Below are positions 1 through 64,000 of a stretch of 64,000 nt of DNA, piece by piece. How positions within the stretch are numbered: the stretch's first letter is position 1; the number at the start of each line of letters is the position of its first letter. Both the position numbers and the translations under genes were made by a program. This DNA is from Gammaproteobacteria bacterium (lineage in GTDB: Bacteria > Pseudomonadota > Gammaproteobacteria > UBA12402), in NCBI GenBank assembly GCA_050123335.1, contig JASFHH010000005.1:792-64791 (forward strand), in the 5' to 3' direction. The notes beneath the pieces were generated by a model. It was not told where the DNA came from. It worked only from the letters and a program-made list of their open reading frames with translations, and ran no database searches.

Positions 1-8529: not shown

Positions 8530-9324
8530 TTAACTTATAAGTAATTTTTCTGCTCGTTTAACATCTTCAATTGTGTCAATTCCAGACATGGCTGGTCGAT
8601 CTTGATAATCAACAGGCACTGCTCGAATTGCAAAACCATTTTCTAATAAACGTAATTGTTCTAATCCTTCTAGTTTTTCGTAATGAGTTGGTTTTAAAGT
8701 CACGTATTTTTGCAGCATCTCATAACGATAACCATAAATACCGATATGGCGATAAATTGGCGATAGATTAGATTCTTGTCTAAATTTTTCTTCTTTGCGG
8801 ATTGCCGGAATAATATTTTTGGAAAACCATAGTGTGTTATTATTTTTATCTAAAATGACTGTAGTACCGCTAAATGGAGTTTGTTTTTTGTGTTCACGTA
8901 ATTTATCTAATTCTTTCCAGCTTAATTGTGTAACTGGTGTGATGACTTTTACGTTTTTATCCTGAGTTGCGGTTTCAATTAATTTAGTAATAAAGTCTGG
9001 TGGAGTAAATGGTGTATCGCCTTGCAAATTTAAGATGAATTCAGGTTTATAGTTTAACTGTTCAACTGCTTTCCATGCCCGATCGGTCCCGGTAGGGCAG
9101 CTGACAGGTGTCATTACAAAATTAGCGCCAATTTTTTTAGCATGATCGGCGATACGTTTATCATCAGTAGCAATTAATATTTTTGCATCAGCAATATTTT
9201 TAATTGCATCAATTGCTATTTCATAAACGCGTTGCAGCATAGTTTTACCAGCAATTTTAATTAATGGTTTGCCGGGTAATCTAGTGGACGCATATCGCGC
9301 TGGAATTATAATTGTGGTTTTCAT
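8530..9324 (-). CDS. kdsB: 3-deoxy-manno-octulosonate cytidylyltransferase (CMP-KDO synthetase)
   Basis: MKTTIIIPARYASTRLPGKPL N-terminus, typical for KdsB. Start trimmed to the M at 9324; the upstream extension runs through a REP element. Confidence 0.9.
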   Translation of the reverse strand: MKTTIIIPARYASTRLPGKPLIKIAGKTMLQRVYEIAIDAIKNIADAKILIATDDKRIADHAKKIGANFVMTPVSCPTGTDRAWKAVEQLNYKPEFILNLQGDTPFTPPDFITKLIETATQDKNVKVITPVTQLSWKELDKLREHKKQTPFSGTTVILDKNNNTLWFSKNIIPAIRKEEKFRQESNLSPIYRHIGIYGYRYEMLQKYVTLKPTHYEKLEGLEQLRLLENGFAIRAVPVDYQDRPAMSGIDTIEDVKRAEKLLIS

Positions 9325-9330
9325 GTCATT

Positions 9331-9358
9331 GTCATCCCGCGGCTTGACCGCGGGATCC
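9331..9358. repeat. REP-like hairpin (same family)
   Basis: gtcatcccgcggcttgaccgcgggatcc. Confidence 0.6.
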
Positions 9359-9364
9359 ATGTTG

Positions 9365-10081
9365 TTATAAATGTTTTTTAATTTCTTCGGCAATTAATTC
9401 TTTAATTAAATCTAAATTATTCCTTTCGGATTTTTTCGGACCAAGTCCGATTGATGCGCGCTTCTCTAAAAGTTTCTTTAGATTTTCTGGAGCAAAAGTT
9501 TTTGGTGTTCCCATTTGTTGCGCATAAAATTGTATTTTAGCTACATGTTCAACTAATTCAAGCCGCAAATAAGCTTGTTCAACGCTATCGCCAATAGCTA
9601 ACACACCATTTCCCGGCATGATCAATACATCTGCTTGATTAAGTGCTTCAGTAATTATGCTATCATTTTCTGGTGCGCCTGGCATCGCAAAAGGAGTGAC
9701 TGGTATAATATCACCGATGGAAACTATAGCTTCAGGTAAACATGGAGTTAGTGGCTTGCCAACTAATCCATGCGCTGTGGCAAAAGGAGGATGAGAGTGT
9801 ACCACAGCTTTTGCTTCGGTGCGTGCATTGTAAGCTGCTAAATGTAATTTAATTTCAGAGAACGGTTTGCCAATTCCCTCAATTTTTTTGCCGTCCATAT
9901 CTAAAGTGATAATCATATCAGCAACAATGTTACCTTTGCTAACCGCAGTTGGAGTTGCTAGCAATACATCATCAAACTTTGCGCTAATGTTGCCGTCGTG
10001 ATTTGCACCAAAACCTTTTTCGTCGAGTTTTTGTGAATATTTTACGATTTCATTGGTTATGTAGGTTTTTCTATCGCCCAT
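9365..10081 (-). CDS. Class II aldolase/adducin-family protein (FucA/AraD-like), last gene of the BMC operon
   Basis: Metal-binding His context HSHPPFATA, an ANHDGNIS-type N-terminal region, and ~238 aa as typical for L-fuculose-/ribulose-phosphate aldolase or epimerase. Confidence 0.75.
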   Translation of the reverse strand: MGDRKTYITNEIVKYSQKLDEKGFGANHDGNISAKFDDVLLATPTAVSKGNIVADMIITLDMDGKKIEGIGKPFSEIKLHLAAYNARTEAKAVVHSHPPFATAHGLVGKPLTPCLPEAIVSIGDIIPVTPFAMPGAPENDSIITEALNQADVLIMPGNGVLAIGDSVEQAYLRLELVEHVAKIQFYAQQMGTPKTFAPENLKKLLEKRASIGLGPKKSERNNLDLIKELIAEEIKKHL

Positions 10082-10086
10082 TATTT

Positions 10087-10740
10087 TTATCCAAGTTGTT
10101 TGCTTGTGCCACTTGCTTGCATTTTATTTAATTGTTCCAAAATCGAACTTGCGGCTTCCGCTGCAGCATCAATTTCCGCTTCTGGTCCGCTCATGGTTAA
10201 ACGTCCCGATGCACCGAATGGTTTAATTTGAATTAATTTAACTCGCGCAGCTTTTAATGCCTCGTTACATGCAATGGTTAAATAAGCTGCGGGAGTTGTT
10301 TCCATAATCAAAACAGATTCGCCAGCTAAAACCATATTGCCGCGCGCAGTTCCGGTAAACATAATTGCATGATCTTGCTCAACGCTTCTGATAATTTTAT
10401 TAGTCAAGATTTTAACTTCAGCGCGATCATTTTCGTTTAATCCTGTTTCACGAAGTACTGCTTTGCCTGCTTCTTTTACTTCACCTTGGTCAGCGTGTTG
10501 TACTTGCATTAAACCGAATTGCCTTTCAGTTACGACAGAACCTAAGCGCACAGCAGTATTTTTTAGGGCCATATCAATCATGCTGTGAATTTCCATCGCC
10601 GGTGCGATTTCCAGCATTAATGCAGCATCATACTCTGCCGGATCGTAAACCTTATTATCTTTAGCAATAAATTGTGCTAGTTGCGGTTGTAAACTATCAA
10701 TAAAAATTAAAGTTCTTAGTTCAAAATTACTTTTTGTCAT
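10087..10740 (-). CDS. BMC shell protein, tandem-domain BMC-T of EutL/PduB type
   Basis: 217 aa. Segments align with E. coli EutL (…AYLTIACNEALKAARVKLIQIKP… vs …[31 protein letters not shown]…). Located inside the BMC operon. Confidence 0.6.
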   Translation of the reverse strand: MTKSNFELRTLIFIDSLQPQLAQFIAKDNKVYDPAEYDAALMLEIAPAMEIHSMIDMALKNTAVRLGSVVTERQFGLMQVQHADQGEVKEAGKAVLRETGLNENDRAEVKILTNKIIRSVEQDHAIMFTGTARGNMVLAGESVLIMETTPAAYLTIACNEALKAARVKLIQIKPFGASGRLTMSGPEAEIDAAAEAASSILEQLNKMQASGTSKQLG

Positions 10741-10752
10741 GTTGCTCTCCTG

Positions 10753-11655
10753 TTAGTACTTTCCACTTTTGGCTTTTGTGCCGGTTACAATTGCAATACT
10801 AGCTGATGCGCCGATGCGATCAGCGCCTGCTTCAATCATTTTTTTTGCATCCTCTGTGCTGCGAATTCCTCCGGAAGCTTTTACTTCCATGTCACTTCCT
10901 ACAATTTTGCGCATTAATGCAATATCTTCCACAGTTGCACCGCCGGAACCAAAGCCAGTAGAAGTTTTTACAAATGCAGCGCCGGCAGTTTTGGATAACG
11001 CACACGCAATAACTTTTTCGTCGTGATCCAAATTAGAAGTTTCCAAAATAACTTTTACTTTATGTGGTTTGGATGCTTCAACTACTGCTAGAATATCGCG
11101 ATAAACAGTTACATAATCTTTGGATTTTAGTGCACCAATATTAATTACCATATCAATTTCTTCAGCGCCGTTTTTGATTGCTTCTTTTGCTTCAAACGCT
11201 TTAGATTGCGGGCTGGCTGCTCCTAATGGAAATCCGACAACTGCAATTGGTTTGACACTACTACCTTTTAATTCGCGTGATACAAAAGGGATATTACTTG
11301 AATTTACACAAACAGTAGCAAAATGATATTTTTTTGCTTCATCGCAAACTTTTTTAAGTTGTTCACGGGTTGCATCTGGTTTTAATAAGGTGTGATCAAT
11401 CATGCCGGCAAGTTTTGTGTCAACATTACGATCGATTCCTGGATTGGCGCCGATGCGATCTGCGCCTTCACGCAACATATTATTTATTGCTTCAGGTTTT
11501 TTAATCACACATAAGCCGCAATGTTCGCATGAGTCTGGTGATAAACCGCATGCACCAGCAGCAACTAAATCTGGTTGAGTTATTCCAGCTTGTTGTAATT
11601 TTTGAGTCACGCGGCGTGCAATAACTTCAACAAGTTCTTCGATTTTATCGGTCAT
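10753..11655 (-). CDS. deoC: Deoxyribose-phosphate aldolase (DERA) with ~80-aa N-terminal extension (putative encapsulation peptide + Cys cluster)
   Basis: The DeoC core starts near LAGMIDHTLLKPDAT, with catalytic Lys context FVKTSTGF. The extension MTDKIEELVEVIARRVTQKLQQ is predicted to be an amphipathic helix, followed by CGLSPDSCEHCGLCV. Confidence 0.85.
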   Translation of the reverse strand: MTDKIEELVEVIARRVTQKLQQAGITQPDLVAAGACGLSPDSCEHCGLCVIKKPEAINNMLREGADRIGANPGIDRNVDTKLAGMIDHTLLKPDATREQLKKVCDEAKKYHFATVCVNSSNIPFVSRELKGSSVKPIAVVGFPLGAASPQSKAFEAKEAIKNGAEEIDMVINIGALKSKDYVTVYRDILAVVEASKPHKVKVILETSNLDHDEKVIACALSKTAGAAFVKTSTGFGSGGATVEDIALMRKIVGSDMEVKASGGIRSTEDAKKMIEAGADRIGASASIAIVTGTKAKSGKY

Positions 11656-11674
11656 AATTATTCCCTCTTATATA

Positions 11675-11986
11675 TTATCTGGATCCCGGATCAACTGACT
11701 GGGTCCGGGATGACACATGCGCATGTGTCACTTTATCTACTATACCTACAATTACAGAGTGAAATGGATCATCTTTAGTTCCCAGCAATTGTCTGGCTGT
11801 ATTACCTTCGCGTTGAATTAATACAACATCGCCAGGTGCTGCTTGAGCTGTATCACAAGCTAAAAATGAATTACCTAAATCTTTGCCTTGTTCGTCAATT
11901 GGTTGCACGATTAAAACTCGATGTCCTTTGTAACAAGGATGTTTCTCAGTTGCAACTACATTGCCTTTAACTCTGGCTAAGATCAT
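11675..11986 (-). CDS. BMC vertex protein (BMC-P; EutN/PduN/CcmL family)
   Basis: MILARVKGNVVATEKH...GDVVLIQ...VIVGIVD motif pattern. The C-terminal 15-17 codons are read through a REP element plus a palindrome. Confidence 0.8.
   Translation of the reverse strand: MILARVKGNVVATEKHPCYKGHRVLIVQPIDEQGKDLGNSFLACDTAQAAPGDVVLIQREGNTARQLLGTKDDPFHSVIVGIVDKVTHAHVSSRTQSVDPGSR
11681..11730. repeat. REP-like hairpin (inverted orientation) plus adjacent 18-bp palindrome gacacatgcgcatgtgtc
   Basis: ggatcccggatcaactgactgggtccgggatgac. The stem variant GAC/GTC compensates relative to CGG/CCG in the other copies. Confidence 0.55.
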
Positions 11987-12318
11987 TCAAATATTTCCTC
12001 TTTATCTAAAATTCCAACATCTTCTTGATTAACTTGATCTACAATTCCGGTAATCGCAGCATCAACAGGTGTAAATGAATCTGGTAAAGTTAATGCAGCT
12101 TCTCTTGCTGTTATCCAATGTACTAAATCATTTAATCCTGCTTTTACCACTGGATCAACTGCAGCAATTGGTTTGCCTGTTGGTTTTAGATCGTCATTTA
12201 ATGGCTGAATCATTAAAATTTTTATGCCGTTTAAAGCCTCATGTTTTTGTGTTGCAACTACTGTGCCGATTACTTTTGCTAATTGCATTTTATATTCCTG
12301 TCCAATAAATTTCTTCAA
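11983..12318 (-). CDS. BMC vertex protein (BMC-P; EutN/PduN family), second copy
   Basis: MQLAKVIGTVVATQKH...IKILMIQP...ITGIVDQV. A more likely start is the M at 12288, which avoids overlap with the upstream gene. Confidence 0.75.
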   Translation of the reverse strand: MKKFIGQEYKMQLAKVIGTVVATQKHEALNGIKILMIQPLNDDLKPTGKPIAAVDPVVKAGLNDLVHWITAREAALTLPDSFTPVDAAITGIVDQVNQEDVGILDKEEIFE

Positions 12319-12853
12319 TCAAATCCGGATGCGGTGCTGGAATAATTTCACATCCTGCTAATAATCCTTCGGTTTTAATGTGTTTTTTTGCTGCATCAAT
12401 TGAAGCTTCAATGTCAGCTAATTTTCCGGTCATCACAAAATAACCTTTACCACCTAAACCGTTCGCTAATCTAATTTCTACTAATTTTGCTGGTGATGTT
12501 TTAGCGGCTAAATCTGCTCCAACAATGCAGGATGCGATTGAAAAAGTTTCGATAATACCAACGGCATCAAATTTTTTTATTTCAGTTGTTCCGGCAACAG
12601 CGGGAATCACATCCAAATGAATTTGCGGTAAGAATAAATTATTAATTACGCCATCATCGCCAACGTTAATACCTGCTTGCAATGATTCTTCGACATCGGC
12701 AACTTCGCCCGCAAAAATAACCATATATTTACCTGGGCAGATTGGGTTGCTGTTAAGAATTGTAACCGGAGCTTTTTTGGCAATTGCATCAGTTGCAAAC
12801 ATGCCTCGTGCTACTGAGTTGAATTCAATTAGTCCTAGCGATGGTTTTTGCAT
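12290..12853 (-). CDS. BMC shell protein, tandem-domain BMC-T of PduT type
   Basis: 187 aa with two BMC domains (LGLIEFNSVARGMFATDAIAKKAPV... and AVGIIETFSIASCIVGADLAAKTS...). A Cys in the second domain is consistent with the Fe-S-binding PduT type. Confidence 0.8.
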   Translation of the reverse strand: MQKPSLGLIEFNSVARGMFATDAIAKKAPVTILNSNPICPGKYMVIFAGEVADVEESLQAGINVGDDGVINNLFLPQIHLDVIPAVAGTTEIKKFDAVGIIETFSIASCIVGADLAAKTSPAKLVEIRLANGLGGKGYFVMTGKLADIEASIDAAKKHIKTEGLLAGCEIIPAPHPDLIEEIYWTGI

Positions 12854-14183
12854 ATTTAATCTCTATATAATTATCATTTACCTCAGTTATTTTGCCGTCA
12901 ATTGACGCGTGATAAACGGCGCCTAACTTATCTTGCGGCGTAGCCGCTATAATATCACATCTGCGTACCATTTGTCCTAGATTAACTTGGGAAATTGCAG
13001 GTGCTCCAACGTGTTTGTTTAGCGGAATGCGTACCATTTTGATTTGCTGTATTCCTGCAAAAACCGGTTTGCAATTATATTTTTCCAAGTTAAGTTTTTT
13101 CATTACCATTTGAATCGATGGTTTACGATTTTTAAATTGTGAATTGGCTTTAGCCGGTGCATTTTTATGTGGGCTTTTTACTCCACGAGATATTAATTCG
13201 CTTTTATATTCTGCAAAAATTTTGCGAGGTGAAAGATGCATAAAATCACAAGCAATCAATTCACACATGCCGCATTGGCTACATAAAAAAGCAGAAGTAA
13301 TATGCTTTGTTGGTTCAGCACTGTTGTATGCTATTGTGCGCATTGTCATGTGCGGATATAATTCGTGTCCTAATAAATTGCGCGGGCAAAGATCGGTGCA
13401 GCGAAAGCATTGGCAGCATGCAGATTTTGTTTGTTTGATTATTTGTCCCAAAGGTTTTTTTGCTTTACGAATTAATAAGTGATTTTTAGGTAATGCAATT
13501 ACACCACTGGTAGTTTTACCGATACCTTGATTCCAATCATCAACAATTTTTCCCATCATCGGGCCGCCATCAATTAAAACAGCGTCTTTAATTTTTAAGC
13601 CACCTGCTAATTTAATTAAATCGTTGTAAGTTGTGCCAATTGGAACAATTACAACTTTTGGTTCGCGAAGTTCTCCAATTAAAGTTACTGCGCGTTCAGT
13701 TATCGGTTTGCCGTTAACTGCATGTGCAATCTGCATTAAAGTGATTACGTTATTTACGACAATGCCAACGTTTAATGGGATGCCGCCTTCGGGAATTATT
13801 TTTCCGGTTACTTCATACACTAATAAAAATTCATCGCCTGCGGGATAATAATTATCTAACAAATGTAATTTGATCGATCCATCAGATGGTAAATGTTTTT
13901 TGATTGCATCAATTGCGTCGTGATAATGCGATTTTAATGCAATAATTCCTTGCTTAGCAGAAGTTGCTTGCATTGCATATTTCATGCCTTCGATTAATAA
14001 TTCTGGTTTTTGTACCATCATGGTGCGATCGCTGGCAAGAAGTGGTTCGCATTCAGAACCATTAGCAATGATGGTATCAACTTTTGTTTGTAATTTTACA
14101 TGTGTAGGAAATCCGCCGCCACCTGCGCCAATTATTCCGGCGTTTTTTACAGCTTGCACAATTTGTTCCGCTGTTTTTGGCAT
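12825..14183 (-). CDS. PduS/RnfC-family NADH-dependent Fe-S flavoprotein
   Basis: N-terminal GAGGGGFPTHVK (RnfC/PduS nucleotide-binding) motif. Two Cys clusters, CCQCFRCTDLCP and CSQCGMCELIACD, indicate 4Fe-4S ferredoxin-type sites. Confidence 0.8.
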   Translation of the reverse strand: MPKTAEQIVQAVKNAGIIGAGGGGFPTHVKLQTKVDTIIANGSECEPLLASDRTMMVQKPELLIEGMKYAMQATSAKQGIIALKSHYHDAIDAIKKHLPSDGSIKLHLLDNYYPAGDEFLLVYEVTGKIIPEGGIPLNVGIVVNNVITLMQIAHAVNGKPITERAVTLIGELREPKVVIVPIGTTYNDLIKLAGGLKIKDAVLIDGGPMMGKIVDDWNQGIGKTTSGVIALPKNHLLIRKAKKPLGQIIKQTKSACCQCFRCTDLCPRNLLGHELYPHMTMRTIAYNSAEPTKHITSAFLCSQCGMCELIACDFMHLSPRKIFAEYKSELISRGVKSPHKNAPAKANSQFKNRKPSIQMVMKKLNLEKYNCKPVFAGIQQIKMVRIPLNKHVGAPAISQVNLGQMVRRCDIIAATPQDKLGAVYHASIDGKITEVNDNYIEIKYAKTIARTN

Positions 14184-15616
14184 CAGACAATCCTAAAATA
14201 TCCGCTTAATACACATCTTCTAATTCTGGTAAAGTGACGTGCGGTAGTAACACCTTCGCCGGTAGGTGAAGCAATGGTAAAAGATGCTGGACCTTCACCT
14301 TCAATACCGAGTCCTGCAAGTGCCGGACCATTTTTTACAAAAATGGAGGTATTCATTTTTACCGCCATTTTATGCAAGTGTTCAACATTTTTTGAATGCA
14401 TAACCGAAGTATGAAAACATCCATCTTCTAATTGATAAGCAATTTCAATTGCTTCATCAACATCGTTTGCACGAATAAATGGTAATACCGGCATTAATAA
14501 TTCTAATTTTGCAAATGGATGATTAGCATCAGTTTCAACAAAAGCTAAACGTTTAGATGGATCGACTTGCAATCCAATTTGTTGCAAAATTAATTGAATG
14601 TCTTTGCCAACCCATTTTTTATTTGGGTGGCCATCTTGCACAATAATTTTTTCTAATTGTTTAGCTTGGTAATTATTAAGTTCAACTGCGCCATGTTTAA
14701 TTAATGCTTTTTTTAATTCGTCTGCGCAAGCGCGAGTTGCAATAATATTTTTTTCAATTAAACAAATAATATTATTGTCAGTGGATGCACTTATCACAAT
14801 ATCGCGGCCGGCTTTATCAATATCTGCAGTTTCATCAACTACAACTGGAGGATTGCCTGGTCCTGCAGCAATAACTTTTTTGCCGGATTGCATTGCGGCA
14901 TCTACTACAGCAGGGCCGCCGGTAACTACCAGCAAATTAATTTTTGGGTGTTTCATTAAAGTTTGTGCTGATTGAATTGTTGGGTTGATCACGGTTGTGA
15001 TTAAGTTTGGCGGACCACCAGCAGAAATAATTGCTTTATTAATTAAGCTGATAGTTAAGACAGATATTTTTTTAGCGCTTGGATGTGGATTAAAAGCAAC
15101 AGCGTTGCCTCCAGCAATCATAGCAATGGTATTGCTGATAATTGTTTCTGATGGATTAGTGCAGGGCGTGATAGAACCGATTAATCCATAAGGTGCATGT
15201 TCTAAAATGGTTAAGCCGTTGTCGCCGGTAAAAGTTATTGGTTCTAAATCTTCTATGCCCGGAGTGTTGTTAATTGCCAATTCATTCTTTTTTAATTTAT
15301 CTTCGTATCTACCAAGTCCAGTATCGGAAAGTGCTAATCGTGCAATTTGTTCAATGTTTTCGGTACAGATTTCACGAATAGCAGTAATGATTTTTTTACG
15401 TTGCTCTATCGGAATGGTTTTATATTCGAGGAAAGCTTTTTCTGCAGCAAGAATTGCTTCTTCGATATCAGTAAAACACCCCGGGGTGTCATTAGTTTGT
15501 GTGGTGATATTTGGTTTTTGTGGTGCGCTTTTTATTTTAGTTTCCGCAGCAGGAATTACCAATTTATTAACTACACGATCGACAATCGAACTTATTTGTT
15601 GTTCGCTAATAGACAT
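14183..15616 (-). CDS. CoA-acylating aldehyde dehydrogenase (EutE/PduP family) with N-terminal encapsulation peptide
   Basis: ALDH fold with catalytic Cys context (SITPCTNPSE region). The N-terminal amphipathic helix QQISSIVDRVVNKLV followed by a Pro/Thr/Gln linker is typical of PduP/EutE targeting peptides. Confidence 0.85.
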   Translation of the reverse strand: MSISEQQISSIVDRVVNKLVIPAAETKIKSAPQKPNITTQTNDTPGCFTDIEEAILAAEKAFLEYKTIPIEQRKKIITAIREICTENIEQIARLALSDTGLGRYEDKLKKNELAINNTPGIEDLEPITFTGDNGLTILEHAPYGLIGSITPCTNPSETIISNTIAMIAGGNAVAFNPHPSAKKISVLTISLINKAIISAGGPPNLITTVINPTIQSAQTLMKHPKINLLVVTGGPAVVDAAMQSGKKVIAAGPGNPPVVVDETADIDKAGRDIVISASTDNNIICLIEKNIIATRACADELKKALIKHGAVELNNYQAKQLEKIIVQDGHPNKKWVGKDIQLILQQIGLQVDPSKRLAFVETDANHPFAKLELLMPVLPFIRANDVDEAIEIAYQLEDGCFHTSVMHSKNVEHLHKMAVKMNTSIFVKNGPALAGLGIEGEGPASFTIASPTGEGVTTARHFTRIRRCVLSGYFRIV

Positions 15617-15633
15617 AGCAGAGTCCTTCTACT

Positions 15634-15661
15634 GTCATCCCGCGGTTTAACCGCGGGATCC
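15634..15661. repeat. REP-like hairpin (same family)
   Basis: gtcatcccgcggtttaaccgcgggatcc. Confidence 0.6.
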
Positions 15662-15667
15662 AGTGTT

Positions 15668-15955
15668 CTATTTAGAATATTTAGTTTCGCCGTTGATTTC
15701 TAGTTCATCAACAATTGCCATAATGACAGCGTCCACTGGTTTACCGGAGGTCGAGATTGTTTGACGTGCAGAACTTCCTGCTGCGACCAAAACAATTTCA
15801 CCAACTCCAGCGCCGACGGAATCAGCTGCGATTACAAACGAATTCATCGGTTTGCCATCAATATCAACATGTTTAACGATTTGAAGTTTTAATCCTTCGA
15901 GCTTTTCATCTTTTTGGCTGGAAACCACGGTGCCGATAATTTTACCTAATTGCAT
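15668..15955 (-). CDS. BMC vertex protein (BMC-P; EutN/PduN family), third copy
   Basis: MQLGKIIGTVVSSQKDEKL...GEIVLVAAGSSAR...VIMAIVDEL. Confidence 0.8.
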   Translation of the reverse strand: MQLGKIIGTVVSSQKDEKLEGLKLQIVKHVDIDGKPMNSFVIAADSVGAGVGEIVLVAAGSSARQTISTSGKPVDAVIMAIVDELEINGETKYSK

Positions 15956-15976
15956 TACTTAAGCTCCTTAGTTCTT

Positions 15977-16058
15977 GTCATCCCGAACCCAGCTTGTTGA
16001 TTCGGGATCCAGGCGGTTTTTCTGGATCCCGGATAATCGCTGCGCGATTTCCGGGATA
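15977..16058. repeat. Two adjacent REP-like hairpins (AAC/GTT and GGA/TCC stem variants)
   Basis: gtcatcccgaacccagcttgttgattcgggatcc and ggatcccggataatcgctgcgcgatttccgggata. Confidence 0.55.
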
Positions 16059-16146
16059 AATTCCATATAGCATAATTGATATTTGTTTTTATCATAAGGC
16101 AGCTTCTCATTTCTCCAAGACAATATTTTTTCATTTACAATGTCAT

Positions 16147-16440
16147 TTATTTGGATTTAGATTTTTCGCGACCTAAAGGTAATGCAGAATCGATATTTGC
16201 ATGTGGTCTTGGGATGACATGTACCGATACTAATTCGCCAACTTGTTGTGCAGCACGGGCGCCGGCATCGGTTGCAGCTTTAACTGCGGCAACATCACCA
16301 CGCACTACAGCAGTTACATAACCACCACCGATTTTTTCGTAGCTGACTAATTCAACTTTAGCGGCTTTTACCATGGCGTCACTTGCTTCTACCATTGCAA
16401 CAAAACCTTTGGTTTCGATCATTCCTAATGCATCAGACAT
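16147..16440 (-). CDS. BMC hexameric shell protein (BMC-H; PduA/EutM family), first gene of the operon
   Basis: [56 protein letters not shown] is a canonical BMC-H sequence. Confidence 0.9.
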
Positions 16441-16601
16441 GTTGTTCTCCTTAAGATATTAATAATGAATGATGCGATGATATTGATGTTATAAATAAAA
16501 TGCAAGCATTAGTAATCTTAATCGACCAAATTATTGATATTCGATAAAGAATTATCGAATTTTAATGCATCATCCGCGAAATCTACAGGTACAACTATTA
16601 G

Positions 16602-16904
16602 TTATATTTTGTTGTTTCCGATAATAGGTTTTTTCTCTTCAACATTTTCATTTTTTTTAGATTCAATTGTAGCATTTTTAGAAAGTTCACGAATAATTTT
16701 AGCATGACATATGCCAGTGCCTACATTTATAGTAAGGCCTGTAAAAAATAAAACAAATCCCCCTATTGCTCGAAGTGCGGCAAGAGCATCTTTGGAGGTC
16801 ATGCCATCTACTGATAAAACTGGGCCTCCAACCATAAGAGTAATTCCTGCCATATATAAAAAACAAGGACCTATAGAACGTTGAAGACATCCAAAGAAAC
16901 TCAT
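16602..16904 (-). CDS. Small membrane protein (100 aa), hypothetical
   Basis: Three predicted TM segments. No family recognised. Confidence 0.35.
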   Translation of the reverse strand: MSFFGCLQRSIGPCFLYMAGITLMVGGPVLSVDGMTSKDALAALRAIGGFVLFFTGLTINVGTGICHAKIIRELSKNATIESKKNENVEEKKPIIGNNKI

Positions 16905-17098
16905 TTTACACCTCCAATTATTCTTAAATTACGTTACACGCGTTACAGAAATCTTATTACAATTTTACATGTAGCAATTACATTATATACAAGAGAATCT
17001 TAACAAAAAAATATTTTTTTGATCTTTTCTGCGTTATTTTTAAACAGAATAATGATGAATCGCTTGTAGTTATTTGCTTATAATTTATTGCGCAGCAG

Positions 17099-17383
17099 TT
17101 ATAAAGAATCTGGTTTTTCCAACGACTTTTCCTTTTCAGTTGCAAGCCGGCGCTCGACTTTTTTAACATCTTCAGCAGCAGGAAGTGTTTCGGGTTGAAT
17201 ACCTCTTTCTAATAAAGTGTTACGAACTGCAGTATTGTTAGTGACGTGTTCTTTGGAAACTTCGGTTTCTGTTTTCATATTATGTTCTTTTTTATCTCGA
17301 ATAAGAGTAAAATTTTTATTTCCTCCAGTTTGCTCATAAATAGAGTTTATGTGCTGCAGCACATAAAATTTACGCGCGTGCAA
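17099..17383 (-). pseudogene. dinD: dinD (DNA-damage-inducible protein D) C-terminal fragment
   Basis: …KEHVTNNTAVRNTLLERGIQPETLPAAEDVKKVERRL… matches the DinD C-terminus. The DNA is ~85% identical to 20676..20880. Confidence 0.55.
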
Positions 17384-17684
17384 ATCTTGAAATGAAGCGA
17401 GCAGCGATTGAAAAGGTCAGCACTGCTCCTACACCAAAAATTTCCGCATGGAAAGAAAATAAATCGCTCTTATAATGGCTGCAATCATTATAAGGAATAA
17501 AACATGCGTTATTTAAATCGAGATCCACCAGCTTATATCCTAAATATCTAGAACTATAAAACTTGCAAAATAGACTTAAAAAGGATACATTATGAAAATA
17601 TTGTTAATCATTTCTCATCAAGAAGAAAAGCGTTTGTTGACATCATTAATATCAACAGGTTAAATCAAAAACAGGAACGAATTT

Positions 17685-18689
17685 GTGATGTGCAAATCGC
17701 TGAAAATTTTTGTGCTAAAATTATCATGCTTAATGGCGTTTTTTTATCTTGCGATTTTTAATAATGCTTTTGCTTCCAACAACCAAATAACAATTATACC
17801 ACGATATAATATGGAAATTTTCAATCAAAAAATAACGAATATTTACACAAATCCAATTGCTCATAGCAAGGATATAAAAAAAAGAATCAAAGCAGACAGT
17901 CAGCATTTTATCTACAAGTCTTATTTGAACGGAGCACTTGGGGAAGGACCAAAAGCATTGTTTGACAAAAGCCCTTTGTATAGAACGGATATGTTTGATT
18001 GTACTACTTTTGCTAGCACTGTTTTGGCTTTGGTAGAATCAAACAATTTAATTGAATTTAAAAAAAATATCTTAAAAGTTAGATACAAAAACAATGCGGC
18101 ATTATTCATTAATCGCAATCATTTCATCAGTGTGGATTGGAATATCAATAATGAAAAGCAAGGTTTTTTAAAAGACATTAACAGTAAAATTCTTGATGAG
18201 AAAGGAAATCCTATAGCTGTAACTGCAAACGCTTTTATAGATAAACCCAATTGGTATAAGCATTTGCGGGCAAGCACCATCAAATCATTTTATGCAATGC
18301 CAAAAGAGAAAGTAAAAATTTTATATAAAGCACTGCATGATTGCAGTTATAAAGTAAAACCACAGGCTAGCAAAATATTGTATTTGCCATTTAGCAAGCT
18401 ATTTACGAATGGTGCACCTAATCAACAACTATTTGATCAAATACCATCAGCAACAGTTATTGAAATTGTCCGACCAAACTGGAATTTAAAAGATATCATC
18501 GGAACCAATATTAATATTTCCCATATGGGGTTTGGTATCCGCATCAAAGGCAAATTGATATTTAGAGAAGCATCCTTTGTGGATAAAAAAGTTGAAGATG
18601 TCGACCTTGAAAAATATTTAGCGCAGTACCTCAACAGCTCAACTATAAAGGGAATTCGTGTTGAAAAAATTGTATTGCAACACCGATAA
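17685..18689 (+). CDS. Secreted hypothetical protein (signal peptide, 334 aa)
   Basis: N-terminal signal sequence MMCKSLKIFVLKLSCLMAFFYLAIFNNAFA. Lies between two dinD fragments and has no confident family assignment. Confidence 0.45.
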   Translation: MMCKSLKIFVLKLSCLMAFFYLAIFNNAFASNNQITIIPRYNMEIFNQKITNIYTNPIAHSKDIKKRIKADSQHFIYKSYLNGALGEGPKALFDKSPLYRTDMFDCTTFASTVLALVESNNLIEFKKNILKVRYKNNAALFINRNHFISVDWNINNEKQGFLKDINSKILDEKGNPIAVTANAFIDKPNWYKHLRASTIKSFYAMPKEKVKILYKALHDCSYKVKPQASKILYLPFSKLFTNGAPNQQLFDQIPSATVIEIVRPNWNLKDIIGTNINISHMGFGIRIKGKLIFREASFVDKKVEDVDLEKYLAQYLNSSTIKGIRVEKIVLQHR

Positions 18690-18789
18690 AAAGTGACACA
18701 TGCAGATATTATACGCAGTAATTTCACCTAAAGTCTGCATGAAATCTGGGCTTCCTTTTTACAGACCATTTTGTTGACGTCAACAAAAT

Positions 18790-18975
18790 GGTCTGTAGTG
18801 TTATGCTTGGAATTTGTACAGGCTGCTTTTGCTTTGGCTATAACATTATGGAAATTTCTCCATTCTTCATAACCTAACAATTGTTGCAGCTCACGTGCTA
18901 GCCAAAATTCTACACCGTCTTCAGTTTTTTGAGCATGTTCTTCAAAGTTATTTGTTAATGTGTAAATAAAAATCG
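18790..18975 (-). pseudogene. dinD: dinD N-terminal fragment (start codon mutated)
   Basis: DNA ~80% identical to 21390..21600, the 5' end of the dinD-like ORF. An upstream palindrome cagaccattttgttgacgtcaacaaaatggtctg parallels ccattttcctgacgtcaggaaaatgg at 21362. Confidence 0.5.
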
Positions 18976-18986
18976 TTTTAATTTTC

Positions 18987-20102
18987 TTAATGCCATCTAT
19001 ATCTAAATTTTAAATTATTGAATTTATTATATCCAATATAATTCATATGCTGAAGCCGTCCCACAAGAATGCCTGGGGCAATATTCAATTTTTTGGCAAA
19101 TTCAATAATCAGGGCGGTACTCAGTTTATCATTTTTCTTTAACCATTCATTTAAGCGTGATGAAGGGATTAAAGTTTCTGCTGCATATTTATCTGCTTCT
19201 AATTCTTCGGAAGATTTATTTACAGTCTTGTTATTTATTTCAACAAAAAATTCTTTTTTGCTGTGTTTAATTATGTGACCTATTTCATGAAAGATTGTGA
19301 ACCATAAAATGTCGGCTGTTTTACCTCTTAAGCTTAATTGAACTAATGCTTTTTCAGGATTCAACCAGCAAGAAGCTCCATAAATAGGAACTTTTGGAAA
19401 AGGCTTTATAAAGACAATGGCGATTCCACAATCAGCACAAATATTCTTTAATTTAGGAACAAATATTTCTGGATCTTTTTCTTTAGTAAGCGCGCGCATT
19501 TGATCGAGTGATGAAATTAATTTTTCTTTATCAAATAGTTTGCATTGAATTTTTTCTCCTTCAAGCTCTCCCTTTCTTAACCAAACGCTAATAGCACCAA
19601 TATCTGATTTTAGATTCATGGCTTTCCTAAATGCAAGCCGTCGCCGTGTCCATCCTTGTTCCCATTGCTCTGGTGTGGCTACTCCAAAAAAATTTAATAT
19701 GGCAATCATTTGCTCCGCAACAGTATCGCCACATTTAAGAAGCCAACCTCTTTTTTTCATTTCTTTGATTGGAAACTGCTTAAGCCAATCTTTTTCTGCA
19801 GTTAAACGTTCTAACTCTTTTTGCTGGGCAAGGTAAGCACGGTAATTGGCTTCTCTTTGATTCCAAAATGCAGCAGGAGTACCAAGTGCTCTTTCCAACT
19901 GAATAGCTGTCTCTGAAGTAATTGCGGCTTTACCTTTGATAATTTCGTTGATAGTTTTTAATGGGCGACCAATACGTTCTGCAAGCGCTACTTGAGTCAT
20001 ACCTCGTTCTTCAAGAATTTCAAGCAATGTTGCTCCAGGGGCAGAAACGATGTCTGGTTGGTAAAAAAGTTTACTTTTTTCAATCATGGGTATCCTCCAC
20101 AT
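18987..20102 (-). CDS. HigA-like XRE-family HTH antitoxin fused to ImmA/IrrE-family zinc metallopeptidase (COG2856)
   Basis: N-terminal HTH (LLEILEERGMTQVALAERIG…) and a C-terminal HEXXH motif (FHEIGHIIKH). Likely start at MIEKSKLF. Confidence 0.7.
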   Translation of the reverse strand: MWRIPMIEKSKLFYQPDIVSAPGATLLEILEERGMTQVALAERIGRPLKTINEIIKGKAAITSETAIQLERALGTPAAFWNQREANYRAYLAQQKELERLTAEKDWLKQFPIKEMKKRGWLLKCGDTVAEQMIAILNFFGVATPEQWEQGWTRRRLAFRKAMNLKSDIGAISVWLRKGELEGEKIQCKLFDKEKLISSLDQMRALTKEKDPEIFVPKLKNICADCGIAIVFIKPFPKVPIYGASCWLNPEKALVQLSLRGKTADILWFTIFHEIGHIIKHSKKEFFVEINNKTVNKSSEELEADKYAAETLIPSSRLNEWLKKNDKLSTALIIEFAKKLNIAPGILVGRLQHMNYIGYNKFNNLKFRYRWH

Positions 20103-20415
20103 TTATTATTTTTATAGCGTTAACTAAATTCCAATTTATTCCACCACCATCTTTTTTATTTATACTCTTATTTGTTGGTTCAAATATCAATCTTAATGGA
20201 TGTTCCAAATCAAGAGAAAGCAACCCTTTTTTATCACCTATTAGTTCGTGGCAACGACCTGGTAATGTCTTAAAAGCTTCTAAATTAGGAGCAGCTTGTA
20301 AATCATCAAGGCGCGCTCTAATCTTTCGGGCACAATTTTTACCATAAGTTTTAAGCAACTTTTTTTCTGAGTTACAGATTTTCTGAAGCTTTTTATTTTT
20401 AAAGGTGATCTCCAT
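20080..20415 (-). CDS. higB: HigB-like toxin (RelE/ParE superfamily, plasmid-maintenance killer type)
   Basis: …ARKIRARLDDLQAAPNLEAFKTLPGRCHELIGDKKGLLSLDLEHPLRLIFE… is the HigB/RelE-like pattern. Sits upstream of and overlapping the HTH gene. Confidence 0.7.
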   Translation of the reverse strand: MEITFKNKKLQKICNSEKKLLKTYGKNCARKIRARLDDLQAAPNLEAFKTLPGRCHELIGDKKGLLSLDLEHPLRLIFEPTNKSINKKDGGGINWNLVNAIKIINVEDTHD

Positions 20416-20548
20416 GTTATAAATGCGTCTACCCTTATTTTTATTAATAATTATTAAAAAGTGTAGTATAGATTTCGTGGCAAGTCAAATTATATTTAAC
20501 CTTTTGGGTTAAATATAATTTAGAAAATTCAACGTTTTGGGAATTATT

Positions 20549-20577
20549 TGGTGGAGGCGGCGGGAATCGAATCTGCG
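20549..20577 (-). other. Partial copy of the tmRNA (ssrA) 3' end: att-site remnant of an integrated element
   Basis: tggtggaggcggcgggaatcgaatctgcg vs the authentic ssrA 3' end at 32061 (tggtggaggcggcgggaatcgaacccgcg). Preceded by ttttgggaattattt, shared with the 21686 copy. Confidence 0.6.
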
Positions 20578-20628
20578 TTATAGCTTATTGATTTTTGAAC
20601 CGTGGAAACAATCATACAATTCAAATTT

Positions 20629-20652
20629 AACCCCATCGAATTCGATGGGGTT
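20629..20652. repeat. GAATTC-centred hairpin, copy 1 of 3 (others at 21807..21830 and 22059..22082)
   Basis: aaccccatcgaattcgatggggtt / aatcccgtcgaattcgacgggatt / aaacccatcgaattcgatgggttt. The stem changes are compensatory. Copies 1 and 3 are preceded by caaatttaa. Confidence 0.5.
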
Positions 20653-20675
20653 AGAATACTACTTTTATTATAAAG

Positions 20676-21582
20676 AATCCGGTTTTTCCAACGATTTTTT
20701 CTTTTCTGTGGCAAGCCGACGTTCAACTTTTTTAACATCTTCAGCAGCAGAGCGTTCTTCAGGACAAATGCCTCTTTCTAATAATGTTTTGCGAACAGCT
20801 GCGTTGTTAGTAATATGTTCTTGCGAGACGGCAGCTTCTGTTTTCATGTTATGTTCTTTTGCATTAAAAATAGTAATTTCTGTAGCAAAATCTTTAGCCT
20901 TTAAAATGATTGTGGGAGCAAAATCAGCTAAAGGGCGATTTTTTGCTGAAGGTCATTCATGACCTTCAGCCCTTACGGGGCGCACTTCGTGCGACAAAAA
21001 TCTGCAGTCCTGCAGATTTTTTGGAACATTCCATTGATCTTTCATTTCTTGAGTTGTTTTTCTAAAAAGTGAAAAATTACCTTTATCTCGAATAAGAGCA
21101 AAATTTTTATTTCCCCCGGTTTGTTCATAAATAGTTTTTGATAATTCTTTTTCGGTAGTAGCTAATTTTTTACGTGCGGAAACACGTTCAATCTCTAAGA
21201 GCTTTTGTTCAATTAATTCTGTTCGGCGGGTTTGTATGGCGAAGTAAGTTTGCGCAAAGGCAATTTCTGATTTCTTTGGATCGCCATTTTGTGCAATTAG
21301 ATAGCAAGCGTAGCGGGTAAGCATGATGTCGTTGACTTCGCGTTGGCTACCAGAACCCAGTTTGACCATTTTCCTGACGTCAGGAAAATGGTCTACGATA
21401 TTGTGTCCAGAAGTTGTACATGATGCTTTTGCTTTGACTATAACATTAAGAAAATTCTCCCATTTTTCATAACCAAGCAATTGTTGCAATTCGCGTGCTA
21501 GCCAAAATTCCACGTCATCTTCAGTTTTTTGAGCATGTTCTTCAAAGTTGTTTGTTAACGCATAAATAAAATCAGTTTTCAT
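20676..21582 (-). pseudogene. dinD: dinD-like gene disrupted by a ~180-bp palindrome-rich insertion (20880..21060)
   Basis: The N-terminal 175 aa match DinD (…WLARELQQLLGYEKWENFLNVIVKAKASCTTSGHNIVDHFPDVRKMVKLGSGSQREVNDIMLTRYACYLIAQNGDPKKSEIAFAQTYFAIQTRR…). The frame then runs into gaaggtcattcatgaccttc / cgcacttcgtgcg / tctgcagtcctgcaga palindromes, and the C-terminal coding segment resumes out of frame. Confidence 0.6.
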
Positions 21583-21685
21583 TGTTAAACCTCTATTTTT
21601 AATTTTTAAAATTATCAAACGGTAGATTATCGCAAATAAAAAAATTAAAAACTAGCGTAAAAACTACGGGGTTTTGGGAATTATT

Positions 21686-21708
21686 TGGGCGGTGGGAATC
21701 GAACCCGC
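21686..21708 (-). other. Second partial tmRNA 3'-end copy (att remnant)
   Basis: gggcggtgggaatcgaacccgcg, preceded by the same ttttgggaattattt as the 20549 copy. Confidence 0.55.
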
Positions 21709-22469
21709 GTTGTAATTTGTTGATTTTGGCGGTACAGCTATTGATACTACTAAAATGAGAAGTCAGATAGTCTGAACTGATCGGGAATTCCGAATAGTTG
21801 AAATCTAATCCCGTCGAATTCGACGGGATTAGAATACCGCGTGGGGACAATTTGTTCCTTGGTAGCTTGATCAATTGTAGACAAATTGTCGACGGTTTGC
21901 ACTGATTAAATTTAAGCCAAACGTTTTGCCGACGTCGTCAAAATGGTATAAATTATTGAGTAGCAGTTATAAAGAAATTCTTTACAACTGATCTCATTCA
22001 TCTGAAGTTGCGAAACAACCTGTTTCGCAATTACGAAAAAATTGTACAGTTCAAATTTAAACCCATCGAATTCGATGGGTTTAAAATCAGTATTATTAAG
22101 TTGGTTCCAAAATACCCAAAAACTTAATCGTATTGCGATTTTGCAACTTGCTAAACTCAGAAAACAGAAGGTGTTTTAAAAAACCGAAAATACTTATTTA
22201 TTGAAAGTGATTATTAATTATTAATAAATTTAGTGAAATAAAGGATTGTATTTTCTAAATATTGAGGTAGAATAATCGGCCACTGGGAGATTTGTTCAAA
22301 ATCTCACCTGCCAAGAATAATAAAATCATAAAATAAGGTTCAGGCATTTCTCTTGAATTGCTGTCAGATATGGATATTCCTTTTGAACATGGAGCGCATT
22401 GGTCGCTTATTTTCTTAATAGAGTTAATTAGTAATCTAAAAAATTTAATAGTTTTAGGAGAAGAAATAT

Positions 22470-23195
22470 ATGTTTATTGTTGATGAAAAGCAAAAAAAAG
22501 AATGGAGAGGTATACAGTGTGTATTAACTTCGCCTATTGCGTTGTCCTATTTAATTTTGATGTTATTCGCGGTTTTTTTGGCAAATTTGTTTAATGATAT
22601 AAGAGTAATTCACTTAATGTGTGTAGCTGCCTGTTCAATTTCCGCTGGGTTTTTTGGTAGTAAATGGCAAGAGATTGTTAAACAAAGCGAAAGTGATGAA
22701 ACTATACTTTCGCGAGGACAAATGGCGATACGACGATTAAATAACTTATTATCAAATCTGAAAACAACTATTGACACAATTGAAAAATTTCTGGAATTTC
22801 AAATTGAAAATAGCGATAAAAACGCTTTAAAAATATGGTTAGAAAGCTTAGTAAGACAAGTAATTATGATACAAAAAGAAGGCGTAAGTGCTATTGAGGA
22901 TTGGGGTGATTTAATGCCAGATTATAATGTTAAAAAACATGTTGATCTTATAGGAGAATTACGTAGTGATGTTTTAAAAATTAAGAAAGAAAAAGAAGAA
23001 ATAGAAAAGAATAAAGTAATTGAGTCAGAAGAAAAAGAAAATAAAATAAAATATTTAACGAAAGAGTTAGAGATAAAAACAGCAGAGTTACAAGAAGAAC
23101 AACAAAAATTTAACGCATCGCTTTTTGGAGGATTAGATTTTGGTACAATTGATAAGAAAAGTTATTCTGAGCTGCTTTTAGATCTTAAACAATGA
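22470..23195 (+). CDS. Membrane-anchored coiled-coil protein (241 aa), first gene of a putative three-gene Abi-like module
   Basis: Two predicted N-terminal TM helices followed by a Glu/Lys-rich coiled coil. Layout is reminiscent of 2TM effector-associated domains. Confidence 0.45.
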   Translation: MFIVDEKQKKEWRGIQCVLTSPIALSYLILMLFAVFLANLFNDIRVIHLMCVAACSISAGFFGSKWQEIVKQSESDETILSRGQMAIRRLNNLLSNLKTTIDTIEKFLEFQIENSDKNALKIWLESLVRQVIMIQKEGVSAIEDWGDLMPDYNVKKHVDLIGELRSDVLKIKKEKEEIEKNKVIESEEKENKIKYLTKELEIKTAELQEEQQKFNASLFGGLDFGTIDKKSYSELLLDLKQ

Positions 23196-23229
23196 GATTT
23201 TTTAAGAAATTTTTAAATGAGAGGAAAAC

Positions 23230-24057
23230 ATGAGCAAATGGGATCAAATTGTTACTAGTGATGTTAATGATAAAACAGAATTAAAAAATTTAGAAAATGA
23301 TTATGCAAGAGGAGAGTTTTTGCAGAATATGTTAATTAGTACGGCTACAGGCGGTCAATCTCAGAGAGATGATCAATACAAAAAGTTAAGAAGATATTTC
23401 ATGGAAAGTGAACATGCCAATTTATTGCCTTTTTGGGTTAAGAGTAATAGAGATCTGGGAAGTTTCTGGCCATTTATACAAGAACAATTTTCAACTTATC
23501 GAGAAAGACGCGCTTTTATAAGAACAGAATTTGATCGTTTATTGAGTGCACTAGAAGCAAATTGTACTTGTCTGATTGTTGAGTCTGTTAATTTAACAAT
23601 GCGGCAGATAACACATGCAAATTTAAATTCATATTGGAATAAGGCTATAAAAAGAGTAGGGACTGATCCAGAAGGAGCTATTACAATAGCTAAAACATTA
23701 TTAGAAGGGAGTTGTAAGGAGATACTAGATCGTCAATGTGTAGAATATGATGATGACAAAATAACATTACCAAAATTATATAAAATAACAGCCAAATCAT
23801 TACAACTACATTCTACGCAACATATTGAAAAAATTTTTAAGAGTATCTTAGGTGGTTGTTCTGCGATAGTTGGAGGACTTGGCAATGTTAGAAATGAGCT
23901 TGGTGATGCACATCATCGTAAAATAAAACCATTACGTAGACATGCTGAATTAGCTGTTAATATGGCGGGGTCGATGGCAAAATTTTTATTTCAAACTTTA
24001 GAAGACAGAATGGAAATTAAAAAAGGAAAAAAACAAAGCAACGATAACATTAATTAA
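23230..24057 (+). CDS. HEPN/Abi_C-domain protein (AbiJ-like abortive-infection family)
   Basis: C-terminal Rx6H HEPN-type motif within GLGNVRNELGDAHHRK. Overall resembles Abi_C (abortive infection C-terminus) proteins. Confidence 0.55.
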   Translation: MSKWDQIVTSDVNDKTELKNLENDYARGEFLQNMLISTATGGQSQRDDQYKKLRRYFMESEHANLLPFWVKSNRDLGSFWPFIQEQFSTYRERRAFIRTEFDRLLSALEANCTCLIVESVNLTMRQITHANLNSYWNKAIKRVGTDPEGAITIAKTLLEGSCKEILDRQCVEYDDDKITLPKLYKITAKSLQLHSTQHIEKIFKSILGGCSAIVGGLGNVRNELGDAHHRKIKPLRRHAELAVNMAGSMAKFLFQTLEDRMEIKKGKKQSNDNIN

Positions 24058-24186
24058 TTTGGAATATACGCTATTTAAATTTATTTTAGTAAAAAAATAT
24101 GTAAATTTTTGGATTGTAAGAAAAAATGATAAATTTAATATAAAGCGTATCTTATTAATATATTAGTTTCAAGTAAAGGTATTTAC

Positions 24187-24816
24187 ATGATTTGGTCAAA
24201 AATTTTAACATTTTCTAATATAACCAGTATTATTGCAGTTATAATTAGTTTTATTTCTATTTTGATTGCTGGTTTTTCTACTTGGTGGCAATTTCTTAGA
24301 AGGCCAAAAATTAAAGGCATTTTTTCTGAGATTGCATTTGAAAGGCAGGGTGGTGGATATAAACCAACGAAGTTGAGTAATATTGTCGAACCATTCTTTA
24401 TATTAAAAAACATAGGAGCAAGATCAGCAATAGTTGAAAATATAAGATTAAAATTTTTTTTTGATGGAGAATCTTTTTACGCATATCCTTATTTAAAACC
24501 AGCAGAATCGATAGTTACTTGGGATGATCAAAAAGTAAAAAGACATTTTGTTGGTTTAATTTTGCCGTTTAACGAATCTTGGAAATGTGATTTAAAATTC
24601 AAATTAACAAATAAAAAGGATTTTTCTAATATAGGTAATCTTACAGGAACAGTTTTGTTGGAACTAAAATTTATTAAAAAAGGTTGGGTTATGGTAGATA
24701 CAAATACTTCCAATTTTTCATTTACTCGTGAGGAGATACAGATAGATGAGTCTTGGAAAAGGAAATCTGATTTTTATTCAAAAAAAATTTTTAAAAATTT
24801 TAGATCAAATTCATAA
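24187..24816 (+). CDS. Hypothetical protein with N-terminal TM anchor (209 aa), third gene of the module
   Basis: Hydrophobic N-terminus ITSIIAVIISFISILIAGFSTWW. Co-directional with the two preceding genes with short gaps. Confidence 0.4.
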   Translation: MIWSKILTFSNITSIIAVIISFISILIAGFSTWWQFLRRPKIKGIFSEIAFERQGGGYKPTKLSNIVEPFFILKNIGARSAIVENIRLKFFFDGESFYAYPYLKPAESIVTWDDQKVKRHFVGLILPFNESWKCDLKFKLTNKKDFSNIGNLTGTVLLELKFIKKGWVMVDTNTSNFSFTREEIQIDESWKRKSDFYSKKIFKNFRSNS

Positions 24817-25124
24817 CAAAGCAAATATTGGCAACATATCATTGGTTGATCTGATATATATGGTTGGAGCAGATATTCTTTAGAGCGCAATATAAAGCAA
24901 GATTTGTTTGTTGTACAGTTTGTACCTCAAAATAAAGTATATAATTGCTAAGATGATATTTGCTATGGATGAATGCTATTAATGTTGTTAATATCTGGCA
25001 GAGAAAGATCAGAACTAGTATTTTAAAATCGTCGCTATCAATCTATAATTAGGTTTGGAATTCATAACTTAGTTAAGCGATATTGCTGTAAAATGTTGCC
25101 ACAAACACCTTCATTAGAGTATAA

Positions 25125-25364
25125 AGTGGTCAACCCACGTATTATTCGTCAAACACCGCAACTCATTTGTTGCGCGCAGACGTTGATGTCAATACAATTA
25201 GAGCTTGGTTTGGTCATGTCTCAATTAATACAACCAATATTTATGCTGAGGTTGATATTGAGATGAAGGCTAAAGCGTTGGCATTATGTGAGATAGTAGA
25301 AATTAAACAAAAACTAAATTGTAATTATAATAAAAGTTTAAAGGGTTTTTTAGATGCCTTTTAA
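25125..25364 (+). pseudogene. int: Tyrosine recombinase/integrase C-terminal fragment
   Basis: …TATHLLRADVDVNTIRAWFGHVSINTTNIYAEVD… is the catalytic tail of phage-type integrases (H-x-x-R…Y region). An upstream in-frame stop leaves only ~80 codons. Confidence 0.65.
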
Positions 25365-25392
25365 TGTTCAATTATATAAATGAGAGTAAATA

Positions 25393-26309
25393 ATGATTAA
25401 AAATGTTCGCAAAAAAAACATCATTACTTAGCAAGAGTATACCTAAATGGTTTTTGTGATCAGAATAATATGGTTTGGTCATATCATAAAGATGATCTTT
25501 CAAAAATACATTGTCAAACACCAGACAATACAGCAATTGAAAAAAATCTTTATGCTGTGGATGGAATTGATGTTAATGTGTTTGAAGACTTTTTATCTGA
25601 CCAAATAGAAAGTCCAGCAGTAAATGCATTAAAGGAATTACAAAAAGGTCAACTGCCATCAAATAATGATAGACTTGTTTTAGCAAAATTTTTTGGCTTC
25701 ATGTTAGTACGAACTCCGTCATATAAGGCTTCTAATGAACAGCCATTTGAGCGTGAATCTAATATGTTACTAAAATTATACGTACAACATAAAGAGTGTT
25801 TTCAAAATTGGTGTAATAAATATGAAGGAATCAATAATCAACCTATAGCTAAAGATATTGAGCGACTAAGGCAAGAAATCTTAAATGGAAAATACATACT
25901 AAAACCACATCATAATTTTAGTCTTAATACTATAGGAAAATTGGGTTTAAGCATTGATTCTTATTTATTAAATATGAAATGGATAATGATAAAAGCACCC
26001 AAAGGTTATTTCTTTTTAACTTCTGACAATCCTGTTATTATCACAAATCCAGAGTGCAATGGATTTTATTCAACAGGATTAGGACAAGAAAACACTAGAG
26101 TTTTTATCCCAATTTCAAAGGAAATTGGTCTTCTTATGGTTAATTTAGATATTGATGGTTTTGACAATCAATCAATTGATAATAATAGTGAGATTGTAGG
26201 GCATATGAATAAAGCAATCATTCTGTTTGCATCCAAATTTATATTTAGTCATAAAAAAAACGACGACATTACACAATTAATAAAAAAAGTAACTGAAAAT
26301 AAAAATTGA
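25393..26309 (+). pseudogene. DUF4238-family protein, frameshifted in an A8 homopolymer near the 5' end
   Basis: ATG at 25393 (MIKNVRKK…) hits a stop after 12 codons. One extra or missing A in aaaaaaaa (25411-25418) restores …KKHHYLARVYLNGF…, the DUF4238 N-terminal HHY-x-x-x-YL motif. The downstream body contains the DUF4238 hallmark TSDNPV. Confidence 0.6.
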
Positions 26310-26479
26310 AATTATGTGTTGTAGACAGGGCAAAGTCGTTTTTCATCCTGTGTATGCGATTTTAAAAGCGCATTTACTTTTTTACATGTTTATAAAAGAT
26401 ATTAGTGTGACCTATACAGTTTAATTGAGCGGCGACTACTTAACGTTTGGCTTAGTGTTGCATGGATAAAGGCTTTTGG

Positions 26480-26940
26480 TTATTTACTTTAATTAGTTGC
26501 CCCCCAGACTGCCCCCCCCCTGAAATTGGCTTTGTTTTGCAAAAAACAAAGGTAGTTTATTCTATTTGCATTTTTCTTATCAATCTGAGATACTAAAAAC
26601 GTGCTAGTAACACACATGCAAAGCGGTAAAACTGCGTCCGATAACCGCGGTTTTTTTGTACCTAAATGTCGGGCGTTCGTTGGAATACAATACCCTTGGG
26701 AAATACAGCGAGCCACGCTTTGCAGTGGTTACTAACGCCTGACACCAATTAAATTTGGGATTATTAGTAAAATTGCAAAGGAGTAAAATCATGTCACATA
26801 TTTCAAAAAAATTATCTTTATTTATCAATAAGTTAATTGATGCAGAATAGTAAAAGTCTTACACAACAATCAGATGTTTTTCGGTGGTTAAAACATGCTC
26901 AATCATCCATAATTACTATGCGCAAGCTTTCTGAGGAGGA
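26480..26940 (+). other. Structured non-coding leader with poly-C tracts, long-range inverted repeats and a 19-codon ORF with strong SD
   Basis: gttgccccccagactgccccccccc (C6 and C9 tracts). The 22-nt arm gtgctagtaacacacatgcaaagcgg (26601-26626) is complementary to ccacgctttgcagtggttactaac (26712-26735). Hairpin ctttgttttgcaaaaaacaaag. aaggag-N7-ATG at 26791 gives MSHISKKLSLFINKLIDAE*. Locally GC-richer than its surroundings. Confidence 0.3.
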
Positions 26941-26942
26941 AA

Positions 26943-28289
26943 TTGATGACTGCGAAAATACATCAACCAGCGTGTGAATTGACTGAAGGCTGTTGGGTTG
27001 ATTTTAGAGAAATGGTGCAACAAGTTGAACCGGAATTGTTTGACATCATTGAGAAAATAAACCCAAATAAAGAGCACAAATTAATTAAAGCCAGATATTT
27101 ATATGGCGAGCAAATTACTGATCTTGGTACCATTTGTGTTCCAGATAAATTTGGCCGTTTAGTACGTTTAGATAACGCTAATGTCTCCAGTGAGTTGCAA
27201 GATCAATTGGGCTATTGTCCTACGCCGCTAGTTTTGCAATTAAAAAATGCTGGTGAGGTTTTTGTTGAAACAGAAGATCGCATCGCGCCATTAAATATTT
27301 TTATGCCGGGGGATATGTACGGGTTATATGAAATTTTAGTTCCGCTTTCTGGTTGTCCAGCCGTACCTTGTTGGAGTATTACATCCGGAGGCAGATCGGT
27401 ATTTTTAGCATCTAAAATTACCGATGCAATCGGTCACAAAAAATTGCGTAAGGAATTTGGTGTATCACCAGTTCCACCGAAAAACATCAAAGATCAATGG
27501 GCAACTATGAAAACTATTGCTAACCGAGGCAGAAAAGATAATCCTTGGTCATCAGAAATATTAATTTTTACCAAAGAATGGTTTACCGAAAAAGATGACG
27601 ATATTAATTGGATGAGATTTCAAAACTACTTGATGAAAAAAGCGTGGTGGCAATCTCGAAGTACTCGCGCACAAATTGAATATAGTATTATGTGGGAATC
27701 TTTTGCTAAAGCAGTGTGTGCTAGAAATTTAAAACCTAGTTCTTATATTGTTGATACAGTAAAACATTTAATGCTATTAACTGCTGGCACAACTCCCGGA
27801 TTTAAAGCGATTGATACCAGTGAAAACATCATGCCGTCAAAGATTGTAGAAAAAGCATATACGGACATTTACGGTTTAAAAGATTATGCGGCCATTATTA
27901 TGCATCCTCACGTAACTAAATTAAATAGTCATGATGAGCAAGTTTATTACTCGATGGCCTATCCTACTTTAATTTCCGGCACGCCGTCTATTCGTAAAAA
28001 CACAAACACCATGACTGAAATTCGTGACGTGCAGACATTGATGAAAATGCTTGAAAAAATATTATCTTCTTATGAAGATCGTGTTCATAATTCAATGAAA
28101 AACGTTAAGTTTGAATATTTTCATAGTGATGAAGATCGTTTTGGGGAAATCCTAAATAGCCATAGCATAACTAAAACTGATGCGGCAATCTTAAATATTT
28201 TAAACGAACGTTTTCCTGGTAAAAAATTTCCTTCATACGGTTCATTTTTCAGAGGGTGCATTAGAATAAGCAGGAAGAATGTTGGTTAA
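26943..28289 (+). CDS. Hypothetical protein (448 aa), convergent partner of the rSAM-Nudix gene
   Basis: Long ORF with no recognisable motifs. Its 3' end overlaps the 3' end of the opposite-strand rSAM-Nudix gene by 48 nt. Confidence 0.5.
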   Translation: MMTAKIHQPACELTEGCWVDFREMVQQVEPELFDIIEKINPNKEHKLIKARYLYGEQITDLGTICVPDKFGRLVRLDNANVSSELQDQLGYCPTPLVLQLKNAGEVFVETEDRIAPLNIFMPGDMYGLYEILVPLSGCPAVPCWSITSGGRSVFLASKITDAIGHKKLRKEFGVSPVPPKNIKDQWATMKTIANRGRKDNPWSSEILIFTKEWFTEKDDDINWMRFQNYLMKKAWWQSRSTRAQIEYSIMWESFAKAVCARNLKPSSYIVDTVKHLMLLTAGTTPGFKAIDTSENIMPSKIVEKAYTDIYGLKDYAAIIMHPHVTKLNSHDEQVYYSMAYPTLISGTPSIRKNTNTMTEIRDVQTLMKMLEKILSSYEDRVHNSMKNVKFEYFHSDEDRFGEILNSHSITKTDAAILNILNERFPGKKFPSYGSFFRGCIRISRKNVG

Positions 28290-29978
28290 AAACATTTTTT
28301 TAGTTGTAGGAAATAATTGTAACGTTAACAAATTCTCTGGCGAAAAATATTTGTATTCTGCAATTTCTCGCTTGTCAATTTTGTATTTGTTTTTACAGCC
28401 ATTGTTTTCTGCAATCCACCAATGCAACTCATCTACATCGTAATCAGCATTAGATGTGCCTATTTTTTTGATGGGAATTACCGCTAAACCAAGCTCCTCA
28501 TGAGCTTCTCTGATAACTGCTGCTTCCTCTGTTTCACCTTGCTCAATTTTGCCATGAATGGGTGCCCAATGATCTTTGTATGGCTTTTTATTTTGTTTTA
28601 CCAACAGATATTTTCCGTTTTGTATAATAACTATAACTACACCCGAACGTTTTTTATCGGATACACTTGCCACATTAACTATGTCACCTTGCATATAACG
28701 TTCATATTGTTTTTTAGTTAGTGGAATTTGCATAATTTTGTTAGCATTCATACAAGCTTTATCATTGGATTTTTCATTGGTTAAATAGACATGCGCTTTA
28801 GTAAAATTAAAATTGGCGTTTTGCTTTAGTAAAGCTACGATGTTTGCAAAACTAATGTTATTTTCCTTATCGATGCAAAATTGACAGTTTTTTGGAATGT
28901 TTTTTTGAAAATCTTGGATGTGGCTATTATTTTTCAATAAAGTTGCTATAGATTGAGTTTTATCATTTATTGTGCCTATTTTAGCTTTTGGCATTATACC
29001 ATTGCGAGCTAGGCAACATAATTGTAATGATAAATCGGCTAATATGATAAATCTTAATCGTGATATCCAGCAGAAATTAAAATCATCTTTTGGTTTGAAA
29101 GATATTCCATATTGTTTTTCAATAATAAAATCTCTTTTATCTTTGATGTTTTGTTTGAATATATTTATTTGATTTTCAACAAATGGAATGATTTCAGGGT
29201 GATCATCGTAAACTTTTCTACAAATATTTTTTCTAATAGCAATCCAGTTAGCCCCCACATCATACATATCACACATAAATTTACTGATGTTGCGATAATT
29301 TTCCGGAAGCATAATAAAGGTAGCACCAATAAATAATTCTTGTTCTCTATTAAATTTAATAGCCTCAACATGAACCGTTTTTATTTTCTTAATCAAGTTT
29401 TCGTAATTATGTGCCTTATCATTTGATTTATGAACTTGATATCTGGAATTATTATCAAAAGAATCAACACTAATTCGTAAATGATGAACGTAGTTAGCAA
29501 TAGTTTTAATAATATTGCCTTGTAATAAATCACCATTCGTTTCGACAGTAATTTTTAATTTTAAATCGGCTAAATATTTTATAATTTCGATAATTTTAGG
29601 ATGATTTAGAGGATCACCACCACCAGTTAATCTAACACTTTTTCCACCTAAATTTTTGAAATCATCAAAGATAGATTTAAGTTGGTCTAATGGCAATGTT
29701 GAATTTAACTTGGAATTTAATTTCTTTGAAAAACACATGATGCAATTATTTGAACAGTTACTAGTAACATCAATATCTAATCTTATAGGCGATAAAGTTT
29801 GATTAAAATATGCGCTTTTTATCGCTTTTATCCACTCATCTAATTGCTCAGGAAACATCTTAGCGTGATTTTGGTAAAAAACATATGTCTTAGCATTACA
29901 TATAGCGCATATTGCATTCCATTTGCCGTATTGTCGATTAACAAGAATATTTTCGTGGTAATTGAAAACCATCTTCAT
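28242..29978 (-). CDS. Radical SAM (SPASM/twitch-like) enzyme fused to a C-terminal Nudix hydrolase domain
   Basis: CX3CX2C motif (CSNNCIMC) with a downstream GGGDPL SAM-binding motif. Additional Cys-rich region (CWISRL…LCCLARN…CQFC). Nudix box GKIEQGETEEAAVIREAHEELGL at aa ~470-495. An N-terminal CxxC pair is also present. Confidence 0.75.
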   Translation of the reverse strand: MKMVFNYHENILVNRQYGKWNAICAICNAKTYVFYQNHAKMFPEQLDEWIKAIKSAYFNQTLSPIRLDIDVTSNCSNNCIMCFSKKLNSKLNSTLPLDQLKSIFDDFKNLGGKSVRLTGGGDPLNHPKIIEIIKYLADLKLKITVETNGDLLQGNIIKTIANYVHHLRISVDSFDNNSRYQVHKSNDKAHNYENLIKKIKTVHVEAIKFNREQELFIGATFIMLPENYRNISKFMCDMYDVGANWIAIRKNICRKVYDDHPEIIPFVENQINIFKQNIKDKRDFIIEKQYGISFKPKDDFNFCWISRLRFIILADLSLQLCCLARNGIMPKAKIGTINDKTQSIATLLKNNSHIQDFQKNIPKNCQFCIDKENNISFANIVALLKQNANFNFTKAHVYLTNEKSNDKACMNANKIMQIPLTKKQYERYMQGDIVNVASVSDKKRSGVVIVIIQNGKYLLVKQNKKPYKDHWAPIHGKIEQGETEEAAVIREAHEELGLAVIPIKKIGTSNADYDVDELHWWIAENNGCKNKYKIDKREIAEYKYFSPENLLTLQLFPTTKKMFLTNILPAYSNAPSEK

Positions 29979-30239
29979 TACCTTTATTTTTCAATGCCTT
30001 ATAGCGATGTTACTGGCAGTTTCTTGTTTTTTGAGTAAATCCAAGCCAAATGTAACATTTTTGTGTTGAAATTTCGATAACAAAAATAGCGTTTGAATTT
30101 AGATTATCAATCTTATTTTGAAGAAGCTATCATTAAGTTGAGTAATTAATATGCAGGAGTATTTTTAACCGATTCATCTGAAAAAAATAATAGCAAAAAC
30201 CACATTCAGGAAGAATCTTAATTTACAAGGAGAAATGTT

Positions 30240-30728
30240 ATGTTAAATCAACGAACGGATGGTTTTTGGATTGGGAGTGATTCGATGGTTTTTGGCAATA
30301 ACAATCGCAAGATTTATAAAGACACAGAAAAATTTAAAATTTTGTTAATCGAAGATGATGAACTTATTAGCAAAATCAATTTAACTTTTTTAAAACAACT
30401 TGGTTATGACGTGGATGTTGCGCGGAATGGTTGTCAAGCTATTAAGTTTTTAAAAAACGATTACGATTTATTTTTACTTGATGTGGGCTTACCTGATATC
30501 TATGGGGTGAGAGTGTGCGAAATAATAAGAACTATACCAAAATTTTTGCACACCCCCGTGATTTTTCTAACAGCCTTTGGGGAGGGGCTTAAAGCAGAGT
30601 GTAAAGCTGCAGGTGGTAATGATTTTGCGATGAAGCCATTACCAATGGAAGAATTAAAAAATTTGGTTGATAAATGGCTGCTTGATAATAACAACAATTC
30701 GGAAGCAAAATATGGATGCAAGGCTTGA
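30240..30728 (+). CDS. Stand-alone response-regulator receiver (CheY-like) domain protein
   Basis: …KILLIEDDELI…DLFLLDVGLPDIYG…VIFLTAFGE…KAAGGNDFAMKP… carries the receiver-domain Asp and Lys signature. The start may be the M at 30286. Confidence 0.6.
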   Translation: MLNQRTDGFWIGSDSMVFGNNNRKIYKDTEKFKILLIEDDELISKINLTFLKQLGYDVDVARNGCQAIKFLKNDYDLFLLDVGLPDIYGVRVCEIIRTIPKFLHTPVIFLTAFGEGLKAECKAAGGNDFAMKPLPMEELKNLVDKWLLDNNNNSEAKYGCKA

Positions 30729-31070
30729 GTTACAGGATATTATTGATGAACATTTAACAAAAACACACGCTATATTGAATTGCTTATTAGCAGCATGGAG
30801 CAGCGACCATCATGTTGACCAGGATACTATTTTTCACGCGCTTTGGTCGATGGAAGATCATTTATTGGAAATTAAGAAATATCGGGATGCATCGTCTAAA
30901 AGGGGAAGGCAGCATTAATTCTTTTGTTGCATTTCAACTGTACGAAAACATCGTGCAGTTGAAATCGCGTAAATTTAAGTAAGCATTTTGTTAGCATCAA
31001 CAAAATAGTGGGGTTTTGATTAATAAGCTTTCTAAACGGTGTAGATGATGAAATGGCAAGTTTATAATCA

Positions 31071-31946
31071 CTAATTTCCGAGAAATGCATTGTGAACTTG
31101 TGTATTAATTTTTTTACATTCTTTTAGCCTGGATTGATAAAAAGGTGAGTTTTTAATTTCATTAGCTAGCTCATATTTATTAATTTGTTTCCAAGAGAAA
31201 TTAATTTTTGCAATTATCTTTGGTGTAAAGCTTAACATGATTACAAGACTGGTAATTCCAACTAATGTCGTTCTTTTTATGACAATAGCAAGAGCCTTAA
31301 CAAGTTTGGTATATATTTTTTCTATTTTATTAATTAAGTAACGAGGCTTCAGTTTATGATGCTTAGCAAGTTTGTAAATAGGATTTATATAAAACCACCA
31401 GTTGGCAAAGATAGTAATTAAGAAAAAGCTGCTTAATAGAATCCATATCAGAATGTTGTGAGGGTGTAATGTAATGGTGCCAACTTCTAGAAAGTTAGCA
31501 TAGAGCAAGTCTGCGATAATAAAGCATGGAAACGCAAGAGCGGCATATAGTTTAACTGCATAAAAAAAACTGCTTAAAATCAAGTGTTTTATAACAGATG
31601 GTTTATGTTGATAGTAGATATAAAACGATAAGGTTATTAATAGAGAAAAAGCCAAACCAAACAATAAATTATCAAATAGAATAGATACACCAATCCTCGT
31701 TACACTAATAAGTTCATGGAGGTTTATGTGTAGTGAAAAGAAGATTAGATTATTAATCAAGAATAGTATTACATTGCCAACGATAAGAGCTGCTAACAAT
31801 ATTCGTACAGACTCTTTAACTTCTTGTTGTAGATTCGATTGATGATGAATGCAAGGGTGGGTATAAAAATTCAATAATAAAGAGATATATTTTGCGGGAT
31901 CACTGAAGAAGATCTCATTTATAATATTTATGATTTTATTGCTCAT
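31071..31946 (-). CDS. Polytopic membrane protein (291 aa), hypothetical
   Basis: At least six hydrophobic segments. Adjacent to the ssrA 3' end. Confidence 0.4.
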   Translation of the reverse strand: MSNKIINIINEIFFSDPAKYISLLLNFYTHPCIHHQSNLQQEVKESVRILLAALIVGNVILFLINNLIFFSLHINLHELISVTRIGVSILFDNLLFGLAFSLLITLSFYIYYQHKPSVIKHLILSSFFYAVKLYAALAFPCFIIADLLYANFLEVGTITLHPHNILIWILLSSFFLITIFANWWFYINPIYKLAKHHKLKPRYLINKIEKIYTKLVKALAIVIKRTTLVGITSLVIMLSFTPKIIAKINFSWKQINKYELANEIKNSPFYQSRLKECKKINTQVHNAFLGN

Positions 31947-32060
31947 AAAAATTGCTCCAAGTTGGAAATTAGTAGAGAAGATTATTAGCTGCGTAAAATT
32001 ATAAGAAGTTGATCTTTTAATGCAAGCTGTTTAATTATAGATTGTTATGGAAAGGCAGTT

Positions 32061-32417
32061 TGGTGGAGGCGGCGGGAATCGAACCCGCGTCCGCGAACTC
32101 TCCGCCATCGGTTCTACATGCGTAGCTAATCATTAAATTTCATTATTTGCTGCCCGATTAGCAGGGATCACAAATAACTAGCCTAAGTTAAATTTAGCGG
32201 TATTGCCTTAGGCGCACTTTACCGCGAGCTTATGAAATATGACCATCAGATTCAAGCGCATAAGCACACTTGGGTGATGGGCTGTGCCTGTTTAAGCGGC
32301 GACAGCGTAAAGTTCGTCGTTTGCGACTACTTTGTTGCAGCATGATTTACGAGGTTAAGCTACGTCCTCGGCATGCCCCTTTGGTTTTGCAATCCACGTC
32401 GAAGCCGGGTCGCCCCC
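32061..32417 (-). ncRNA. ssrA: tmRNA (ssrA)
   Basis: The 5' end GGGGGCGACCCGGCTTCGACGTGGATTGC… pairs with the 3' end …GCGGGTTCGATTCCCGCCGCCTCCACCA. Internal tag reading frame GCAAACGACGAACTTTACGCTGTCGCCGCTTAA gives ANDELYAVAA*. Confidence 0.85.
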
Positions 32418-32468
32418 AAATAAGGAATTCTGTGTAATTATAGCTTATTTTAAGAAAATTGCTATGGT

Positions 32469-32939
32469 TCAATGCCTTTTAAGTGCTTGTTCTTGCTGGC
32501 GTTTCCAGTCGCGGTCTTTGATGGTTTTGCGTTTATCGAACTGTTTTTTACCCTTGGCCAGGCCAATCTCGCACTTGACGCGGCCGTGTTTCCAGTATAA
32601 AGCTAAAGCGACTATGGTATAGCCTTTACGTTCAACGGCGCCGTATAGTTTATTCAATTCTTCTTGATTCAGCAGTAGTTTGCGGGTGCGGGTTGGATCT
32701 GGTTGTATATGAGTCGAAGCGCTGCCTAGCGGAGTAATATGACAGCCAATCAAAAAAGCCTCACCTTTTTTGAGCACAACATAACTATCCCGCAAATGCA
32801 CTTTTCCAGCGCGCAAGCTCTTAACTTCCCAGCCTTCTAAAACTAATCCAGCCTCAAAGCGTTGCTCGATAAAATAATCATGCTTAGCTTTTTTGTTAAT
32901 TGTAATAGTTGCTGGCGATGTTTTTTTCGTTTTGCTCAT
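32469..32939 (-). CDS. smpB: SsrA-binding protein SmpB
   Basis: …[28 protein letters not shown]…[19 protein letters not shown]… is canonical SmpB, directly adjacent to ssrA. Confidence 0.95.
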
Positions 32940-32990
32940 GTTTGAAGTATAATAGCAGAGTAATTAAATCTCAATGTATAAGGACAATTA

Positions 32991-33977
32991 ATGAAAATTT
33001 CCGAAGGTGGTTTGATCGAAAATTTACGGCAACACTTTCAAGCGAAAGTGCCTGATGATATTGTCGGCATCGGCGACGATTGCGCGGTGATCCCACAAAA
33101 AGAAAATAAATCGTTATTAATTACCACGGATTTATTAATTGATGGAACGCATTTTTTGCGTGATAAAATTGCAGCACTTGATTTAGGTTATAAATCTATC
33201 GCCGTAAATTTAAGTGATATTGCGGCAATGGGCGGCACACCAAAATATGCATTTTTATCGGTAGCGTTACCACAGGATATTCCTAGTGATTGGCTGGAAA
33301 ATTTTATTGCAGGAATAAATTCCATTTTAACTGAGCACCAAGTGTTATTATTAGGTGGTGATACTTCTAAAGCAAAGGAAAGTATTTTTATTAATGTCGT
33401 AATTATTGGTGAAGCAGAACAAGGAAAAATAAAATATCGTTCTGGTGCGAAACCGGATGATATAATTTGTGTTACTGGTAATCTTGGAGATTCAAAGGCA
33501 GGGCTTGAATGTATTTTGCAAAATCATTGCGATAATAATTTAGCCAAAAAATTGTTGCGTCAACATTATCGTCCGCAGCCGCAAATTAGTGAGGGATTAT
33601 TTTTAGCGCAATATTCGGGAACGCATGCGATGTTGGATGTTTCGGATGGCATAAATATAGATTTAGTACATATGCAGGAAGCCTCAAATTGTGGAGCGAA
33701 AATAGATTTAGAGAAATTACCAGTTTCTGAGAATTTATTACAATTTGCAGAGGAGTTTGATGCAAATGCCTTTGAAATGGCTGCGATTGGTGGCGAAGAT
33801 TATTGTTTGTTAGCAGCAATAGAAAAAAATTCATTTAAAGACATTGCGCGAGAGTTTCAAAACAAATTTAAGCGTGCATTAATACCGATTGGTGAAATTA
33901 CTAAAGAAAAAGAATTTAAATATTTTTTACATGGCAAAGAACATAAATTATTTTTAAAAAGCTTTGAGCATTTTTGA
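32991..33977 (+). CDS. thiL: Thiamine-monophosphate kinase
   Basis: PurM-like fold with IGDDCAVI, LITTDLLIDGTHF, AVNLSDIAAMGG and LLGGDTS motifs matching ThiL. Confidence 0.85.
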   Translation: MKISEGGLIENLRQHFQAKVPDDIVGIGDDCAVIPQKENKSLLITTDLLIDGTHFLRDKIAALDLGYKSIAVNLSDIAAMGGTPKYAFLSVALPQDIPSDWLENFIAGINSILTEHQVLLLGGDTSKAKESIFINVVIIGEAEQGKIKYRSGAKPDDIICVTGNLGDSKAGLECILQNHCDNNLAKKLLRQHYRPQPQISEGLFLAQYSGTHAMLDVSDGINIDLVHMQEASNCGAKIDLEKLPVSENLLQFAEEFDANAFEMAAIGGEDYCLLAAIEKNSFKDIAREFQNKFKRALIPIGEITKEKEFKYFLHGKEHKLFLKSFEHF

Positions 33978-33985
33978 GGGTTTAG

Positions 33986-34732
33986 ATGAAAAATTTTATT
34001 TATGGAATACACGCAATCGAAGCCGCTTTAAAAAAGTTACGAACCAATGTGCAGAAAATTTTTATGCAGCAAAATCGTAATGATAAACGTGCGCAAAAAA
34101 TTTTGCAGTTAGCAAAAGAACATAAAGTTGCAATAAGTTTTGTTTCACCAGCCGAGCTGCAAAACTTGGTTAAAGATACGTGTCACCAAGGAATTGTTGC
34201 GCAAATTCAGCTAGCCGCAAAAACCAGCGAACATGATTTAGATGAATTATTGGATGAGTTAACTGAGCCGGCATTTTTGCTGATTCTTGATGGGGTGCAG
34301 GACCCACATAATTTAGGTGCATGTTTGCGTTCGGCTGAAGCAGCGGGAGTGCAAGCTGTTATTGCACCAAAAGATCGTGCGGTTGGTTTAACTTCGACAG
34401 TATATAAAATTGCTAGCGGTGCGGCTGAAACAATTCCGTTTATTCAGGTAACTAATTTAGCTAGAACGATGCGTAAATTAAAAGACCAAGGAATTTGGTT
34501 AATGGGAGCTGACGAACAAGGTGAAGAAAATTTATTTAACGCTGATTTATCAGGATCGATTGCGATTGTGATGGGTGCAGAAGGAAAAGGTTTACGCCGT
34601 TTGACCAAAGAACATTGTGATCAGTTGCTGCATATTCCGATGGCGGGATCAGTTGCCAGTCTTAATGTTTCGGTTGCCACCGGAATTTTTTTGTTTGAAG
34701 TAGTGCGGCAGCGATTGTTAGTTAAACATTAA
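33986..34732 (+). CDS. rlmB: 23S rRNA (guanosine2251-2'-O)-methyltransferase RlmB (SpoU/TrmH family)
   Basis: [11 protein letters not shown]…[24 protein letters not shown]…[17 protein letters not shown] is near-identical in pattern to E. coli RlmB. Confidence 0.85.
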
Positions 34733-35816
34733 ATCTAAAATGCATTACATCGCCATCTTGCACAATATAATCTTTACCTTCAAGCCGTAAGCGGCCGGCA
34801 TCACGTGCGCCATGTTCGCCGTGATATTTAATATAATCATCAAACGCAATTACTTCAGCGCGAATAAATCCTTTTTCAAAATCAGTGTGAATTTTTCCTG
34901 CAGCTTGTGGTGCGGTTGAGCCTTTTTTTACTGTCCAGGCGCGAACTTCTTTAGGACCGGCAGTAAAAAAAGTTTGTAAACCAAGTAATTCATAACCGGC
35001 GCGAATCACACGGTTTAGTCCTGGTTCTTTTAAGCCGACATCTGCTAAAAATTCTTGCTTTTCTTCATCATTTAATTCAACTAATTCTGCTTCAAGTGCT
35101 GCGCAAATTGCAACAACTTGTGCGTTTTCCTGCGCGGCTAATTGAGTAACTTGATCTAAATAAGGATTATTTTGCAGTCCATCTTCATTTACATTGGCAA
35201 TGTATAAAGTTGGTTTTGCAGTTAGTAATTGTAATTGTTTTAAAATAATTTTTTGTTCGTCATTTTCTAAAGGTAACATGCGAATTGGTTTGCCGGCATC
35301 AAGATGTGCGTACACCGTTTGTAAAAATTCATGTTCGGCAATGGCTTTTTTATTGCCGCTTTTAGCATTTTTACCGACTTTGTTTAAAGCTTTATTTATT
35401 GTGTCCAAATCAGCCAGCATTAATTCGGTGTTAATTACTTCAATATCATCAAGTGGTGCAATTTTGCCAGCAACATGGACAATGTTAGGGTTTTCAAAAC
35501 AACGCACAACATGTGCAATTGCATCTACTTCGCGAATATTTGCTAAGAATTTATTACCAAGGCCTTCACCTTTCGCCGCGCCTTTAACTAAACCTGCAAT
35601 ATCTACAAATCTAATACTGGTTGGAATGATTTTGGCAGGATTTGCGATATCAGCTAACTGCTGTAGGCGTGCGTCAGGTACCGGAACAACGCCAACGTTT
35701 GGCTCAATAGTGCAGAATGGAAAATTTTCCGCTGCAATACTTGCTTTAGTTAGCACATTGAACAAAGTTGATTTGCCTACATTTGGTAAGCCTACAATGC
35801 CGCATTCGAATCCCAT
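34722..35816 (-). CDS. ychF: Ribosome-binding ATPase YchF (Obg-like)
   Basis: [26 protein letters not shown]-loop, a TGS domain and a C-terminal …HFRFNV. Confidence 0.95.
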
Positions 35817-35857
35817 AATTTGTCCTCTAAATTAACGACTGCATTCTAGCTTAATTG

Positions 35858-36259
35858 TCAGTTCAGATTAATTTGGATATTCTGAGGAGAAAGAAAGCTG
35901 TTTGGATATGCCTCTACACAGTTATTCTCAGGCTTATTACTAAAAAATAGTGATAATAGTAGTGGTGTATTGACTTCTTGTGTGTGAAAGCTCTTAAGCG
36001 TAAATCCGTTGTTGTACAGCATCTGATTGATCATCATCATGTAGAACTGTGCTCCTTTTTCATCAGATAATTGAGTTTGAAAAGTAACATTGAATATATA
36101 ATCATCACATTCTTTTATAGAAAAATGTTTTACATCATTATCAATATCATCGCAATCGCAAGTAAATATGTCTTTTAGTTTTTCAACTATTTCGAAAGAG
36201 TTACAAGTATCGTCAATGTGAGATTCTTTAATTTGCATATATATGTTATAAGTACTCAT
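35858..36259 (-). CDS. Hypothetical protein (133 aa)
   Basis: ORF only. Acidic, Cys-containing, no family recognised. Confidence 0.35.
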   Translation of the reverse strand: MSTYNIYMQIKESHIDDTCNSFEIVEKLKDIFTCDCDDIDNDVKHFSIKECDDYIFNVTFQTQLSDEKGAQFYMMMINQMLYNNGFTLKSFHTQEVNTPLLLSLFFSNKPENNCVEAYPNSFLSPQNIQINLN

Positions 36260-36610
36260 GTTTTTTTCCTTTTAGTAAGTGTTTTGTTATTATTATGCTG
36301 TTTATTGATGTTTCTTGTTTAAGTGACAAATATTATCATTTCGTTTTGATTATAACAATTATTATTTGAGGCAAGCTTAAATATTTCGGGGTTGTTTACA
36401 TAAATCAAATAATCGAGACATCTTTCTAACTTAATTGATTGTAATTCGCGATAAATTTGTTATGCTTATAACCTTCAGCAATAAAATCATATGCTTATAA
36501 AAAAGCGCAAAAAAGCGCAAAAAAGTGCACGGTCTTAAGTTTTCCTTAATAATTACAGTCTATAATTTACACGAAACAGATTTTTTTGTATTAAACTTGG
36601 AGAGGTAATT

Positions 36611-37024
36611 ATGAGTTATACTAAAAATAATAAGTGGTCATCATTATTTAAAGAAGTGGATGAAGTGTTAGAAGTAGGGAAAAGTTTAAAGAAAGAGATT
36701 TTGAATCTTTTAAAGCAGCCAATACCAAAAGAGATTCATAAAGTAGGTGCATTTCAGAAGTTTATTGAAAAAGAGGAAAATAGAAAAAGGATAGTTCGTG
36801 TAGCATATTTCGATGAAGATTTATGTGGAGAATTTCTTAAAAAAACGAATATTTATATCGAGAGGGCTGAGAAATTAGCTAAGATGAATAAATATGATGG
36901 TTGTGTTTATGTGTCTAATCGTTACTTGAGTCATCTTCAGCCTTTACAAAAAGATTTGGGAAGAATACTAGATAATTATAGAAAGCTAGAGAGACAATAT
37001 AACAATCCTTGTTCTATTTTATAA
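36611..37024 (+). CDS. Hypothetical protein (137 aa)
   Basis: ORF with SD ggagaggtaatt upstream. No family recognised. Confidence 0.4.
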   Translation: MSYTKNNKWSSLFKEVDEVLEVGKSLKKEILNLLKQPIPKEIHKVGAFQKFIEKEENRKRIVRVAYFDEDLCGEFLKKTNIYIERAEKLAKMNKYDGCVYVSNRYLSHLQPLQKDLGRILDNYRKLERQYNNPCSIL

Positions 37025-37101
37025 AACCAAAATACTACCAAATTCAAATCTAACATGTTATAACCTTGAAATAAATTCATAAATATTTCGAGGTTTTTTA
37101 C

Positions 37102-38712
37102 ATGAATCACATAGTCGAAACATCTTTATTTGGTGACGATTTGCTTAGGTCGCCAGTTTTGAATAAAGGTACAGCATTTACTGCTGAAGAGCGTGAAACT
37201 TTCAATTTATTAGGCAAGTTGCCGCCAAAAATAGAAACTTTAACTGAGCAGGTAACACGTGCTTATCAGCAGTTTCAAAATCAGCCTTCTGAATTAGCCA
37301 AGTATACTTTTCTTAATGATTTGCATGATCGTAATGAAACTTTATTTTATAAATTAGTTGGTGATCATTTGACGGAAATGATGCCGATTATATATACGCC
37401 GGTAGTGGGTGAGGCAGTGCAAGAATTTAGTGCGGAATATCGTCGGCCGCGCGGCTTATTTATTTCTTATCCTGATAAGGATAAGATTGCGCAGATTCTT
37501 GCAAATGTGTCTGATGATATTGATATTGTACTGGTTACCGATAGTGAAGCTATTTTAGGACTTGGTGATCAAGGCGTCGGCGGAATTAATATTTGTATTG
37601 GCAAATTGGCAGTTTATACATTGTGTGCTGGTTTGAATCCTCATAAAGCTTTACCAGTAGTTTTAGATGTTGGGACTAATAATCAAGCATTGTTAAATGA
37701 TCCTTGCTATTTAGGCTGGAAGCATCCGCGAATCACAGGTTCTGAATATGATGATTTTATTGATACGTTTGTAAGAGCGGTGCAAAAACGGTTTCCAAAT
37801 GTGTTTTTGCATTGGGAGGATTTTGCGCGTGACACTGCCAGGGAAAATTTACTACGTTATCGTAGCAAAATGTGCACGTTTAATGATGATATGCAAGGAA
37901 CAGGTGCGGTGGTATTAGCTGCTTTATTAACGGCGACCAAAAGATTAGATCAAAAGTTGTCTGAGCAAAAGATTGTGTTTTTTGGTGCCGGTACTTCTGC
38001 TACGGGGATTGCTGATCAAATTTGTGATGCAATGGTGCGCGAAGGTATTTCAATACAAGAAGCGCGCGATAAAGTTTATCTGTTGGGCAGGCGTGGATTA
38101 ATTACTGAAAATTTGGACAATGTTACTTCTTTTCAAAAAGTATATGCAAAAGATTTAGCTAACATGGATTTGCTGGAAGTAGTGCAAAAAGTGAAACCGA
38201 CCGTTTTAATCGGAGTGTCTACAGTTGGCGGTGCTTTTAGCGAAGATATAGTCAAAGCTATGGCAGATAATGTGACGCACCCAATCATCTTTCCATTATC
38301 AAATCCGACTGCAAAGTCTGAGGCAATCCCTGCTGATATTGCACAATGGACTAATGGTAAAGCGTTGGTGGCGACAGGCAGTCCTTTTGATGGTGTTTCG
38401 CAATGTAATAATGCATTTGTCTTTCCTGGCATTGGTTTGGGCGTGATTGCAGTAAAAGCTAGGCGTTTGACTTCTGAGATGATTTGGGCTGGTTGTTGTG
38501 CGTTGACCAAATGTGTGCCAACAACACAAGATATTGCTGCACCTTTATTGCCCGGATTGGAAGATATTCAAGCAGTGAGCAGCAAAGTTGCTGCTGCAGT
38601 GGCTAAACAAGCGATTATTGATGGGGTGGCTCCGCAGATTGATATTGAGCAGGCGGTTTTTGACGCTATTTGGCGGCCAAAATATGTACCATATCAGCTA
38701 ATAAAAAAATAA
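37102..38712 (+). CDS. maeA: NAD-dependent malic enzyme
   Basis: Malic-enzyme signature FNDDMQGTGAVVLAALL, dinucleotide-binding VFFGAGTSATGIA, ~536 aa. Confidence 0.9.
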   Translation: MNHIVETSLFGDDLLRSPVLNKGTAFTAEERETFNLLGKLPPKIETLTEQVTRAYQQFQNQPSELAKYTFLNDLHDRNETLFYKLVGDHLTEMMPIIYTPVVGEAVQEFSAEYRRPRGLFISYPDKDKIAQILANVSDDIDIVLVTDSEAILGLGDQGVGGINICIGKLAVYTLCAGLNPHKALPVVLDVGTNNQALLNDPCYLGWKHPRITGSEYDDFIDTFVRAVQKRFPNVFLHWEDFARDTARENLLRYRSKMCTFNDDMQGTGAVVLAALLTATKRLDQKLSEQKIVFFGAGTSATGIADQICDAMVREGISIQEARDKVYLLGRRGLITENLDNVTSFQKVYAKDLANMDLLEVVQKVKPTVLIGVSTVGGAFSEDIVKAMADNVTHPIIFPLSNPTAKSEAIPADIAQWTNGKALVATGSPFDGVSQCNNAFVFPGIGLGVIAVKARRLTSEMIWAGCCALTKCVPTTQDIAAPLLPGLEDIQAVSSKVAAAVAKQAIIDGVAPQIDIEQAVFDAIWRPKYVPYQLIKK

Positions 38713-38812
38713 TAAAAAATTCTTTGTAAAAACCAGAAAAATTATGTATAACAATAATAGACGTTGTTTAATTCATGAAGAATAACCGCAATATATCAGA
38801 GGAGCTGAAGCA

Positions 38813-39007
38813 ATGTACGACCATAAGTTAATGGATGATTTTCTGTCTGAATTTGAAATCAAATGCAAAGAAGTTGGTGATAACAAACACAAAGTCGATT
38901 ACAACAAAAACAAACCAAAAATGACCTCTTTAGAAGCACGCCGAGCAGTTGAAGAGTTGTTAGATCTTAAGCATTATATTGACGATATTTACGACGAAGT
39001 TTATTAG
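38813..39007 (+). CDS. Small protein (64 aa) sharing the MTSxEARRAVEELLDLKHY motif with the HicB C-terminal extension
   Basis: KMTSLEARRAVEELLDLKHYIDDIYDE vs KMTSAQMRRAVEELLSLKHYLDESFDE at 7969..8511. Confidence 0.4.
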   Translation: MYDHKLMDDFLSEFEIKCKEVGDNKHKVDYNKNKPKMTSLEARRAVEELLDLKHYIDDIYDEVY

Positions 39008-39073
39008 TGTTACATTTCTTTTCTTATTAAGTAATTCTGCTAAACTTTATGTTTTTAAACATAAGGTTTATCT

Positions 39074-39511
39074 ATGATCGCTTTATTACAGCGCGTTATT
39101 CATGCTAGTGTAAAAGTTGAAAGTAAAATTGTTGGTACGATTGATTCTGGTTTATTAGTTTTTATTGGAGTAGAGCGGGAAGATCAGGAAAAAAATGCTG
39201 ATCGATTGCTTGAACGAGTTTTAGGTTATCGCATTTTTGGTGATGCTGATGACAAGATGAATTTAAGTGTGCAGGATGTTAAAGGCGGTTTATTGTTAGT
39301 GCCGCAATTTACACTTGCCGCTGATACTAAAAAAGGCATGAGACCGAGTTTTACTTCTGCAGCACCACCCGAGCAAGGTCATAAATTATTTCGTTATCTG
39401 CTGAATCAAGCTAAACAGCGTCATCATTTTGTTGCCGCTGGTCAATTTGGTGCGCATATGCAAGTTGATTTGTGTAACGATGGGCCAGTTACGTTTCTGT
39501 TGAGAGGGTGA
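39074..39511 (+). CDS. dtd: D-aminoacyl-tRNA deacylase
   Basis: MIALLQRV…VGTIDSGLLVFIGVE…SAAPPEQG…GQFGAHMQVDLCNDGPVTF has the Dtd signature motifs. Confidence 0.9.
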   Translation: MIALLQRVIHASVKVESKIVGTIDSGLLVFIGVEREDQEKNADRLLERVLGYRIFGDADDKMNLSVQDVKGGLLLVPQFTLAADTKKGMRPSFTSAAPPEQGHKLFRYLLNQAKQRHHFVAAGQFGAHMQVDLCNDGPVTFLLRG

Positions 39512-39521
39512 TTTAAGAAAT

Positions 39522-39731
39522 GTGCATAAGGTTTTTGAGTCTATGGGATTAACACCAATACAGGTTATTACCATGTTATATAAATACATTGAACGAGAGC
39601 GAAAAATATCGTTCAGCTTATCTATTCCTAATGAAAAAACTGCCAAAGCTATTAGAGAAGCTAAGGCAGGAAAAGGTTTAATTAAGAGTGGTAGTTTGGA
39701 TGAACTATTTGATAAGTGGGAGATTGAATAA
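39522..39731 (+). CDS. dinJ: DinJ/RelB-family antitoxin
   Basis: …GLTPIQVITMLYKYIERERKISFSL…AIREAKAG…SLDELFDKW… parallels E. coli DinJ (…GLTISDLVRITLTKVAREKALPFDL…DLFDKLGI). Confidence 0.65.
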   Translation: MHKVFESMGLTPIQVITMLYKYIERERKISFSLSIPNEKTAKAIREAKAGKGLIKSGSLDELFDKWEIE

Positions 39732-39734
39732 ATT

Positions 39735-39806
39735 ATGCTGAATATTTTAAGGAAAAAACAGTTTGATAGAGATGTCAAACTTGCTAAAAAAGGCATAAGG
39801 ATATGA
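39735..39806 (+). pseudogene. yafQ: Truncated yafQ-like (RelE-family) toxin remnant
   Basis: MLNILRKKQFDRDVKLAKKGIRI* matches the YafQ N-terminus (…YSKDVKLAQKR…) and stops after 23 codons. The downstream frame is degraded. Confidence 0.45.
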
Positions 39807-40070
39807 AAAAGCTAAAAAATGTATTAATACATCTGGTGCGTCAAAATCATCTTTCATCACGATATAAATGCCATCGTTTGCGCGGTGAATTTTTTGGGTG
39901 TTGGGAATCACTCCTTCTAATTAACTTAACCATAAGTCTTTGATTTTTGATTAGGGAAATTAATTTTTTTCGTTTTTTTTCCAGAAAATGATATTACTTA
40001 AGCTTTTCTTAATATTGATATACTATTATTAATAATAGTAAAGTTATTATTATGATGATGGGGGTGTAGC

Positions 40071-41051
40071 ATGAAAAAACAATTCGAAATAATAGCTGTA
40101 AATATATGCCAAGAGTTAGCGCAAGGCAACAACCGATATTTAATAAAAAATATGCAAATGATTTTTAAAACAGTTGGCAAAACTGTTAATTTAACTGATT
40201 TATCAAATCAATTTAGAATAAAAATGCAAGCACCTGAGCCCAAGTACATATCCAAAAAGATAGAAAAATTCACTGATAGAAACCTACGGATAGAAACTAT
40301 AAATCGTAATTTACTGCATAATATTCAAATGCCAGTTGCTTCTCCGTTGGTACCTATACTGAAAGAGTATAATAAAAAACTTAAAACTAATGAAGGGTTT
40401 CGAAATCACCCTGAACTCAATAAAAAAGGAACTGAGCCGGTAATTTTGTATATTAAAGAAGTAATAAAAATAGGTAAGCGCCAAGAAAGTTTGAGACCTT
40501 TAAGAAATGAGCTAGAGGCTTTGAGAGAAGCTATAGGTAACGGTGCTTCTTATCTGCTATCTATAAGAAAAAATCTTTCAGCCCCAAAACTAGTTCAATC
40601 TGCAAAAATAAAGAAATTAGATCAAGCTTATACAAGTTTGATGGAAATTACATCAGATATCAAAATGTCATTAAAAAAAGAAAGAGCTACTAAAAAAGAA
40701 TTAACAGGGGTATTAAAGAATTCATGGAATAAATTTTGCGAAGTCACTAAAGAAGCTTTTGTTGGGTCAGAAAAAAATTCAAATGATGCAGTTAAAAAAA
40801 ATAGCTTACGTAAAGTAATTCGTTTGAAGGTTATCAAAAAAACTTTTATCGAAAAAGTGTTGGATACATTAAAATGGTTATTAGGTGGGAGAAAAGCCAG
40901 GAAGTATTTTGTAGATGTGCGCAAAAACAGCTATTCATATAATCATAGTCGTAATTATTTCTATAAGAAAGCTGAACAATTACAGAAACAGGTTTTTAAA
41001 AACCAAGATGTAGAAAAGCAAACCTCAACTTTAGCTATTATTTCAGGCTAA
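40071..41051 (+). CDS. Hypothetical Lys-rich helical protein (326 aa)
   Basis: ORF only. Highly basic, with predicted helices and no signal peptide. Confidence 0.45.
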   Translation: MKKQFEIIAVNICQELAQGNNRYLIKNMQMIFKTVGKTVNLTDLSNQFRIKMQAPEPKYISKKIEKFTDRNLRIETINRNLLHNIQMPVASPLVPILKEYNKKLKTNEGFRNHPELNKKGTEPVILYIKEVIKIGKRQESLRPLRNELEALREAIGNGASYLLSIRKNLSAPKLVQSAKIKKLDQAYTSLMEITSDIKMSLKKERATKKELTGVLKNSWNKFCEVTKEAFVGSEKNSNDAVKKNSLRKVIRLKVIKKTFIEKVLDTLKWLLGGRKARKYFVDVRKNSYSYNHSRNYFYKKAEQLQKQVFKNQDVEKQTSTLAIISG

Positions 41052-41232
41052 AGGTTTTGGTATAAAAATTTTGCCACAAACGCTCTTGCTACCACATGTG
41101 AGTGAGAGTATTATATGCTTAAATTATTGTGCCCCCGTTTTCGGGGATGACCCGAAGAGTTTTGCTTCTCCCCCTATAAGAACCCCCATCGAAAAAAATA
41201 TTTTGCACTGCGTGCAAAATTAGAATATTAAA

Positions 41233-41304
41233 TAGGCGATAGTGGTTTCGAACCACTGACCTCTGCCGTGTGAAGGCAGCGCTCTACCTCTGAGCTAATC
41301 GCCC
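41233..41304 (-). tRNA. tRNA-Val (anticodon CAC)
   Basis: The reverse complement GGGCGATTAGCTCAGAGGTAGAGCGCTGCCTTCACACGGCAGAGGTCAGTGGTTCGAAACCACTATCGCCTA folds as a cloverleaf with a TTCACAC anticodon loop. The 5' half resembles E. coli tRNA-Val (GGGTGATTAGCTCAG). G1-U72 wobble; no encoded CCA. Confidence 0.7.
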
Positions 41305-41317
41305 AATGCGAAGTATT

Positions 41318-42424
41318 CTACGATAAAAAATCACCTAATTCTAGTTGTTGATTTAGTTCTTCAGGTTGAAATCGCACTCCAATACCGATCAGTCTTACTG
41401 GCTGTTGCTGGCGGTTTATGCCTTCAATTAATAATTGTTCATATGTTTTTAAATTCGTATTTGTGGAAATACATTCAACGGTTGTTTGGGTAAAATCATG
41501 GAATTTTATTTTAATGAATTGATTTTTGATTTTTAAGTTAGGATCTAAGCGGCGAGTTAATCTGGTAATTAATTTTGGTAATTGTGCTAGGCATTCAGCT
41601 TTTGTAGATAAATCTTTTGTAAAAGTTTCTTCAACACTGAGTGATTTGCGGGCGCGGTTTGGTTGAACTTCGCGATGATCGATGCCGCGGCAAAGTTCGT
41701 ATAATTTTGCTCCAAAATTACCGAAATGTTTTATTAAATCTGCTAAAGATAATTTTTGTAAATCAGCGCAAGTTTTGATATTCATAGTTGCAAATTTTTT
41801 TGCAGTGACTTTGCCAATGCCAAATATTTTTTCTATTGGTAACGTTCGCATAAAATTTGCAACTTCATTTGGAATAATTACAAATTGGCCGTTTGGTTTG
41901 TTCCAATCGCTTGCAATTTTAGCTAGGAGTTTATTAGGTGCGATACCGGCGGATGCAGTAAGTTTTAGTTGCCAATTAATTTTATCGCGAATACTTTTGG
42001 CAATCATAGTAGCGCTGCCGCAATAATGTTTGCAGTTGGTTACATCTAAATATGCTTCGTCGAGGGATAAAGGTTCCACTAGATCAGTAAAGGTTAAAAA
42101 GATTTCGTGAATAATTTTAGATGCTTCACGGTATTTTGACATATTTACTGGTAATAAAATTAGTTTTGGACATGCACGTAATGCACGAGCGGTTGCCATA
42201 GCAGAATGTACTCCAAATTTTCTGGCGATATAATTGCAAGAACAAATTACTCCACGCTCATCAGGATTACCTCCGACTGCAATAGGTTTATTTTTTAATT
42301 TTGGGTTGTCGCGTATTTCAATGGCTGCGTAGAAGCAGTCCATGTCAACATGAATTATTTTTTTACCAGCAGAACTTACGCGAAAAGCGATCTGCTTTGT
42401 TAAAAGCTCGCTCAAGTCAGTCAT
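41318..42424 (-). CDS. dinB: DNA polymerase IV
   Basis: …KIIHVDMDCFYAAIEIRDNPKLKNKPIAVGG… is the DinB N-terminus with Y-family palm motifs, 368 aa. Confidence 0.9.
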   Translation of the reverse strand: MTDLSELLTKQIAFRVSSAGKKIIHVDMDCFYAAIEIRDNPKLKNKPIAVGGNPDERGVICSCNYIARKFGVHSAMATARALRACPKLILLPVNMSKYREASKIIHEIFLTFTDLVEPLSLDEAYLDVTNCKHYCGSATMIAKSIRDKINWQLKLTASAGIAPNKLLAKIASDWNKPNGQFVIIPNEVANFMRTLPIEKIFGIGKVTAKKFATMNIKTCADLQKLSLADLIKHFGNFGAKLYELCRGIDHREVQPNRARKSLSVEETFTKDLSTKAECLAQLPKLITRLTRRLDPNLKIKNQFIKIKFHDFTQTTVECISTNTNLKTYEQLLIEGINRQQQPVRLIGIGVRFQPEELNQQLELGDFLS

Positions 42425-42427
42425 TTA

Positions 42428-42997
42428 TTATTTATAAACTCCTTCCTTTCGCTCGCTTTTGCCTCGCATCTCATCTTTTCGCGTAAGTCCTAACCAATTA
42501 TTATAATGAATTCTATCTGGCATAACGCATTTTTTTTCTTTTTGTACAATATCAGAATAACCAACAGGGATTACGCAAAATGGCATAATATTTTTTGGTA
42601 TTTTTAGCAAAGATCTAATTGCTTCTGCTCTTTCTTCGTTGGGATAAATTCCACACCAGACACTGCCCAAACCTAAAGCTCGAGCAGCTAACAAAATATT
42701 TTGGCTAGCAGCCGCCAGGTCAAGCGGCCAAAAATTTTTGTGTCCTGATTCTGGGTCAGCACAAGGGACTATCACCAAATTAGCAGAAGCACTTGCTTGT
42801 GCGTGTGGGTGCGCTGTGGGGATTTGTGCCAATAGATTTTTATCTCTTATTACGATAAAATGCCATGGTTGTTTGCCAACTGCGGATGGCGCGCTCATTG
42901 CAGCTTTAAGTAATTGATTTACGATGTCATCATCAACGTGTTTATCAGTAAACTGACGCACACTGCGTCGAGTAAAAATTGCTTCTAATGTATCCAT
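42428..42997 (-). CDS. Nitroreductase-family oxidoreductase
   Basis: FTRRSVRQFTDKHV…LKAAMSAPSAVGKQPWHFIVI has the nitroreductase FMN-binding signature. Confidence 0.8.
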   Translation of the reverse strand: MDTLEAIFTRRSVRQFTDKHVDDDIVNQLLKAAMSAPSAVGKQPWHFIVIRDKNLLAQIPTAHPHAQASASANLVIVPCADPESGHKNFWPLDLAAASQNILLAARALGLGSVWCGIYPNEERAEAIRSLLKIPKNIMPFCVIPVGYSDIVQKEKKCVMPDRIHYNNWLGLTRKDEMRGKSERKEGVYK

Positions 42998-43107
42998 ATT
43001 TTTTCTCCTGTGAAACTTAATATATTAATACCATAAAGATGTTGTTTCGGTAAGTTTTTATTACGGAATTTGCTTAAATCTGATACACTGCAAAATTTGT
43101 ATATATA

Positions 43108-43313
43108 ACAGTACTTACGAGATATTTTGCATTTAGCGCATCGAGCGATGGTTGTTTGCAAACTTTTGAGGGGCAGGATGCCACGAACAAAGCAACACAT
43201 GGATGTGCTGGCTAATTTTCCCAACTAACTTGGGAAAATTAGCCAGGAGCGCGTTTGCAAACAACCCTCCGAGTGTGCGCTTGTCAGTTCGTAAAATATC
43301 TCGTAAGTACCGT
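43108..43313. mobile_element. MITE-like palindromic element (~206 bp) with nested inverted repeats
   Basis: Terminal IRs acagtacttacgagatattttgc / gtaaaatatctcgtaagtaccgt. Inner IRs ggttgtttgcaaac / gtttgcaaacaaccc. Central palindrome gctggctaattttcccaactaacttgggaaaattagccagg. Confidence 0.5.
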
Positions 43314-43333
43314 AAATTAAAAAGTGTGATATT

Positions 43334-45853
43334 GTGCGATTAAAATATTTAAAAACATTATTGTTGCTTATTATGCTTAGCCCAATCGCTTGGGGTTCTG
43401 TTAATACAATTTGTCAGCGGCAGGCATTCATTGCAAAACAACTGGGTTGGATCACACAGAAAAATGCATGCAATCTTTGTAATGGTTATTTTCGAGAATT
43501 ACCAATTATTTATCTACCCAATCCGCGAGTTAAATCACAAACCGATAATTATAATATTCATGCTGATCATGTGATTATTCCGTTAAAACATGGTCCGTAT
43601 GTTTTTAAACATAATGTAACTATTACCCAAATTGATCGGCAACTTATTGCAGATAAAGCTTATGCTTATCGTGATAAAAACACCGGCAAAGTAGCATTAA
43701 TTAAAACTACAGGGAATGTTCGTTTGCGTGCACCAAGTAAATTAATTATCGCTAAGTCAGCCAGTTATAATGTAAAAACCAAAAAAATTCTTTTGCATGA
43801 TGCGCATTATCGTCTTGCACGCGGCAATACCAGTGTGCTTACAGTTAAAAACCCAAAGACAGGAAAAACTGAAAAACATGTTTATCAATTAAGTGCACAC
43901 GGTTCAGCAAAACAAGTTCAGCATACAGATGACAAAATTACCGTTTTAAAAAATGCAACTTATTCTACTTGTCAGCCAAATCGTTGTGAAGTTTGGGTTA
44001 TTGAAGGTAGCACGATTAAATTAAACTCAAATACAGGTAGAGGGGAATCGTGGAATACCAGATTATATGTTCAGGGTTTGCCAATTTTATATTTACCTTA
44101 TTTTAATTTTCCAATTAATCATAAACGGCATACGGGATTTTTATTTCCAAAGATTGGTATTTCTTCGTCACGAGGGTTTTCAATTGCTACGCCATTTTAT
44201 TGGAATATTGCACCCAATTATGATGCTACGATTACGCCAAATTATATGCAAAAACGCGGTGTGCTTTTACAAGGTGTTTTTCGTTATTTGATCCCTCACA
44301 GCAACGGGCGAGTTGGGTTTGGTTATTTGCCGAATGATCGGAAGTTTAAACGATTTAAAAGGAATAATCCGGGCGCAACAGGAAGTGATGATCGCAAAAA
44401 GTTTTTCTTTAAGAACTTAACAAAATTTAATCAAAATTTATCTGCAATGGTTGATTACAATAAAGTTAGTGACGATTATTATCTTCACGATTTAGGCAGT
44501 AGTTTAATTAACAATAGTGAGAATCAATTATTACGCCAGGCACGAATTAAATATACTAATGATATTTGGAGCTTTTTGGGAAATTTGCAGTCGTATCAAA
44601 CATTGCACCCAGTTGATCAAGCTGATATTAGCAATCAGTATGCGCGTTTACCACAATTACAAATAGGTGCTAATTTTCCCGCTAATCCTAATGCGTTACA
44701 TTTTGGTTTTAATGGCGAATGGACTCGTTTTACTTTTAAGCAAAATCCATATCCTGATACTACGCACATTTTAGGTGTTAGTACGCGTACCAGTTTAAGA
44801 CCGTATGTTAGTTTACCGCTGAATTGGCTGTTTGCTTATATAACGCCGCGTGCGCAATTACAATTCACTTCTTATCAGTTACAAAAACCGCAGTTTGGTT
44901 TCACTAAATCTCCTAGTGTAGCGATACCAATTCTTGACGTAAAAGGCGGAATGTATTTTGATCGTATTGCGCATTTGTTTAGGCACGATTATCAACAGAC
45001 TTTAGAACCAACAGTATATTATCTTTATGTGCCATATCATAATCAAAACGATATCCCATATTTTGATACTAGTACTCAAACATTTGATTATAATTTTATG
45101 TTTTTGGATAATCGTTTTAGTGGGATTGACCGTATTGGAGATGCTAATCAAGTAACTTTAGGTGTTACTACCCGTTTTCTTGATCAGGATACCGGTGATG
45201 AAAAAGCATCAGCAAGTATCGGCAGAATTTATTACTTCAAGAAAAGAAGGGTGCGGCTTTGCTACAGTAATAATTGCCCGGAAAGTGTAGATGATCAGTA
45301 TCATGCTTCGCCGATCACTGCTATGGCTACTTATAATTTTGATCCCAGATGGAGTATTGATGGCAAAGCCACTTGGAGTAATGTTAATAAATCTCTTAAT
45401 AATCGTGATATTGGTTTGCGTTATCGCCCAGATGCAGATCATATTTTTAATGTAGATTACAATTACATAAGACAAGGAGATGAAACTCCGGGATTGCCGG
45501 TTAATGATCCAGGGAATGATTTAAAGCAAACTAATGTTGCCGGTTACTGGAAGATTAGTCAGCATTGGGGTATCATGGGTCGTTGGAATTATAATTGGAG
45601 CCATAAAAGTAGTCAGGCATTTTTATATGGATTTTCCTATGATAGTTGTTGTTGGGCGATAAAATTTGTGGTTGCACGTACTTTTAGTTCATTGGGTCCA
45701 GCGCCAGATTATCAAAGAAGATATGATAATGGTTTTTATGTAGAAGTTGCTTTGAAAGGTTTGGGAACTTTTGCTAATACTGGTACGGGAGACTTTTTGG
45801 CGCAATCAATTTCTGGTTATCATGATGTGTTTGAGCGGGAGAGTAGATTATGA
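43334..45853 (+). CDS. lptD: LPS-assembly outer-membrane protein LptD (OstA/Imp)
   Basis: 839 aa, signal peptide, N-terminal OstA domain and C-terminal beta-barrel with the aromatic-rich terminal strand. Conserved lptD-surA synteny. Confidence 0.9.
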   Translation: MRLKYLKTLLLLIMLSPIAWGSVNTICQRQAFIAKQLGWITQKNACNLCNGYFRELPIIYLPNPRVKSQTDNYNIHADHVIIPLKHGPYVFKHNVTITQIDRQLIADKAYAYRDKNTGKVALIKTTGNVRLRAPSKLIIAKSASYNVKTKKILLHDAHYRLARGNTSVLTVKNPKTGKTEKHVYQLSAHGSAKQVQHTDDKITVLKNATYSTCQPNRCEVWVIEGSTIKLNSNTGRGESWNTRLYVQGLPILYLPYFNFPINHKRHTGFLFPKIGISSSRGFSIATPFYWNIAPNYDATITPNYMQKRGVLLQGVFRYLIPHSNGRVGFGYLPNDRKFKRFKRNNPGATGSDDRKKFFFKNLTKFNQNLSAMVDYNKVSDDYYLHDLGSSLINNSENQLLRQARIKYTNDIWSFLGNLQSYQTLHPVDQADISNQYARLPQLQIGANFPANPNALHFGFNGEWTRFTFKQNPYPDTTHILGVSTRTSLRPYVSLPLNWLFAYITPRAQLQFTSYQLQKPQFGFTKSPSVAIPILDVKGGMYFDRIAHLFRHDYQQTLEPTVYYLYVPYHNQNDIPYFDTSTQTFDYNFMFLDNRFSGIDRIGDANQVTLGVTTRFLDQDTGDEKASASIGRIYYFKKRRVRLCYSNNCPESVDDQYHASPITAMATYNFDPRWSIDGKATWSNVNKSLNNRDIGLRYRPDADHIFNVDYNYIRQGDETPGLPVNDPGNDLKQTNVAGYWKISQHWGIMGRWNYNWSHKSSQAFLYGFSYDSCCWAIKFVVARTFSSLGPAPDYQRRYDNGFYVEVALKGLGTFANTGTGDFLAQSISGYHDVFERESRL

Positions 45854-45864
45854 ATAAAAAAGTT

Positions 45865-46015
45865 ACCACAAGTTTCGCGAATTGCGAAACTTGTTCCTTG
45901 AATTTATCGCCGGCGCGAAGTAAATTCGCGCACGGCGATCCAAGGGGAGAACCCCTGTTCTCCCCTTGGAAATCCCCATCGGGTAAGGTGTTTCGCACAA
46001 GTGCGAAATTAGTAA
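45865..46015. repeat. Palindrome-rich ~150-bp insertion between lptD and surA
   Basis: caagtttcgcgaattgcgaaacttg, gcgcgaagtaaattcgcgc, ccaaggggagaacccctgttctccccttgg, gtgtttcgcacaagtgcgaaa. It artificially extends the surA ORF upstream. Confidence 0.45.
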
Positions 46016-46020
46016 TTATA

Positions 46021-47010
46021 ATGTTTTTATTATTGTGTTGTTCTTTAGTGATGACAAATGCATTTGCAGTTGGCGTAGCATCGTCGCCTGTTCCACTTGA
46101 TCGCATTGCTGCTATAGTTAATAATGATGTAATTACTGAATCACAGCTCGATCATCAAATTGCAATTACAAAAAATGAAATTCGGCAAGCGAATATGCAA
46201 TTGCCGCCCGAAAATGTATTACGCAAACAAGTGTTGCAGCAATTAATTGATCAGCAATTGCAATTGCAGTTAGCTGAGAGTTCGGGTATTAACGTTAGTG
46301 ATGCAGAATTAAATTTAGGGTTGCAGCGAATTGCAAAACAGCGGAACATAAGTGTGCATCAGCTTTATCAACAGGTGCAAAAAGTTGGTTACACAATTAA
46401 AGAATTTCGGCAAGAGGCGCGTAATCAAGTTAAAATTGAAAAATTGCAGCAACGAAATATTATTTCCCGGATTAGAGTTACCCCACAAGAAGTAAATGAT
46501 TTTTTACTTACGATGAAGCGCAGTGGACAATCAGTATCACGAGAATATCATTTACGTGATATACTTATTCCATTAGCTGATGCTCCATCACCAGCACAAA
46601 TTGCAGAAGCCGAAAAACAGGCAAAAAATATTATGCAGCAGCTTAAGCATGGCGCTAATTTTCAGCAATTAGCAATAGCAAAATCAAGCGGTAGCAAAGC
46701 ACTGCAAGGAGGCGATCTTGGATGGCGTAAATTAGCTGAATTGCCGGCAGTTTTTGCCGACAAGGTAAAGAAAATGAAAATTGGTGATGTGGCTGGCCCA
46801 ATTCGTGCTTCCAATGGAGTGCATATAATAAAATTATTAAGTACACGTGGGCCGCAATCTTCACAGCAAGTTAACAAAAAAGAGATTCAGCAAATGATTT
46901 TTCAGCGGAAAGCTGAAGAAGAGCTGCAGCAGTTTATTAATACTTTGCGAAGTCAGGTATATGTTAAAAGATTTCCTGCAAAACAGGAAGCTGTAGAAAC
47001 CAGCGATTAA
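46021..47010 (+). CDS. surA: Periplasmic chaperone/peptidyl-prolyl isomerase SurA
   Basis: Signal peptide MFLLLCCSLVMTNAFA, a SurA N-domain (…DRIAAIVNNDVITESQL…) and one parvulin PPIase domain. Start set at the M at 46021, after the palindromic insertion. Confidence 0.85.
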   Translation: MFLLLCCSLVMTNAFAVGVASSPVPLDRIAAIVNNDVITESQLDHQIAITKNEIRQANMQLPPENVLRKQVLQQLIDQQLQLQLAESSGINVSDAELNLGLQRIAKQRNISVHQLYQQVQKVGYTIKEFRQEARNQVKIEKLQQRNIISRIRVTPQEVNDFLLTMKRSGQSVSREYHLRDILIPLADAPSPAQIAEAEKQAKNIMQQLKHGANFQQLAIAKSSGSKALQGGDLGWRKLAELPAVFADKVKKMKIGDVAGPIRASNGVHIIKLLSTRGPQSSQQVNKKEIQQMIFQRKAEEELQQFINTLRSQVYVKRFPAKQEAVETSD

Positions 47011-47088
47011 GAATCGAATTTATTTTTGTAAAAATCGCTTGACGCAAAGGCTGCTAATCGGTTTAATGCGTGATAGTTTTTGTTTTAT

Positions 47089-47161
<73 letters not shown>

Positions 47162-47969
47162 TATTATTTTTCAAGGTCTATACCCGGATCATGGGTTACG
47201 TTTTATACCGAAGACATAGGTAATACTCTTGGACCAAAAGCCTAATAGTGTAACCTATGTCTCCGGCATATTCTGTTATCTATGTGTCAGGTAGCGCACA
47301 AGGCTTTAAGCGATTTTTCAGTTTTCCAAATTTAGTGTTGTGTGTAATTCTGGTGTAATTGTGCAGAAAAAATTGTGATTTTTATTAGTTGATTTTATTA
47401 TTCGTTGGAAGCGTATAGTTTTTCTAATATATCCATTGCTGACTGAATATGCTCACCGTTTTGATGATTGTAGTGATTATGTAAAGCTTTACATAATCAC
47501 TATTTGTTATGACTATCTGCTTAATTATATTAATACTTATCTTATAATCTGCTTTATTCTACATACTTTAAAAGAACGTAAAAATAAGCTTAAAATGCAA
47601 GCTGATATAAATTTACTGCAGCAAAAAATTAAGGAAATCAATATTGCAAAAGAGTTTGCTGATGCTAAAAAAAGAACAGTTGAAAATAAAATAGATGTTT
47701 TAGAAAAACAGATTGCTAAGTTAAAGCAACAATTAAAAAATTGCGCGGTCTTTATTTCGTAAAATAAAGGTGGTGAGAACAATCCGAACCATGATTTTTT
47801 TCATTTTTGAGATTTATTGTGGGAATTTCTTACGTTATCATCGAATGGAAATAATAAAGTTGATCCTAAAGTTTTAACTCTATCAAAACTGGTAGATTCA
47901 ATCACGTTTCGTAAAATGATGTACAAAACTATAACTAATAGTTAAAACTAGTATCGATGAGAAAAATTA

Positions 47970-49172
47970 TTATAATGGCTTTATTTTGCTAGTTTTACAA
48001 CTATGTAGTTCAATATCACGTAACAATTTTTTATGTAAGCTCGCTAGCAACCCTATATAATCTTTTTGAAACAACTCACTTAAAATCCAATATTTTTTAT
48101 AGTTCAGAATTTTGTAAGTATCATTGTTTGAATTTAATAATAATGTTAGAAATCTTTCGGCAGATAATATATCTTTTTTTCTTATTTTAAATGCTATAGA
48201 AGCAAAGATAAGTGATTGAACTCTCCCAAAGTTTTTATAGAATCTTTTGCTTAAAAATAATTTTGTATACCAATTTCTCGTAAAGTTCCCATTATTTTTT
48301 ATGCGAAGTGAAAATGATGTAAAGTTTTGTTCTTTCATCTCATTAAACACATTTCTTATTTCATAAGTTTTTTCTATACTAGAATATAATTTCTTTCCCA
48401 TGTAAAAATTATCAAAACAATACTTATTGTTAGGGTTAAAATTATTTTTTGTCTTTTTATTATAGTGTATGACTTCTTGGTGATTTCCGTAAAATTCTGG
48501 GATAAAAGTGGCTATATACAAAAATAAATCGGTAGGCAATGACCCATTTAATAAAAGCGCGACACTAACAACATATTTAAACATTTCTTTTTTAAAGTTT
48601 TGGGTTGTTTTAAGAAAGCTTAATTCATTTATAATATTTTTTAATTTTCTATCATATTTATTTAATTTAGTTAAAAATGTAACATTACTTCTATGACAAA
48701 TATTGTTGTCTTTAATAAGTTTATGTAGTTGCTTTGCTGAATATAACAATCTACTTGGATTAATTGAATAAAATCTTACATTATATGGTAATTTATTATA
48801 ATAAAGTAAGCTGTAATCACATTGATGTGTTGTAATTTCAACAGTGGTGCTGATATTGCCAACTTTTTTTACTACTTTTGTTCCATCTTTATATTCTTTT
48901 ATGCATTCTGAAAAATTGTTATCTATCATTTCATTGTTGATTGATAAAAAAGGCATTAATCTATCTAATTCAAAGACTTTACACGTATATATAACTGGTG
49001 GGTGTGTGGTTACCGTATTATATGAAGGTATAAAAGTAATGGTTTTGGATACGCCAAAAATCATTTTATGTTTTTTACATGTATGTAAAATTTCATCCCA
49101 TATTAGCATATATTCTTCTTTAATTTTTTCATATTTCTTAATTTCTTTTTTTTGTTTCAAATGGAATAACAT
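47970..49172 (-). CDS. Hypothetical Asn/Lys/Tyr-rich protein (400 aa), islet cargo
   Basis: ORF only. Very AT-rich codon usage and no recognisable domain. Confidence 0.45.
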   Translation of the reverse strand: MLFHLKQKKEIKKYEKIKEEYMLIWDEILHTCKKHKMIFGVSKTITFIPSYNTVTTHPPVIYTCKVFELDRLMPFLSINNEMIDNNFSECIKEYKDGTKVVKKVGNISTTVEITTHQCDYSLLYYNKLPYNVRFYSINPSRLLYSAKQLHKLIKDNNICHRSNVTFLTKLNKYDRKLKNIINELSFLKTTQNFKKEMFKYVVSVALLLNGSLPTDLFLYIATFIPEFYGNHQEVIHYNKKTKNNFNPNNKYCFDNFYMGKKLYSSIEKTYEIRNVFNEMKEQNFTSFSLRIKNNGNFTRNWYTKLFLSKRFYKNFGRVQSLIFASIAFKIRKKDILSAERFLTLLLNSNNDTYKILNYKKYWILSELFQKDYIGLLASLHKKLLRDIELHSCKTSKIKPL

Positions 49173-49445
49173 ATAATATATCTCCTAATTGTTATCTTTT
49201 TAAGAAATCTTGATTCATTGGTTGCGTATTATAATAAAAACAAGTTGGTATTTCTATCTCTCAAATTAAACTATTTATTTGGCATTACAACATTTTTTCA
49301 TATCATTAGGTCATAATTAAATTATAATAATGGATTATAAGGTTTATGCAAGTGTTTACTTTATGATTGTTTACTTTATAATCGCAATATAAATTGCTTA
49401 TATTGTTTCGCCAATTATCGAAATGCTAATAGTATGGATTGAGTT

Positions 49446-50852
49446 ATGTATAAAGAAAAACCAAATTTTTTTGTATTGTTTGCATCGGCCATCGCCATTT
49501 TTGTTATATCAATGGATATTGCAAATGCAAATATTAGTACGCCTTTTATAGCGGATTCATTTCACTTAACAATAAATTGTGCTTCGCTTGTTTTACTAAC
49601 CTATTATTTGGCATTAACCAGCTTACTTTTGCCGTTTGGCAGATTAAGTGATTTAAAAGGAACAATGAAAGTACTTAAAATAGGGTTTGTAATTTTTATT
49701 TTTGGATCTTTTTTTTCCGGGTTATCTACAAATATATGGTTGCTAGGAGTTTTTAGATTTTGTCAGGGGATTGGTGGAGCAATGTTGTTGACAACCTATG
49801 GGGCTACGGTTACAAAGTACTTGCCGTCTTATTTTACAGGCAGAGCATTTGGAGTTATTACGATTTTTGCTGGCGCCGGTTTTGCTTTCGGTTTTTTGCT
49901 AGGAGGCCTTCTTATAAGATACTATTCATGGAGATTGGGATTTCTGATTAATATTCCTTTCTGTGTTATCGGGCTATTTCTTCTTAAAGAATACTTTGTC
50001 GATATTAGGGAGATAAGCCAGCAAAATGCCATGAAAAAATTTGATGTAATAGGTAGCGTATTGATTTCAATTGTTTTCTTTTTGTTAGCTTATTTACTAA
50101 ATCAATTTAATAATATATTAGTACTATATATTTTTGCAATTATTGTTGTTGGTATTATTTGTTTTATATTTTTTGTTTATAGAGTAAAAAATTGTCCTAA
50201 TCCACTTATAGATATTAATCTTATTAAAGATTCTGCATTACTATTTGCTTTTATTAGTGTTGCTATTGTTAATATGGTATTTGATGGTTTTAATTTTATT
50301 GTGCCATTTTATTTAAAAATGATAAAACAACTTCCTGCAGCAGAGATAGGTATTATTTTAACAATTTTACCAATTACTTCTTTATTTGCTGGGTTTGGAA
50401 TTGGATATTGCATAGATAAATGTGGTGCGCAAAGAAATATCATTTTCTCTACAGTAATGTTGGTTTTATCCTCAATGTTGTTTTTTTGTTTTCAACAATA
50501 TACTTCATTGATTTATATAATTATTTCTTTGATAGTATTAGGTGTGGTTATTGCTATTTTTTTTACAGCAAACATTACATTTATTATGGGTCATGCTAAC
50601 TCAGAAAATGCTGGTATGGTAGCATCAATAAAAGCTGTGGTTTCATATTTTGGGGGATTTGTTAGTATTGCAATATTCGCGCAAATATTATCTGGTAATT
50701 ATATTATTAAATCAGAAGCTATTCATAAAGTTTCTGCCCAATACAATTTGATGATGCATTTTAGATATGCTTGTTTGTTTAGTGTGGTATTATCAGTGAT
50801 TGTGTGCTTTTTATCTTTTTTTTCTAAACAAAGAAAATGCCAAAATAGTTAA
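49446..50852 (+). CDS. MFS transporter (DHA2/EmrB-like drug:H+ antiporter, ~14 TMS)
   Basis: 468 aa with multiple TM helices. MFS motif-A-like GRLSDLKG between TM2 and TM3. Confidence 0.75.
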   Translation: MYKEKPNFFVLFASAIAIFVISMDIANANISTPFIADSFHLTINCASLVLLTYYLALTSLLLPFGRLSDLKGTMKVLKIGFVIFIFGSFFSGLSTNIWLLGVFRFCQGIGGAMLLTTYGATVTKYLPSYFTGRAFGVITIFAGAGFAFGFLLGGLLIRYYSWRLGFLINIPFCVIGLFLLKEYFVDIREISQQNAMKKFDVIGSVLISIVFFLLAYLLNQFNNILVLYIFAIIVVGIICFIFFVYRVKNCPNPLIDINLIKDSALLFAFISVAIVNMVFDGFNFIVPFYLKMIKQLPAAEIGIILTILPITSLFAGFGIGYCIDKCGAQRNIIFSTVMLVLSSMLFFCFQQYTSLIYIIISLIVLGVVIAIFFTANITFIMGHANSENAGMVASIKAVVSYFGGFVSIAIFAQILSGNYIIKSEAIHKVSAQYNLMMHFRYACLFSVVLSVIVCFLSFFSKQRKCQNS

Positions 50853-50912
50853 TTGGCTATATAACATTTGGGTTGCTTTGATTAATAATTTTTTGTGTTA
50901 TTATATGTTTTT

Positions 50913-52685
50913 TTAATGATATGTTCCTGGTTGTAATGTTACAGTATCTTTTGATTTTTCCTCGGAGATATTTTCAAAATTGACGTTACTTTGTGAAGTT
51001 TCTTCAATGATGGTAGTGCATCGATTAGAAATTTCAGACCAATTAAAATTTTTAAGATTAGTGTGAACTTGTCCCCACATTTTATCAATTTCAGCAGGTG
51101 AAGCAATAGTTAAGAAAGTTATTAATTTTCCAACGATTGTCATCACTTTATTTTGAATACTTTTTGTAAAAGGTAGGGTATCTTGGGCAAAATTAAAAGA
51201 GCCTTCTATTGAACCAGCAGTACTAGTGAGAAGAGTTGCAATGCATACAAATATATATAAGACTAATTGTTCTGGAACAGGGGTTATCGCAATTGTGGTA
51301 ATGCCAAGAAGTAATCCACAAAGTATAGATAATGCTAGACATATTAACGTTCCAAATTTTGACAAGGCTGTTTTTGTATTGCAATTTGTACTATCATTTT
51401 TATCGGGTTTATGGCACCTGATGAAATTAAGAGCGCTTTTTAATAATCTAAAAATTGTTAAAGTATAAAAAATAAAAAATAAAAATTCCGAGCCTAGTCC
51501 TATACAATATCCTAAAATTTTTGGTACTGTATAACCTATCATCGCCCAAAAATCTGTAAAAGCGTTTTCTGCTTGTTCTCGAAAGCCTAAGGTTCCAGGG
51601 ATTATTATAATTGCGCTAGAAAGCATTAATGAATAAGTCGTTACAGTTTTATACAAGGGAATATCTTTATTGAGAAGTCGTGCTATAAATTCAGCCTTTT
51701 GTTTTTTTGACAAGCATTTTGAGTGATTGTTAATTATATCAACAAGATCAAGTAACTTACTTTTGTGTAGCGCATCAAAATTTCTGCAAATACCTTTTAG
51801 TAGAAAACTGCGTTTTTGTTTATTGGTTAAGTTAGTTGGAATTTGTTTGCGTTGTATACAGCTAAAGAAACTATATTTATTTTCTCCAAGCTTCCTGCAT
51901 TTTTTACACAAATAGCTATATATAGTGCTCATAAAATTGTCAAAAGAATTAATCAATAAAGGCAGATTATCACTCAGTAAATGTTCAACACCGCTTGCAA
52001 TGGCTATTCCCCCAGGTATTCCTAAAGGGAAGGCAATGCTAAATTTAATTGCATCGGAAGAGATTAAAGAGACAGGCAGTCCTAATTTAATAAAATTAGC
52101 AAAAGTAAGCATAGGAAAGAAAATTCGAAGAGTTCCTCCTAAATATTCATCTACTTTTTTTAAAATAGCCAAAGGAAAACTTCTAATTTTTTTCAGGTAT
52201 TTTTTACAATTTATATGTTTATTAATTTCATACTCAACTTTCAATTTAGTATAATAGGTGCTCAATGGTGCTTGAGCTAATACAATAATTACGCTGCCTA
52301 ATATTCCACATGAAATTAATAAACTTTTGGCAGTCGGATCTTTGACTTGAAAAATACCTAATGGGCTTGGATTATCAGATTTCACAACTATTTTATCAAG
52401 AAAAAGGAAAAATAGACTGGGTAAGCTAAACAAAATTGAAGAGGCTGCTATAAATCCCCCTGTATATGCGGTTAAACCGTTACATATTTTATAACTAATA
52501 GAAATACAGTCTTTTTTATGATGTGTACAACAACATATTTCAATTTTTGTATCTTTGGTTTTTATATTGTAGATAATTAGTGGTTTTGTTTCTTCAGTAT
52601 TTTTTTTTGAAGAAGTTGTTTTACATCTATTAGAATCGCAGTAATACGATAATAGTCGGACACTTTTTTCAATGCCTTCATACAT
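50913..52685 (-). CDS. Large polytopic membrane protein (590 aa), hypothetical
   Basis: ORF with >8 hydrophobic segments and a Cys-rich N-terminus (CCCTHHKKDC). No family recognised. Confidence 0.45.
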   Translation of the reverse strand: MYEGIEKSVRLLSYYCDSNRCKTTSSKKNTEETKPLIIYNIKTKDTKIEICCCTHHKKDCISISYKICNGLTAYTGGFIAASSILFSLPSLFFLFLDKIVVKSDNPSPLGIFQVKDPTAKSLLISCGILGSVIIVLAQAPLSTYYTKLKVEYEINKHINCKKYLKKIRSFPLAILKKVDEYLGGTLRIFFPMLTFANFIKLGLPVSLISSDAIKFSIAFPLGIPGGIAIASGVEHLLSDNLPLLINSFDNFMSTIYSYLCKKCRKLGENKYSFFSCIQRKQIPTNLTNKQKRSFLLKGICRNFDALHKSKLLDLVDIINNHSKCLSKKQKAEFIARLLNKDIPLYKTVTTYSLMLSSAIIIIPGTLGFREQAENAFTDFWAMIGYTVPKILGYCIGLGSEFLFFIFYTLTIFRLLKSALNFIRCHKPDKNDSTNCNTKTALSKFGTLICLALSILCGLLLGITTIAITPVPEQLVLYIFVCIATLLTSTAGSIEGSFNFAQDTLPFTKSIQNKVMTIVGKLITFLTIASPAEIDKMWGQVHTNLKNFNWSEISNRCTTIIEETSQSNVNFENISEEKSKDTVTLQPGTYH

Positions 52686-52861
52686 GATATGTTCCTATTT
52701 TTTTTAATTCTTTAAATAATGTATAATAACCTAAAATTAGTAATAGCGCTAATAATAAATTAGAAAAAAGTAAAATATTAAGCAAGACAATTTTTAACAA
52801 AAAATGATTGTATAATAGATTGTAGTTATTAGTTATAATTATCTTTTTTAAATATGACAAA

Positions 52862-53104
52862 AATATTGGTGACGTATAAGAAAAACTTTGAATGGAGAAG
52901 ACTTCGCTTGTAACATGTATAAAACGCGACCCAAAAAGATTATATAGTAAAACTTTTAATAAAAAGATTTCCAGCATGAATGGAATAAGCTCTGAATATG
53001 AACCACCAACTAATTCTGAACTAGTGATTAACACTGAAAATAACAAAATTTCCGAGTGTGTAACACTAATTACTGAATATTTGTCCATAAGCCATTTAAT
53101 ATAA
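52862..53104 (+). pseudogene. cysC: Adenylyl-sulfate kinase (cysC) C-terminal remnant
   Basis: …VTCIKRDPKRLYSKTFNKKISSMNGISSEYEPPTNSELVINTENNKISECV… parallels the APS-kinase C-terminus (…[36 protein letters not shown]…). Only ~55 codons are retained. Confidence 0.5.
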
Positions 53105-53122
53105 ACTTGTTATGGATAATTT

Positions 53123-53875
53123 CTAGGTCAAACGATATTGCGATAAAAATTTGTAATAATGTTTATTGTTCTCATATAATTCCAGCAGTGTTTGGGAGTT
53201 GTATAACATGTCAAATGATGTAGATTCTGTTTTCTTAAATCCAGAGCTTTCTCCAACTTCTTGAAAAGCTATTTTGAATATTTCCCATCGTGAGTCAAAG
53301 CATGGCTTCCATTGTAAAGCCGTAGATAAATATGGGATATCTACTGCTTTACAATATGCTCTAATTATTTTTTCAGGGTTATTAACTAAGTCGTCTGCAT
53401 CAATAACAACAGGAATTGTACCAGTTTTTTCTTGAACGGCTCTAAATATTTGATATTGTTCTCGAATACCAATACATAAAGAGTTAAAGTTTAATTTTTT
53501 ACTTAACTTGGCTAACGATATAATTGTTTTTTTGAGATCTCGGATGATAAATGTATTTGTTATTTTCTTAATAAAATCTGTATCTTGAATAAACTCATTC
53601 GAAACAAAAAATGACAGCTCTTTAAAAAAAGTGTTTTTTGATTTAGAACTATTTATTAATAAATTTTTTATTTGATTATATGATGCTGGATTATCGAGTT
53701 GCTCAATAATACGAGGAGGGCTTAAATTAAACTGTTGCTGTCCTTTATGTTTTTTGGAATAATAATAAGCAAATGGTTCATGAAAAATTTCAAAATCACC
53801 GCGTTCAATCATCATACGTTCAAATGCGGTAGAGAGACTACGAGAATATCCCCATAAACCAATTAACTTTTCCAT
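53123..53875 (-). CDS. Putative sulfotransferase-family protein
   Basis: N-terminal GYSRSLSTAF resembles a PAPS 5'-phosphosulfate-binding loop. ~250 aa. Lies next to the cysC (PAPS synthesis) remnant. Confidence 0.4.
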   Translation of the reverse strand: MEKLIGLWGYSRSLSTAFERMMIERGDFEIFHEPFAYYYSKKHKGQQQFNLSPPRIIEQLDNPASYNQIKNLLINSSKSKNTFFKELSFFVSNEFIQDTDFIKKITNTFIIRDLKKTIISLAKLSKKLNFNSLCIGIREQYQIFRAVQEKTGTIPVVIDADDLVNNPEKIIRAYCKAVDIPYLSTALQWKPCFDSRWEIFKIAFQEVGESSGFKKTESTSFDMLYNSQTLLELYENNKHYYKFLSQYRLT

Positions 53876-54077
53876 ATATGTTCCTCACTATTAGCTATGT
53901 ATACTAGCAGACAAGGCAAAAATTGTTTAATAACTGCGCATTGTTCAAAATAACTACAAAAATCAATGCTTGAATAAACCTTGAAAGTAATTATTGTGAC
54001 AATAATTTTATTATTGAAAAATTATAGCAAGTTCAGTTGAATATTTAAATAAACAAAAATATAAGTTCAGAATTTTG

Positions 54078-54461
54078 TTAACCTAAATTCAAGTTTAAAA
54101 ACGTATTTCTGTATAAAATGTTTATATGAAAGGCGTGTGTAATTTTGGTGTAATTGTACAGTTTGTTTATTTTCACCAAAACCTTGAACATCTTTGCTGT
54201 ATCAGTTGTGCGTGCTTTTCCATTTGGCGTTTCCATTTTCAAGTGCCCGATATTATCGGACACTTGAGTAAATCCTTGTTTTATAAGTTTATTTTTTAAA
54301 TCAGACCAATATTTTCTTGGTCTGGTTGAACCAGTTAATGCTTCAATGATATCGATAACAGAAAACCACCATTCGCCATTATGGATGGTTTTGCGGATTT
54401 CTTTGCCTTTAAAGACAGCAATTTTGGTTGATGTCTCTATAGCTGTGTTATTTTTGTTCAT
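54078..54461 (-). CDS. Bro-N/KilA-N-like domain protein (phage antirepressor-like), possibly truncated
   Basis: …KIAVFKGKEIRKTIHNGEWWFSVIDIIEALTGSTRPRKYWSDLKNKL… is the Bro-N pattern, 127 aa. Its 3' end contains the direct repeat shared with 47338. Confidence 0.5.
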   Translation of the reverse strand: MNKNNTAIETSTKIAVFKGKEIRKTIHNGEWWFSVIDIIEALTGSTRPRKYWSDLKNKLIKQGFTQVSDNIGHLKMETPNGKARTTDTAKMFKVLVKINKLYNYTKITHAFHINILYRNTFLNLNLG

Positions 54462-54935
54462 AATTTGTTTTCCCTTTTAAGTTTGGATGATTTTTCTTAG
54501 CCTCCAAAATTTCTTTTTTAGCCTTTATTAATCGTTCGTCATTGTTCTGGAAATTAAGAGCTGATGCGGTGGGATTTAGATTATAGTATTATGATTAGAT
54601 TAACTTTTAGTGAGGAGAAGTCAATTAAAAAATTAATTTTGCTGTAATGAAATTGGGTTTGCATTAATGGACCTGTAATTATTATTAACATCTTCTTTTA
54701 ACAATTTCAAGAGCTAACATAGTACCACCTGAAATTAACAAGCCGGTACTTACGTTTAATAAAAATTCTATTTGGGGGTTATATTCTGCAACAACATTAT
54801 CTATATTTAAAATGCAAATATTTTATTTACCATTTTATTGTAATCAACTTTTATTCTAGACCATCAACCTTAACAGAGTCTTAAGGAATTTCTCATTTCA
54901 AATAAGCGTTTGATTATATTGATAAACTTTTTTAC

Positions 54936-56172
54936 TTTGTAGGGGACAATTTTGTATGAATAAAGAAATAACTCGCTGATTTTACGGGAAAATGTATAAT
55001 CTCATTTTTGAATATTTGAAGTTTAAAAGGAGGTTATATGAATCCCACCAGCGAGTTAGTGAAGATTTTAAGTAAAAATCTCGATTGGCACAAGTCTAGA
55101 TTGAATTGTTTTGTAAAAATGTTGCTATCGTTGTTCGTTGTAAGAACAGTTAATCTGCGAGAATTAGCGGTAGCATTCGATAGTAATGCGCAACTTGGTT
55201 CGCGATATAAAAGGATAAAAAGGTTTTTTGCGCAATTCAAAATTAAGCAAGAAGTTTTAGCCAAATTAATTTTCGAATTATTTTTTTTTAAAATCAGATA
55301 AAATTTATTTAACAGTGGATCGCACAAACTGGTGGTGGGGTAAATCCAGCATTAATATTTTAACTTTAGGAATTGCGCATGAAGGAATTTCGATTCCATT
55401 ATTTTGGAATTTACTTAAGGGCACCAGTTCGACAGGCGATGATCAGTTTGAAATTGTAAAAAGATTTGTAAAAGTGTTTGGTAAAGATTGTATTGCTGGC
55501 GTTTTGGCAGACCGAGAATTTGCGAATAAATATTTTTTTAGGAATTTGGTTAAAGCCAAAATACCCTTTTATATAAGGGTTAAAGAAGGATCGAAAGCAA
55601 ATATATTTTATGAAAAAACATTTAAGGTTAAGAAATTATTTAACCAGCTAAAACAGAAATCTCAGATGTCATATATTCAGCCAGTTACAATTCATGGACA
55701 AAAATTATTTGTAGCGGCAGGAAGATCTGAGTCAGGTGAATTATTACTTGTGGCAACGAATCAATACAAAGCAAAAAATGCGGTATCAATATATTTACGC
55801 AGATGGGAAATTGAGGTTTTATTTCAAAGTTTAAAAAGCAGAGGATTTAATTTTGAAGATACACATATTACCAAGCGTGAAAGAATTGAGACTTTGATGT
55901 CCTTACTTGTTGTTGGTTTTAGTTGGGCGCATAAAATTGGTGAATGGCGTGATACTAAAAAACCTGTTGTTTTTAATAAATATCGTGATGGCAGAAGACC
56001 GCAATATAGTTTCTTTCGTTATGGATTAGATTTTATTCGTGATGTGATTTTACATGTAGCCAGACTTAAAAAACAGTTTCGGCGGTGTTTGAAGTTGCTT
56101 TTTTTTCCTCCGAAACCACTCAAAACTTCAATCCAGGAAACAATATCATGATCTTTTGTTCCCTACAGAGAC
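54936..56172 (+). mobile_element. IS4-family insertion sequence (~1.24 kb) with imperfect terminal inverted repeats
   Basis: IRL ctttgtaggggacaattttg (54936-54955) vs the reverse complement of IRR gtctctgtagggaacaaaag (56153-56172). Encodes a DDE transposase. Confidence 0.7.
55038..56151 (+). pseudogene. IS4-family DDE transposase split by a +1 frameshift at a T10 run
   Basis: The two ORFs 55038..55301 and 55315..56151 are in different frames, joined across tttttttttt (55283-55292). The C-terminal YLRRWEIEVLFQSLKSRGFNFE matches the IS4 Y-R-E-K signature. Confidence 0.7.
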
Positions 56173-56301
56173 TTTTTTAAGTTTTTTTGTTTTTGTTAAT
56201 AAAACCTTAAGAATTAGTTGGTATTATCAACGCAAGAAACCAATAGCAGTTTGTTTATCATAATTGCTATTTTAAAAACTATAATTAACAGGAACTTTAA
56301 A

Positions 56302-59300
56302 ATGAAAATGCATAAAATTTTAAGAAAGCTAATCGAAGATTATTTCATTCATCATTCATTAAATATATCAAATGTAAACACAATTAGAAAATCGTTAATC
56401 ACAGCATTGTCGAAACACATTAAAACATTAAAATTTTACGATGCTCCGGCATTTAAATTTTCAGATCCAAAAAAACCAAACTTAAAAGAATTTACAGATG
56501 AATTAAATAAGCTAATAGGAAATTTTCTTGTGTCTCAGAATGAGCTTTCTACCATTATAAATAAAATAGAAAATGAAACTAAAACAAAGAAAATTTCAAG
56601 TGATGATGATTTGGTTAATTTTTTGGAGGACCTTCACAAAAATCACCAAAAATACTTAGATAGATTATCCCCTCAAATACTTGAAATAATTACGTCTAAA
56701 AGACCTAATTATGATCTTAATCTTTTATTCAGGCAAAAAATCAAGCTAACCACTAAATATTTTTTATTTATGGCCCTAAAAAGCAGGAAAAATTTTATCG
56801 CGTGGGTATATGAAAATCAAAAAGTGACGTTTGATCTTGGGATGATGTTACAAAACAAAGGTTTTCCTTGTCTTGCAAAGAAAATTTATCAAGAACTTCT
56901 TTCGTTGAATGAGCAAGAAATTAAGATGTCCTTCTTATCCAAATCACAAAAGCCCCAGTTAGCACCAATGTTTATTTATCTTGATTTCAATAAATTAATA
57001 GAAAAACTGGATCATAATGCATGTAAAGCCACAGCTTTTTTTATCGAACAAATGGCTGAATCAATTTTGTTCAATAAATCTATCGACGCATGGATCCATT
57101 TTCATCAAAGGTCTTCTGAAGAAGAACCTTTTTCTAACATCTATACACCTATCGAAAATCGAAACAACTATAATTTAGTTTCTAAACAATTGCGAAATCT
57201 CTACACAATTATATCGCCAATATATAATGGTAATCGTACGTTTTATGATATATGGAATAATAACCTGGTAATAAAAAACTGTTTTGATTTATCTAATCGT
57301 CTGGCAAAAAGGATAATCGAAAAACTAATACTTTCACTTTATGATAAATACCAAATAGTTCGTATAAAACGAGGTGAAATTAATGGCAGAATAGCCAAGA
57401 TGATACAAAATCTTTATTTTTTAACTAATTCAAAAAGTGACAATTTAATTGCTAGAATAAAAAATTACAGTCGTAATCAAATAATTGATCAAGCAATGAA
57501 AGAAAAAGATTTATTTGTGGGCAAAGATGAAAAATGCCTATATTCGGAAGTTAAAACAGAAATTACATATTTACTTAGAGATCTGGCTTTTCTGCTTAAA
57601 ATTATATATAGAACGCCTACTAAATTAGATCCTTGCACAAAAGTATTGGATGATTCGGAAATTAATAATTATATATTAGCAATAGAAGCAATTATTAAAG
57701 GCGATCTTAATGCGTTAAAAGAAGTTTTTAATATTAAATTTTTAACATGTTATATTACTCCTGAAATTGCACAAAAGAAAAAGAAATTAAATATTCCTTT
57801 TTTGGGCGCAGAAGGATGGACATTATTGCATTGTGCTTTTGATAATGCATTTATCGGGAAAAAGAAAAAAGCATACGTTAAAATTTTAGAATTTTTATAT
57901 GAAAAAATTGAAACATATGAATTAAATTTTATTTTTGATGCGTTTTCCACAAGGTTAGATTTTTCTAACATTAAGGAAAAAAAACCACTGTCAAAATATT
58001 TGCAGTCATATTATTTCTATAACTTTCCTGAATATTCTCGTAGGCGTATTAATACAAAATTATTGTCATCATCCGATGCGCAGAAGTTGTATAAAAAAAT
58101 AACACCACTTTACTGCCTATCTGATAAATGGAGTGATGCATATAATAAACTCATATCAAAATACCATCTTGGATCATTATTAATAGAAAAACGTGAATAT
58201 AAACAAGCTCGTGATAATTTTAAATTTATTATAGACGTTTATGAAAAAAATAATCAAAAAAATCAAAGAGCGAAGTATAACGATAAATATTTAAACCTTG
58301 TCGCAAAATCATACTATTTTTTGGGAATATGTAATTTTAGATTAAACAAACCATCAATGACTGATGATATGATCAATAAACTTGACAACGCGAGTCGTTA
58401 TATAAAAAGCACAACAATTATGTTTCGTCGTGCTATGCAAGTTGCAAAGAAAATCAAATCTAAAACAAACGATACTTATAGGTTTTTAAGTAGCTGTTAT
58501 TGTACTTTAAGCGCTTACTATAGACAAAAGGCTCAAAATGGTAGTGCTGTTAAATCTCTATGTTTAGCAAGAAAACTATTAGAAGAAGCCTTATCAACAG
58601 AACAAAATCGCACATTAAGAAGCCTTGATTTTTGGCAACTGCGGTCGATAGCAAATGAACAGTATCAAATATTGTACAATTCATCCGTCAAAGAAGGTAT
58701 GTCAGAGTTACAAGTCCTTGTAGTGAGCTTAATGGATATTGAAATGTCAGCTATTACACCAAAAAAAATGTTTTCCGATGTTATTTATGATGTTAATAAA
58801 AACGAACGTATAGAAATTATGGAAAATATTTTACTCTGGTCAGAATTTAATAAAAGTCTCCTTGTGCGCAGATTTGGCACAGGAAAAAATTATAATGTAT
58901 TAATTAATAAATTAGGAAATATCTGGGAAAAGCTCGCATTTGAAAGGGTATATGAAAAAGTAATTAATCTCAATCAAAAAGTAAAAGATAAATTACCGCT
59001 GCAAATTGCGATGGAAGCAAATAATGCAAAAGCAGTTACACTATTATTAAAGTATGGAGCAGATATTAATAAATTGAAAGACTTTGATCCAATACAATGG
59101 GCAATTGATAATAATCATCATAAAATAGTTACTTTATTTGTGTTAAAAGGATTTAAGATCGATTATGAATTTAAAACGGATTATTATGATGATAGCTCTC
59201 CAAGAAATCTGCTTGATTATGCTATTCAGCAAAATAATAGTGAGCTGATTAATATTTTATTAAGTAAACAACATAAAGTAGACAGGATAAACATAAAAAA

Positions 59301-64000: not shown

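What the first reader, a model, noticed from the sequence alone, without database searches (positions are those of the whole stretch)
26480..26940. Structured, GC-richer non-coding leader with C6/C9 homopolymers, long-range 22-nt inverted repeat and an SD-driven 19-codon ORF upstream of the 448-aa gene
A ~450-nt stretch lacks credible ORFs yet shows several signs of function. Two poly-C tracts are 10 nt apart, and such tracts are classic slipped-strand phase-variation substrates. A 22-nt inverted repeat (26601-26626 vs 26712-26735) would form a long stem enclosing ~85 nt, and there is a tight hairpin ctttgttttgcaaaaaacaaag. A perfect aaggag SD 7 nt before ATG 26791 gives MSHISKKLSLFINKLIDAE*. 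This could be a cis-regulatory RNA or leader peptide for the downstream system, a small RNA, or an antitoxin-like RNA.
Basis: seen in the sequence. Interest (0 to 1): 0.5.

Follow-up and report, generated by a model that had tools for sequence, protein, structure and literature searches.

The report
Phage-type antisense RNA switch leader
The "structured leader" is a divergent copy of a regulatory RNA cassette (Rfam sRNA-Xcc1) that temperate phages place in front of antirepressor genes, where a small folded RNA pairs with the ribosome-binding site just downstream; here it precedes a 19-codon ORF and an unrelated 448-aa gene, and the poly-C tracts are not part of it.

Summary

**Piece 1, 26566-26945: a complete sRNA-Xcc1-type cassette**
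- A promoter.
- A ~57-nt leader module that ends in a terminator.
- An ~80-nt three-way-junction RNA. It matches RF02221 at 48.4 bits (gathering score 53), E 7.5e-7.
- An SD-linked 19-codon ORF.

**The "22-nt inverted repeat"**
It is one of two complementarities of the RNA's hairpin-2 loop (b') and 3' linker (a'):
- to a1/b1 in the leader module;
- to a2/b2, which overlaps the SD of the small ORF.

**Support from 93 unique family members from phages and plasmids**
- The three site sets co-vary. Perfect complements of at least 7 nt occur in 51-62% of cognate pairs and 2-3% of non-cognate pairs.
- The start codon lies 31-66 nt after the RNA in most members (the window's is at 46 nt).
- The usual cargo is an antirepressor (KilA-N, Bro-N, AntA, Rha, P22_AR).
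- This is the logic of P1 c4, P4 CI and Gifsy-1 IsrK.

**Piece 2, 26500-26551: the C6/C9 tracts and the AT palindrome**
They lie at the right edge of a 4.6-kb insertion that the sister locus L004 lacks.

**Verdict:** a new, sub-threshold member of a known RNA family, here in front of an unusual cargo gene. The mechanism is inferred from covariation and was not tested by experiment.

The parts
26500..26520 (+). C6 (26500-05) and C9 (26512-20) homopolymers. They are NOT part of the cassette; they sit near the right edge of a 4.6-kb insertion relative to L004.
   Evidence: They are the only C runs of 6 or more in the window. They are absent from L004, whose homology starts at about 26547.
26530..26551 (.). 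Perfect AT-rich palindrome CTTTGTTTTGCAAAAAACAAAG, 14 nt upstream of the -35 hexamer. It is not conserved. It could be an operator or the junction of the insertion.
   Evidence: (I4). L004 has a different palindrome (TTTTGCCGACGTC[A/G]GCAAAA) at the corresponding place.
26566..26594 (+). Candidate promoter TTGCAT-N17-GATACT. The -10 hexamer ends 6 nt before the first leader hairpin.
   Evidence: Both hexamers are identical in L004; the 26560-26600 block is 78% identical overall. Strong TTGACA-N17-TATAAT-type promoters of other members have the same geometry (L019, L023, L046, L138). The match to consensus is weak (7 of 12), and the consensus scan did not flag it.
26601..26657 (+). Leader module. 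It comprises hairpin GTG/CAC (26601-13) showing a1 TAGTAAC (26605-11) in its loop, b1 TGCAAAGCG (26617-25), and terminator stem CTGCG (26632-36)/CGCGG (26646-50) with loop TCCGATAAC and T7 (26651-57).
   Evidence: An HMM built from 39 other family members hits only 26601-26659 in the whole window, E 2.9e-7. 40 of 41 members have a stem of at least 4 bp before the U-run, with many stem types. The module is 90% identical to L004, against 69% at synonymous sites.
26667..26747 (+). sRNA-Xcc1-like RNA. It has a 10-bp closing stem (26667-76/26735-44), hairpin 1 with the core AAUACAAUACC, hairpin 2 with b' CGCTTTGCA in its loop (26716-24), the 3' linker a' GTTACTAA (26728-35), then CCA (26745-47).
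   Evidence: RF02221 matches 26668-26751 full length at 48.4 bits, E 7.5e-7. The isolated RNA folds into the model's structure at -28.7 kcal/mol. It is 92% identical to L004, and the three substitutions in helices keep the pairs.
26745..26758 (+). Small 3' hairpin CCAA/TTGG that starts at the CC(A/C) tail. The Rfam model does not include it.
   Evidence: 76 of 93 members have such a hairpin, and 81 of 93 have CC within 1 nt after the closing stem.
26764..26783 (+). Target sites a2 TTAGTAA (26764-70) and b2 TGCAAAG (26774-80). b2 overlaps the SD AAGGAG (26778-83).
   Evidence: The duplex with 26712-38 is -17.0 kcal/mol, reached by 15 of 1000 shuffles. The sites co-vary across the family.
26791..26850 (+). 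19-codon ORF MSHISKKLSLFINKLIDAE*, at the position where family members start their regulated gene.
   Evidence: Its start is 46 nt after the closing stem. In 78 of 82 members this distance is 31-66 nt, with a median of about 45. The ORF is kept in L004 as 20 codons with an in-frame 3-nt indel, but is only 75% identical. L046 has a 20-codon ORF that overlaps the start of a 226-aa ORF.
26851..26945 (+). Untranslated gap with the second SD GAGGAGG (26933-39). It is more conserved than neutral sites.
   Evidence: 86% identical to L004, against 69% at synonymous sites. The consensus scan flags no + strand promoter here.
26946..28289 (+). 448-aa cargo gene of a rare family, with a cyclic-nucleotide-binding-like N-terminal domain.

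Best explanation
Positions 26566-26945 are a divergent sRNA-Xcc1-type regulatory cassette. Its architecture is the one known from the P1/P7 c4, P4 CI and Gifsy-1 IsrK immunity RNAs.

**Proposed sequence of events**
1. A promoter (TTGCAT-N17-GATACT) starts a transcript at about 26601.
2. The first ~57 nt form a leader module. It shows sequences a1 and b1 and ends in an intrinsic terminator, so many transcripts probably stop there as a short RNA.
3. Read-through transcribes an ~80-nt three-way-junction RNA (26667-26747). Its hairpin-2 loop (b') and 3' linker (a') are complementary to a1/b1 upstream. They are also complementary to a2/b2 downstream, and b2 overlaps the Shine-Dalgarno sequence of a 19-codon ORF.
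4. By analogy, the junction RNA is cut out of the transcript. Its closing stem is followed by CCA, which resembles an RNase P substrate.
5. The excised RNA pairs with a2/b2 and blocks translation of the small ORF.
6. Loss of that translation lowers expression of the 448-aa gene 95 nt downstream, probably through transcriptional polarity.
7. The a1/b1 copy competes for the antisense RNA, either within the same transcript or as the short terminated RNA. This sets the ON/OFF balance.

**Shown and inferred**
- Shown here: homology of both RNA modules to the family, the geometry of the sites, and the three-way covariation.
- Inferred: processing of the RNA, translational repression, and coupling to the 448-aa gene.
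For: **The RNA matches the family**
- RF02221 matches 26668-26751 over the full model, E 7.5e-7. L004 also matches.
- An HMM of the upstream module, built without the window or L004, hits only 26601-26659 in 64 kb, E 2.9e-7.

**Bona fide members share the layout**
- Members scoring 69-86 bits lie on the same strand about 40 nt before a start codon.
- The distance from the closing stem to the start codon is 31-66 nt in 78 of 82 members; the window's is 46 nt.

**Covariation in 93 unique members**
- Perfect complement of at least 7 nt, b' to downstream: 58% of cognate pairs, 2.4% of non-cognate pairs.
- b' to upstream: 62% against 3.3%.
- a' to downstream: 51% against 3.5%.
- a' to upstream: 53% against 2.8%.
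- 65 of 93 members have a word of at least 6 nt shared by the complement of b', the upstream region and the downstream region. There are 56 distinct words.
- A coarser test gave Mann-Whitney p of about 1e-37.

**Leader terminator**
- 40 of 41 members have a stem before the U-run, of many stem types, with a conserved loop CCCGUCAG.

**Cargo census of 73 downstream ORFs**
- KilA-N 18, P22_AR_C 17, Bro-N 13, AntA 11, Rha 8, P22_AR_N 7, ORF6N 6.

**Same topology as a real C4**
- In Stx phage P13374 the IsrK and C4 matches have b' in the hairpin-2 loop (target CAATCAAGG at the SD) and a' in the 3' linker (TTGCTAC both in IsrK and downstream).

**Purifying selection**
- Identity between the window and L004 is 90% in the leader module and 92% in the Xcc1 RNA, against 69% at synonymous third positions of the adjacent gene. 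All helix substitutions keep the pairs.

**Published precedents**
- The IsrK read-through transcript, the coupling of orf45 to anrP, and the analogy to P4 CI with seqA and seqC are described in PMC4825925.
- c4, icd and ant are described in PMC8201110.
Against: - The Rfam score is below the curated gathering threshold (48.4 and 40.6 bits against 53).
- The cargo is not an antirepressor, and 95 nt separate the small ORF from the 448-aa gene, which has its own strong SD. Control of that gene is therefore not demonstrated.
- The small ORF is only 75% identical to its L004 counterpart, close to the neutral level.
- Only one sister locus carries the cassette. No other locus of the 448-aa family that was examined has it.
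- The promoter matches consensus weakly (7 of 12), and the scan did not flag it.
- The b2 duplex alone is modest (-17 kcal/mol; 15 of 1000 shuffles are as good).
- There is no transcript, processing or RNase P evidence.
Confidence: 0.7

Rival explanations
1. Vestigial cassette. The leader would be a relic of a phage antirepressor control region whose ant gene was lost, leaving a 19-codon stub. It may still supply a promoter, but it would no longer regulate anything, and the 448-aa gene would simply be transcribed through it.
For: - The canonical cargo is missing.
- The small ORF is about as diverged as neutral sites (75% against 69%).
- The other 448-aa homologues that were examined manage without the leader.
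- The 448-aa gene has its own strong SD.
Against: - The RNA modules are 90-92% identical between the window and L004, against 69% at synonymous sites.
- All six a/b sites are intact and matched in both loci, and helix substitutions are pair-preserving.
- The reading frame of the small ORF survives a 3-nt indel.
- The gap before the 448-aa gene is also conserved (86%).
Confidence: 0.17
2. Free-standing trans-acting sRNA. As sRNA-Xcc1 was first described in Xanthomonas, the ~80-nt RNA would be an Hfq-type regulator of unlinked host mRNAs, and its position upstream of a gene would be incidental.
For: - The literature treats sRNA-Xcc1 as a trans-acting sRNA under HrpG/HrpX control, and papers predict host or plant targets for it (PMC12189769; the PMC2996969 listing).
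Against: - The variable loop and linker co-vary with sites in the same locus on both sides: 51-62% of cognate pairs against 2-3% of non-cognate pairs.
- The RNA keeps a fixed distance to the next start codon.
- It has no promoter or terminator of its own in the window. It lies 9 nt after the leader terminator's U-run and is followed by no U-run.
Confidence: 0.05
3. Phase-variable promoter region. Slipped-strand changes in the C6/C9 tracts would switch expression of the downstream leader and 448-aa gene.
For: - The two tracts are the only C runs of 6 or more in 64 kb and lie 6 nt apart, 46-66 nt upstream of the -35 hexamer.
Against: - The tracts are not in an ORF and not in the -35/-10 spacer.
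- They are absent from L004, where the same promoter and leader follow unrelated sequence.
- No other family member inspected shows them.
- The contig probably comes from a metagenome-assembled genome (one search names an identical protein from a MAG), so tract length could not be checked.
Confidence: 0.05
4. Ligand- or protein-sensing leader. The near-invariant hairpin-1 core (AAUACAAUACCCGAAAGGGGAAUA) would bind a factor that decides between termination and read-through, with antisense pairing secondary.
For: - Hairpin 1 is almost invariant across the family, while hairpin 2 and the linker vary freely. That points to a constraint other than target pairing.
Against: - No riboswitch family matched.
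- This reading does not explain the three-way covariation.
- It is compatible with the main model as an added layer, for example a docking or processing signal, rather than a replacement for it.
Confidence: 0.03

Closest known systems
Rfam RF02221 sRNA-Xcc1 (Xanthomonas integron cassettes; Stx, Aaphi23, Moraxella, Acinetobacter and Pasteurella prophages; plasmids)
   Same: - The same three-way-junction fold and the AAUACAAUACC...GGGAA core.
- The CC(A/C) tail.
- The same upstream terminated module, the same a/b site layout, and the same distance to the next start codon.
   Different: - It scores below the gathering threshold (48.4 against 53), and the apical stem of hairpin 1 is shortened.
- Only 9 nt separate the leader U-run from the RNA's closing stem.
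- The cargo is a 19-codon ORF plus a 448-aa CNB-like protein instead of an antirepressor, Q, or (in the Xanthomonas integron cassettes) SymE.
P1/P7 immI: c4 antisense RNA with a1 b1 / a' b' / a2 b2, then icd-ant (Rfam RF01695 C4)
   Same: - A closing stem, two hairpins and a CC tail.
- b' in the hairpin-2 loop and a' in the 3' linker.
- One copy of the target upstream and one downstream at the SD of a small first ORF that gates a downstream gene.
- The mechanism is taken from established knowledge: Citron & Schuster 1990, Biere et al. 1992 and Hartmann et al. 1995 (recalled, not read here), and PMC8201110.
   Different: - No RF01695 match at E up to 10.
- The closing stem is much shorter (10 bp against 17 bp).
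- Hairpin 1 is a conserved internal-loop element rather than a UUCG hairpin.
- RNase P processing was not tested here.
Gifsy-1 IsrK / STnc1160 / orf45-anrP (Rfam RF01394 isrK)
   Same: - A promoter-proximal short RNA ends at a leaky terminator.
- The read-through transcript carries a processed RNA and a small upstream ORF whose translation gates the downstream gene.
- The short RNA shares sequence with the target (PMC4825925).
   Different: - The window's leader module does not match RF01394.
- orf45 overlaps anrP for coupling, whereas here 95 nt separate the small ORF from the next gene.
Satellite phage P4 CI RNA with seqA / seqB / seqC
   Same: - The antisense RNA is processed out of its own leader transcript.
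- Complementary sites lie on both sides of it.
- The outcome is premature termination linked to translation of a small ORF (as summarised in PMC4825925, and from recalled knowledge).
   Different: - No sequence or model match was tested, because P4 CI was not in the hits.
- Here an intrinsic terminator lies inside the leader module.

Membership tests
Rfam RF02221 sRNA-Xcc1 | Covariance-model score at or above the curated gathering score (53 bits) | tested here: not met
   The window scores 48.4 bits (E 7.5e-7 over 3 kb, full-length model 1-87) and L004 scores 40.6 bits. A gathering-threshold scan of the window does not report it. This is an operational cut-off, not a biological feature, so I file the RNA as a divergent, sub-threshold member.
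Rfam RF02221 sRNA-Xcc1 | Consensus fold: closing stem enclosing hairpin 1 (with internal loop) and hairpin 2 | tested here: met
   The cmscan alignment covers every helix. The isolated RNA 26667-26750 folds into this structure at -28.7 kcal/mol. The differences between the window and L004 that fall in helices keep the pairs.
Rfam RF02221 sRNA-Xcc1 | Conserved hairpin-1 core AAUACAAUACC...GGGAA | tested here: met
   AATACAATACC is at 26684-26694, the only exact match in the window. L004 has it at 1069-1079.
Rfam RF02221 sRNA-Xcc1 | Family context, defined here from 93 members: upstream a1/b1 module ending in a terminator, a2/b2 at the SD, and a start codon mostly 31-66 nt downstream on the same strand | tested here: met
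   The upstream-module HMM hits 26601-26659 at E 2.9e-7. The site words TAGTAA and TGCAAAG are shared three ways. The start codon is at +46.
P1/P7 C4 antisense RNA (RF01695) | Match to the C4 covariance model | tested here: not met
   No RF01695 hit at E up to 10 in 25500-28500, whereas a real C4 scores 77.4 bits in L023. The window element works like C4 but is not a member of that family.
P1/P7 C4 antisense RNA (RF01695) | Two short antisense segments (a', b') with matching copies both upstream (a1 b1) and downstream (a2 b2) at the RBS of the first ORF | tested here: met
   Window sites are listed. The same placement of a' and b' is seen in a bona fide C4/IsrK locus.
P1/P7 C4 antisense RNA (RF01695) | Excision of the mature RNA from the leader transcript by RNase P | not testable with these tools
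   Only suggestive evidence: the 10-bp closing stem is followed by CCA (26745-47), and 81 of 93 members have CC within 1 nt after the stem.
Gifsy-1 IsrK (RF01394) | Match of the promoter-proximal terminated RNA to the isrK model | tested here: not met
   No RF01394 hit in the window, whereas L023 scores 61.8 bits. The resemblance is in architecture only.
Phase-variable (contingency) homopolymer locus | Tract inside an ORF or the -35/-10 spacer, with length varying between strains or reads | tested here: not met
   The tracts lie 46-66 nt upstream of the -35 hexamer, in non-coding DNA, and are absent from L004. Length variation could not be tested because no reads were available.
Type I toxin-antitoxin (antisense RNA blocking toxin translation) | A toxic protein whose translation is blocked by a linked antisense RNA | tested here: inconclusive
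   The RNA/SD pairing geometry is met. In Xanthomonas the same RNA precedes the symE toxin gene. Toxicity of the 19-aa peptide or the 448-aa protein is unknown.

The most novel reading that the evidence does not exclude
The whole sRNA-Xcc1 family, so far treated in the literature I could search as a trans-acting, virulence-linked sRNA, would be a third lineage of P1-c4 / P4-CI-type immunity RNAs.

- It would be a tripartite switch of target mimic, processed antisense RNA and target.
- It would gate antirepressor, Q and toxin genes across proteobacterial phages, plasmids and integron cassettes.
- It would include an unmodelled upstream terminated RNA and a 3' hairpin.
- In this window the switch would have been co-opted to gate a cyclic-nucleotide-binding-like effector. 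That effector sits next to a viperin-like radical-SAM/NUDIX enzyme in a tmRNA-linked defence island.
Probability: 0.55. Interest if true: 0.6.

Novelty: new member of a known kind. Interest (0 to 1): 0.45.

Why it matters
**For this locus**
- The analysis explains almost every odd feature of the 450-nt gap.
- It separates the functional cassette from unrelated junction sequence.
- It predicts that the 448-aa gene is kept tightly off by an RNA switch, as phages do for antirepressors and toxins. That would fit a costly defence effector.

**More widely**
- The comparison gives a concrete, testable mechanism for an orphan Rfam family that genome annotators report in Xylella, E. coli, Haemophilus, Aeromonas and APSE phages. 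In the papers I could search it is read only as a virulence-linked sRNA.
- The mechanism is programmable two-site antisense pairing, with an upstream decoy and a leaky terminator.
- The 56 or more natural specificities amount to a ready-made library of orthogonal RNA repressor/target pairs.

Tried and rejected
**Searches that found nothing or failed**
- The search for related loci with the 30-sequence alignment failed for lack of a conserved stretch. It worked with the 17 closest sequences.
- blastn of the window leader against plasmids and phages found nothing. The family was reached only through the Rfam consensus and a core-motif scan.
- RNAalifold on the MAFFT alignment of upstream modules predicted no pairs, because the short stems are out of register. 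I counted stems per sequence instead.
- The afdb50 fold library was unavailable.
- Chen et al. 2011 and Hartmann et al. 1995 are not held in the library. What I say about them rests on citations in other papers and on my own knowledge.

**Ideas tested and dropped**
- The 19-aa peptide as the N-terminal stub of an antirepressor: blastp-short found no significant similarity.
- A structure between the small ORF and the SD of the 448-aa gene that could mediate coupling: no fold conserved between the window and L004.
- A second cassette upstream of the island's Bro-N gene: no Rfam hit.
- IS110/IS1111 bridge or seek RNA, as an early idea: the 448-aa protein has no transposase domain, and no paper links Xcc1 to seekRNA.
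- A retron msr/msd: there is no reverse transcriptase.
Full report
**1. What is in the sequence**

- C6 is at 26500-05 and C9 at 26512-20. They are 6 nt apart, not 10.
- The perfect palindrome CTTTGTTTTGCAAAAAACAAAG lies at 26530-51.
- An interrupted long-range complementarity joins 26601-26626 and 26712-26735. Its perfect parts are 9 nt (26617-25 against 26716-24) and 7 nt (26605-11 against 26728-34).
- AAGGAG at 26778-83 lies 7 nt before a 19-codon ORF (26791-26850).

None of this is trivially expected.
- The two C runs are the only C runs of 6 or more in 64 kb of 33% GC DNA.
- The long-range duplex is -29.9 kcal/mol, and 0 of 1000 shuffles reach it.
- The fold of 26590-26760 has z = -3.9.

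**2. The stretch is two unrelated pieces**

A metagenomic sister locus, L004, encodes a 448-aa protein that is 92% identical.
- It aligns with the window only from about 26547 onward.
- Upstream of the promoter the two loci are 45% identical, that is, unrelated.
- L004's own upstream flank is collinear with window 21641-21949.
- So, relative to L004, the window carries an insertion of about 4.6 kb (21950 to about 26546). It holds an AbiJ-like gene, a DUF4238 gene and two other ORFs.
- The poly-C tracts and the palindrome lie at the right edge of that insertion. They are not part of what follows.

**3. Identity of the conserved piece**

- An Rfam scan in E-value mode gives a full-length match of 26668-26751 to RF02221 sRNA-Xcc1. 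The score is 48.4 bits against a gathering score of 53, with E 7.5e-7. L004 scores 40.6 bits.
- A gathering-threshold scan of the window misses it.
- Using the Rfam consensus and the core motif AATACAANACCCGNAAGGGGAA, I collected bona fide members scoring 69-86 bits. They come from plasmid-collection records of four genera (two of them chromosome-sized), from Stx, Aaphi23, Acinetobacter, Moraxella and Pasteurella phages, and from 120 IMG/VR stretches.
- In each annotated member I inspected that has a gene just downstream, the RNA lies on that gene's strand, about 40 nt before its start codon.

**4. Anatomy of the family, worked out here**

I analysed 93 unique members.

*Distance and cargo.*
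- The start codon lies 31-66 nt after the closing stem in 78 of 82 members, with a median of about 45 nt.
- A Pfam census of 73 downstream ORFs gives KilA-N 18, P22_AR_C 17, Bro-N 13, AntA 11, Rha 8, P22_AR_N 7 and ORF6N 6. These are antirepressor-type proteins.
- Other cargoes exist. One is the Q antiterminator of Stx phage P13374. Another is SymE toxin in the Xanthomonas integron cassette (bioRxiv 10.1101/2025.06.18.660453).

*Covarying sites.*
- The variable hairpin-2 loop (b') and the linker 3' of it (a') are complementary to two places. One is just upstream of, or overlapping, the SD (a2, b2). The other is 60-130 nt upstream of the RNA (a1, b1).
- The table gives the share of pairs with a perfect complement of at least 7 nt.

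| Comparison | Cognate pairs | Non-cognate pairs |
|---|---|---|
| b' to downstream | 58% | 2.4% |
| b' to upstream | 62% | 3.3% |
| a' to downstream | 51% | 3.5% |
| a' to upstream | 53% | 2.8% |

- 65 of 93 members share a word of at least 6 nt among all three b sites, and there are 56 different words.
- A coarser version of the test gave Mann-Whitney p of about 1e-37.

*Upstream module.*
- a1 and b1 belong to a conserved upstream module that Rfam does not model.
- It consists of a hairpin showing a1 in its loop, then b1, then GCGG, then a terminator hairpin with a conserved loop CCCGUCAG, then a U-run.
- 40 of 41 members have a stem of at least 4 bp before the U-run, of many stem types.

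*3' end.*
- 81 of 93 members have CC within 1 nt after the closing stem.
- 76 of 93 continue into a small 3' hairpin.

**5. The window fits this anatomy point by point**

| Feature | Coordinates |
|---|---|
| Promoter TTGCAT-N17-GATACT | 26566-94 |
| a1 hairpin | 26601-13 |
| a1 TAGTAAC | 26605-11 |
| b1 TGCAAAGCG | 26617-25 |
| Terminator CTGCG / CGCGG plus T7 | 26632-57 |
| Closing stem | 26667-76 / 26735-44 |
| b' CGCTTTGCA | 26716-24 |
| a' GTTACTAA | 26728-35 |
| CCA | 26745-47 |
| 3' hairpin | 26745-58 |
| a2 TTAGTAA | 26764-70 |
| b2 TGCAAAG, overlapping the SD | 26774-80 |
| Start codon, at +46 from the closing stem | 26791 |

- An HMM of the upstream module built from 39 other members hits the window once, at 26601-26659, with E 2.9e-7. 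Two independent modules therefore support homology.

**6. Is it maintained?**

The table gives identity between the window and L004.

| Region | Identity |
|---|---|
| Synonymous third positions of the 448-aa gene | 69% |
| Leader module | 90% |
| Xcc1 RNA | 92% |
| Gap before the 448-aa gene | 86% |
| Promoter block | 78% |
| Small ORF | 75% |

- The three substitutions inside helices keep the pairs: CCC/GGG becomes CCUC/GAGG, one U:G becomes U:A, and one U:A becomes U:G.
- The small ORF keeps its frame across a 3-nt indel (19 codons against 20), but its sequence drifts. The same was noted for orf45 in the IsrK system (PMC12197685).
- One other family member, L046, has a 20-codon ORF at the regulated position that overlaps the start of a 226-aa ORF. 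A short gating ORF is therefore a recurring variant.

**7. Mechanism**

The layout is that of three studied systems.
- P1/P7 c4: a1 b1, then c4 with a' b', then a2 b2 at the icd RBS, then ant.
- P4 CI: seqA, seqB, seqC.
- Gifsy-1: IsrK, then STnc1160, then orf45-anrP (PMC4825925).

I checked the analogy directly in Stx phage P13374, where Rfam finds IsrK and C4.
- b' is the hairpin-2 loop, and its target CAATCAAGG sits at the SD.
- a' is the 3' linker, and TTGCTAC occurs both in IsrK and downstream.
- The topology is the same as in Xcc1.

I therefore propose three steps.
- A leaky terminator produces a short a1/b1 RNA alongside a read-through transcript.
- The junction RNA is excised. The closing stem followed by CCA hints at RNase P, but this is inferred. 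The excised RNA then blocks the SD of the first ORF through a2/b2.
- a1/b1 acts as a competing decoy.

In the window the blocked ORF is the 19-codon one. The effect on the 448-aa gene, 95 nt downstream with its own SD, would come through polarity, as for c4, icd and ant. This last step is the weakest. I found no conserved structure linking the two, and the consensus scan flags no internal + strand promoter.

**8. What the cassette is attached to**

- The 448-aa protein has no Pfam or PADLOC hit and only 48 homologues, two of them named as gammaproteobacterial MAG proteins.
- No other locus of this family that I examined has Xcc1. The cassette was therefore joined to this gene only in the lineage of the window and L004.
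- The region lies in a composite island bounded by the tmRNA gene (32061-32417, minus strand) and repeats of its 3' end at 20549-73 and 21687-21709.

**9. Novelty and verdict**

- The RNA is a divergent, sub-threshold member of a known Rfam family, and it works like known phage immunity RNAs. For the window this makes it a new member of a known kind.
- The family-level reading comprises tripartite covariation, an unmodelled upstream RNA and a mainly antirepressor cargo. I could not find it in the searchable literature, which treats sRNA-Xcc1 as a trans-acting, virulence-linked sRNA.
- That reading rests on strong comparative evidence but on no experiment.
- The poly-C tracts remain unexplained junction sequence.

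Noticed in passing
[not shown]
   Followed up: partly
window 20549-20573 (-), 21687-21709 (-), 32061-32417 (-); L004 500-526: The tmRNA gene has two partial repeats of its 3' end upstream, which points to a composite island built by successive integrations. No integrase domain was found in the ORFs tested; the 291-aa ORF next to tmRNA has no Pfam hit. L004 and L011 also have tmRNA, or a fragment of it, near the 448-aa homologue.
   Followed up: partly
window 21950-26546: This is a 4.6-kb insertion relative to L004. It carries an unknown 241-aa ORF, an AbiJ-like (Abi_C) gene, an unknown 209-aa ORF and a DUF4238 gene. Its right end holds the C6/C9 tracts and the AT palindrome. The ends of the insertion were not characterised.
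   Followed up: partly
window 20626-20657, 21806-21835, 22056-22086; L004 182-217, 646-673: A REP-like GC-cored palindrome (AACCCATCGAATTCGATGGGTT and variants) is repeated several times around the island junctions, in both the window and L004.
   Followed up: no
L023-L146 (family members), e.g. L024 2400-2497: In the upstream module the terminator loop CCCG(U/A)(C/A)AG and the GCGG just after b1 are both highly conserved. They could pair (CGG with CCG) as a pseudoknot or as a switch between antiterminator and terminator. In the L024 type, GCGG-N4-CCGC competes with the terminator stem CCGC...GCGG.
   Followed up: no
L126 7042 and 7285; L093 5096 and 5312; L074 (2 copies); L019 3070-3180: Some phages carry two Xcc1 cassettes in tandem. 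The first has no ORF and is followed directly by a new promoter and leader module. This may relate to the five tandem copies, about 380 nt apart, reported in Xylella fastidiosa Temecula1 (PMC12189769).
   Followed up: no
L023 2451-2597 (phage P13374, 'antB2'): The annotated 48-aa 'antirepressor antB2' ORF of several Stx2 phages coincides with the Xcc1 RNA (2486-2569) just upstream of the Q antiterminator gene. It is probably a mis-annotated RNA gene.
   Followed up: no
window 20953-21618 (-): A Bro-N domain gene (antirepressor-type) sits at the far end of the same island. No Xcc1, C4 or IsrK match was found upstream of it in an E-value-mode scan of 20400-22600.
   Followed up: yes
window 18987-20415 (-): An HTH_3 + Peptidase_M78 (IrrE-like) gene lies next to a weak HigB-like toxin match, just outside the island repeat.
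   Followed up: no
window 62585-62682 (-): A TPP riboswitch scores 67.6 bits, above its gathering score.
   Followed up: no
window 26447-26462 and 26526-26541: A 16-nt direct repeat, TTGGCTTAGTGTTGCA and TTGGCTTTGTTTTGCA, with copies 79 nt apart. The second copy forms half of the palindrome upstream of the promoter. L004 likewise has two copies of its own, different palindrome, about 185 nt apart. These could be operators for locus-specific repressors.
   Followed up: no

What the first reader, a model, noticed from the sequence alone, without database searches (positions are those of the whole stretch)
26943..29978. Radical-SAM-Nudix fusion protein paired with an unknown 448-aa protein: candidate novel nucleotide-modifying (defence?) system
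The 578-aa minus-strand protein joins a CX3CX2C radical-SAM core (CSNNCIMC, GGGDPL), extra SPASM/twitch-like cysteines and a canonical Nudix box (GKIEQGETEEAAVIREAHEELGL). I do not recognise this architecture as a named system. By analogy with viperin-type rSAM enzymes that make chain-terminating nucleotides, an rSAM that modifies a nucleotide and a fused Nudix that trims or activates the product is plausible. Its 3' end overlaps by 48 nt with the convergent 448-aa ORF, which has no recognisable motifs. The pair sits in a defence-flavoured ssrA island next to Abi/HEPN and DUF4238 genes. Convergent overlapping partners are atypical and might instead indicate antisense regulation.
Basis: partly seen in the sequence, partly recalled or inferred. 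Interest (0 to 1): 0.8.

Follow-up and report, generated by a model that had tools for sequence, protein, structure and literature searches.

The report
Radical-SAM/Nudix module with nucleotide-sensor-like partner
A rare, undescribed radical-SAM enzyme fused to a Nudix pyrophosphatase is conserved next to a protein whose N-terminal half looks like a cyclic-nucleotide-binding domain. Distant relatives of the enzyme sit beside TIR, SIR2 or HD 'immune effector' proteins, so this is a credible but untested candidate for a new nucleotide-based conflict or defence module.

Summary
A 578-aa radical-SAM–Nudix fusion (28242-29978, minus strand) converges on a 448-aa gene (26943-28289, plus strand) with a 48-nt overlap. 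Both lie inside an ~11.5-kb island bounded by ssrA and a 29-nt copy of its 3' end.

- **The rSAM family is tiny and unannotated.** Only 29 clusters were found. It has CX3CX2C plus four invariant extra cysteines. It resembles viperin, MoaA and BlsE only in the core and fails their family cut-offs.
- **A specific Nudix subfamily travels with it.** It is present in 8 of 13 loci. It is fused in three proteins and a separate gene elsewhere.
- **The third gene is swappable.** It is the 448-aa family in four loci read directly (window, L001, L010/L011, L014). Five more short contigs are inferred from matching contig lengths only. Elsewhere it is SIR2-TPR, TIR-TPR, HD-CE-TPR or an IMPase-like protein.
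- **The 448-aa family is large.** It has 1,653 representative clusters and usually pairs with an SAH-hydrolase-like enzyme. The rSAM-linked members form one derived clade.

Best reading (confidence about 0.4): a mobile nucleotide-modifying conflict module. A small-molecule biosynthesis or signalling role is a serious rival. Nothing has been tested experimentally.

The parts
28242..29978 (-). 578-aa radical-SAM–Nudix fusion gene. The database form P0001 starts at the second ATG (29972) and is 576 aa.
   Evidence: ORF. Pfam Radical_SAM and NUDIX. A 100 % identical database protein is.
29733..29756 (-). CX3CX2C radical-SAM cluster motif (C75, C79, C82; CSNNCIMC).
   Evidence: Invariant in alignment A6.
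28875..29072 (-). Region carrying four invariant extra cysteines (C303, C321, C365, C368; spacing C-X17-C-X43-C-X2-C). It is a probable auxiliary [4Fe-4S] site of the twitch type.
   Evidence: The cysteines are invariant across 13 sequences, including members 28-30 % identical. The cluster assignment is inferred.
28296..28652 (-). MutT-type Nudix domain, with the Nudix box at 28485-28553.
   Evidence: Pfam E 7e-16. The canonical box is shown. The nearest solved relatives are MutT and (d)NTP pyrophosphatases.
26943..28289 (+). 448-aa partner gene (probable true start ATG at 26946). It belongs to a large family with no annotation.
   Evidence: ORF. 78 homologues. 1,653 representative clusters. 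No Pfam, PADLOC or PHROG family and only noise-level NCBIfam matches.
27060..27413 (+). CNBD-like beta-roll (about residues 40-157). It includes the conserved PGD[LM][YF]G[LV][FY]E ... G[AG]RS[VT]F segment (27306-27404).
27414..28286 (+). C-terminal region of about 290 aa with no recognisable fold. It carries conserved K264, R361, H394, D398, D413 and FFRGC (435-439).
28242..28289 (.). 48-nt convergent overlap of the two 3' ends. It encodes SFFRGCIRISRKNVG of the 448-aa protein and the last 15 residues (LTNILPAYSNAPSEK) plus the stop codon of the fusion.
   Evidence: Overlaps of 47 nt (L001) and 57 nt (L014) also occur, but L010/L011 have a 21-nt gap.
30240..30728 (+). Single-domain response regulator, divergent from the fusion gene. 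It is a possible fourth member of the block.
   Evidence: Pfam Response_reg. Homologues flank the module in L014 (85 %) and in the SAHH-type loci L004, L006 and L008. It is absent from L001 and L010, so membership is uncertain.
30667..30918 (+). Small ORF of about 68-83 aa, conserved with L014. No family assignment.
29979..30239 (.). Divergent intergenic region between the fusion gene and the response regulator.
   Evidence: The aligned stretch (29940-30280 against L014), which contains this gap, has 90 % mean column identity to L014. No Rfam match. The promoter scan was not above chance.
32061..32417 (-). ssrA (tmRNA). Its 3' end forms the proximal island border.
20549..20577 (+). att-like direct repeat of the ssrA 3' end (27 of 29 nt; the alignment extends it to about 34 nt). 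It forms the distal island border.
25470..26309 (+). DUF4238 gene, an island neighbour that matches a PADLOC candidate defence family.
23230..24057 (+). AbiJ-like gene with an Abi_C (HEPN-type) C-terminus, an island neighbour.

Best explanation
This is a horizontally mobile, three-part nucleotide-modification module that most likely acts in a biological conflict, either anti-phage or against other mobile elements.

1. The radical-SAM domain belongs to a new family. It has a CX3CX2C cluster plus a four-cysteine auxiliary cluster, and its core is nearest to viperin, MoaA and BlsE. It uses SAM-derived radical chemistry to alter the sugar or base of a nucleotide, probably an NTP.
2. The obligatory MutT-type Nudix partner is fused here. 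It cleaves the pyrophosphate of that substrate or product, either to release or activate the product or to limit it.
3. The convergent 448-aa protein binds the resulting nucleotide-like molecule in its CNBD-like pocket. It acts as receptor/effector or as the next processing step. It occupies the slot that SIR2-TPR, TIR-TPR or HD-CE-TPR proteins hold in other branches of the rSAM family.

Shown: the domain content, the conserved synteny, the partner swapping, the island location and the CNBD-like fold. Inferred: the substrate class, the order of the reactions, ligand binding by the 448-aa protein, and the defence role.
For: - **Domains and motifs:**
- **Rarity and lack of annotation:** 16 and then 29 clusters were found in 5.8 billion.
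- **Nearest relatives act on nucleotides or nucleosides:** NCBIfam and PADLOC give weak MoaA and viperin hits. PDB hits are viperin-like, MoaA and BlsE.
- **Nudix type:** the domain is MutT/(d)NTP-pyrophosphatase-like and keeps RE-x2-EE in all partners.
- **One orthologous Nudix subfamily accompanies the rSAM** in 8 of 13 distinct loci. This includes a locus whose rSAM is only about 29 % identical.
- **The trio is kept across flanks that differ,** at about 52-63 % protein identity.
- **The third gene is swapped for conflict-type effectors:** ThsA-like SIR2-TPR in L003, TIR-TPR in L043, and HD-CE-TPR in L017, L042 and L041. These share weak similarity in their TPR bodies.
- **Neighbours are typical of conflict and mobile regions:** AbiJ-like, DUF4238, AbiEi/AbiEii, HipA, a relaxase, a resolvase and transposases.
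- **The module lies in an ssrA island bounded by an att repeat**, and again in L014.
- **The CNBD-like fold comes from two independent structure comparisons**. The hits include the PycTIR sensor domain.
- **There is a formal precedent.** In Kongming, an NTP-pyrophosphatase-fold protein plus a SIR2 protein respond to a base-modified nucleotide (abstracts of PMC13454610 and 10.1101/2024.12.20.629578).
Against: - There is no experimental evidence of any kind.
- The 448-aa family is far larger than the rSAM family (1,653 against 29 clusters).
- In 8 sampled loci the 448-aa protein pairs instead with an SAH-hydrolase-like enzyme. Some of these loci have housekeeping flanks (Rickettsia endosymbiont, L038). 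Others contain SDR, methyltransferase, GNAT, MFS or DMT genes, or sit beside an ATP-grasp/ThiS/ThiF/YcaO/TfuA cluster on pLPP. That looks more like small-molecule metabolism than immunity.
- The CNBD similarity is at fold level only. There is no cNMP_binding hit in 73 members, and hhalign against CRP gives 2 % probability.
- TPR-effector partners have no obvious nucleotide-sensor domain.
- One member of the rSAM-linked 448 clade (P0025) stands alone.
- No integrase or phage genes tie the island to phage pressure, and the 448-aa family was not found on viral contigs.
- The mirror-tree test showed no co-evolution signal.
Confidence: 0.4

Rival explanations
1. The genes carry out specialised small-molecule metabolism or signalling, not immunity. 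The 448-aa family would be an enzyme or ligand-binding subunit that works with a ribose- or nucleoside-directed enzyme. That enzyme is usually an NAD-dependent SAH-hydrolase-like oxidoreductase and is here replaced by rSAM plus Nudix. Together they would make or sense a nucleoside-derived metabolite such as an antimetabolite, a cofactor-like compound or an intercellular or host-directed signal. The adjacent response regulator would belong to the read-out.
For: - All 8 rSAM-free loci sampled pair the 448-aa gene with an SAHH-like protein that keeps the H, DDGG, E-Q-T and K motif positions.
- In L037 the pair overlaps by 4 nt, within a reduced endosymbiont genome among housekeeping genes.
- Neighbours include SDR, GNAT, methyltransferase, MFS and DMT genes.
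- A distant homologue on pLPP sits beside an ATP-grasp/ThiS/ThiF/YcaO/TfuA cluster.
- rSAM-linked 448 proteins form a single derived clade among SAHH-linked lineages, which suggests a like-for-like enzyme replacement.
- A response regulator is adjacent in both module types.
Against: - The rSAM family's other partners (TIR, SIR2, HD-CE with TPR) and its neighbours (Abi, HipA, transposases) are typical of conflict systems, not biosynthesis.
- No transporter or tailoring genes lie in the window's island.
- The distribution is patchy and island- or plasmid-borne.
- No biosynthetic family models match.
Confidence: 0.3
2. The rSAM is a protein or peptide maturase of the twitch/SPASM type. It would post-translationally modify its variable partner (the 448-aa protein or the TPR-effector proteins) or a small peptide. 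The Nudix domain would have an accessory or regulatory role.
For: - Four invariant auxiliary-cluster cysteines follow the core.
- NCBIfam hits include SPASM-type maturases such as the tungsten-cofactor maturase, ScmF, PqqE and AlbA, all at low scores.
- TPR domains in the partners usually bind peptides.
- A radical-SAM effector that modifies a peptide has been proposed in other conflict systems (PMC7159879).
Against: - There is no SPASM or RRE/PqqD Pfam hit.
- No conserved small ORF lies next to the gene.
- The constant partner is a nucleotide pyrophosphatase with an intact catalytic box, plus HAD, IMPase and HD phosphohydrolases elsewhere. This points to nucleotides.
- The best PDB relatives act on nucleotides or nucleosides.
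Confidence: 0.12
3. The two transcription units are functionally unrelated island cargo and are inherited together only by common descent. The 448-aa gene would be an orphaned remnant of an SAHH-type module lying next to an independent rSAM-Nudix, viperin-like single-gene system.
For: - The genes are convergent, so they are not co-transcribed.
- The 448-aa gene can stand alone (P0025).
- The rSAM-Nudix pair occurs without the 448-aa gene (L003, L013).
- There is no co-evolution signal.
Against: - Adjacency is kept across at least four sequenced loci, and probably nine, at only 52-69 % identity and with unrelated flanks.
- The usual SAHH-like partner is missing exactly in this clade.
Confidence: 0.12

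Closest known systems
Prokaryotic viperins (pVip) and eukaryotic viperin
   Same: Both are radical-SAM enzymes found in defence-island contexts. The CX3CX2C core of this protein aligns with viperin-like structures (E about 1e-6) and with the PADLOC pVip models (E 1e-17 to 1e-19). The substrate class is presumed to be nucleotides.
   Different: Only residues about 61-210 align. The score is 58 bits against the 180-bit cut-off of NF038283. This family has a different C-terminal half with four invariant cysteines, a conserved N-terminal extension, and an obligatory Nudix partner plus a swappable third gene. None of these is a viperin feature.
Kongming (KomABC) base-modified-nucleotide signalling
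   Same: The logic is formally similar. A nucleotide-modifying enzyme works with an NTP-pyrophosphatase-fold protein and a SIR2 effector. L003 has rSAM, SIR2-TPR and Nudix.
   Different: There is no sequence relationship. [quoted passage not shown] From memory, not checked here, the modifying enzyme is a deaminase and KomB is HAM1/ITPase-like. Here the parts are a radical-SAM enzyme and a catalytically intact MutT-type Nudix. The window's version has the 448-aa protein instead of SIR2.
Pycsar (and, more generally, CBASS and Thoeris) signal-plus-sensor-effector systems
   Different: No cyclase, CD-NTase or TIR generator is present. The CNBD resemblance is structural only. The C-terminal 'effector' part has no known fold.
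MoaA (GTP 3',8-cyclase), BlsE, and twitch-domain rSAM enzymes such as BtrN
   Same: The core is similar (MoaA E 4e-7). A second Fe-S cluster lies in the C-terminal half. The C-X17-C-X43-C-X2-C spacing recalls the BtrN twitch-domain ligands, but that is from my memory and was not tested.
   Different: Scores are far below the family cut-offs (62 against 284 bits for TIGR02666). The MoaA CX2CX13C pattern is absent. There is no molybdopterin or aminoglycoside gene context.
OxsB/OxsA of oxetanocin-A biosynthesis (from memory)
   Same: A radical-SAM enzyme is paired with a nucleotide phosphohydrolase and together they remodel the sugar of a (d)NTP or (d)NMP into an antiviral nucleoside analogue. 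This rSAM family is likewise paired with Nudix, HD, HAD or IMPase phosphohydrolases.
   Different: OxsB is cobalamin-dependent and OxsA is an HD protein. No B12 domain is present here, and no sequence relationship was tested.

Membership tests
Radical SAM superfamily (PF04055) | CX3CX2C cluster motif and a Pfam score above the gathering threshold. | tested here: met
   68.5 bits against a 29.5-bit cut-off. C75, C79 and C82 are invariant.
Viperin / pVip (NF038283, TIGR04278) | Whole-protein score above the curated cut-off, with full-length alignment including the C-terminal nucleotide-binding extension. | tested here: not met
   58.2 bits against 180, and 38.4 against 450. Only residues about 38-210 align. 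PDB hits are restricted to profile positions 61-203.
MoaA GTP 3',8-cyclase (TIGR02666) | Curated cut-off, and the C-terminal CX2CX13C cluster. | tested here: not met
   62.4 bits against 284. The invariant cysteines follow C-X17-C-X43-C-X2-C instead.
SPASM/twitch-domain rSAM enzymes | An auxiliary [4Fe-4S] cluster ligated by conserved cysteines C-terminal to the core. | tested here: inconclusive
   Four invariant cysteines are present, but there is no SPASM Pfam hit. The comparison with BtrN is from memory.
Nudix hydrolase superfamily (PF00293) | Nudix box GX5EX7REUXEEXGU and a Pfam score above threshold. | tested here: met
   58.9 bits against 21.1. The box lies at residues 476-498. RE-x2-EE is kept in all stand-alone orthologues.
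Cyclic-nucleotide-binding domain (PF00027) | Eight-stranded beta-roll fold. | tested here: met
Cyclic-nucleotide-binding domain (PF00027) | Sequence-profile match, and a phosphate-binding cassette (GE..AL ... R[ST]A). | tested here: not met
   None of 73 family members hit cNMP_binding even at E 5. hhalign against CRP gives 2 % probability. A GDxFG-like segment and an invariant R-S pair exist, but about 18 residues separate them rather than about 4, and they could not be placed by superposition.
Known anti-phage systems in PADLOC-DB v2 | All components of a defined system are matched. | tested here: not met
   Only partial hits were found: the pVip core and the single-gene candidate PDC-S07 for the Nudix. 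The 448-aa protein has none.
Kongming / Pycsar / Thoeris signalling systems | The family-specific signal generator is present (the Kongming nucleotide-modifying enzyme KomA, a pyrimidine cyclase, or ThsB TIR). | tested here: not met
   No such domain occurs in the module. The resemblance is one of logic only.
Anti-phage defence system (functional class) | Protection against phage on heterologous expression. | not testable with these tools
   This needs experiments.

The most novel reading that the evidence does not exclude
The rSAM-Nudix enzyme would make a previously unknown radical-SAM-derived nucleotide second messenger. That messenger would be read by the CNBD-like domain of the 448-aa protein, and in other branches by TPR-linked SIR2, TIR or HD effectors. 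This would be the first immune or conflict signalling pathway whose signal is generated by radical chemistry. The much larger SAHH-like plus 448-aa pairing would be a sister signalling system that uses NAD-dependent ribose oxidation instead.
Probability: 0.12. Interest if true: 0.9.

Novelty: new variant of a known kind. Interest (0 to 1): 0.62.

Why it matters
Viperin is so far the only radical-SAM enzyme family established in antiviral immunity, as far as I know. A second, unrelated rSAM family tied to a dedicated Nudix enzyme and to swappable TIR, SIR2, HD or CNBD-like partners would widen the chemistry used in nucleotide-based immunity. It could also yield new nucleotide analogues or messengers.

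Independently, the 448-aa protein opens up a large family with no annotation: 1,653 clusters at 50 % identity and no Pfam model. This family is widespread in Legionellales and in other, mostly uncultured bacteria, including a Rickettsia endosymbiont and a Francisella plasmid. It has a confident model and two alternative nucleoside-chemistry partners. Its function is now directly testable.

Tried and rejected
1. **Sequence searches for the 448-aa protein found no family.** Pfam (single protein and all 73 members), PADLOC and PHROGs returned no family, NCBIfam only two noise-level matches, and PDB only chance-level matches.
2. **hhalign of the family against E. coli CRP gave 2 % probability**. 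The CNBD claim therefore rests on fold only.
4. **Viral contig scans were empty.** There were no relatives of the 448-aa family and only a generic rSAM hit.
5. **The promoter and terminator scan of 26300-30400 was not above shuffled expectation**. No riboswitch was found.
6. **Antisense regulation through the overlap was rejected as a conserved feature.** L010/L011 lack the overlap.
7. **The mirror-tree (Mantel) test gave r = -0.39.** The phylogeny is star-like, so the test is uninformative. Five of the eight pairs were assigned only by matching contig lengths.
8. **Cluster look-ups gave no names or taxonomy** for representatives of the 448-aa family.
9. **Literature searches found no description of such a system.** The searches combined rSAM with Nudix, SIR2, TIR and defence terms, and SAHH-like with Legionella.
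10. **The first genome scan with the 73-sequence alignment failed** because the alignment was too diverse. It was repeated with 27 sequences.
11. **No structure model of the rSAM-Nudix protein was made.** Both prediction slots went to the 448-aa protein.


Full report
**1. Observation**

Both ORFs exist as described. The 448-aa gene runs from 26943 to 28289 on the plus strand. The 578-aa gene runs from 28242 to 29978 on the minus strand. They converge and share 48 nt.

Pfam places Radical_SAM at residues 71-208 (E 1e-18) and NUDIX at residues 443-561 (E 7e-16), both above their cut-offs. CSNNCIMC lies at residues 75-82, GGGDPL at 119-124, and a canonical Nudix box at 476-498. An ATG at 26946, 7 nt after GAGGAGG, is the likelier start of the 448-aa gene. 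That start matches the 447-aa database entry.

**2. Island context**

The tmRNA gene lies at 32061-32417 on the minus strand, next to smpB. A 29-nt copy of its 3' end with 2 mismatches lies at 20549-20577, where none is expected by chance. Alignment extends the repeat to about 34 nt.

The module therefore sits in an island of about 11.5 kb with lower G+C. The island also holds:
- a Bro-N gene
- an AbiJ-like (Abi_C) gene
- a DUF4238 gene, which matches a PADLOC candidate family
- a response regulator and a membrane protein

No integrase lies inside the island. A HigB-like gene with an HTH/M78 partner lies just outside the repeat. In the closest relative, L014, the module also lies downstream of ssrA.

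**3. The rSAM family**

The family is rare. The word-indexed search of 5.8 billion clusters found 16 proteins. A profile search found 29. Only three of these carry the Nudix fusion.

Curated models give only sub-threshold, core-restricted hits:
- tungsten-cofactor maturase: 83 bits against a cut-off of 380
- MoaA: 62 against 284
- viperin: 58 against 180

The PADLOC pVip models also match the core only. Against solved structures the best matches are viperin-like enzymes, MoaA and BlsE. These reach E about 1e-6 to 1e-7 and cover profile positions 61-200 only. So the protein is not a member of any of these families, although its nearest relatives act on nucleotides or nucleosides.

Across 13 sequences, down to 28 % identity, the invariant cysteines are C75, C79 and C82 plus C303, C321, C365 and C368. 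This fits a fully ligated auxiliary cluster. The likeness to the BtrN twitch domain is from memory and was not tested.

**4. The Nudix partner**

In most relatives the Nudix is a separate gene of 132-139 aa, placed directly after or before the rSAM gene (L001, L010/L011, L012, L013). In L003 it is one gene further along.

These Nudix proteins form one orthologous subfamily with shared motifs outside the Nudix box. All of them keep RE-x2-EE. The same subfamily appears as a HAD-Nudix fusion in L041, where the rSAM is only about 29 % identical. In total it accompanies the rSAM in 8 of 13 distinct loci.

The domain is MutT/(d)NTP-pyrophosphatase-like. The constant core of the system is therefore rSAM plus a nucleotide pyrophosphatase.

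**5. The third gene is variable**

| Partner of the rSAM | Loci |
|---|---|
| 448-aa family, convergent | window, L001, L010/L011, L014 |
| ThsA-like SIR2 fused to TPR | L003 |
| Inositol-monophosphatase-family protein | L013 |
| HD-CE-TPR (in L041 split by a transposase) | L017, L042, L041 |
| TIR-TPR | L043 |
| None within the flanks | L002 (beside AbiEi/AbiEii), L016 |

The TPR bodies of the SIR2, TIR and HD-CE partners show weak mutual similarity at matching positions (32-44 bits). This is suggestive only. Swapping of effector heads, together with Abi, HipA, relaxase, resolvase and transposase neighbours, is the usual signature of conflict systems.

**6. The 448-aa protein**

No library used here assigns the protein to a family. 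The AF2 model built from 73 homologues is nevertheless confident, with pLDDT 93.7 and pTM 0.92.

The family conserves PGD[LM][YF]G[LV][FY]E followed, after about 18 residues, by G[AG]RS[VT]F. This recalls the GDxFGE ... R[ST]A phosphate-binding cassette. There is no sequence-level support, however, so the ligand need not be a cyclic nucleotide.

**7. The 448-aa family is large and usually has a different partner**

An exhaustive profile search found 1,653 representative clusters at E ≤ 1e-3 and 897 at E ≤ 1e-30. The 150 best are listed. All but one 340-aa fragment are about 415-475 aa and match over almost the full profile.

All eight rSAM-free loci examined place the gene next to a protein of about 440 aa. 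These loci are six Legionellales or gammaproteobacterial MAGs, a Rickettsia endosymbiont, and L038. A profile of that neighbour matches S-adenosylhomocysteine hydrolases at E 1e-12 across both domains. It keeps the H, DDGG, E-Q-T and K motif positions.

Extra neighbours in these loci are SDR, GNAT, methyltransferase, MFS and DMT genes. Distant homologues (21-26 % identity) lie on Legionella and Francisella plasmids. One sits beside a methyltransferase and an MFS transporter. Another, on pLPP, sits beside an ATP-grasp/ThiS/ThiF/YcaO/TfuA cluster.

An NJ tree places all rSAM-linked 448 proteins in one derived clade, nested among SAHH-linked lineages. The simplest reading is that rSAM plus Nudix replaced the SAHH-like enzyme once. 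That implies the two are functional analogues, both acting on a nucleoside or ribose moiety.

A single-domain response regulator flanks both module types: the window and L014, and also L004, L006 and L008.

**8. Interpretation**

The evidence points in two directions.
- Partner swapping in the rSAM family and the island context favour a conflict or defence role.
- The broader contexts of the 448-aa family favour small-molecule metabolism or signalling.

Both agree on one point. The module handles a nucleotide- or nucleoside-like molecule, and the 448-aa protein is the component that binds it or processes it further.

I rank the explanations as follows:

| Explanation | Confidence |
|---|---|
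| Conflict reading (best) | 0.40 |
| Metabolic or signalling rival | 0.30 |
| Protein-maturase reading | 0.12 |
| Unrelated neighbours | 0.12 |

A formal precedent for modified-nucleotide signalling with an NTP-pyrophosphatase-fold sensor and a SIR2 effector is Kongming (abstracts). There is no homology to that system.

**9. Overlap and regulation**

The convergent arrangement is conserved, but the overlap is not. It is 47 nt in L001 and 57 nt in L014, while L010/L011 have a 21-nt gap. No terminator or promoter signal exceeded chance.

The aligned stretch containing the 261-bp gap between the fusion gene and the response regulator has 90 % mean column identity to L014. That suggests shared regulatory DNA, but it rests on only two sequences.

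**10. Novelty**

No named system, PADLOC model or paper in the searched library describes this rSAM family, its Nudix coupling, or the 448-aa family. I classify it as a new variant of a known kind, namely nucleotide-centred conflict modules with a radical-SAM enzyme. Its function is unproven.

Noticed in passing
window 26668-26751 (+): A full-length Rfam match to sRNA-Xcc1 (RF02221) scores just below threshold: 48.4 bits against a 53-bit gathering score, E 3e-6. It lies in the 633-bp gap upstream of the 448-aa gene. Its ends form an inverted repeat (GTCGGGCGTT ... AACGCCTGAC). From memory, this family is linked to integron cassettes. It was not found in L001, L010, L014, L040, L004 or L006.
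   Followed up: partly
window 20549-20582 and 32061-32094: A direct repeat of about 34 nt of the ssrA 3' end bounds an island of about 11.5 kb that has no integrase inside. A HigB-like gene with an HTH/Peptidase_M78 partner (18987-20415) lies just outside the distal repeat. This could be the remnant of a second, older insertion.
   Followed up: partly
window 12290-15616 (-): There is a run of bacterial-microcompartment-type genes: a BMC-domain shell protein (12290-12853), a Nuo51/RnfC-like Fe-S flavoprotein (12825-14183) and an aldehyde dehydrogenase (14183-15616). This suggests a metabolosome locus upstream of the island.
   Followed up: no
L004-L009, L037, L038 (448-family loci without the rSAM): A divergent S-adenosylhomocysteine-hydrolase-like protein of about 440 aa is the usual neighbour of the 448-aa family. 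In a Rickettsia endosymbiont the two genes overlap by 4 nt and lie among housekeeping genes. This conserved pair is itself uncharacterised.
   Followed up: partly
L046 (L. pneumophila Paris plasmid pLPP, record 8469-14379): A distant homologue of the 448-aa protein is followed by ATP-grasp, MoaD/ThiS, MoeB/ThiF, YcaO and TfuA genes, with a LOG-family (TIGR00730) gene and an oligopeptide symporter upstream. This looks like a thioamide-type or small-molecule biosynthetic cluster.
   Followed up: no
window 30240-30918 and L014 6656-7331; also L004, L006, L008: A single-domain response regulator, plus in the window and L014 a small conserved ORF, flanks both the rSAM-type and the SAHH-type modules despite different outer flanks. 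No cognate histidine kinase was seen nearby.
   Followed up: partly
L041 2781-5991: An HD-CE-TPR gene next to the distant rSAM is split by a Transposase_mut/MULE insertion. The 201-aa head and the 430-aa TPR body both match intact L042 and L017 proteins.
   Followed up: yes
window 47000-60000: A long stretch has very low G+C (0.27-0.30) and includes a 1,361-aa ORF at 56218-60303. It begins next to tRNA-Phe (47088-47162) and may be another island. It was not examined.
   Followed up: no
L001 4109-6373: A 754-aa ankyrin-repeat protein lies directly beside the module in L001. Such proteins are typical of effectors in intracellular Legionellales-like bacteria and hint at the lifestyle of the hosts.
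   Followed up: no

Follow-up and report, generated by a model that had tools for sequence, protein, structure and literature searches.

A 27-nt direct repeat downstream of tRNA-Phe brackets an integrase-less islet in an uncultivated gammaproteobacterium and may be an att-like site

How did 6.8 kb of low-GC DNA that encodes no integrase come to lie between two copies of a short repeat downstream of a tRNA gene? The question arose in a 64,000-nt stretch of DNA (the window, analysed here as a whole) from a gammaproteobacterium that is AT-rich and uncultivated (MAG locus tags PVI75_...), in which a sequence-only reading had described an islet next to tRNA-Phe bounded by direct repeats. The left-hand core genome ends with lptD-surA-tRNA-Phe, tRNA-Phe being the last conserved core feature, and accessory DNA begins at position 47163, directly adjoining the tRNA gene (Table 1). 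From there to thiD (47163-60362) extends a lineage-specific accessory region of 13.2 kb with a GC content of 0.24-0.31, compared with 0.35-0.39 in the core, and its distal edge is marked by a palindrome that overlaps the thiD stop codon. The repeat-bracketed islet is the tRNA-proximal 6.8 kb of this region (47367-54134). The proposal that the repeats form the edges of the island was not upheld: low-GC accessory DNA runs for a further 6.2 kb past the right copy, up to 60.4 kb.

Table 1 Features of the tRNA-Phe locus and the adjoining accessory region (positions in the 64-kb window)
Feature	Position	Strand	Basis and remarks
tRNA-Phe (GAA)	47088-47162	+	ARAGORN; Rfam tRNA 73.5 bits; collinear with L004
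137-nt insertion relative to L004	47163-47299	no strand	alignment with L004
T-rich post-tRNA segment	47300-47339	+	common to L004, loosely to L014; directly 5′ of left repeat
Left 27-nt repeat	47340-47366	+	two GTGTAATT half-sites 11 nt apart
108-aa ORF	47436-47762	+	coiled-coil-like; no family match; gene call in JGI contig; doubtful
400-aa orphan gene	47970-49172	-	soluble; Asn+Lys 22.5%; GC 24.4%
DHA2-type (EmrB/QacA-like) MFS transporter, 468 aa	49446-50852	+	MFS_1 E 1.3e-39; ~14 hydrophobic segments
590-aa orphan gene	50913-52685	-	polytopic membrane protein; ~6 hydrophobic segments by hydropathy
cysC (APS kinase) 3′ remnant	52892-53104	+	last ~62 codons recognisable, 52901-53078
Putative PF19798 (Sulfotransfer_5) sulfotransferase, 250 aa, intact ORF	53123-53875	-	profile and fold
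Promoter-like site TTTAAA-17-TGnTATAAT	54021-54049	-	10/12, consensus match only
Truncated Bro-N-like gene	54078-54461	-	N-terminal third of PDC-S13/phrog_15286-type protein
Right 27-nt repeat	54135-54161	+	in tail of truncated PDC-S13-type gene
IS4-family insertion sequence	54935-56170	+	15-nt terminal inverted repeats; 9-bp target duplication
Ankyrin-repeat protein, 1361 aa, low GC	56218-60303	+	Ank_2 E 7.9e-23
Perfect palindrome, ~38-bp stem	60305-60380	no strand	read from sequence; fold -62.6 kcal/mol
thiD, followed by thiE and thiM	60363-61253 (thiD)	-	core genome resumes, GC back to 0.36

The repeat itself, described as two ~30-bp copies bracketing ~6.8 kb after tRNA-Phe, turned out to be real, although the starts given for it, 47338 and 54133, were each 2 nt off. 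The sequence GTGTGTAATTYTGGTGTAATTGTRCAG is present exactly twice in the 64 kb, in direct orientation and with no inverted copy; the two copies are identical at 25 of 27 positions (2 substitutions), and none of 100 shuffles gave any match. Outside the 27 nt, the flanks of the two copies are no closer to each other than shuffled sequence. The motif is organized as 8 + 3 + 8 + 3 nt, with direct 8-nt half-sites in an 11-nt phasing. Its left copy begins 178 nt past tRNA-Phe in the window and 52 nt past it in the nearest available relative (L004), without overlapping the tRNA, and the 137-nt insertion that directly follows the tRNA gene in the window folds into a long imperfect hairpin (-43 kcal/mol) with no second copy in the window by blastn. 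A weak sigma-70-like site begins 7 nt past the left copy; promoter-like sites are no commoner here than in shuffles, and no consistent -10 element was found at a fixed distance from the motif. At the right copy, the motif points into the tail of an opposite-strand gene that is truncated.

Comparison with L004 at the tRNA-Phe locus identified the segment as accessory DNA. L004 shares 87-93% nucleotide identity with the window over 34.7-47.2 kb, and the match ends at 47374, the last stretch (47300-47374) corresponding to L004 positions 11168-11243 at 88%. L004, a sister species, has the tRNA flank and the 27-mer, differs from the window within ~8-10 nt thereafter and carries different DNA over the 1.1 kb compared. 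The 23-nt core of the motif is also present at four other unrelated metagenomic loci, and the motif is exact in L004, L014, L016 (the same as L013), L015 and L017, the flanks of which are unrelated; this perfect conservation is partly ascertainment because the metagenome scan demanded an exact 22-base match, for which the chance expectation is <1. In three independent contexts (tRNA-Phe, tRNA-Met and a tRNA 3′ fragment), the motif lies 50-70 nt past the tRNA 3′ end and the DNA to its right differs each time, and four loci have in common the order tRNA 3′ end, T-run and motif. In L014 the motif follows tRNA-Met, and relative to this locus L004 carries an insert of ~140 nt directly 3′ of the motif, and therefore DNA has been added there more than once. 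The sequence common to the motif contexts amounts to ~25 nt only; the similarity between the window and L015 extends ~30 nt past the left repeat, so that the functional unit may exceed 27 nt. In three loci a co-oriented TIGR04255-family gene is located 125-270 nt downstream of the motif, and L004 and L014 carry the same module of motif and TIGR04255 gene after two different tRNAs. The L016 protein of this family shares only 23% identity with its L004 and L014 counterparts, whereas the motif is identical at 23 of 23 positions. The motif was not found near TIGR04255 homologs of 42-50% identity with up to 5 substitutions allowed, and the window holds no TIGR04255 remnant. In L017, the ~125 nt bearing the motif lie between two copies of the palindrome TGCAATTAATTGCAA.

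The cargo of the islet is fairly ordinary. The MFS efflux pump noticed earlier is a transporter that also matches TIGR00711 (E 6.9e-38, under the cutoff of that model). The 400-aa Asn/Lys-rich ORF and the 590-aa Cys-rich polytopic protein (21 Cys, 3.6%) were likewise correctly described, but calling these ORFs eukaryote-like was not justified: both proteins are orphans without a match in Pfam, NCBIfam, PHROG or PADLOC, the former retrieving nothing but itself among 1.84e9 cluster representatives and the latter nothing but itself among 5.8e9 proteins. The 400-aa ORF is far longer than the ORFs of shuffled sequences (maximum 138 aa), and its AF2 single-sequence model was unusable (pLDDT 35). No Phage_integrase or recombinase match was obtained for any islet ORF (Pfam, NCBIfam), and six-frame translations of the islet spacers contain no integrase remnant.

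The putative sulfotransferase was borne out by both profile and fold. The protein scores 33.9 bits against PF19798 (cutoff 23.2, residues 8-217) and has 158 homologs, with the PF19798 annotation on all 120 among the matches listed. In Foldseek searches against the PDB, the best matches of its AF2 model (pLDDT 87.7) were all PAPS sulfotransferases (CurM-ST, OLS-ST, TPST and SULTs), the predicted fold matching 4gbm (E 1.5e-7, TM ~0.5), 4gox and 5wri (E 1e-7 to 6e-6 for the three), and CurM ST was also its best match in a profile search of PDB sequences (E 0.02). The likeness to PF19798, CurM-ST, OLS-ST and TPST, which also includes the retained RSxST (5′-PSB-like) and RDxxxxxxS (3′-PB-like) motifs, is set against clear differences from the family: the identity to the nearest homologs is 31-38%, and the conserved W-x-x-W-H and K-D-M residues are missing. 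In an alignment of 23 sequences, the islet protein is the most divergent member, retaining 18 of 18 invariant columns and 38 of the 51 columns conserved at ≥90% (13 lost), the lowest count of all. No PF19798 member is characterised in the literature retrieved. The promoter-like site ~145 nt upstream of the sulfotransferase start lies within the islet.

Arranged tail-to-tail with this gene is the cysC remnant, and the earlier description of a C-terminal APS kinase fragment convergent with the sulfotransferase agrees with its matches to positions 108-152 of 152 in PF01583 (E 1.2e-9) and 123-184 of 184 in TIGR00455. The P-loop/kinase core is absent and the same frame upstream is full of stops (tblastn and frame translation); judged by its sequence, the remnant is a pseudogene fragment of APS kinase. 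With cysC cut to a 62-codon stub, the pair can therefore no longer make its own PAPS. The retention of the invariant PAPS-binding and core residues together with the loss of 13 of the 51 conserved ones suggests that the sulfotransferase is either drifting towards loss or using PAPS from another source to act on an altered substrate. In three of the five homolog contexts examined, the sulfotransferase gene adjoins betA/betB/TetR or else belongs to, or neighbours, an OpuAC-type betaine/choline ABC operon; cysC was beside none of the five. These contexts, which belong to homologs of 31-38% identity, point to a small quaternary-amine alcohol such as choline as the most likely substrate class, and by family context the substrate is probably neither a glycan nor a protein; the proposed sulfation of glycans or modification of effectors was not upheld.

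At the right-hand junction, the gene taken for a phage-like Bro-N gene is present, but its Pfam Bro-N match (positions 1-72 of 96) stays below threshold (19.6 < 25.6), and it is instead a truncated gene matching the PADLOC defence candidate PDC-S13 (positions 4-89 of 286, E 1.8e-26) and phrog_15286 (positions 4-92 of 274, E 1.9e-15). Full-length proteins of the PDC-S13 type have ~275-290 aa; here, the homology stops at residue 95-98 (~nt 54168-54177), 7-16 nt from the edge of the right repeat at 54161, and the last ~30 codons run through the repeat into islet DNA. The IS4 element is also real, but it lies 773 nt past the right repeat rather than abutting the islet. It is a clean insertion flanked on both sides by the 9-bp target duplication ACTTTTTTA, and its transposase (NF033591, E 7.5e-52, 176.5 bits, cutoff 152) is divided by a frameshift at a stretch of nine Ts into ORFs 55038-55301 and 55315-56151. 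The one eukaryote-like domain of the accessory region is that of the ankyrin-repeat protein, which has a weak AnkY/LegA9 match and is located outside the repeat-bounded segment.

Both copies of the 27-mer coincide with homology breakpoints, the end of the window-L004 match at 47374 on the left and the end of the PDC-S13 homology at ~54168-54177 on the right. We tentatively favour the reading, for which we see somewhat less than an even chance, that the islet is an integrase-less insertion and that the 27-mer serves, in trans, as an att-like recombination site. The site would lie shortly after tRNA terminators, the 6.8-kb segment would have arrived or been exchanged there by site-specific recombination, one copy would be left at each islet junction, and the recombinase would be supplied in trans because the islet and its spacers encode none. 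Against this reading, neither GC nor the character of the genes shifts at the right copy, and the direct 8-nt half-sites in 11-nt phasing resemble an operator for a binding protein more than the palindrome typical of a crossover core. No recombinase could be tied to the motif, neither an empty site nor an excised circle was seen, and because the relatives carry other DNA after the motif than the window does to the right of its right copy, no simple conversion of attB to attL/attR can be reconstructed.

Direct half-sites one helical turn apart are typical targets of OmpR/PhoB-type response regulators, as in the CpxR box GTAAA-N5-GTAAA and the tandem box of Legionella PmrA, and response-regulator sites are common before horizontally acquired genes. 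The 27-mers could accordingly be cis-regulatory operators of such a regulator, the region being the product of several unrelated events and the bracketing coincidental, which we consider unlikely. The two GTGTAATT half-sites with their GTAAT and their spacing, the position upstream of co-oriented TIGR04255-family genes in three loci, the weak sigma-70-like site beyond the left copy and the lack of a GC change at the right copy all fit an operator. The spacing and the fifth base, however, seem unlike the CpxR consensus, a consistent -10 element is missing, promoter-like sites are at least as frequent in shuffles, the motif is absent at the TIGR04255 homologs of 42-50% identity, and its conservation in L016 despite the divergent protein is far stricter than operators usually are or need to be. 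Moreover, the right copy faces the tail of an opposite-strand truncated gene, and a homology or truncation breakpoint coincides with each copy. A further reading, in our view quite unlikely, assigns the motif to a small mobile or repetitive element that is non-autonomous, whether MITE-like or the terminus of some bigger defence cassette (the TIGR04255 module, for example). The element would have landed independently at several places, and the window copies would be what remains of two separate cassettes after the deletion or replacement of their bodies. The palindrome-flanked ~125 nt of L017, the module shared by L004 and L014 after different tRNAs and the upstream block retained without the gene at the left copy in the window are consistent with such an element; the ~25 nt common to the contexts, by which no shared element body or ends can be defined, the lack of an inverted copy in 64 kb and the missing TIGR04255 remnant argue against it. 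A classic tRNA island, inserted into the tRNA-Phe 3′ end by its own, since degraded tyrosine integrase, would account for the adjoining tRNA gene, the low GC, the accessory content and the IS element, but it is largely refuted and very improbable: the tRNA-Phe 3′ end is single-copy in 64 kb (22 nt, ≤3 mismatches), there is no integrase gene or remnant in any frame, and the repeat is not derived from the tRNA, with which it does not overlap. As for chance or an assembly artefact, the source is indeed a metagenome assembly and repeats arise easily in AT-rich DNA, yet the result of the shuffles, the same gene order in a JGI contig, the recovery of the right junction from a second sample (Logan assembly L001 of run SRR11697952, made independently) and the recurrence of the motif in other organisms make this hardly credible.

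Compared with known systems, the locus resembles the P4-type tyrosine-integrase tRNA islands in its position downstream of a tRNA, deviant composition, accessory cargo, direct repeats at the edges and content that differs between close relatives. It differs from them in that the repeats do not come from the tRNA 3′ end, no integrase is present and the repeat-bounded part is the proximal half of the accessory region only. Another parallel is the IMEX arrangement of Legionella LME-1, which integrates at the dif/XerL site (PMC9765430, PMC5071653): an insertion without a recombinase is flanked by directly repeated copies of a chromosomal site that is short (22-29 nt) and low in GC, the site is conserved in a variable neighbourhood, and minor changes set the downstream copy apart (2 substitutions here, 3 in LME-1). 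In contrast to LME-1, the repeat described here is unrelated to the Legionella att/dif sequence AAGTCTGATTATTTTGATAATC, its half-sites are direct rather than inverted, and it is not at a GC-skew inflection (replication terminus), the cumulative GC skew showing no sustained reversal anywhere in the window; because the motif follows different tRNA genes, a genome probably carries more than one such site, unlike in LME-1. With integron attI/cassette platforms the locus shares a fixed site that has variable cargo, promoter-proximal and without a recombinase of its own, on a single side, whereas intI does not adjoin it, attC-like imperfect palindromes are missing and the 'cassette' is a multi-gene segment of 6.8 kb.

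In other bacteria, too, the 27-base sequence stands where variable DNA begins after tRNA genes. A bolder extension of the att-like reading, which we regard as a long shot, is that GTGTAATT-N3-GTGTAATT, within 23-27 nt, is the site of an undescribed trans-acting recombination system in several gammaproteobacterial lineages, loading and exchanging integrase-less cassettes directly after tRNA terminators. If this were true, the cassettes handled by the system would be defence genes, effectors and metabolic oddments, and the system would parallel integron attI or IMEX/dif hijacking while being anchored at tRNA genes.

Two direct copies of a 27-nt sequence lie downstream of tRNA-Phe(GAA), which was called by both ARAGORN and Rfam, and bracket 6768 nt of DNA, here termed the islet. 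The pattern GTGTGTAATTYTGGTGTAATTGTRCAG matches the window exactly twice, the two copies are identical at 25 of 27 positions, and none of 100 dinucleotide-preserving shuffles contained a match. The repeat pair around ~6.8 kb that had been noticed in the sequence-only reading is thus real, with positions 2 nt off those reported there. Identity does not reach past the 27 nt. As alignments of the flanks scored no higher than those of shuffled sequence, longer homology next to the right copy was rejected, and so was a decayed tRNA fragment there; none lies to the left of that copy. An assembly artefact is unlikely because the islet gene order recurs in a JGI metagenome contig and a Logan assembly made from another run shows the right junction again. 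Islet-less alleles or other population variants did not surface in exact-protein look-ups, which returned the same contig only, and neither an empty site nor an excised circle was seen.

The repeat-bounded segment is only the tRNA-proximal half of a longer accessory region. The GC content drops from 0.35-0.39 in lptD-surA to 0.24-0.31 from 47.4 kb onward, stays low up to 60.4 kb and is 0.36 thereafter, where the core resumes with thiD-thiE-thiM; since low GC persists until thiD, the accessory region spans 13.2 kb. The right repeat falls into a gene that had been described as Bro-N phage-like. A gene is indeed present, its ORF scores under the Pfam Bro-N threshold, and its matches to PDC-S13 and phrog_15286 show it to be the N-terminal third of a ~280-aa defence-type protein. 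This homology runs out at residue 95-98, near nt 54168-54177 and so within 7-16 nt of where the repeat ends (54161); the remainder of the ORF runs through the repeat into islet DNA. The IS4-family element said to abut the islet is real and a clean insertion, but sits 773 nt from the right repeat and has no connection with it. A frameshift at a T9 run (window 55280-55315) splits its transposase into ORFs of 87 and 278 aa, so that the reading frame is either inactivated or carries a slippage-prone site. Also beyond the right repeat is a gene for a 1361-aa ankyrin-repeat protein. Exactly at the distal accessory edge, between the ankyrin gene and thiD and overlapping the thiD stop, we noticed a perfect palindrome with a ~38-bp stem.

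Familiar explanations for such a boundary were considered and rejected. The window holds no second copy of the tRNA-Phe 3′ end, which argues against a classic att site derived from it, and Pfam searches detected no integrase in any ORF and no integrase remnants in six-frame translations of the spacers, so that a classic tRNA island was dismissed as well. A known RNA family was discounted because Rfam reports tRNA only. The Legionellales dif/LME-1 att site, AAGTCTGATTATTTTGATAATC (PMC5071653, PMC9765430), is unrelated to the motif. The window shows no GC-skew inflection, searches of annotated phages, plasmids and IMG/VR with the motif gave nothing significant, and we found no paper with its sequence in a relevant setting.

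A genome-collection scan with SurA as the query led to the closest relative, a sister-species MAG (L004, JASFHF010000012) with 87-93% nucleotide identity to the window over 34.7-47.2 kb. Downstream of its tRNA-Phe, L004 lacks a 137-nt segment that forms a long imperfect hairpin and is single-copy in the window, possibly a MITE-like element that inserted after tRNA-Phe, ahead of the conserved post-tRNA block. The following 75 nt, including the 27-mer, are common to both, and divergence is complete thereafter: in L004 there follow TACACCGAACTT iterons in a row, a TIGR04255-family gene and the contig end. Five to six of these iterons stand in tandem directly 3′ of the motif, with a further copy after the TIGR04255 gene; on the opposite strand they read GGTGTAAAAGTTC, which is similar to the half-site GGTGTAATTGTG of the motif.

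Scanning metagenomes for the 23-nt core GTGTGTAATTNTGGTGTAATTGT yielded four further distinct loci (L014, L015, L016, which equals L013, and L017), and as the scan required an exact match, the apparent perfect conservation of the motif across unrelated organisms is inflated. In L014 the core lies 51 nt past a tRNA-Met, itself after rpoH, with a TIGR04255 gene behind it that shares 69% identity with its L004 counterpart. In L016 it lies 68 nt past a tRNA 3′ fragment terminating a DUF3987 (P4-like) island, and is followed by a TIGR04255 gene just 23% identical to those of L004 and L014 and then by a Septu-like PtuA/PtuB pair. That separate island ends before the motif, implying that the motif was already native sequence downstream of that tRNA. 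In L015 and L017 the core occurs in other contexts with no tRNA near; the motif-bearing ~125 nt of L017 stand between two copies of the perfect palindrome TGCAATTAATTGCAA, which gives the appearance of a short insertion within a palindromic site. Only ~25 nt are shared by all instances. The motif is a sharply delimited sequence located directly behind tRNA terminators, and the DNA to its right differs from case to case.

The TIGR04255 genes regularly precede a 60-76-aa ORF, a ~171-183-aa ORF, or both, and are located in variable regions beside toxin-antitoxin genes, an IS1595 element or the Septu-like pair; together with these ORFs they may form a defence-type module. No TIGR04255 relatives were found in viral contigs.

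Both copies of the 27-mer coincide with a homology or truncation breakpoint, in three different tRNA contexts the core marks where variable DNA begins, and no recombinase is encoded inside the islet. Our favored, still tentative reading, to which we give somewhat less than an even chance, is that the 27-mer is an att-like site at which the 6.8 kb would have been inserted or exchanged by a recombinase acting in trans; that it serves a system which acts in trans and loads cassettes at sites behind tRNA genes is improbable. The main rival, which we regard as rather unlikely, is that the motif is a response-regulator-type operator. It consists of a pair of GTGTAATT half-sites at an interval of exactly 11 nt, and three loci have it ahead of a gene that reads in the same direction. 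An operator leaves three things unexplained: the breakpoints, the orientation of the right copy, which points into the truncated gene on the opposite strand, and the 23/23 identity of the motif (among loci found by exact match) where the downstream protein is only 23% identical. Nor is the motif simply a TIGR04255 operator, given the ~25-nt shared core, an insert of ~140 nt immediately 3′ of the motif in L004 compared with L014, and its absence, even with up to 5 substitutions allowed, from more distant TIGR04255 genes (42-50% identity, L018-L027), by which a general upstream element of these genes was rejected. A relic of a small mobile module is slightly less probable than a response-regulator-type operator. 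On the att reading, the islet would follow the same logic as IMEX elements such as LME-1, yet it is not a member of that class; it varies the theme of the tRNA-adjacent island by a recurrent, non-tRNA, integrase-less boundary site.

Apart from the "Bro-N" gene, the islet genes listed in the sequence-only reading lie between the two repeat copies. Its call of a putative sulfotransferase survived both profile and fold tests: 158 homologs were found, all 120 listed ones annotated PF19798, and the AF2 model (pLDDT 87.7) matched PAPS sulfotransferases exclusively among its best PDB hits (CurM-ST at 1.5e-7, then OLS-ST, TPST1/2, SULTs and Stf0), with CurM-ST again on top in a profile search of PDB sequences. 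The assignment is sound. All 18 invariant columns are retained, including RSxST, RDxxxxxxS and FHEPF, and 13 of the 51 columns conserved at ≥90% are altered (for instance, K-D-M to K-E-L and W-x-x-W-H to F-x-x-A-F), the lowest retention score of 23 aligned sequences. The gene is an intact ORF with a promoter-like site and lies tail-to-tail with the cysC fragment, 18 nt apart. This fragment is a genuine 3′ stub as had been proposed, with ~62 recognizable codons, the P-loop lost and the upstream sequence in the same frame full of stops, so that PAPS synthesis is lost from the pair. The sulfotransferase may itself be decaying, or it may be used with host PAPS. An ORF antisense across the remnant, annotated in the JGI contig as a gene of 118 aa and without a family match, is probably a spurious call over pseudogene DNA.

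The nearest sulfotransferase homologs are just 31-38% identical. Three of five homolog contexts were OpuAC-type ABC operons (L007/L008, L011) or adjoined betA/betB/TetR (L009), and none had cysC nearby, by which a conserved sulfotransferase-cysC cassette was rejected. The suggested sulfated glycans or effector modification are left unsupported by these contexts. PF19798 genes (31-36% identical to that of the window) lie between the OpuAC binding protein and permease in betaine/choline ABC operons, and one adjoins a betA-like GMC oxidoreductase, a betB-like aldehyde dehydrogenase and a TetR regulator. These contexts suggest that the family acts on choline-type osmolytes, with a small, choline-like acceptor as the best guess. 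No characterized member appeared in the papers found, and the repeated embedding in betaine/choline uptake and oxidation operons leads to a testable prediction of choline-O-sulfate-type chemistry.

The 400-aa and 590-aa proteins had been called eukaryote-like, a label that is unsupported for them, although it suits the ankyrin protein just outside the segment. They matched only themselves among 1.84e9 and 5.8e9 sequences, respectively, and nothing in profile libraries, and are lineage-specific orphans; for the 400-aa protein, AF2 on the single sequence gave an unusable model (pLDDT 35). ORFs of this length are not due to chance in DNA of 25-30% GC, as 200 shuffles gave stop-free stretches of at most 138 codons.

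Elsewhere in the window, other low-GC patches (18987-30000) hold defence-like genes. The vicinities of the tmRNA (tag ANDELYAVAA) and tRNA-Val are motif-free; only half-site matches with 3 mismatches occur (32432 and 32947), within chance expectation.

Coordinates of the features discussed (in the window unless a locus is named)
Feature	Location	Strand	Remarks
AAA_14/DUF4143 gene	1794-2960		
HTH + M78 (ImmA/IrrE-like)	18987-20102		
Abi_C	23230-24057		
DUF4238	25470-26309		
Radical-SAM + NUDIX fusion	28242-29978		
tmRNA	32061-32417	-	
tRNA-Val	41232-41305	-	
tRNA-Phe(GAA)	47088-47162		
Accessory region	47163-60362		
Hairpin-forming segment	47163-47299		-43 kcal/mol
Sequence common to L004	47300-47374		
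Left repeat	47340-47366	+	
DNA between repeats	47367-54134		
400-aa ORF	islet	-	
DHA2-type MFS transporter	islet	+	
590-aa ORF	islet	-	~six hydrophobic segments, 21 Cys
Sulfotransfer_5 (PF19798) protein	islet	-	250 aa; above Pfam cutoff
APS kinase fragment	islet	+	70-codon ORF; C-terminal end only
ORF antisense to cysC remnant	52678-53088	-	136 aa
Truncated "Bro-N" gene	54078-54461	-	PADLOC PDC-S13 4-89 of 286, E 1.8e-26; phrog_15286 4-92 of 274
Right repeat	54135-54161	+	
IS4-family element	54935-56170		15-nt terminal inverted repeats, 9-bp target duplication
Palindrome	60305-60380		-62.6 kcal/mol
Iterons	L004 11255-11330; 12320-12340		
TIGR04255 modules	L004 11475-12218; L014 751-1715; L016 9110-10440; L018 10001-11468; L022 6359-7847		
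DUF3987 island	L016 5203-8782		P4-type primase-like gene, BrnT/BrnA-like small ORFs, terminal 32-nt tRNA 3′ fragment
Motif between palindromes	L017 ~90-290	-	
PF19798 homolog contexts	L007 3728-7569; L008 900-3540; L011 6001-11256; L009 8001-12416		

The sequence-only reading is confirmed in its observation and partly supported in its interpretation. The islet, which belongs to an uncultivated AT-rich bacterium, carries routine cargo: a pump, two orphan genes and a sulfation pair in decay. Its boundary motif is the one still-unexplained feature worth pursuing. Should the motif prove to be a recombination site, it would represent a new mode of insertion for accessory and defence genes beside tRNA genes, and metagenomes could be screened for such hot spots with a simple sequence tag.
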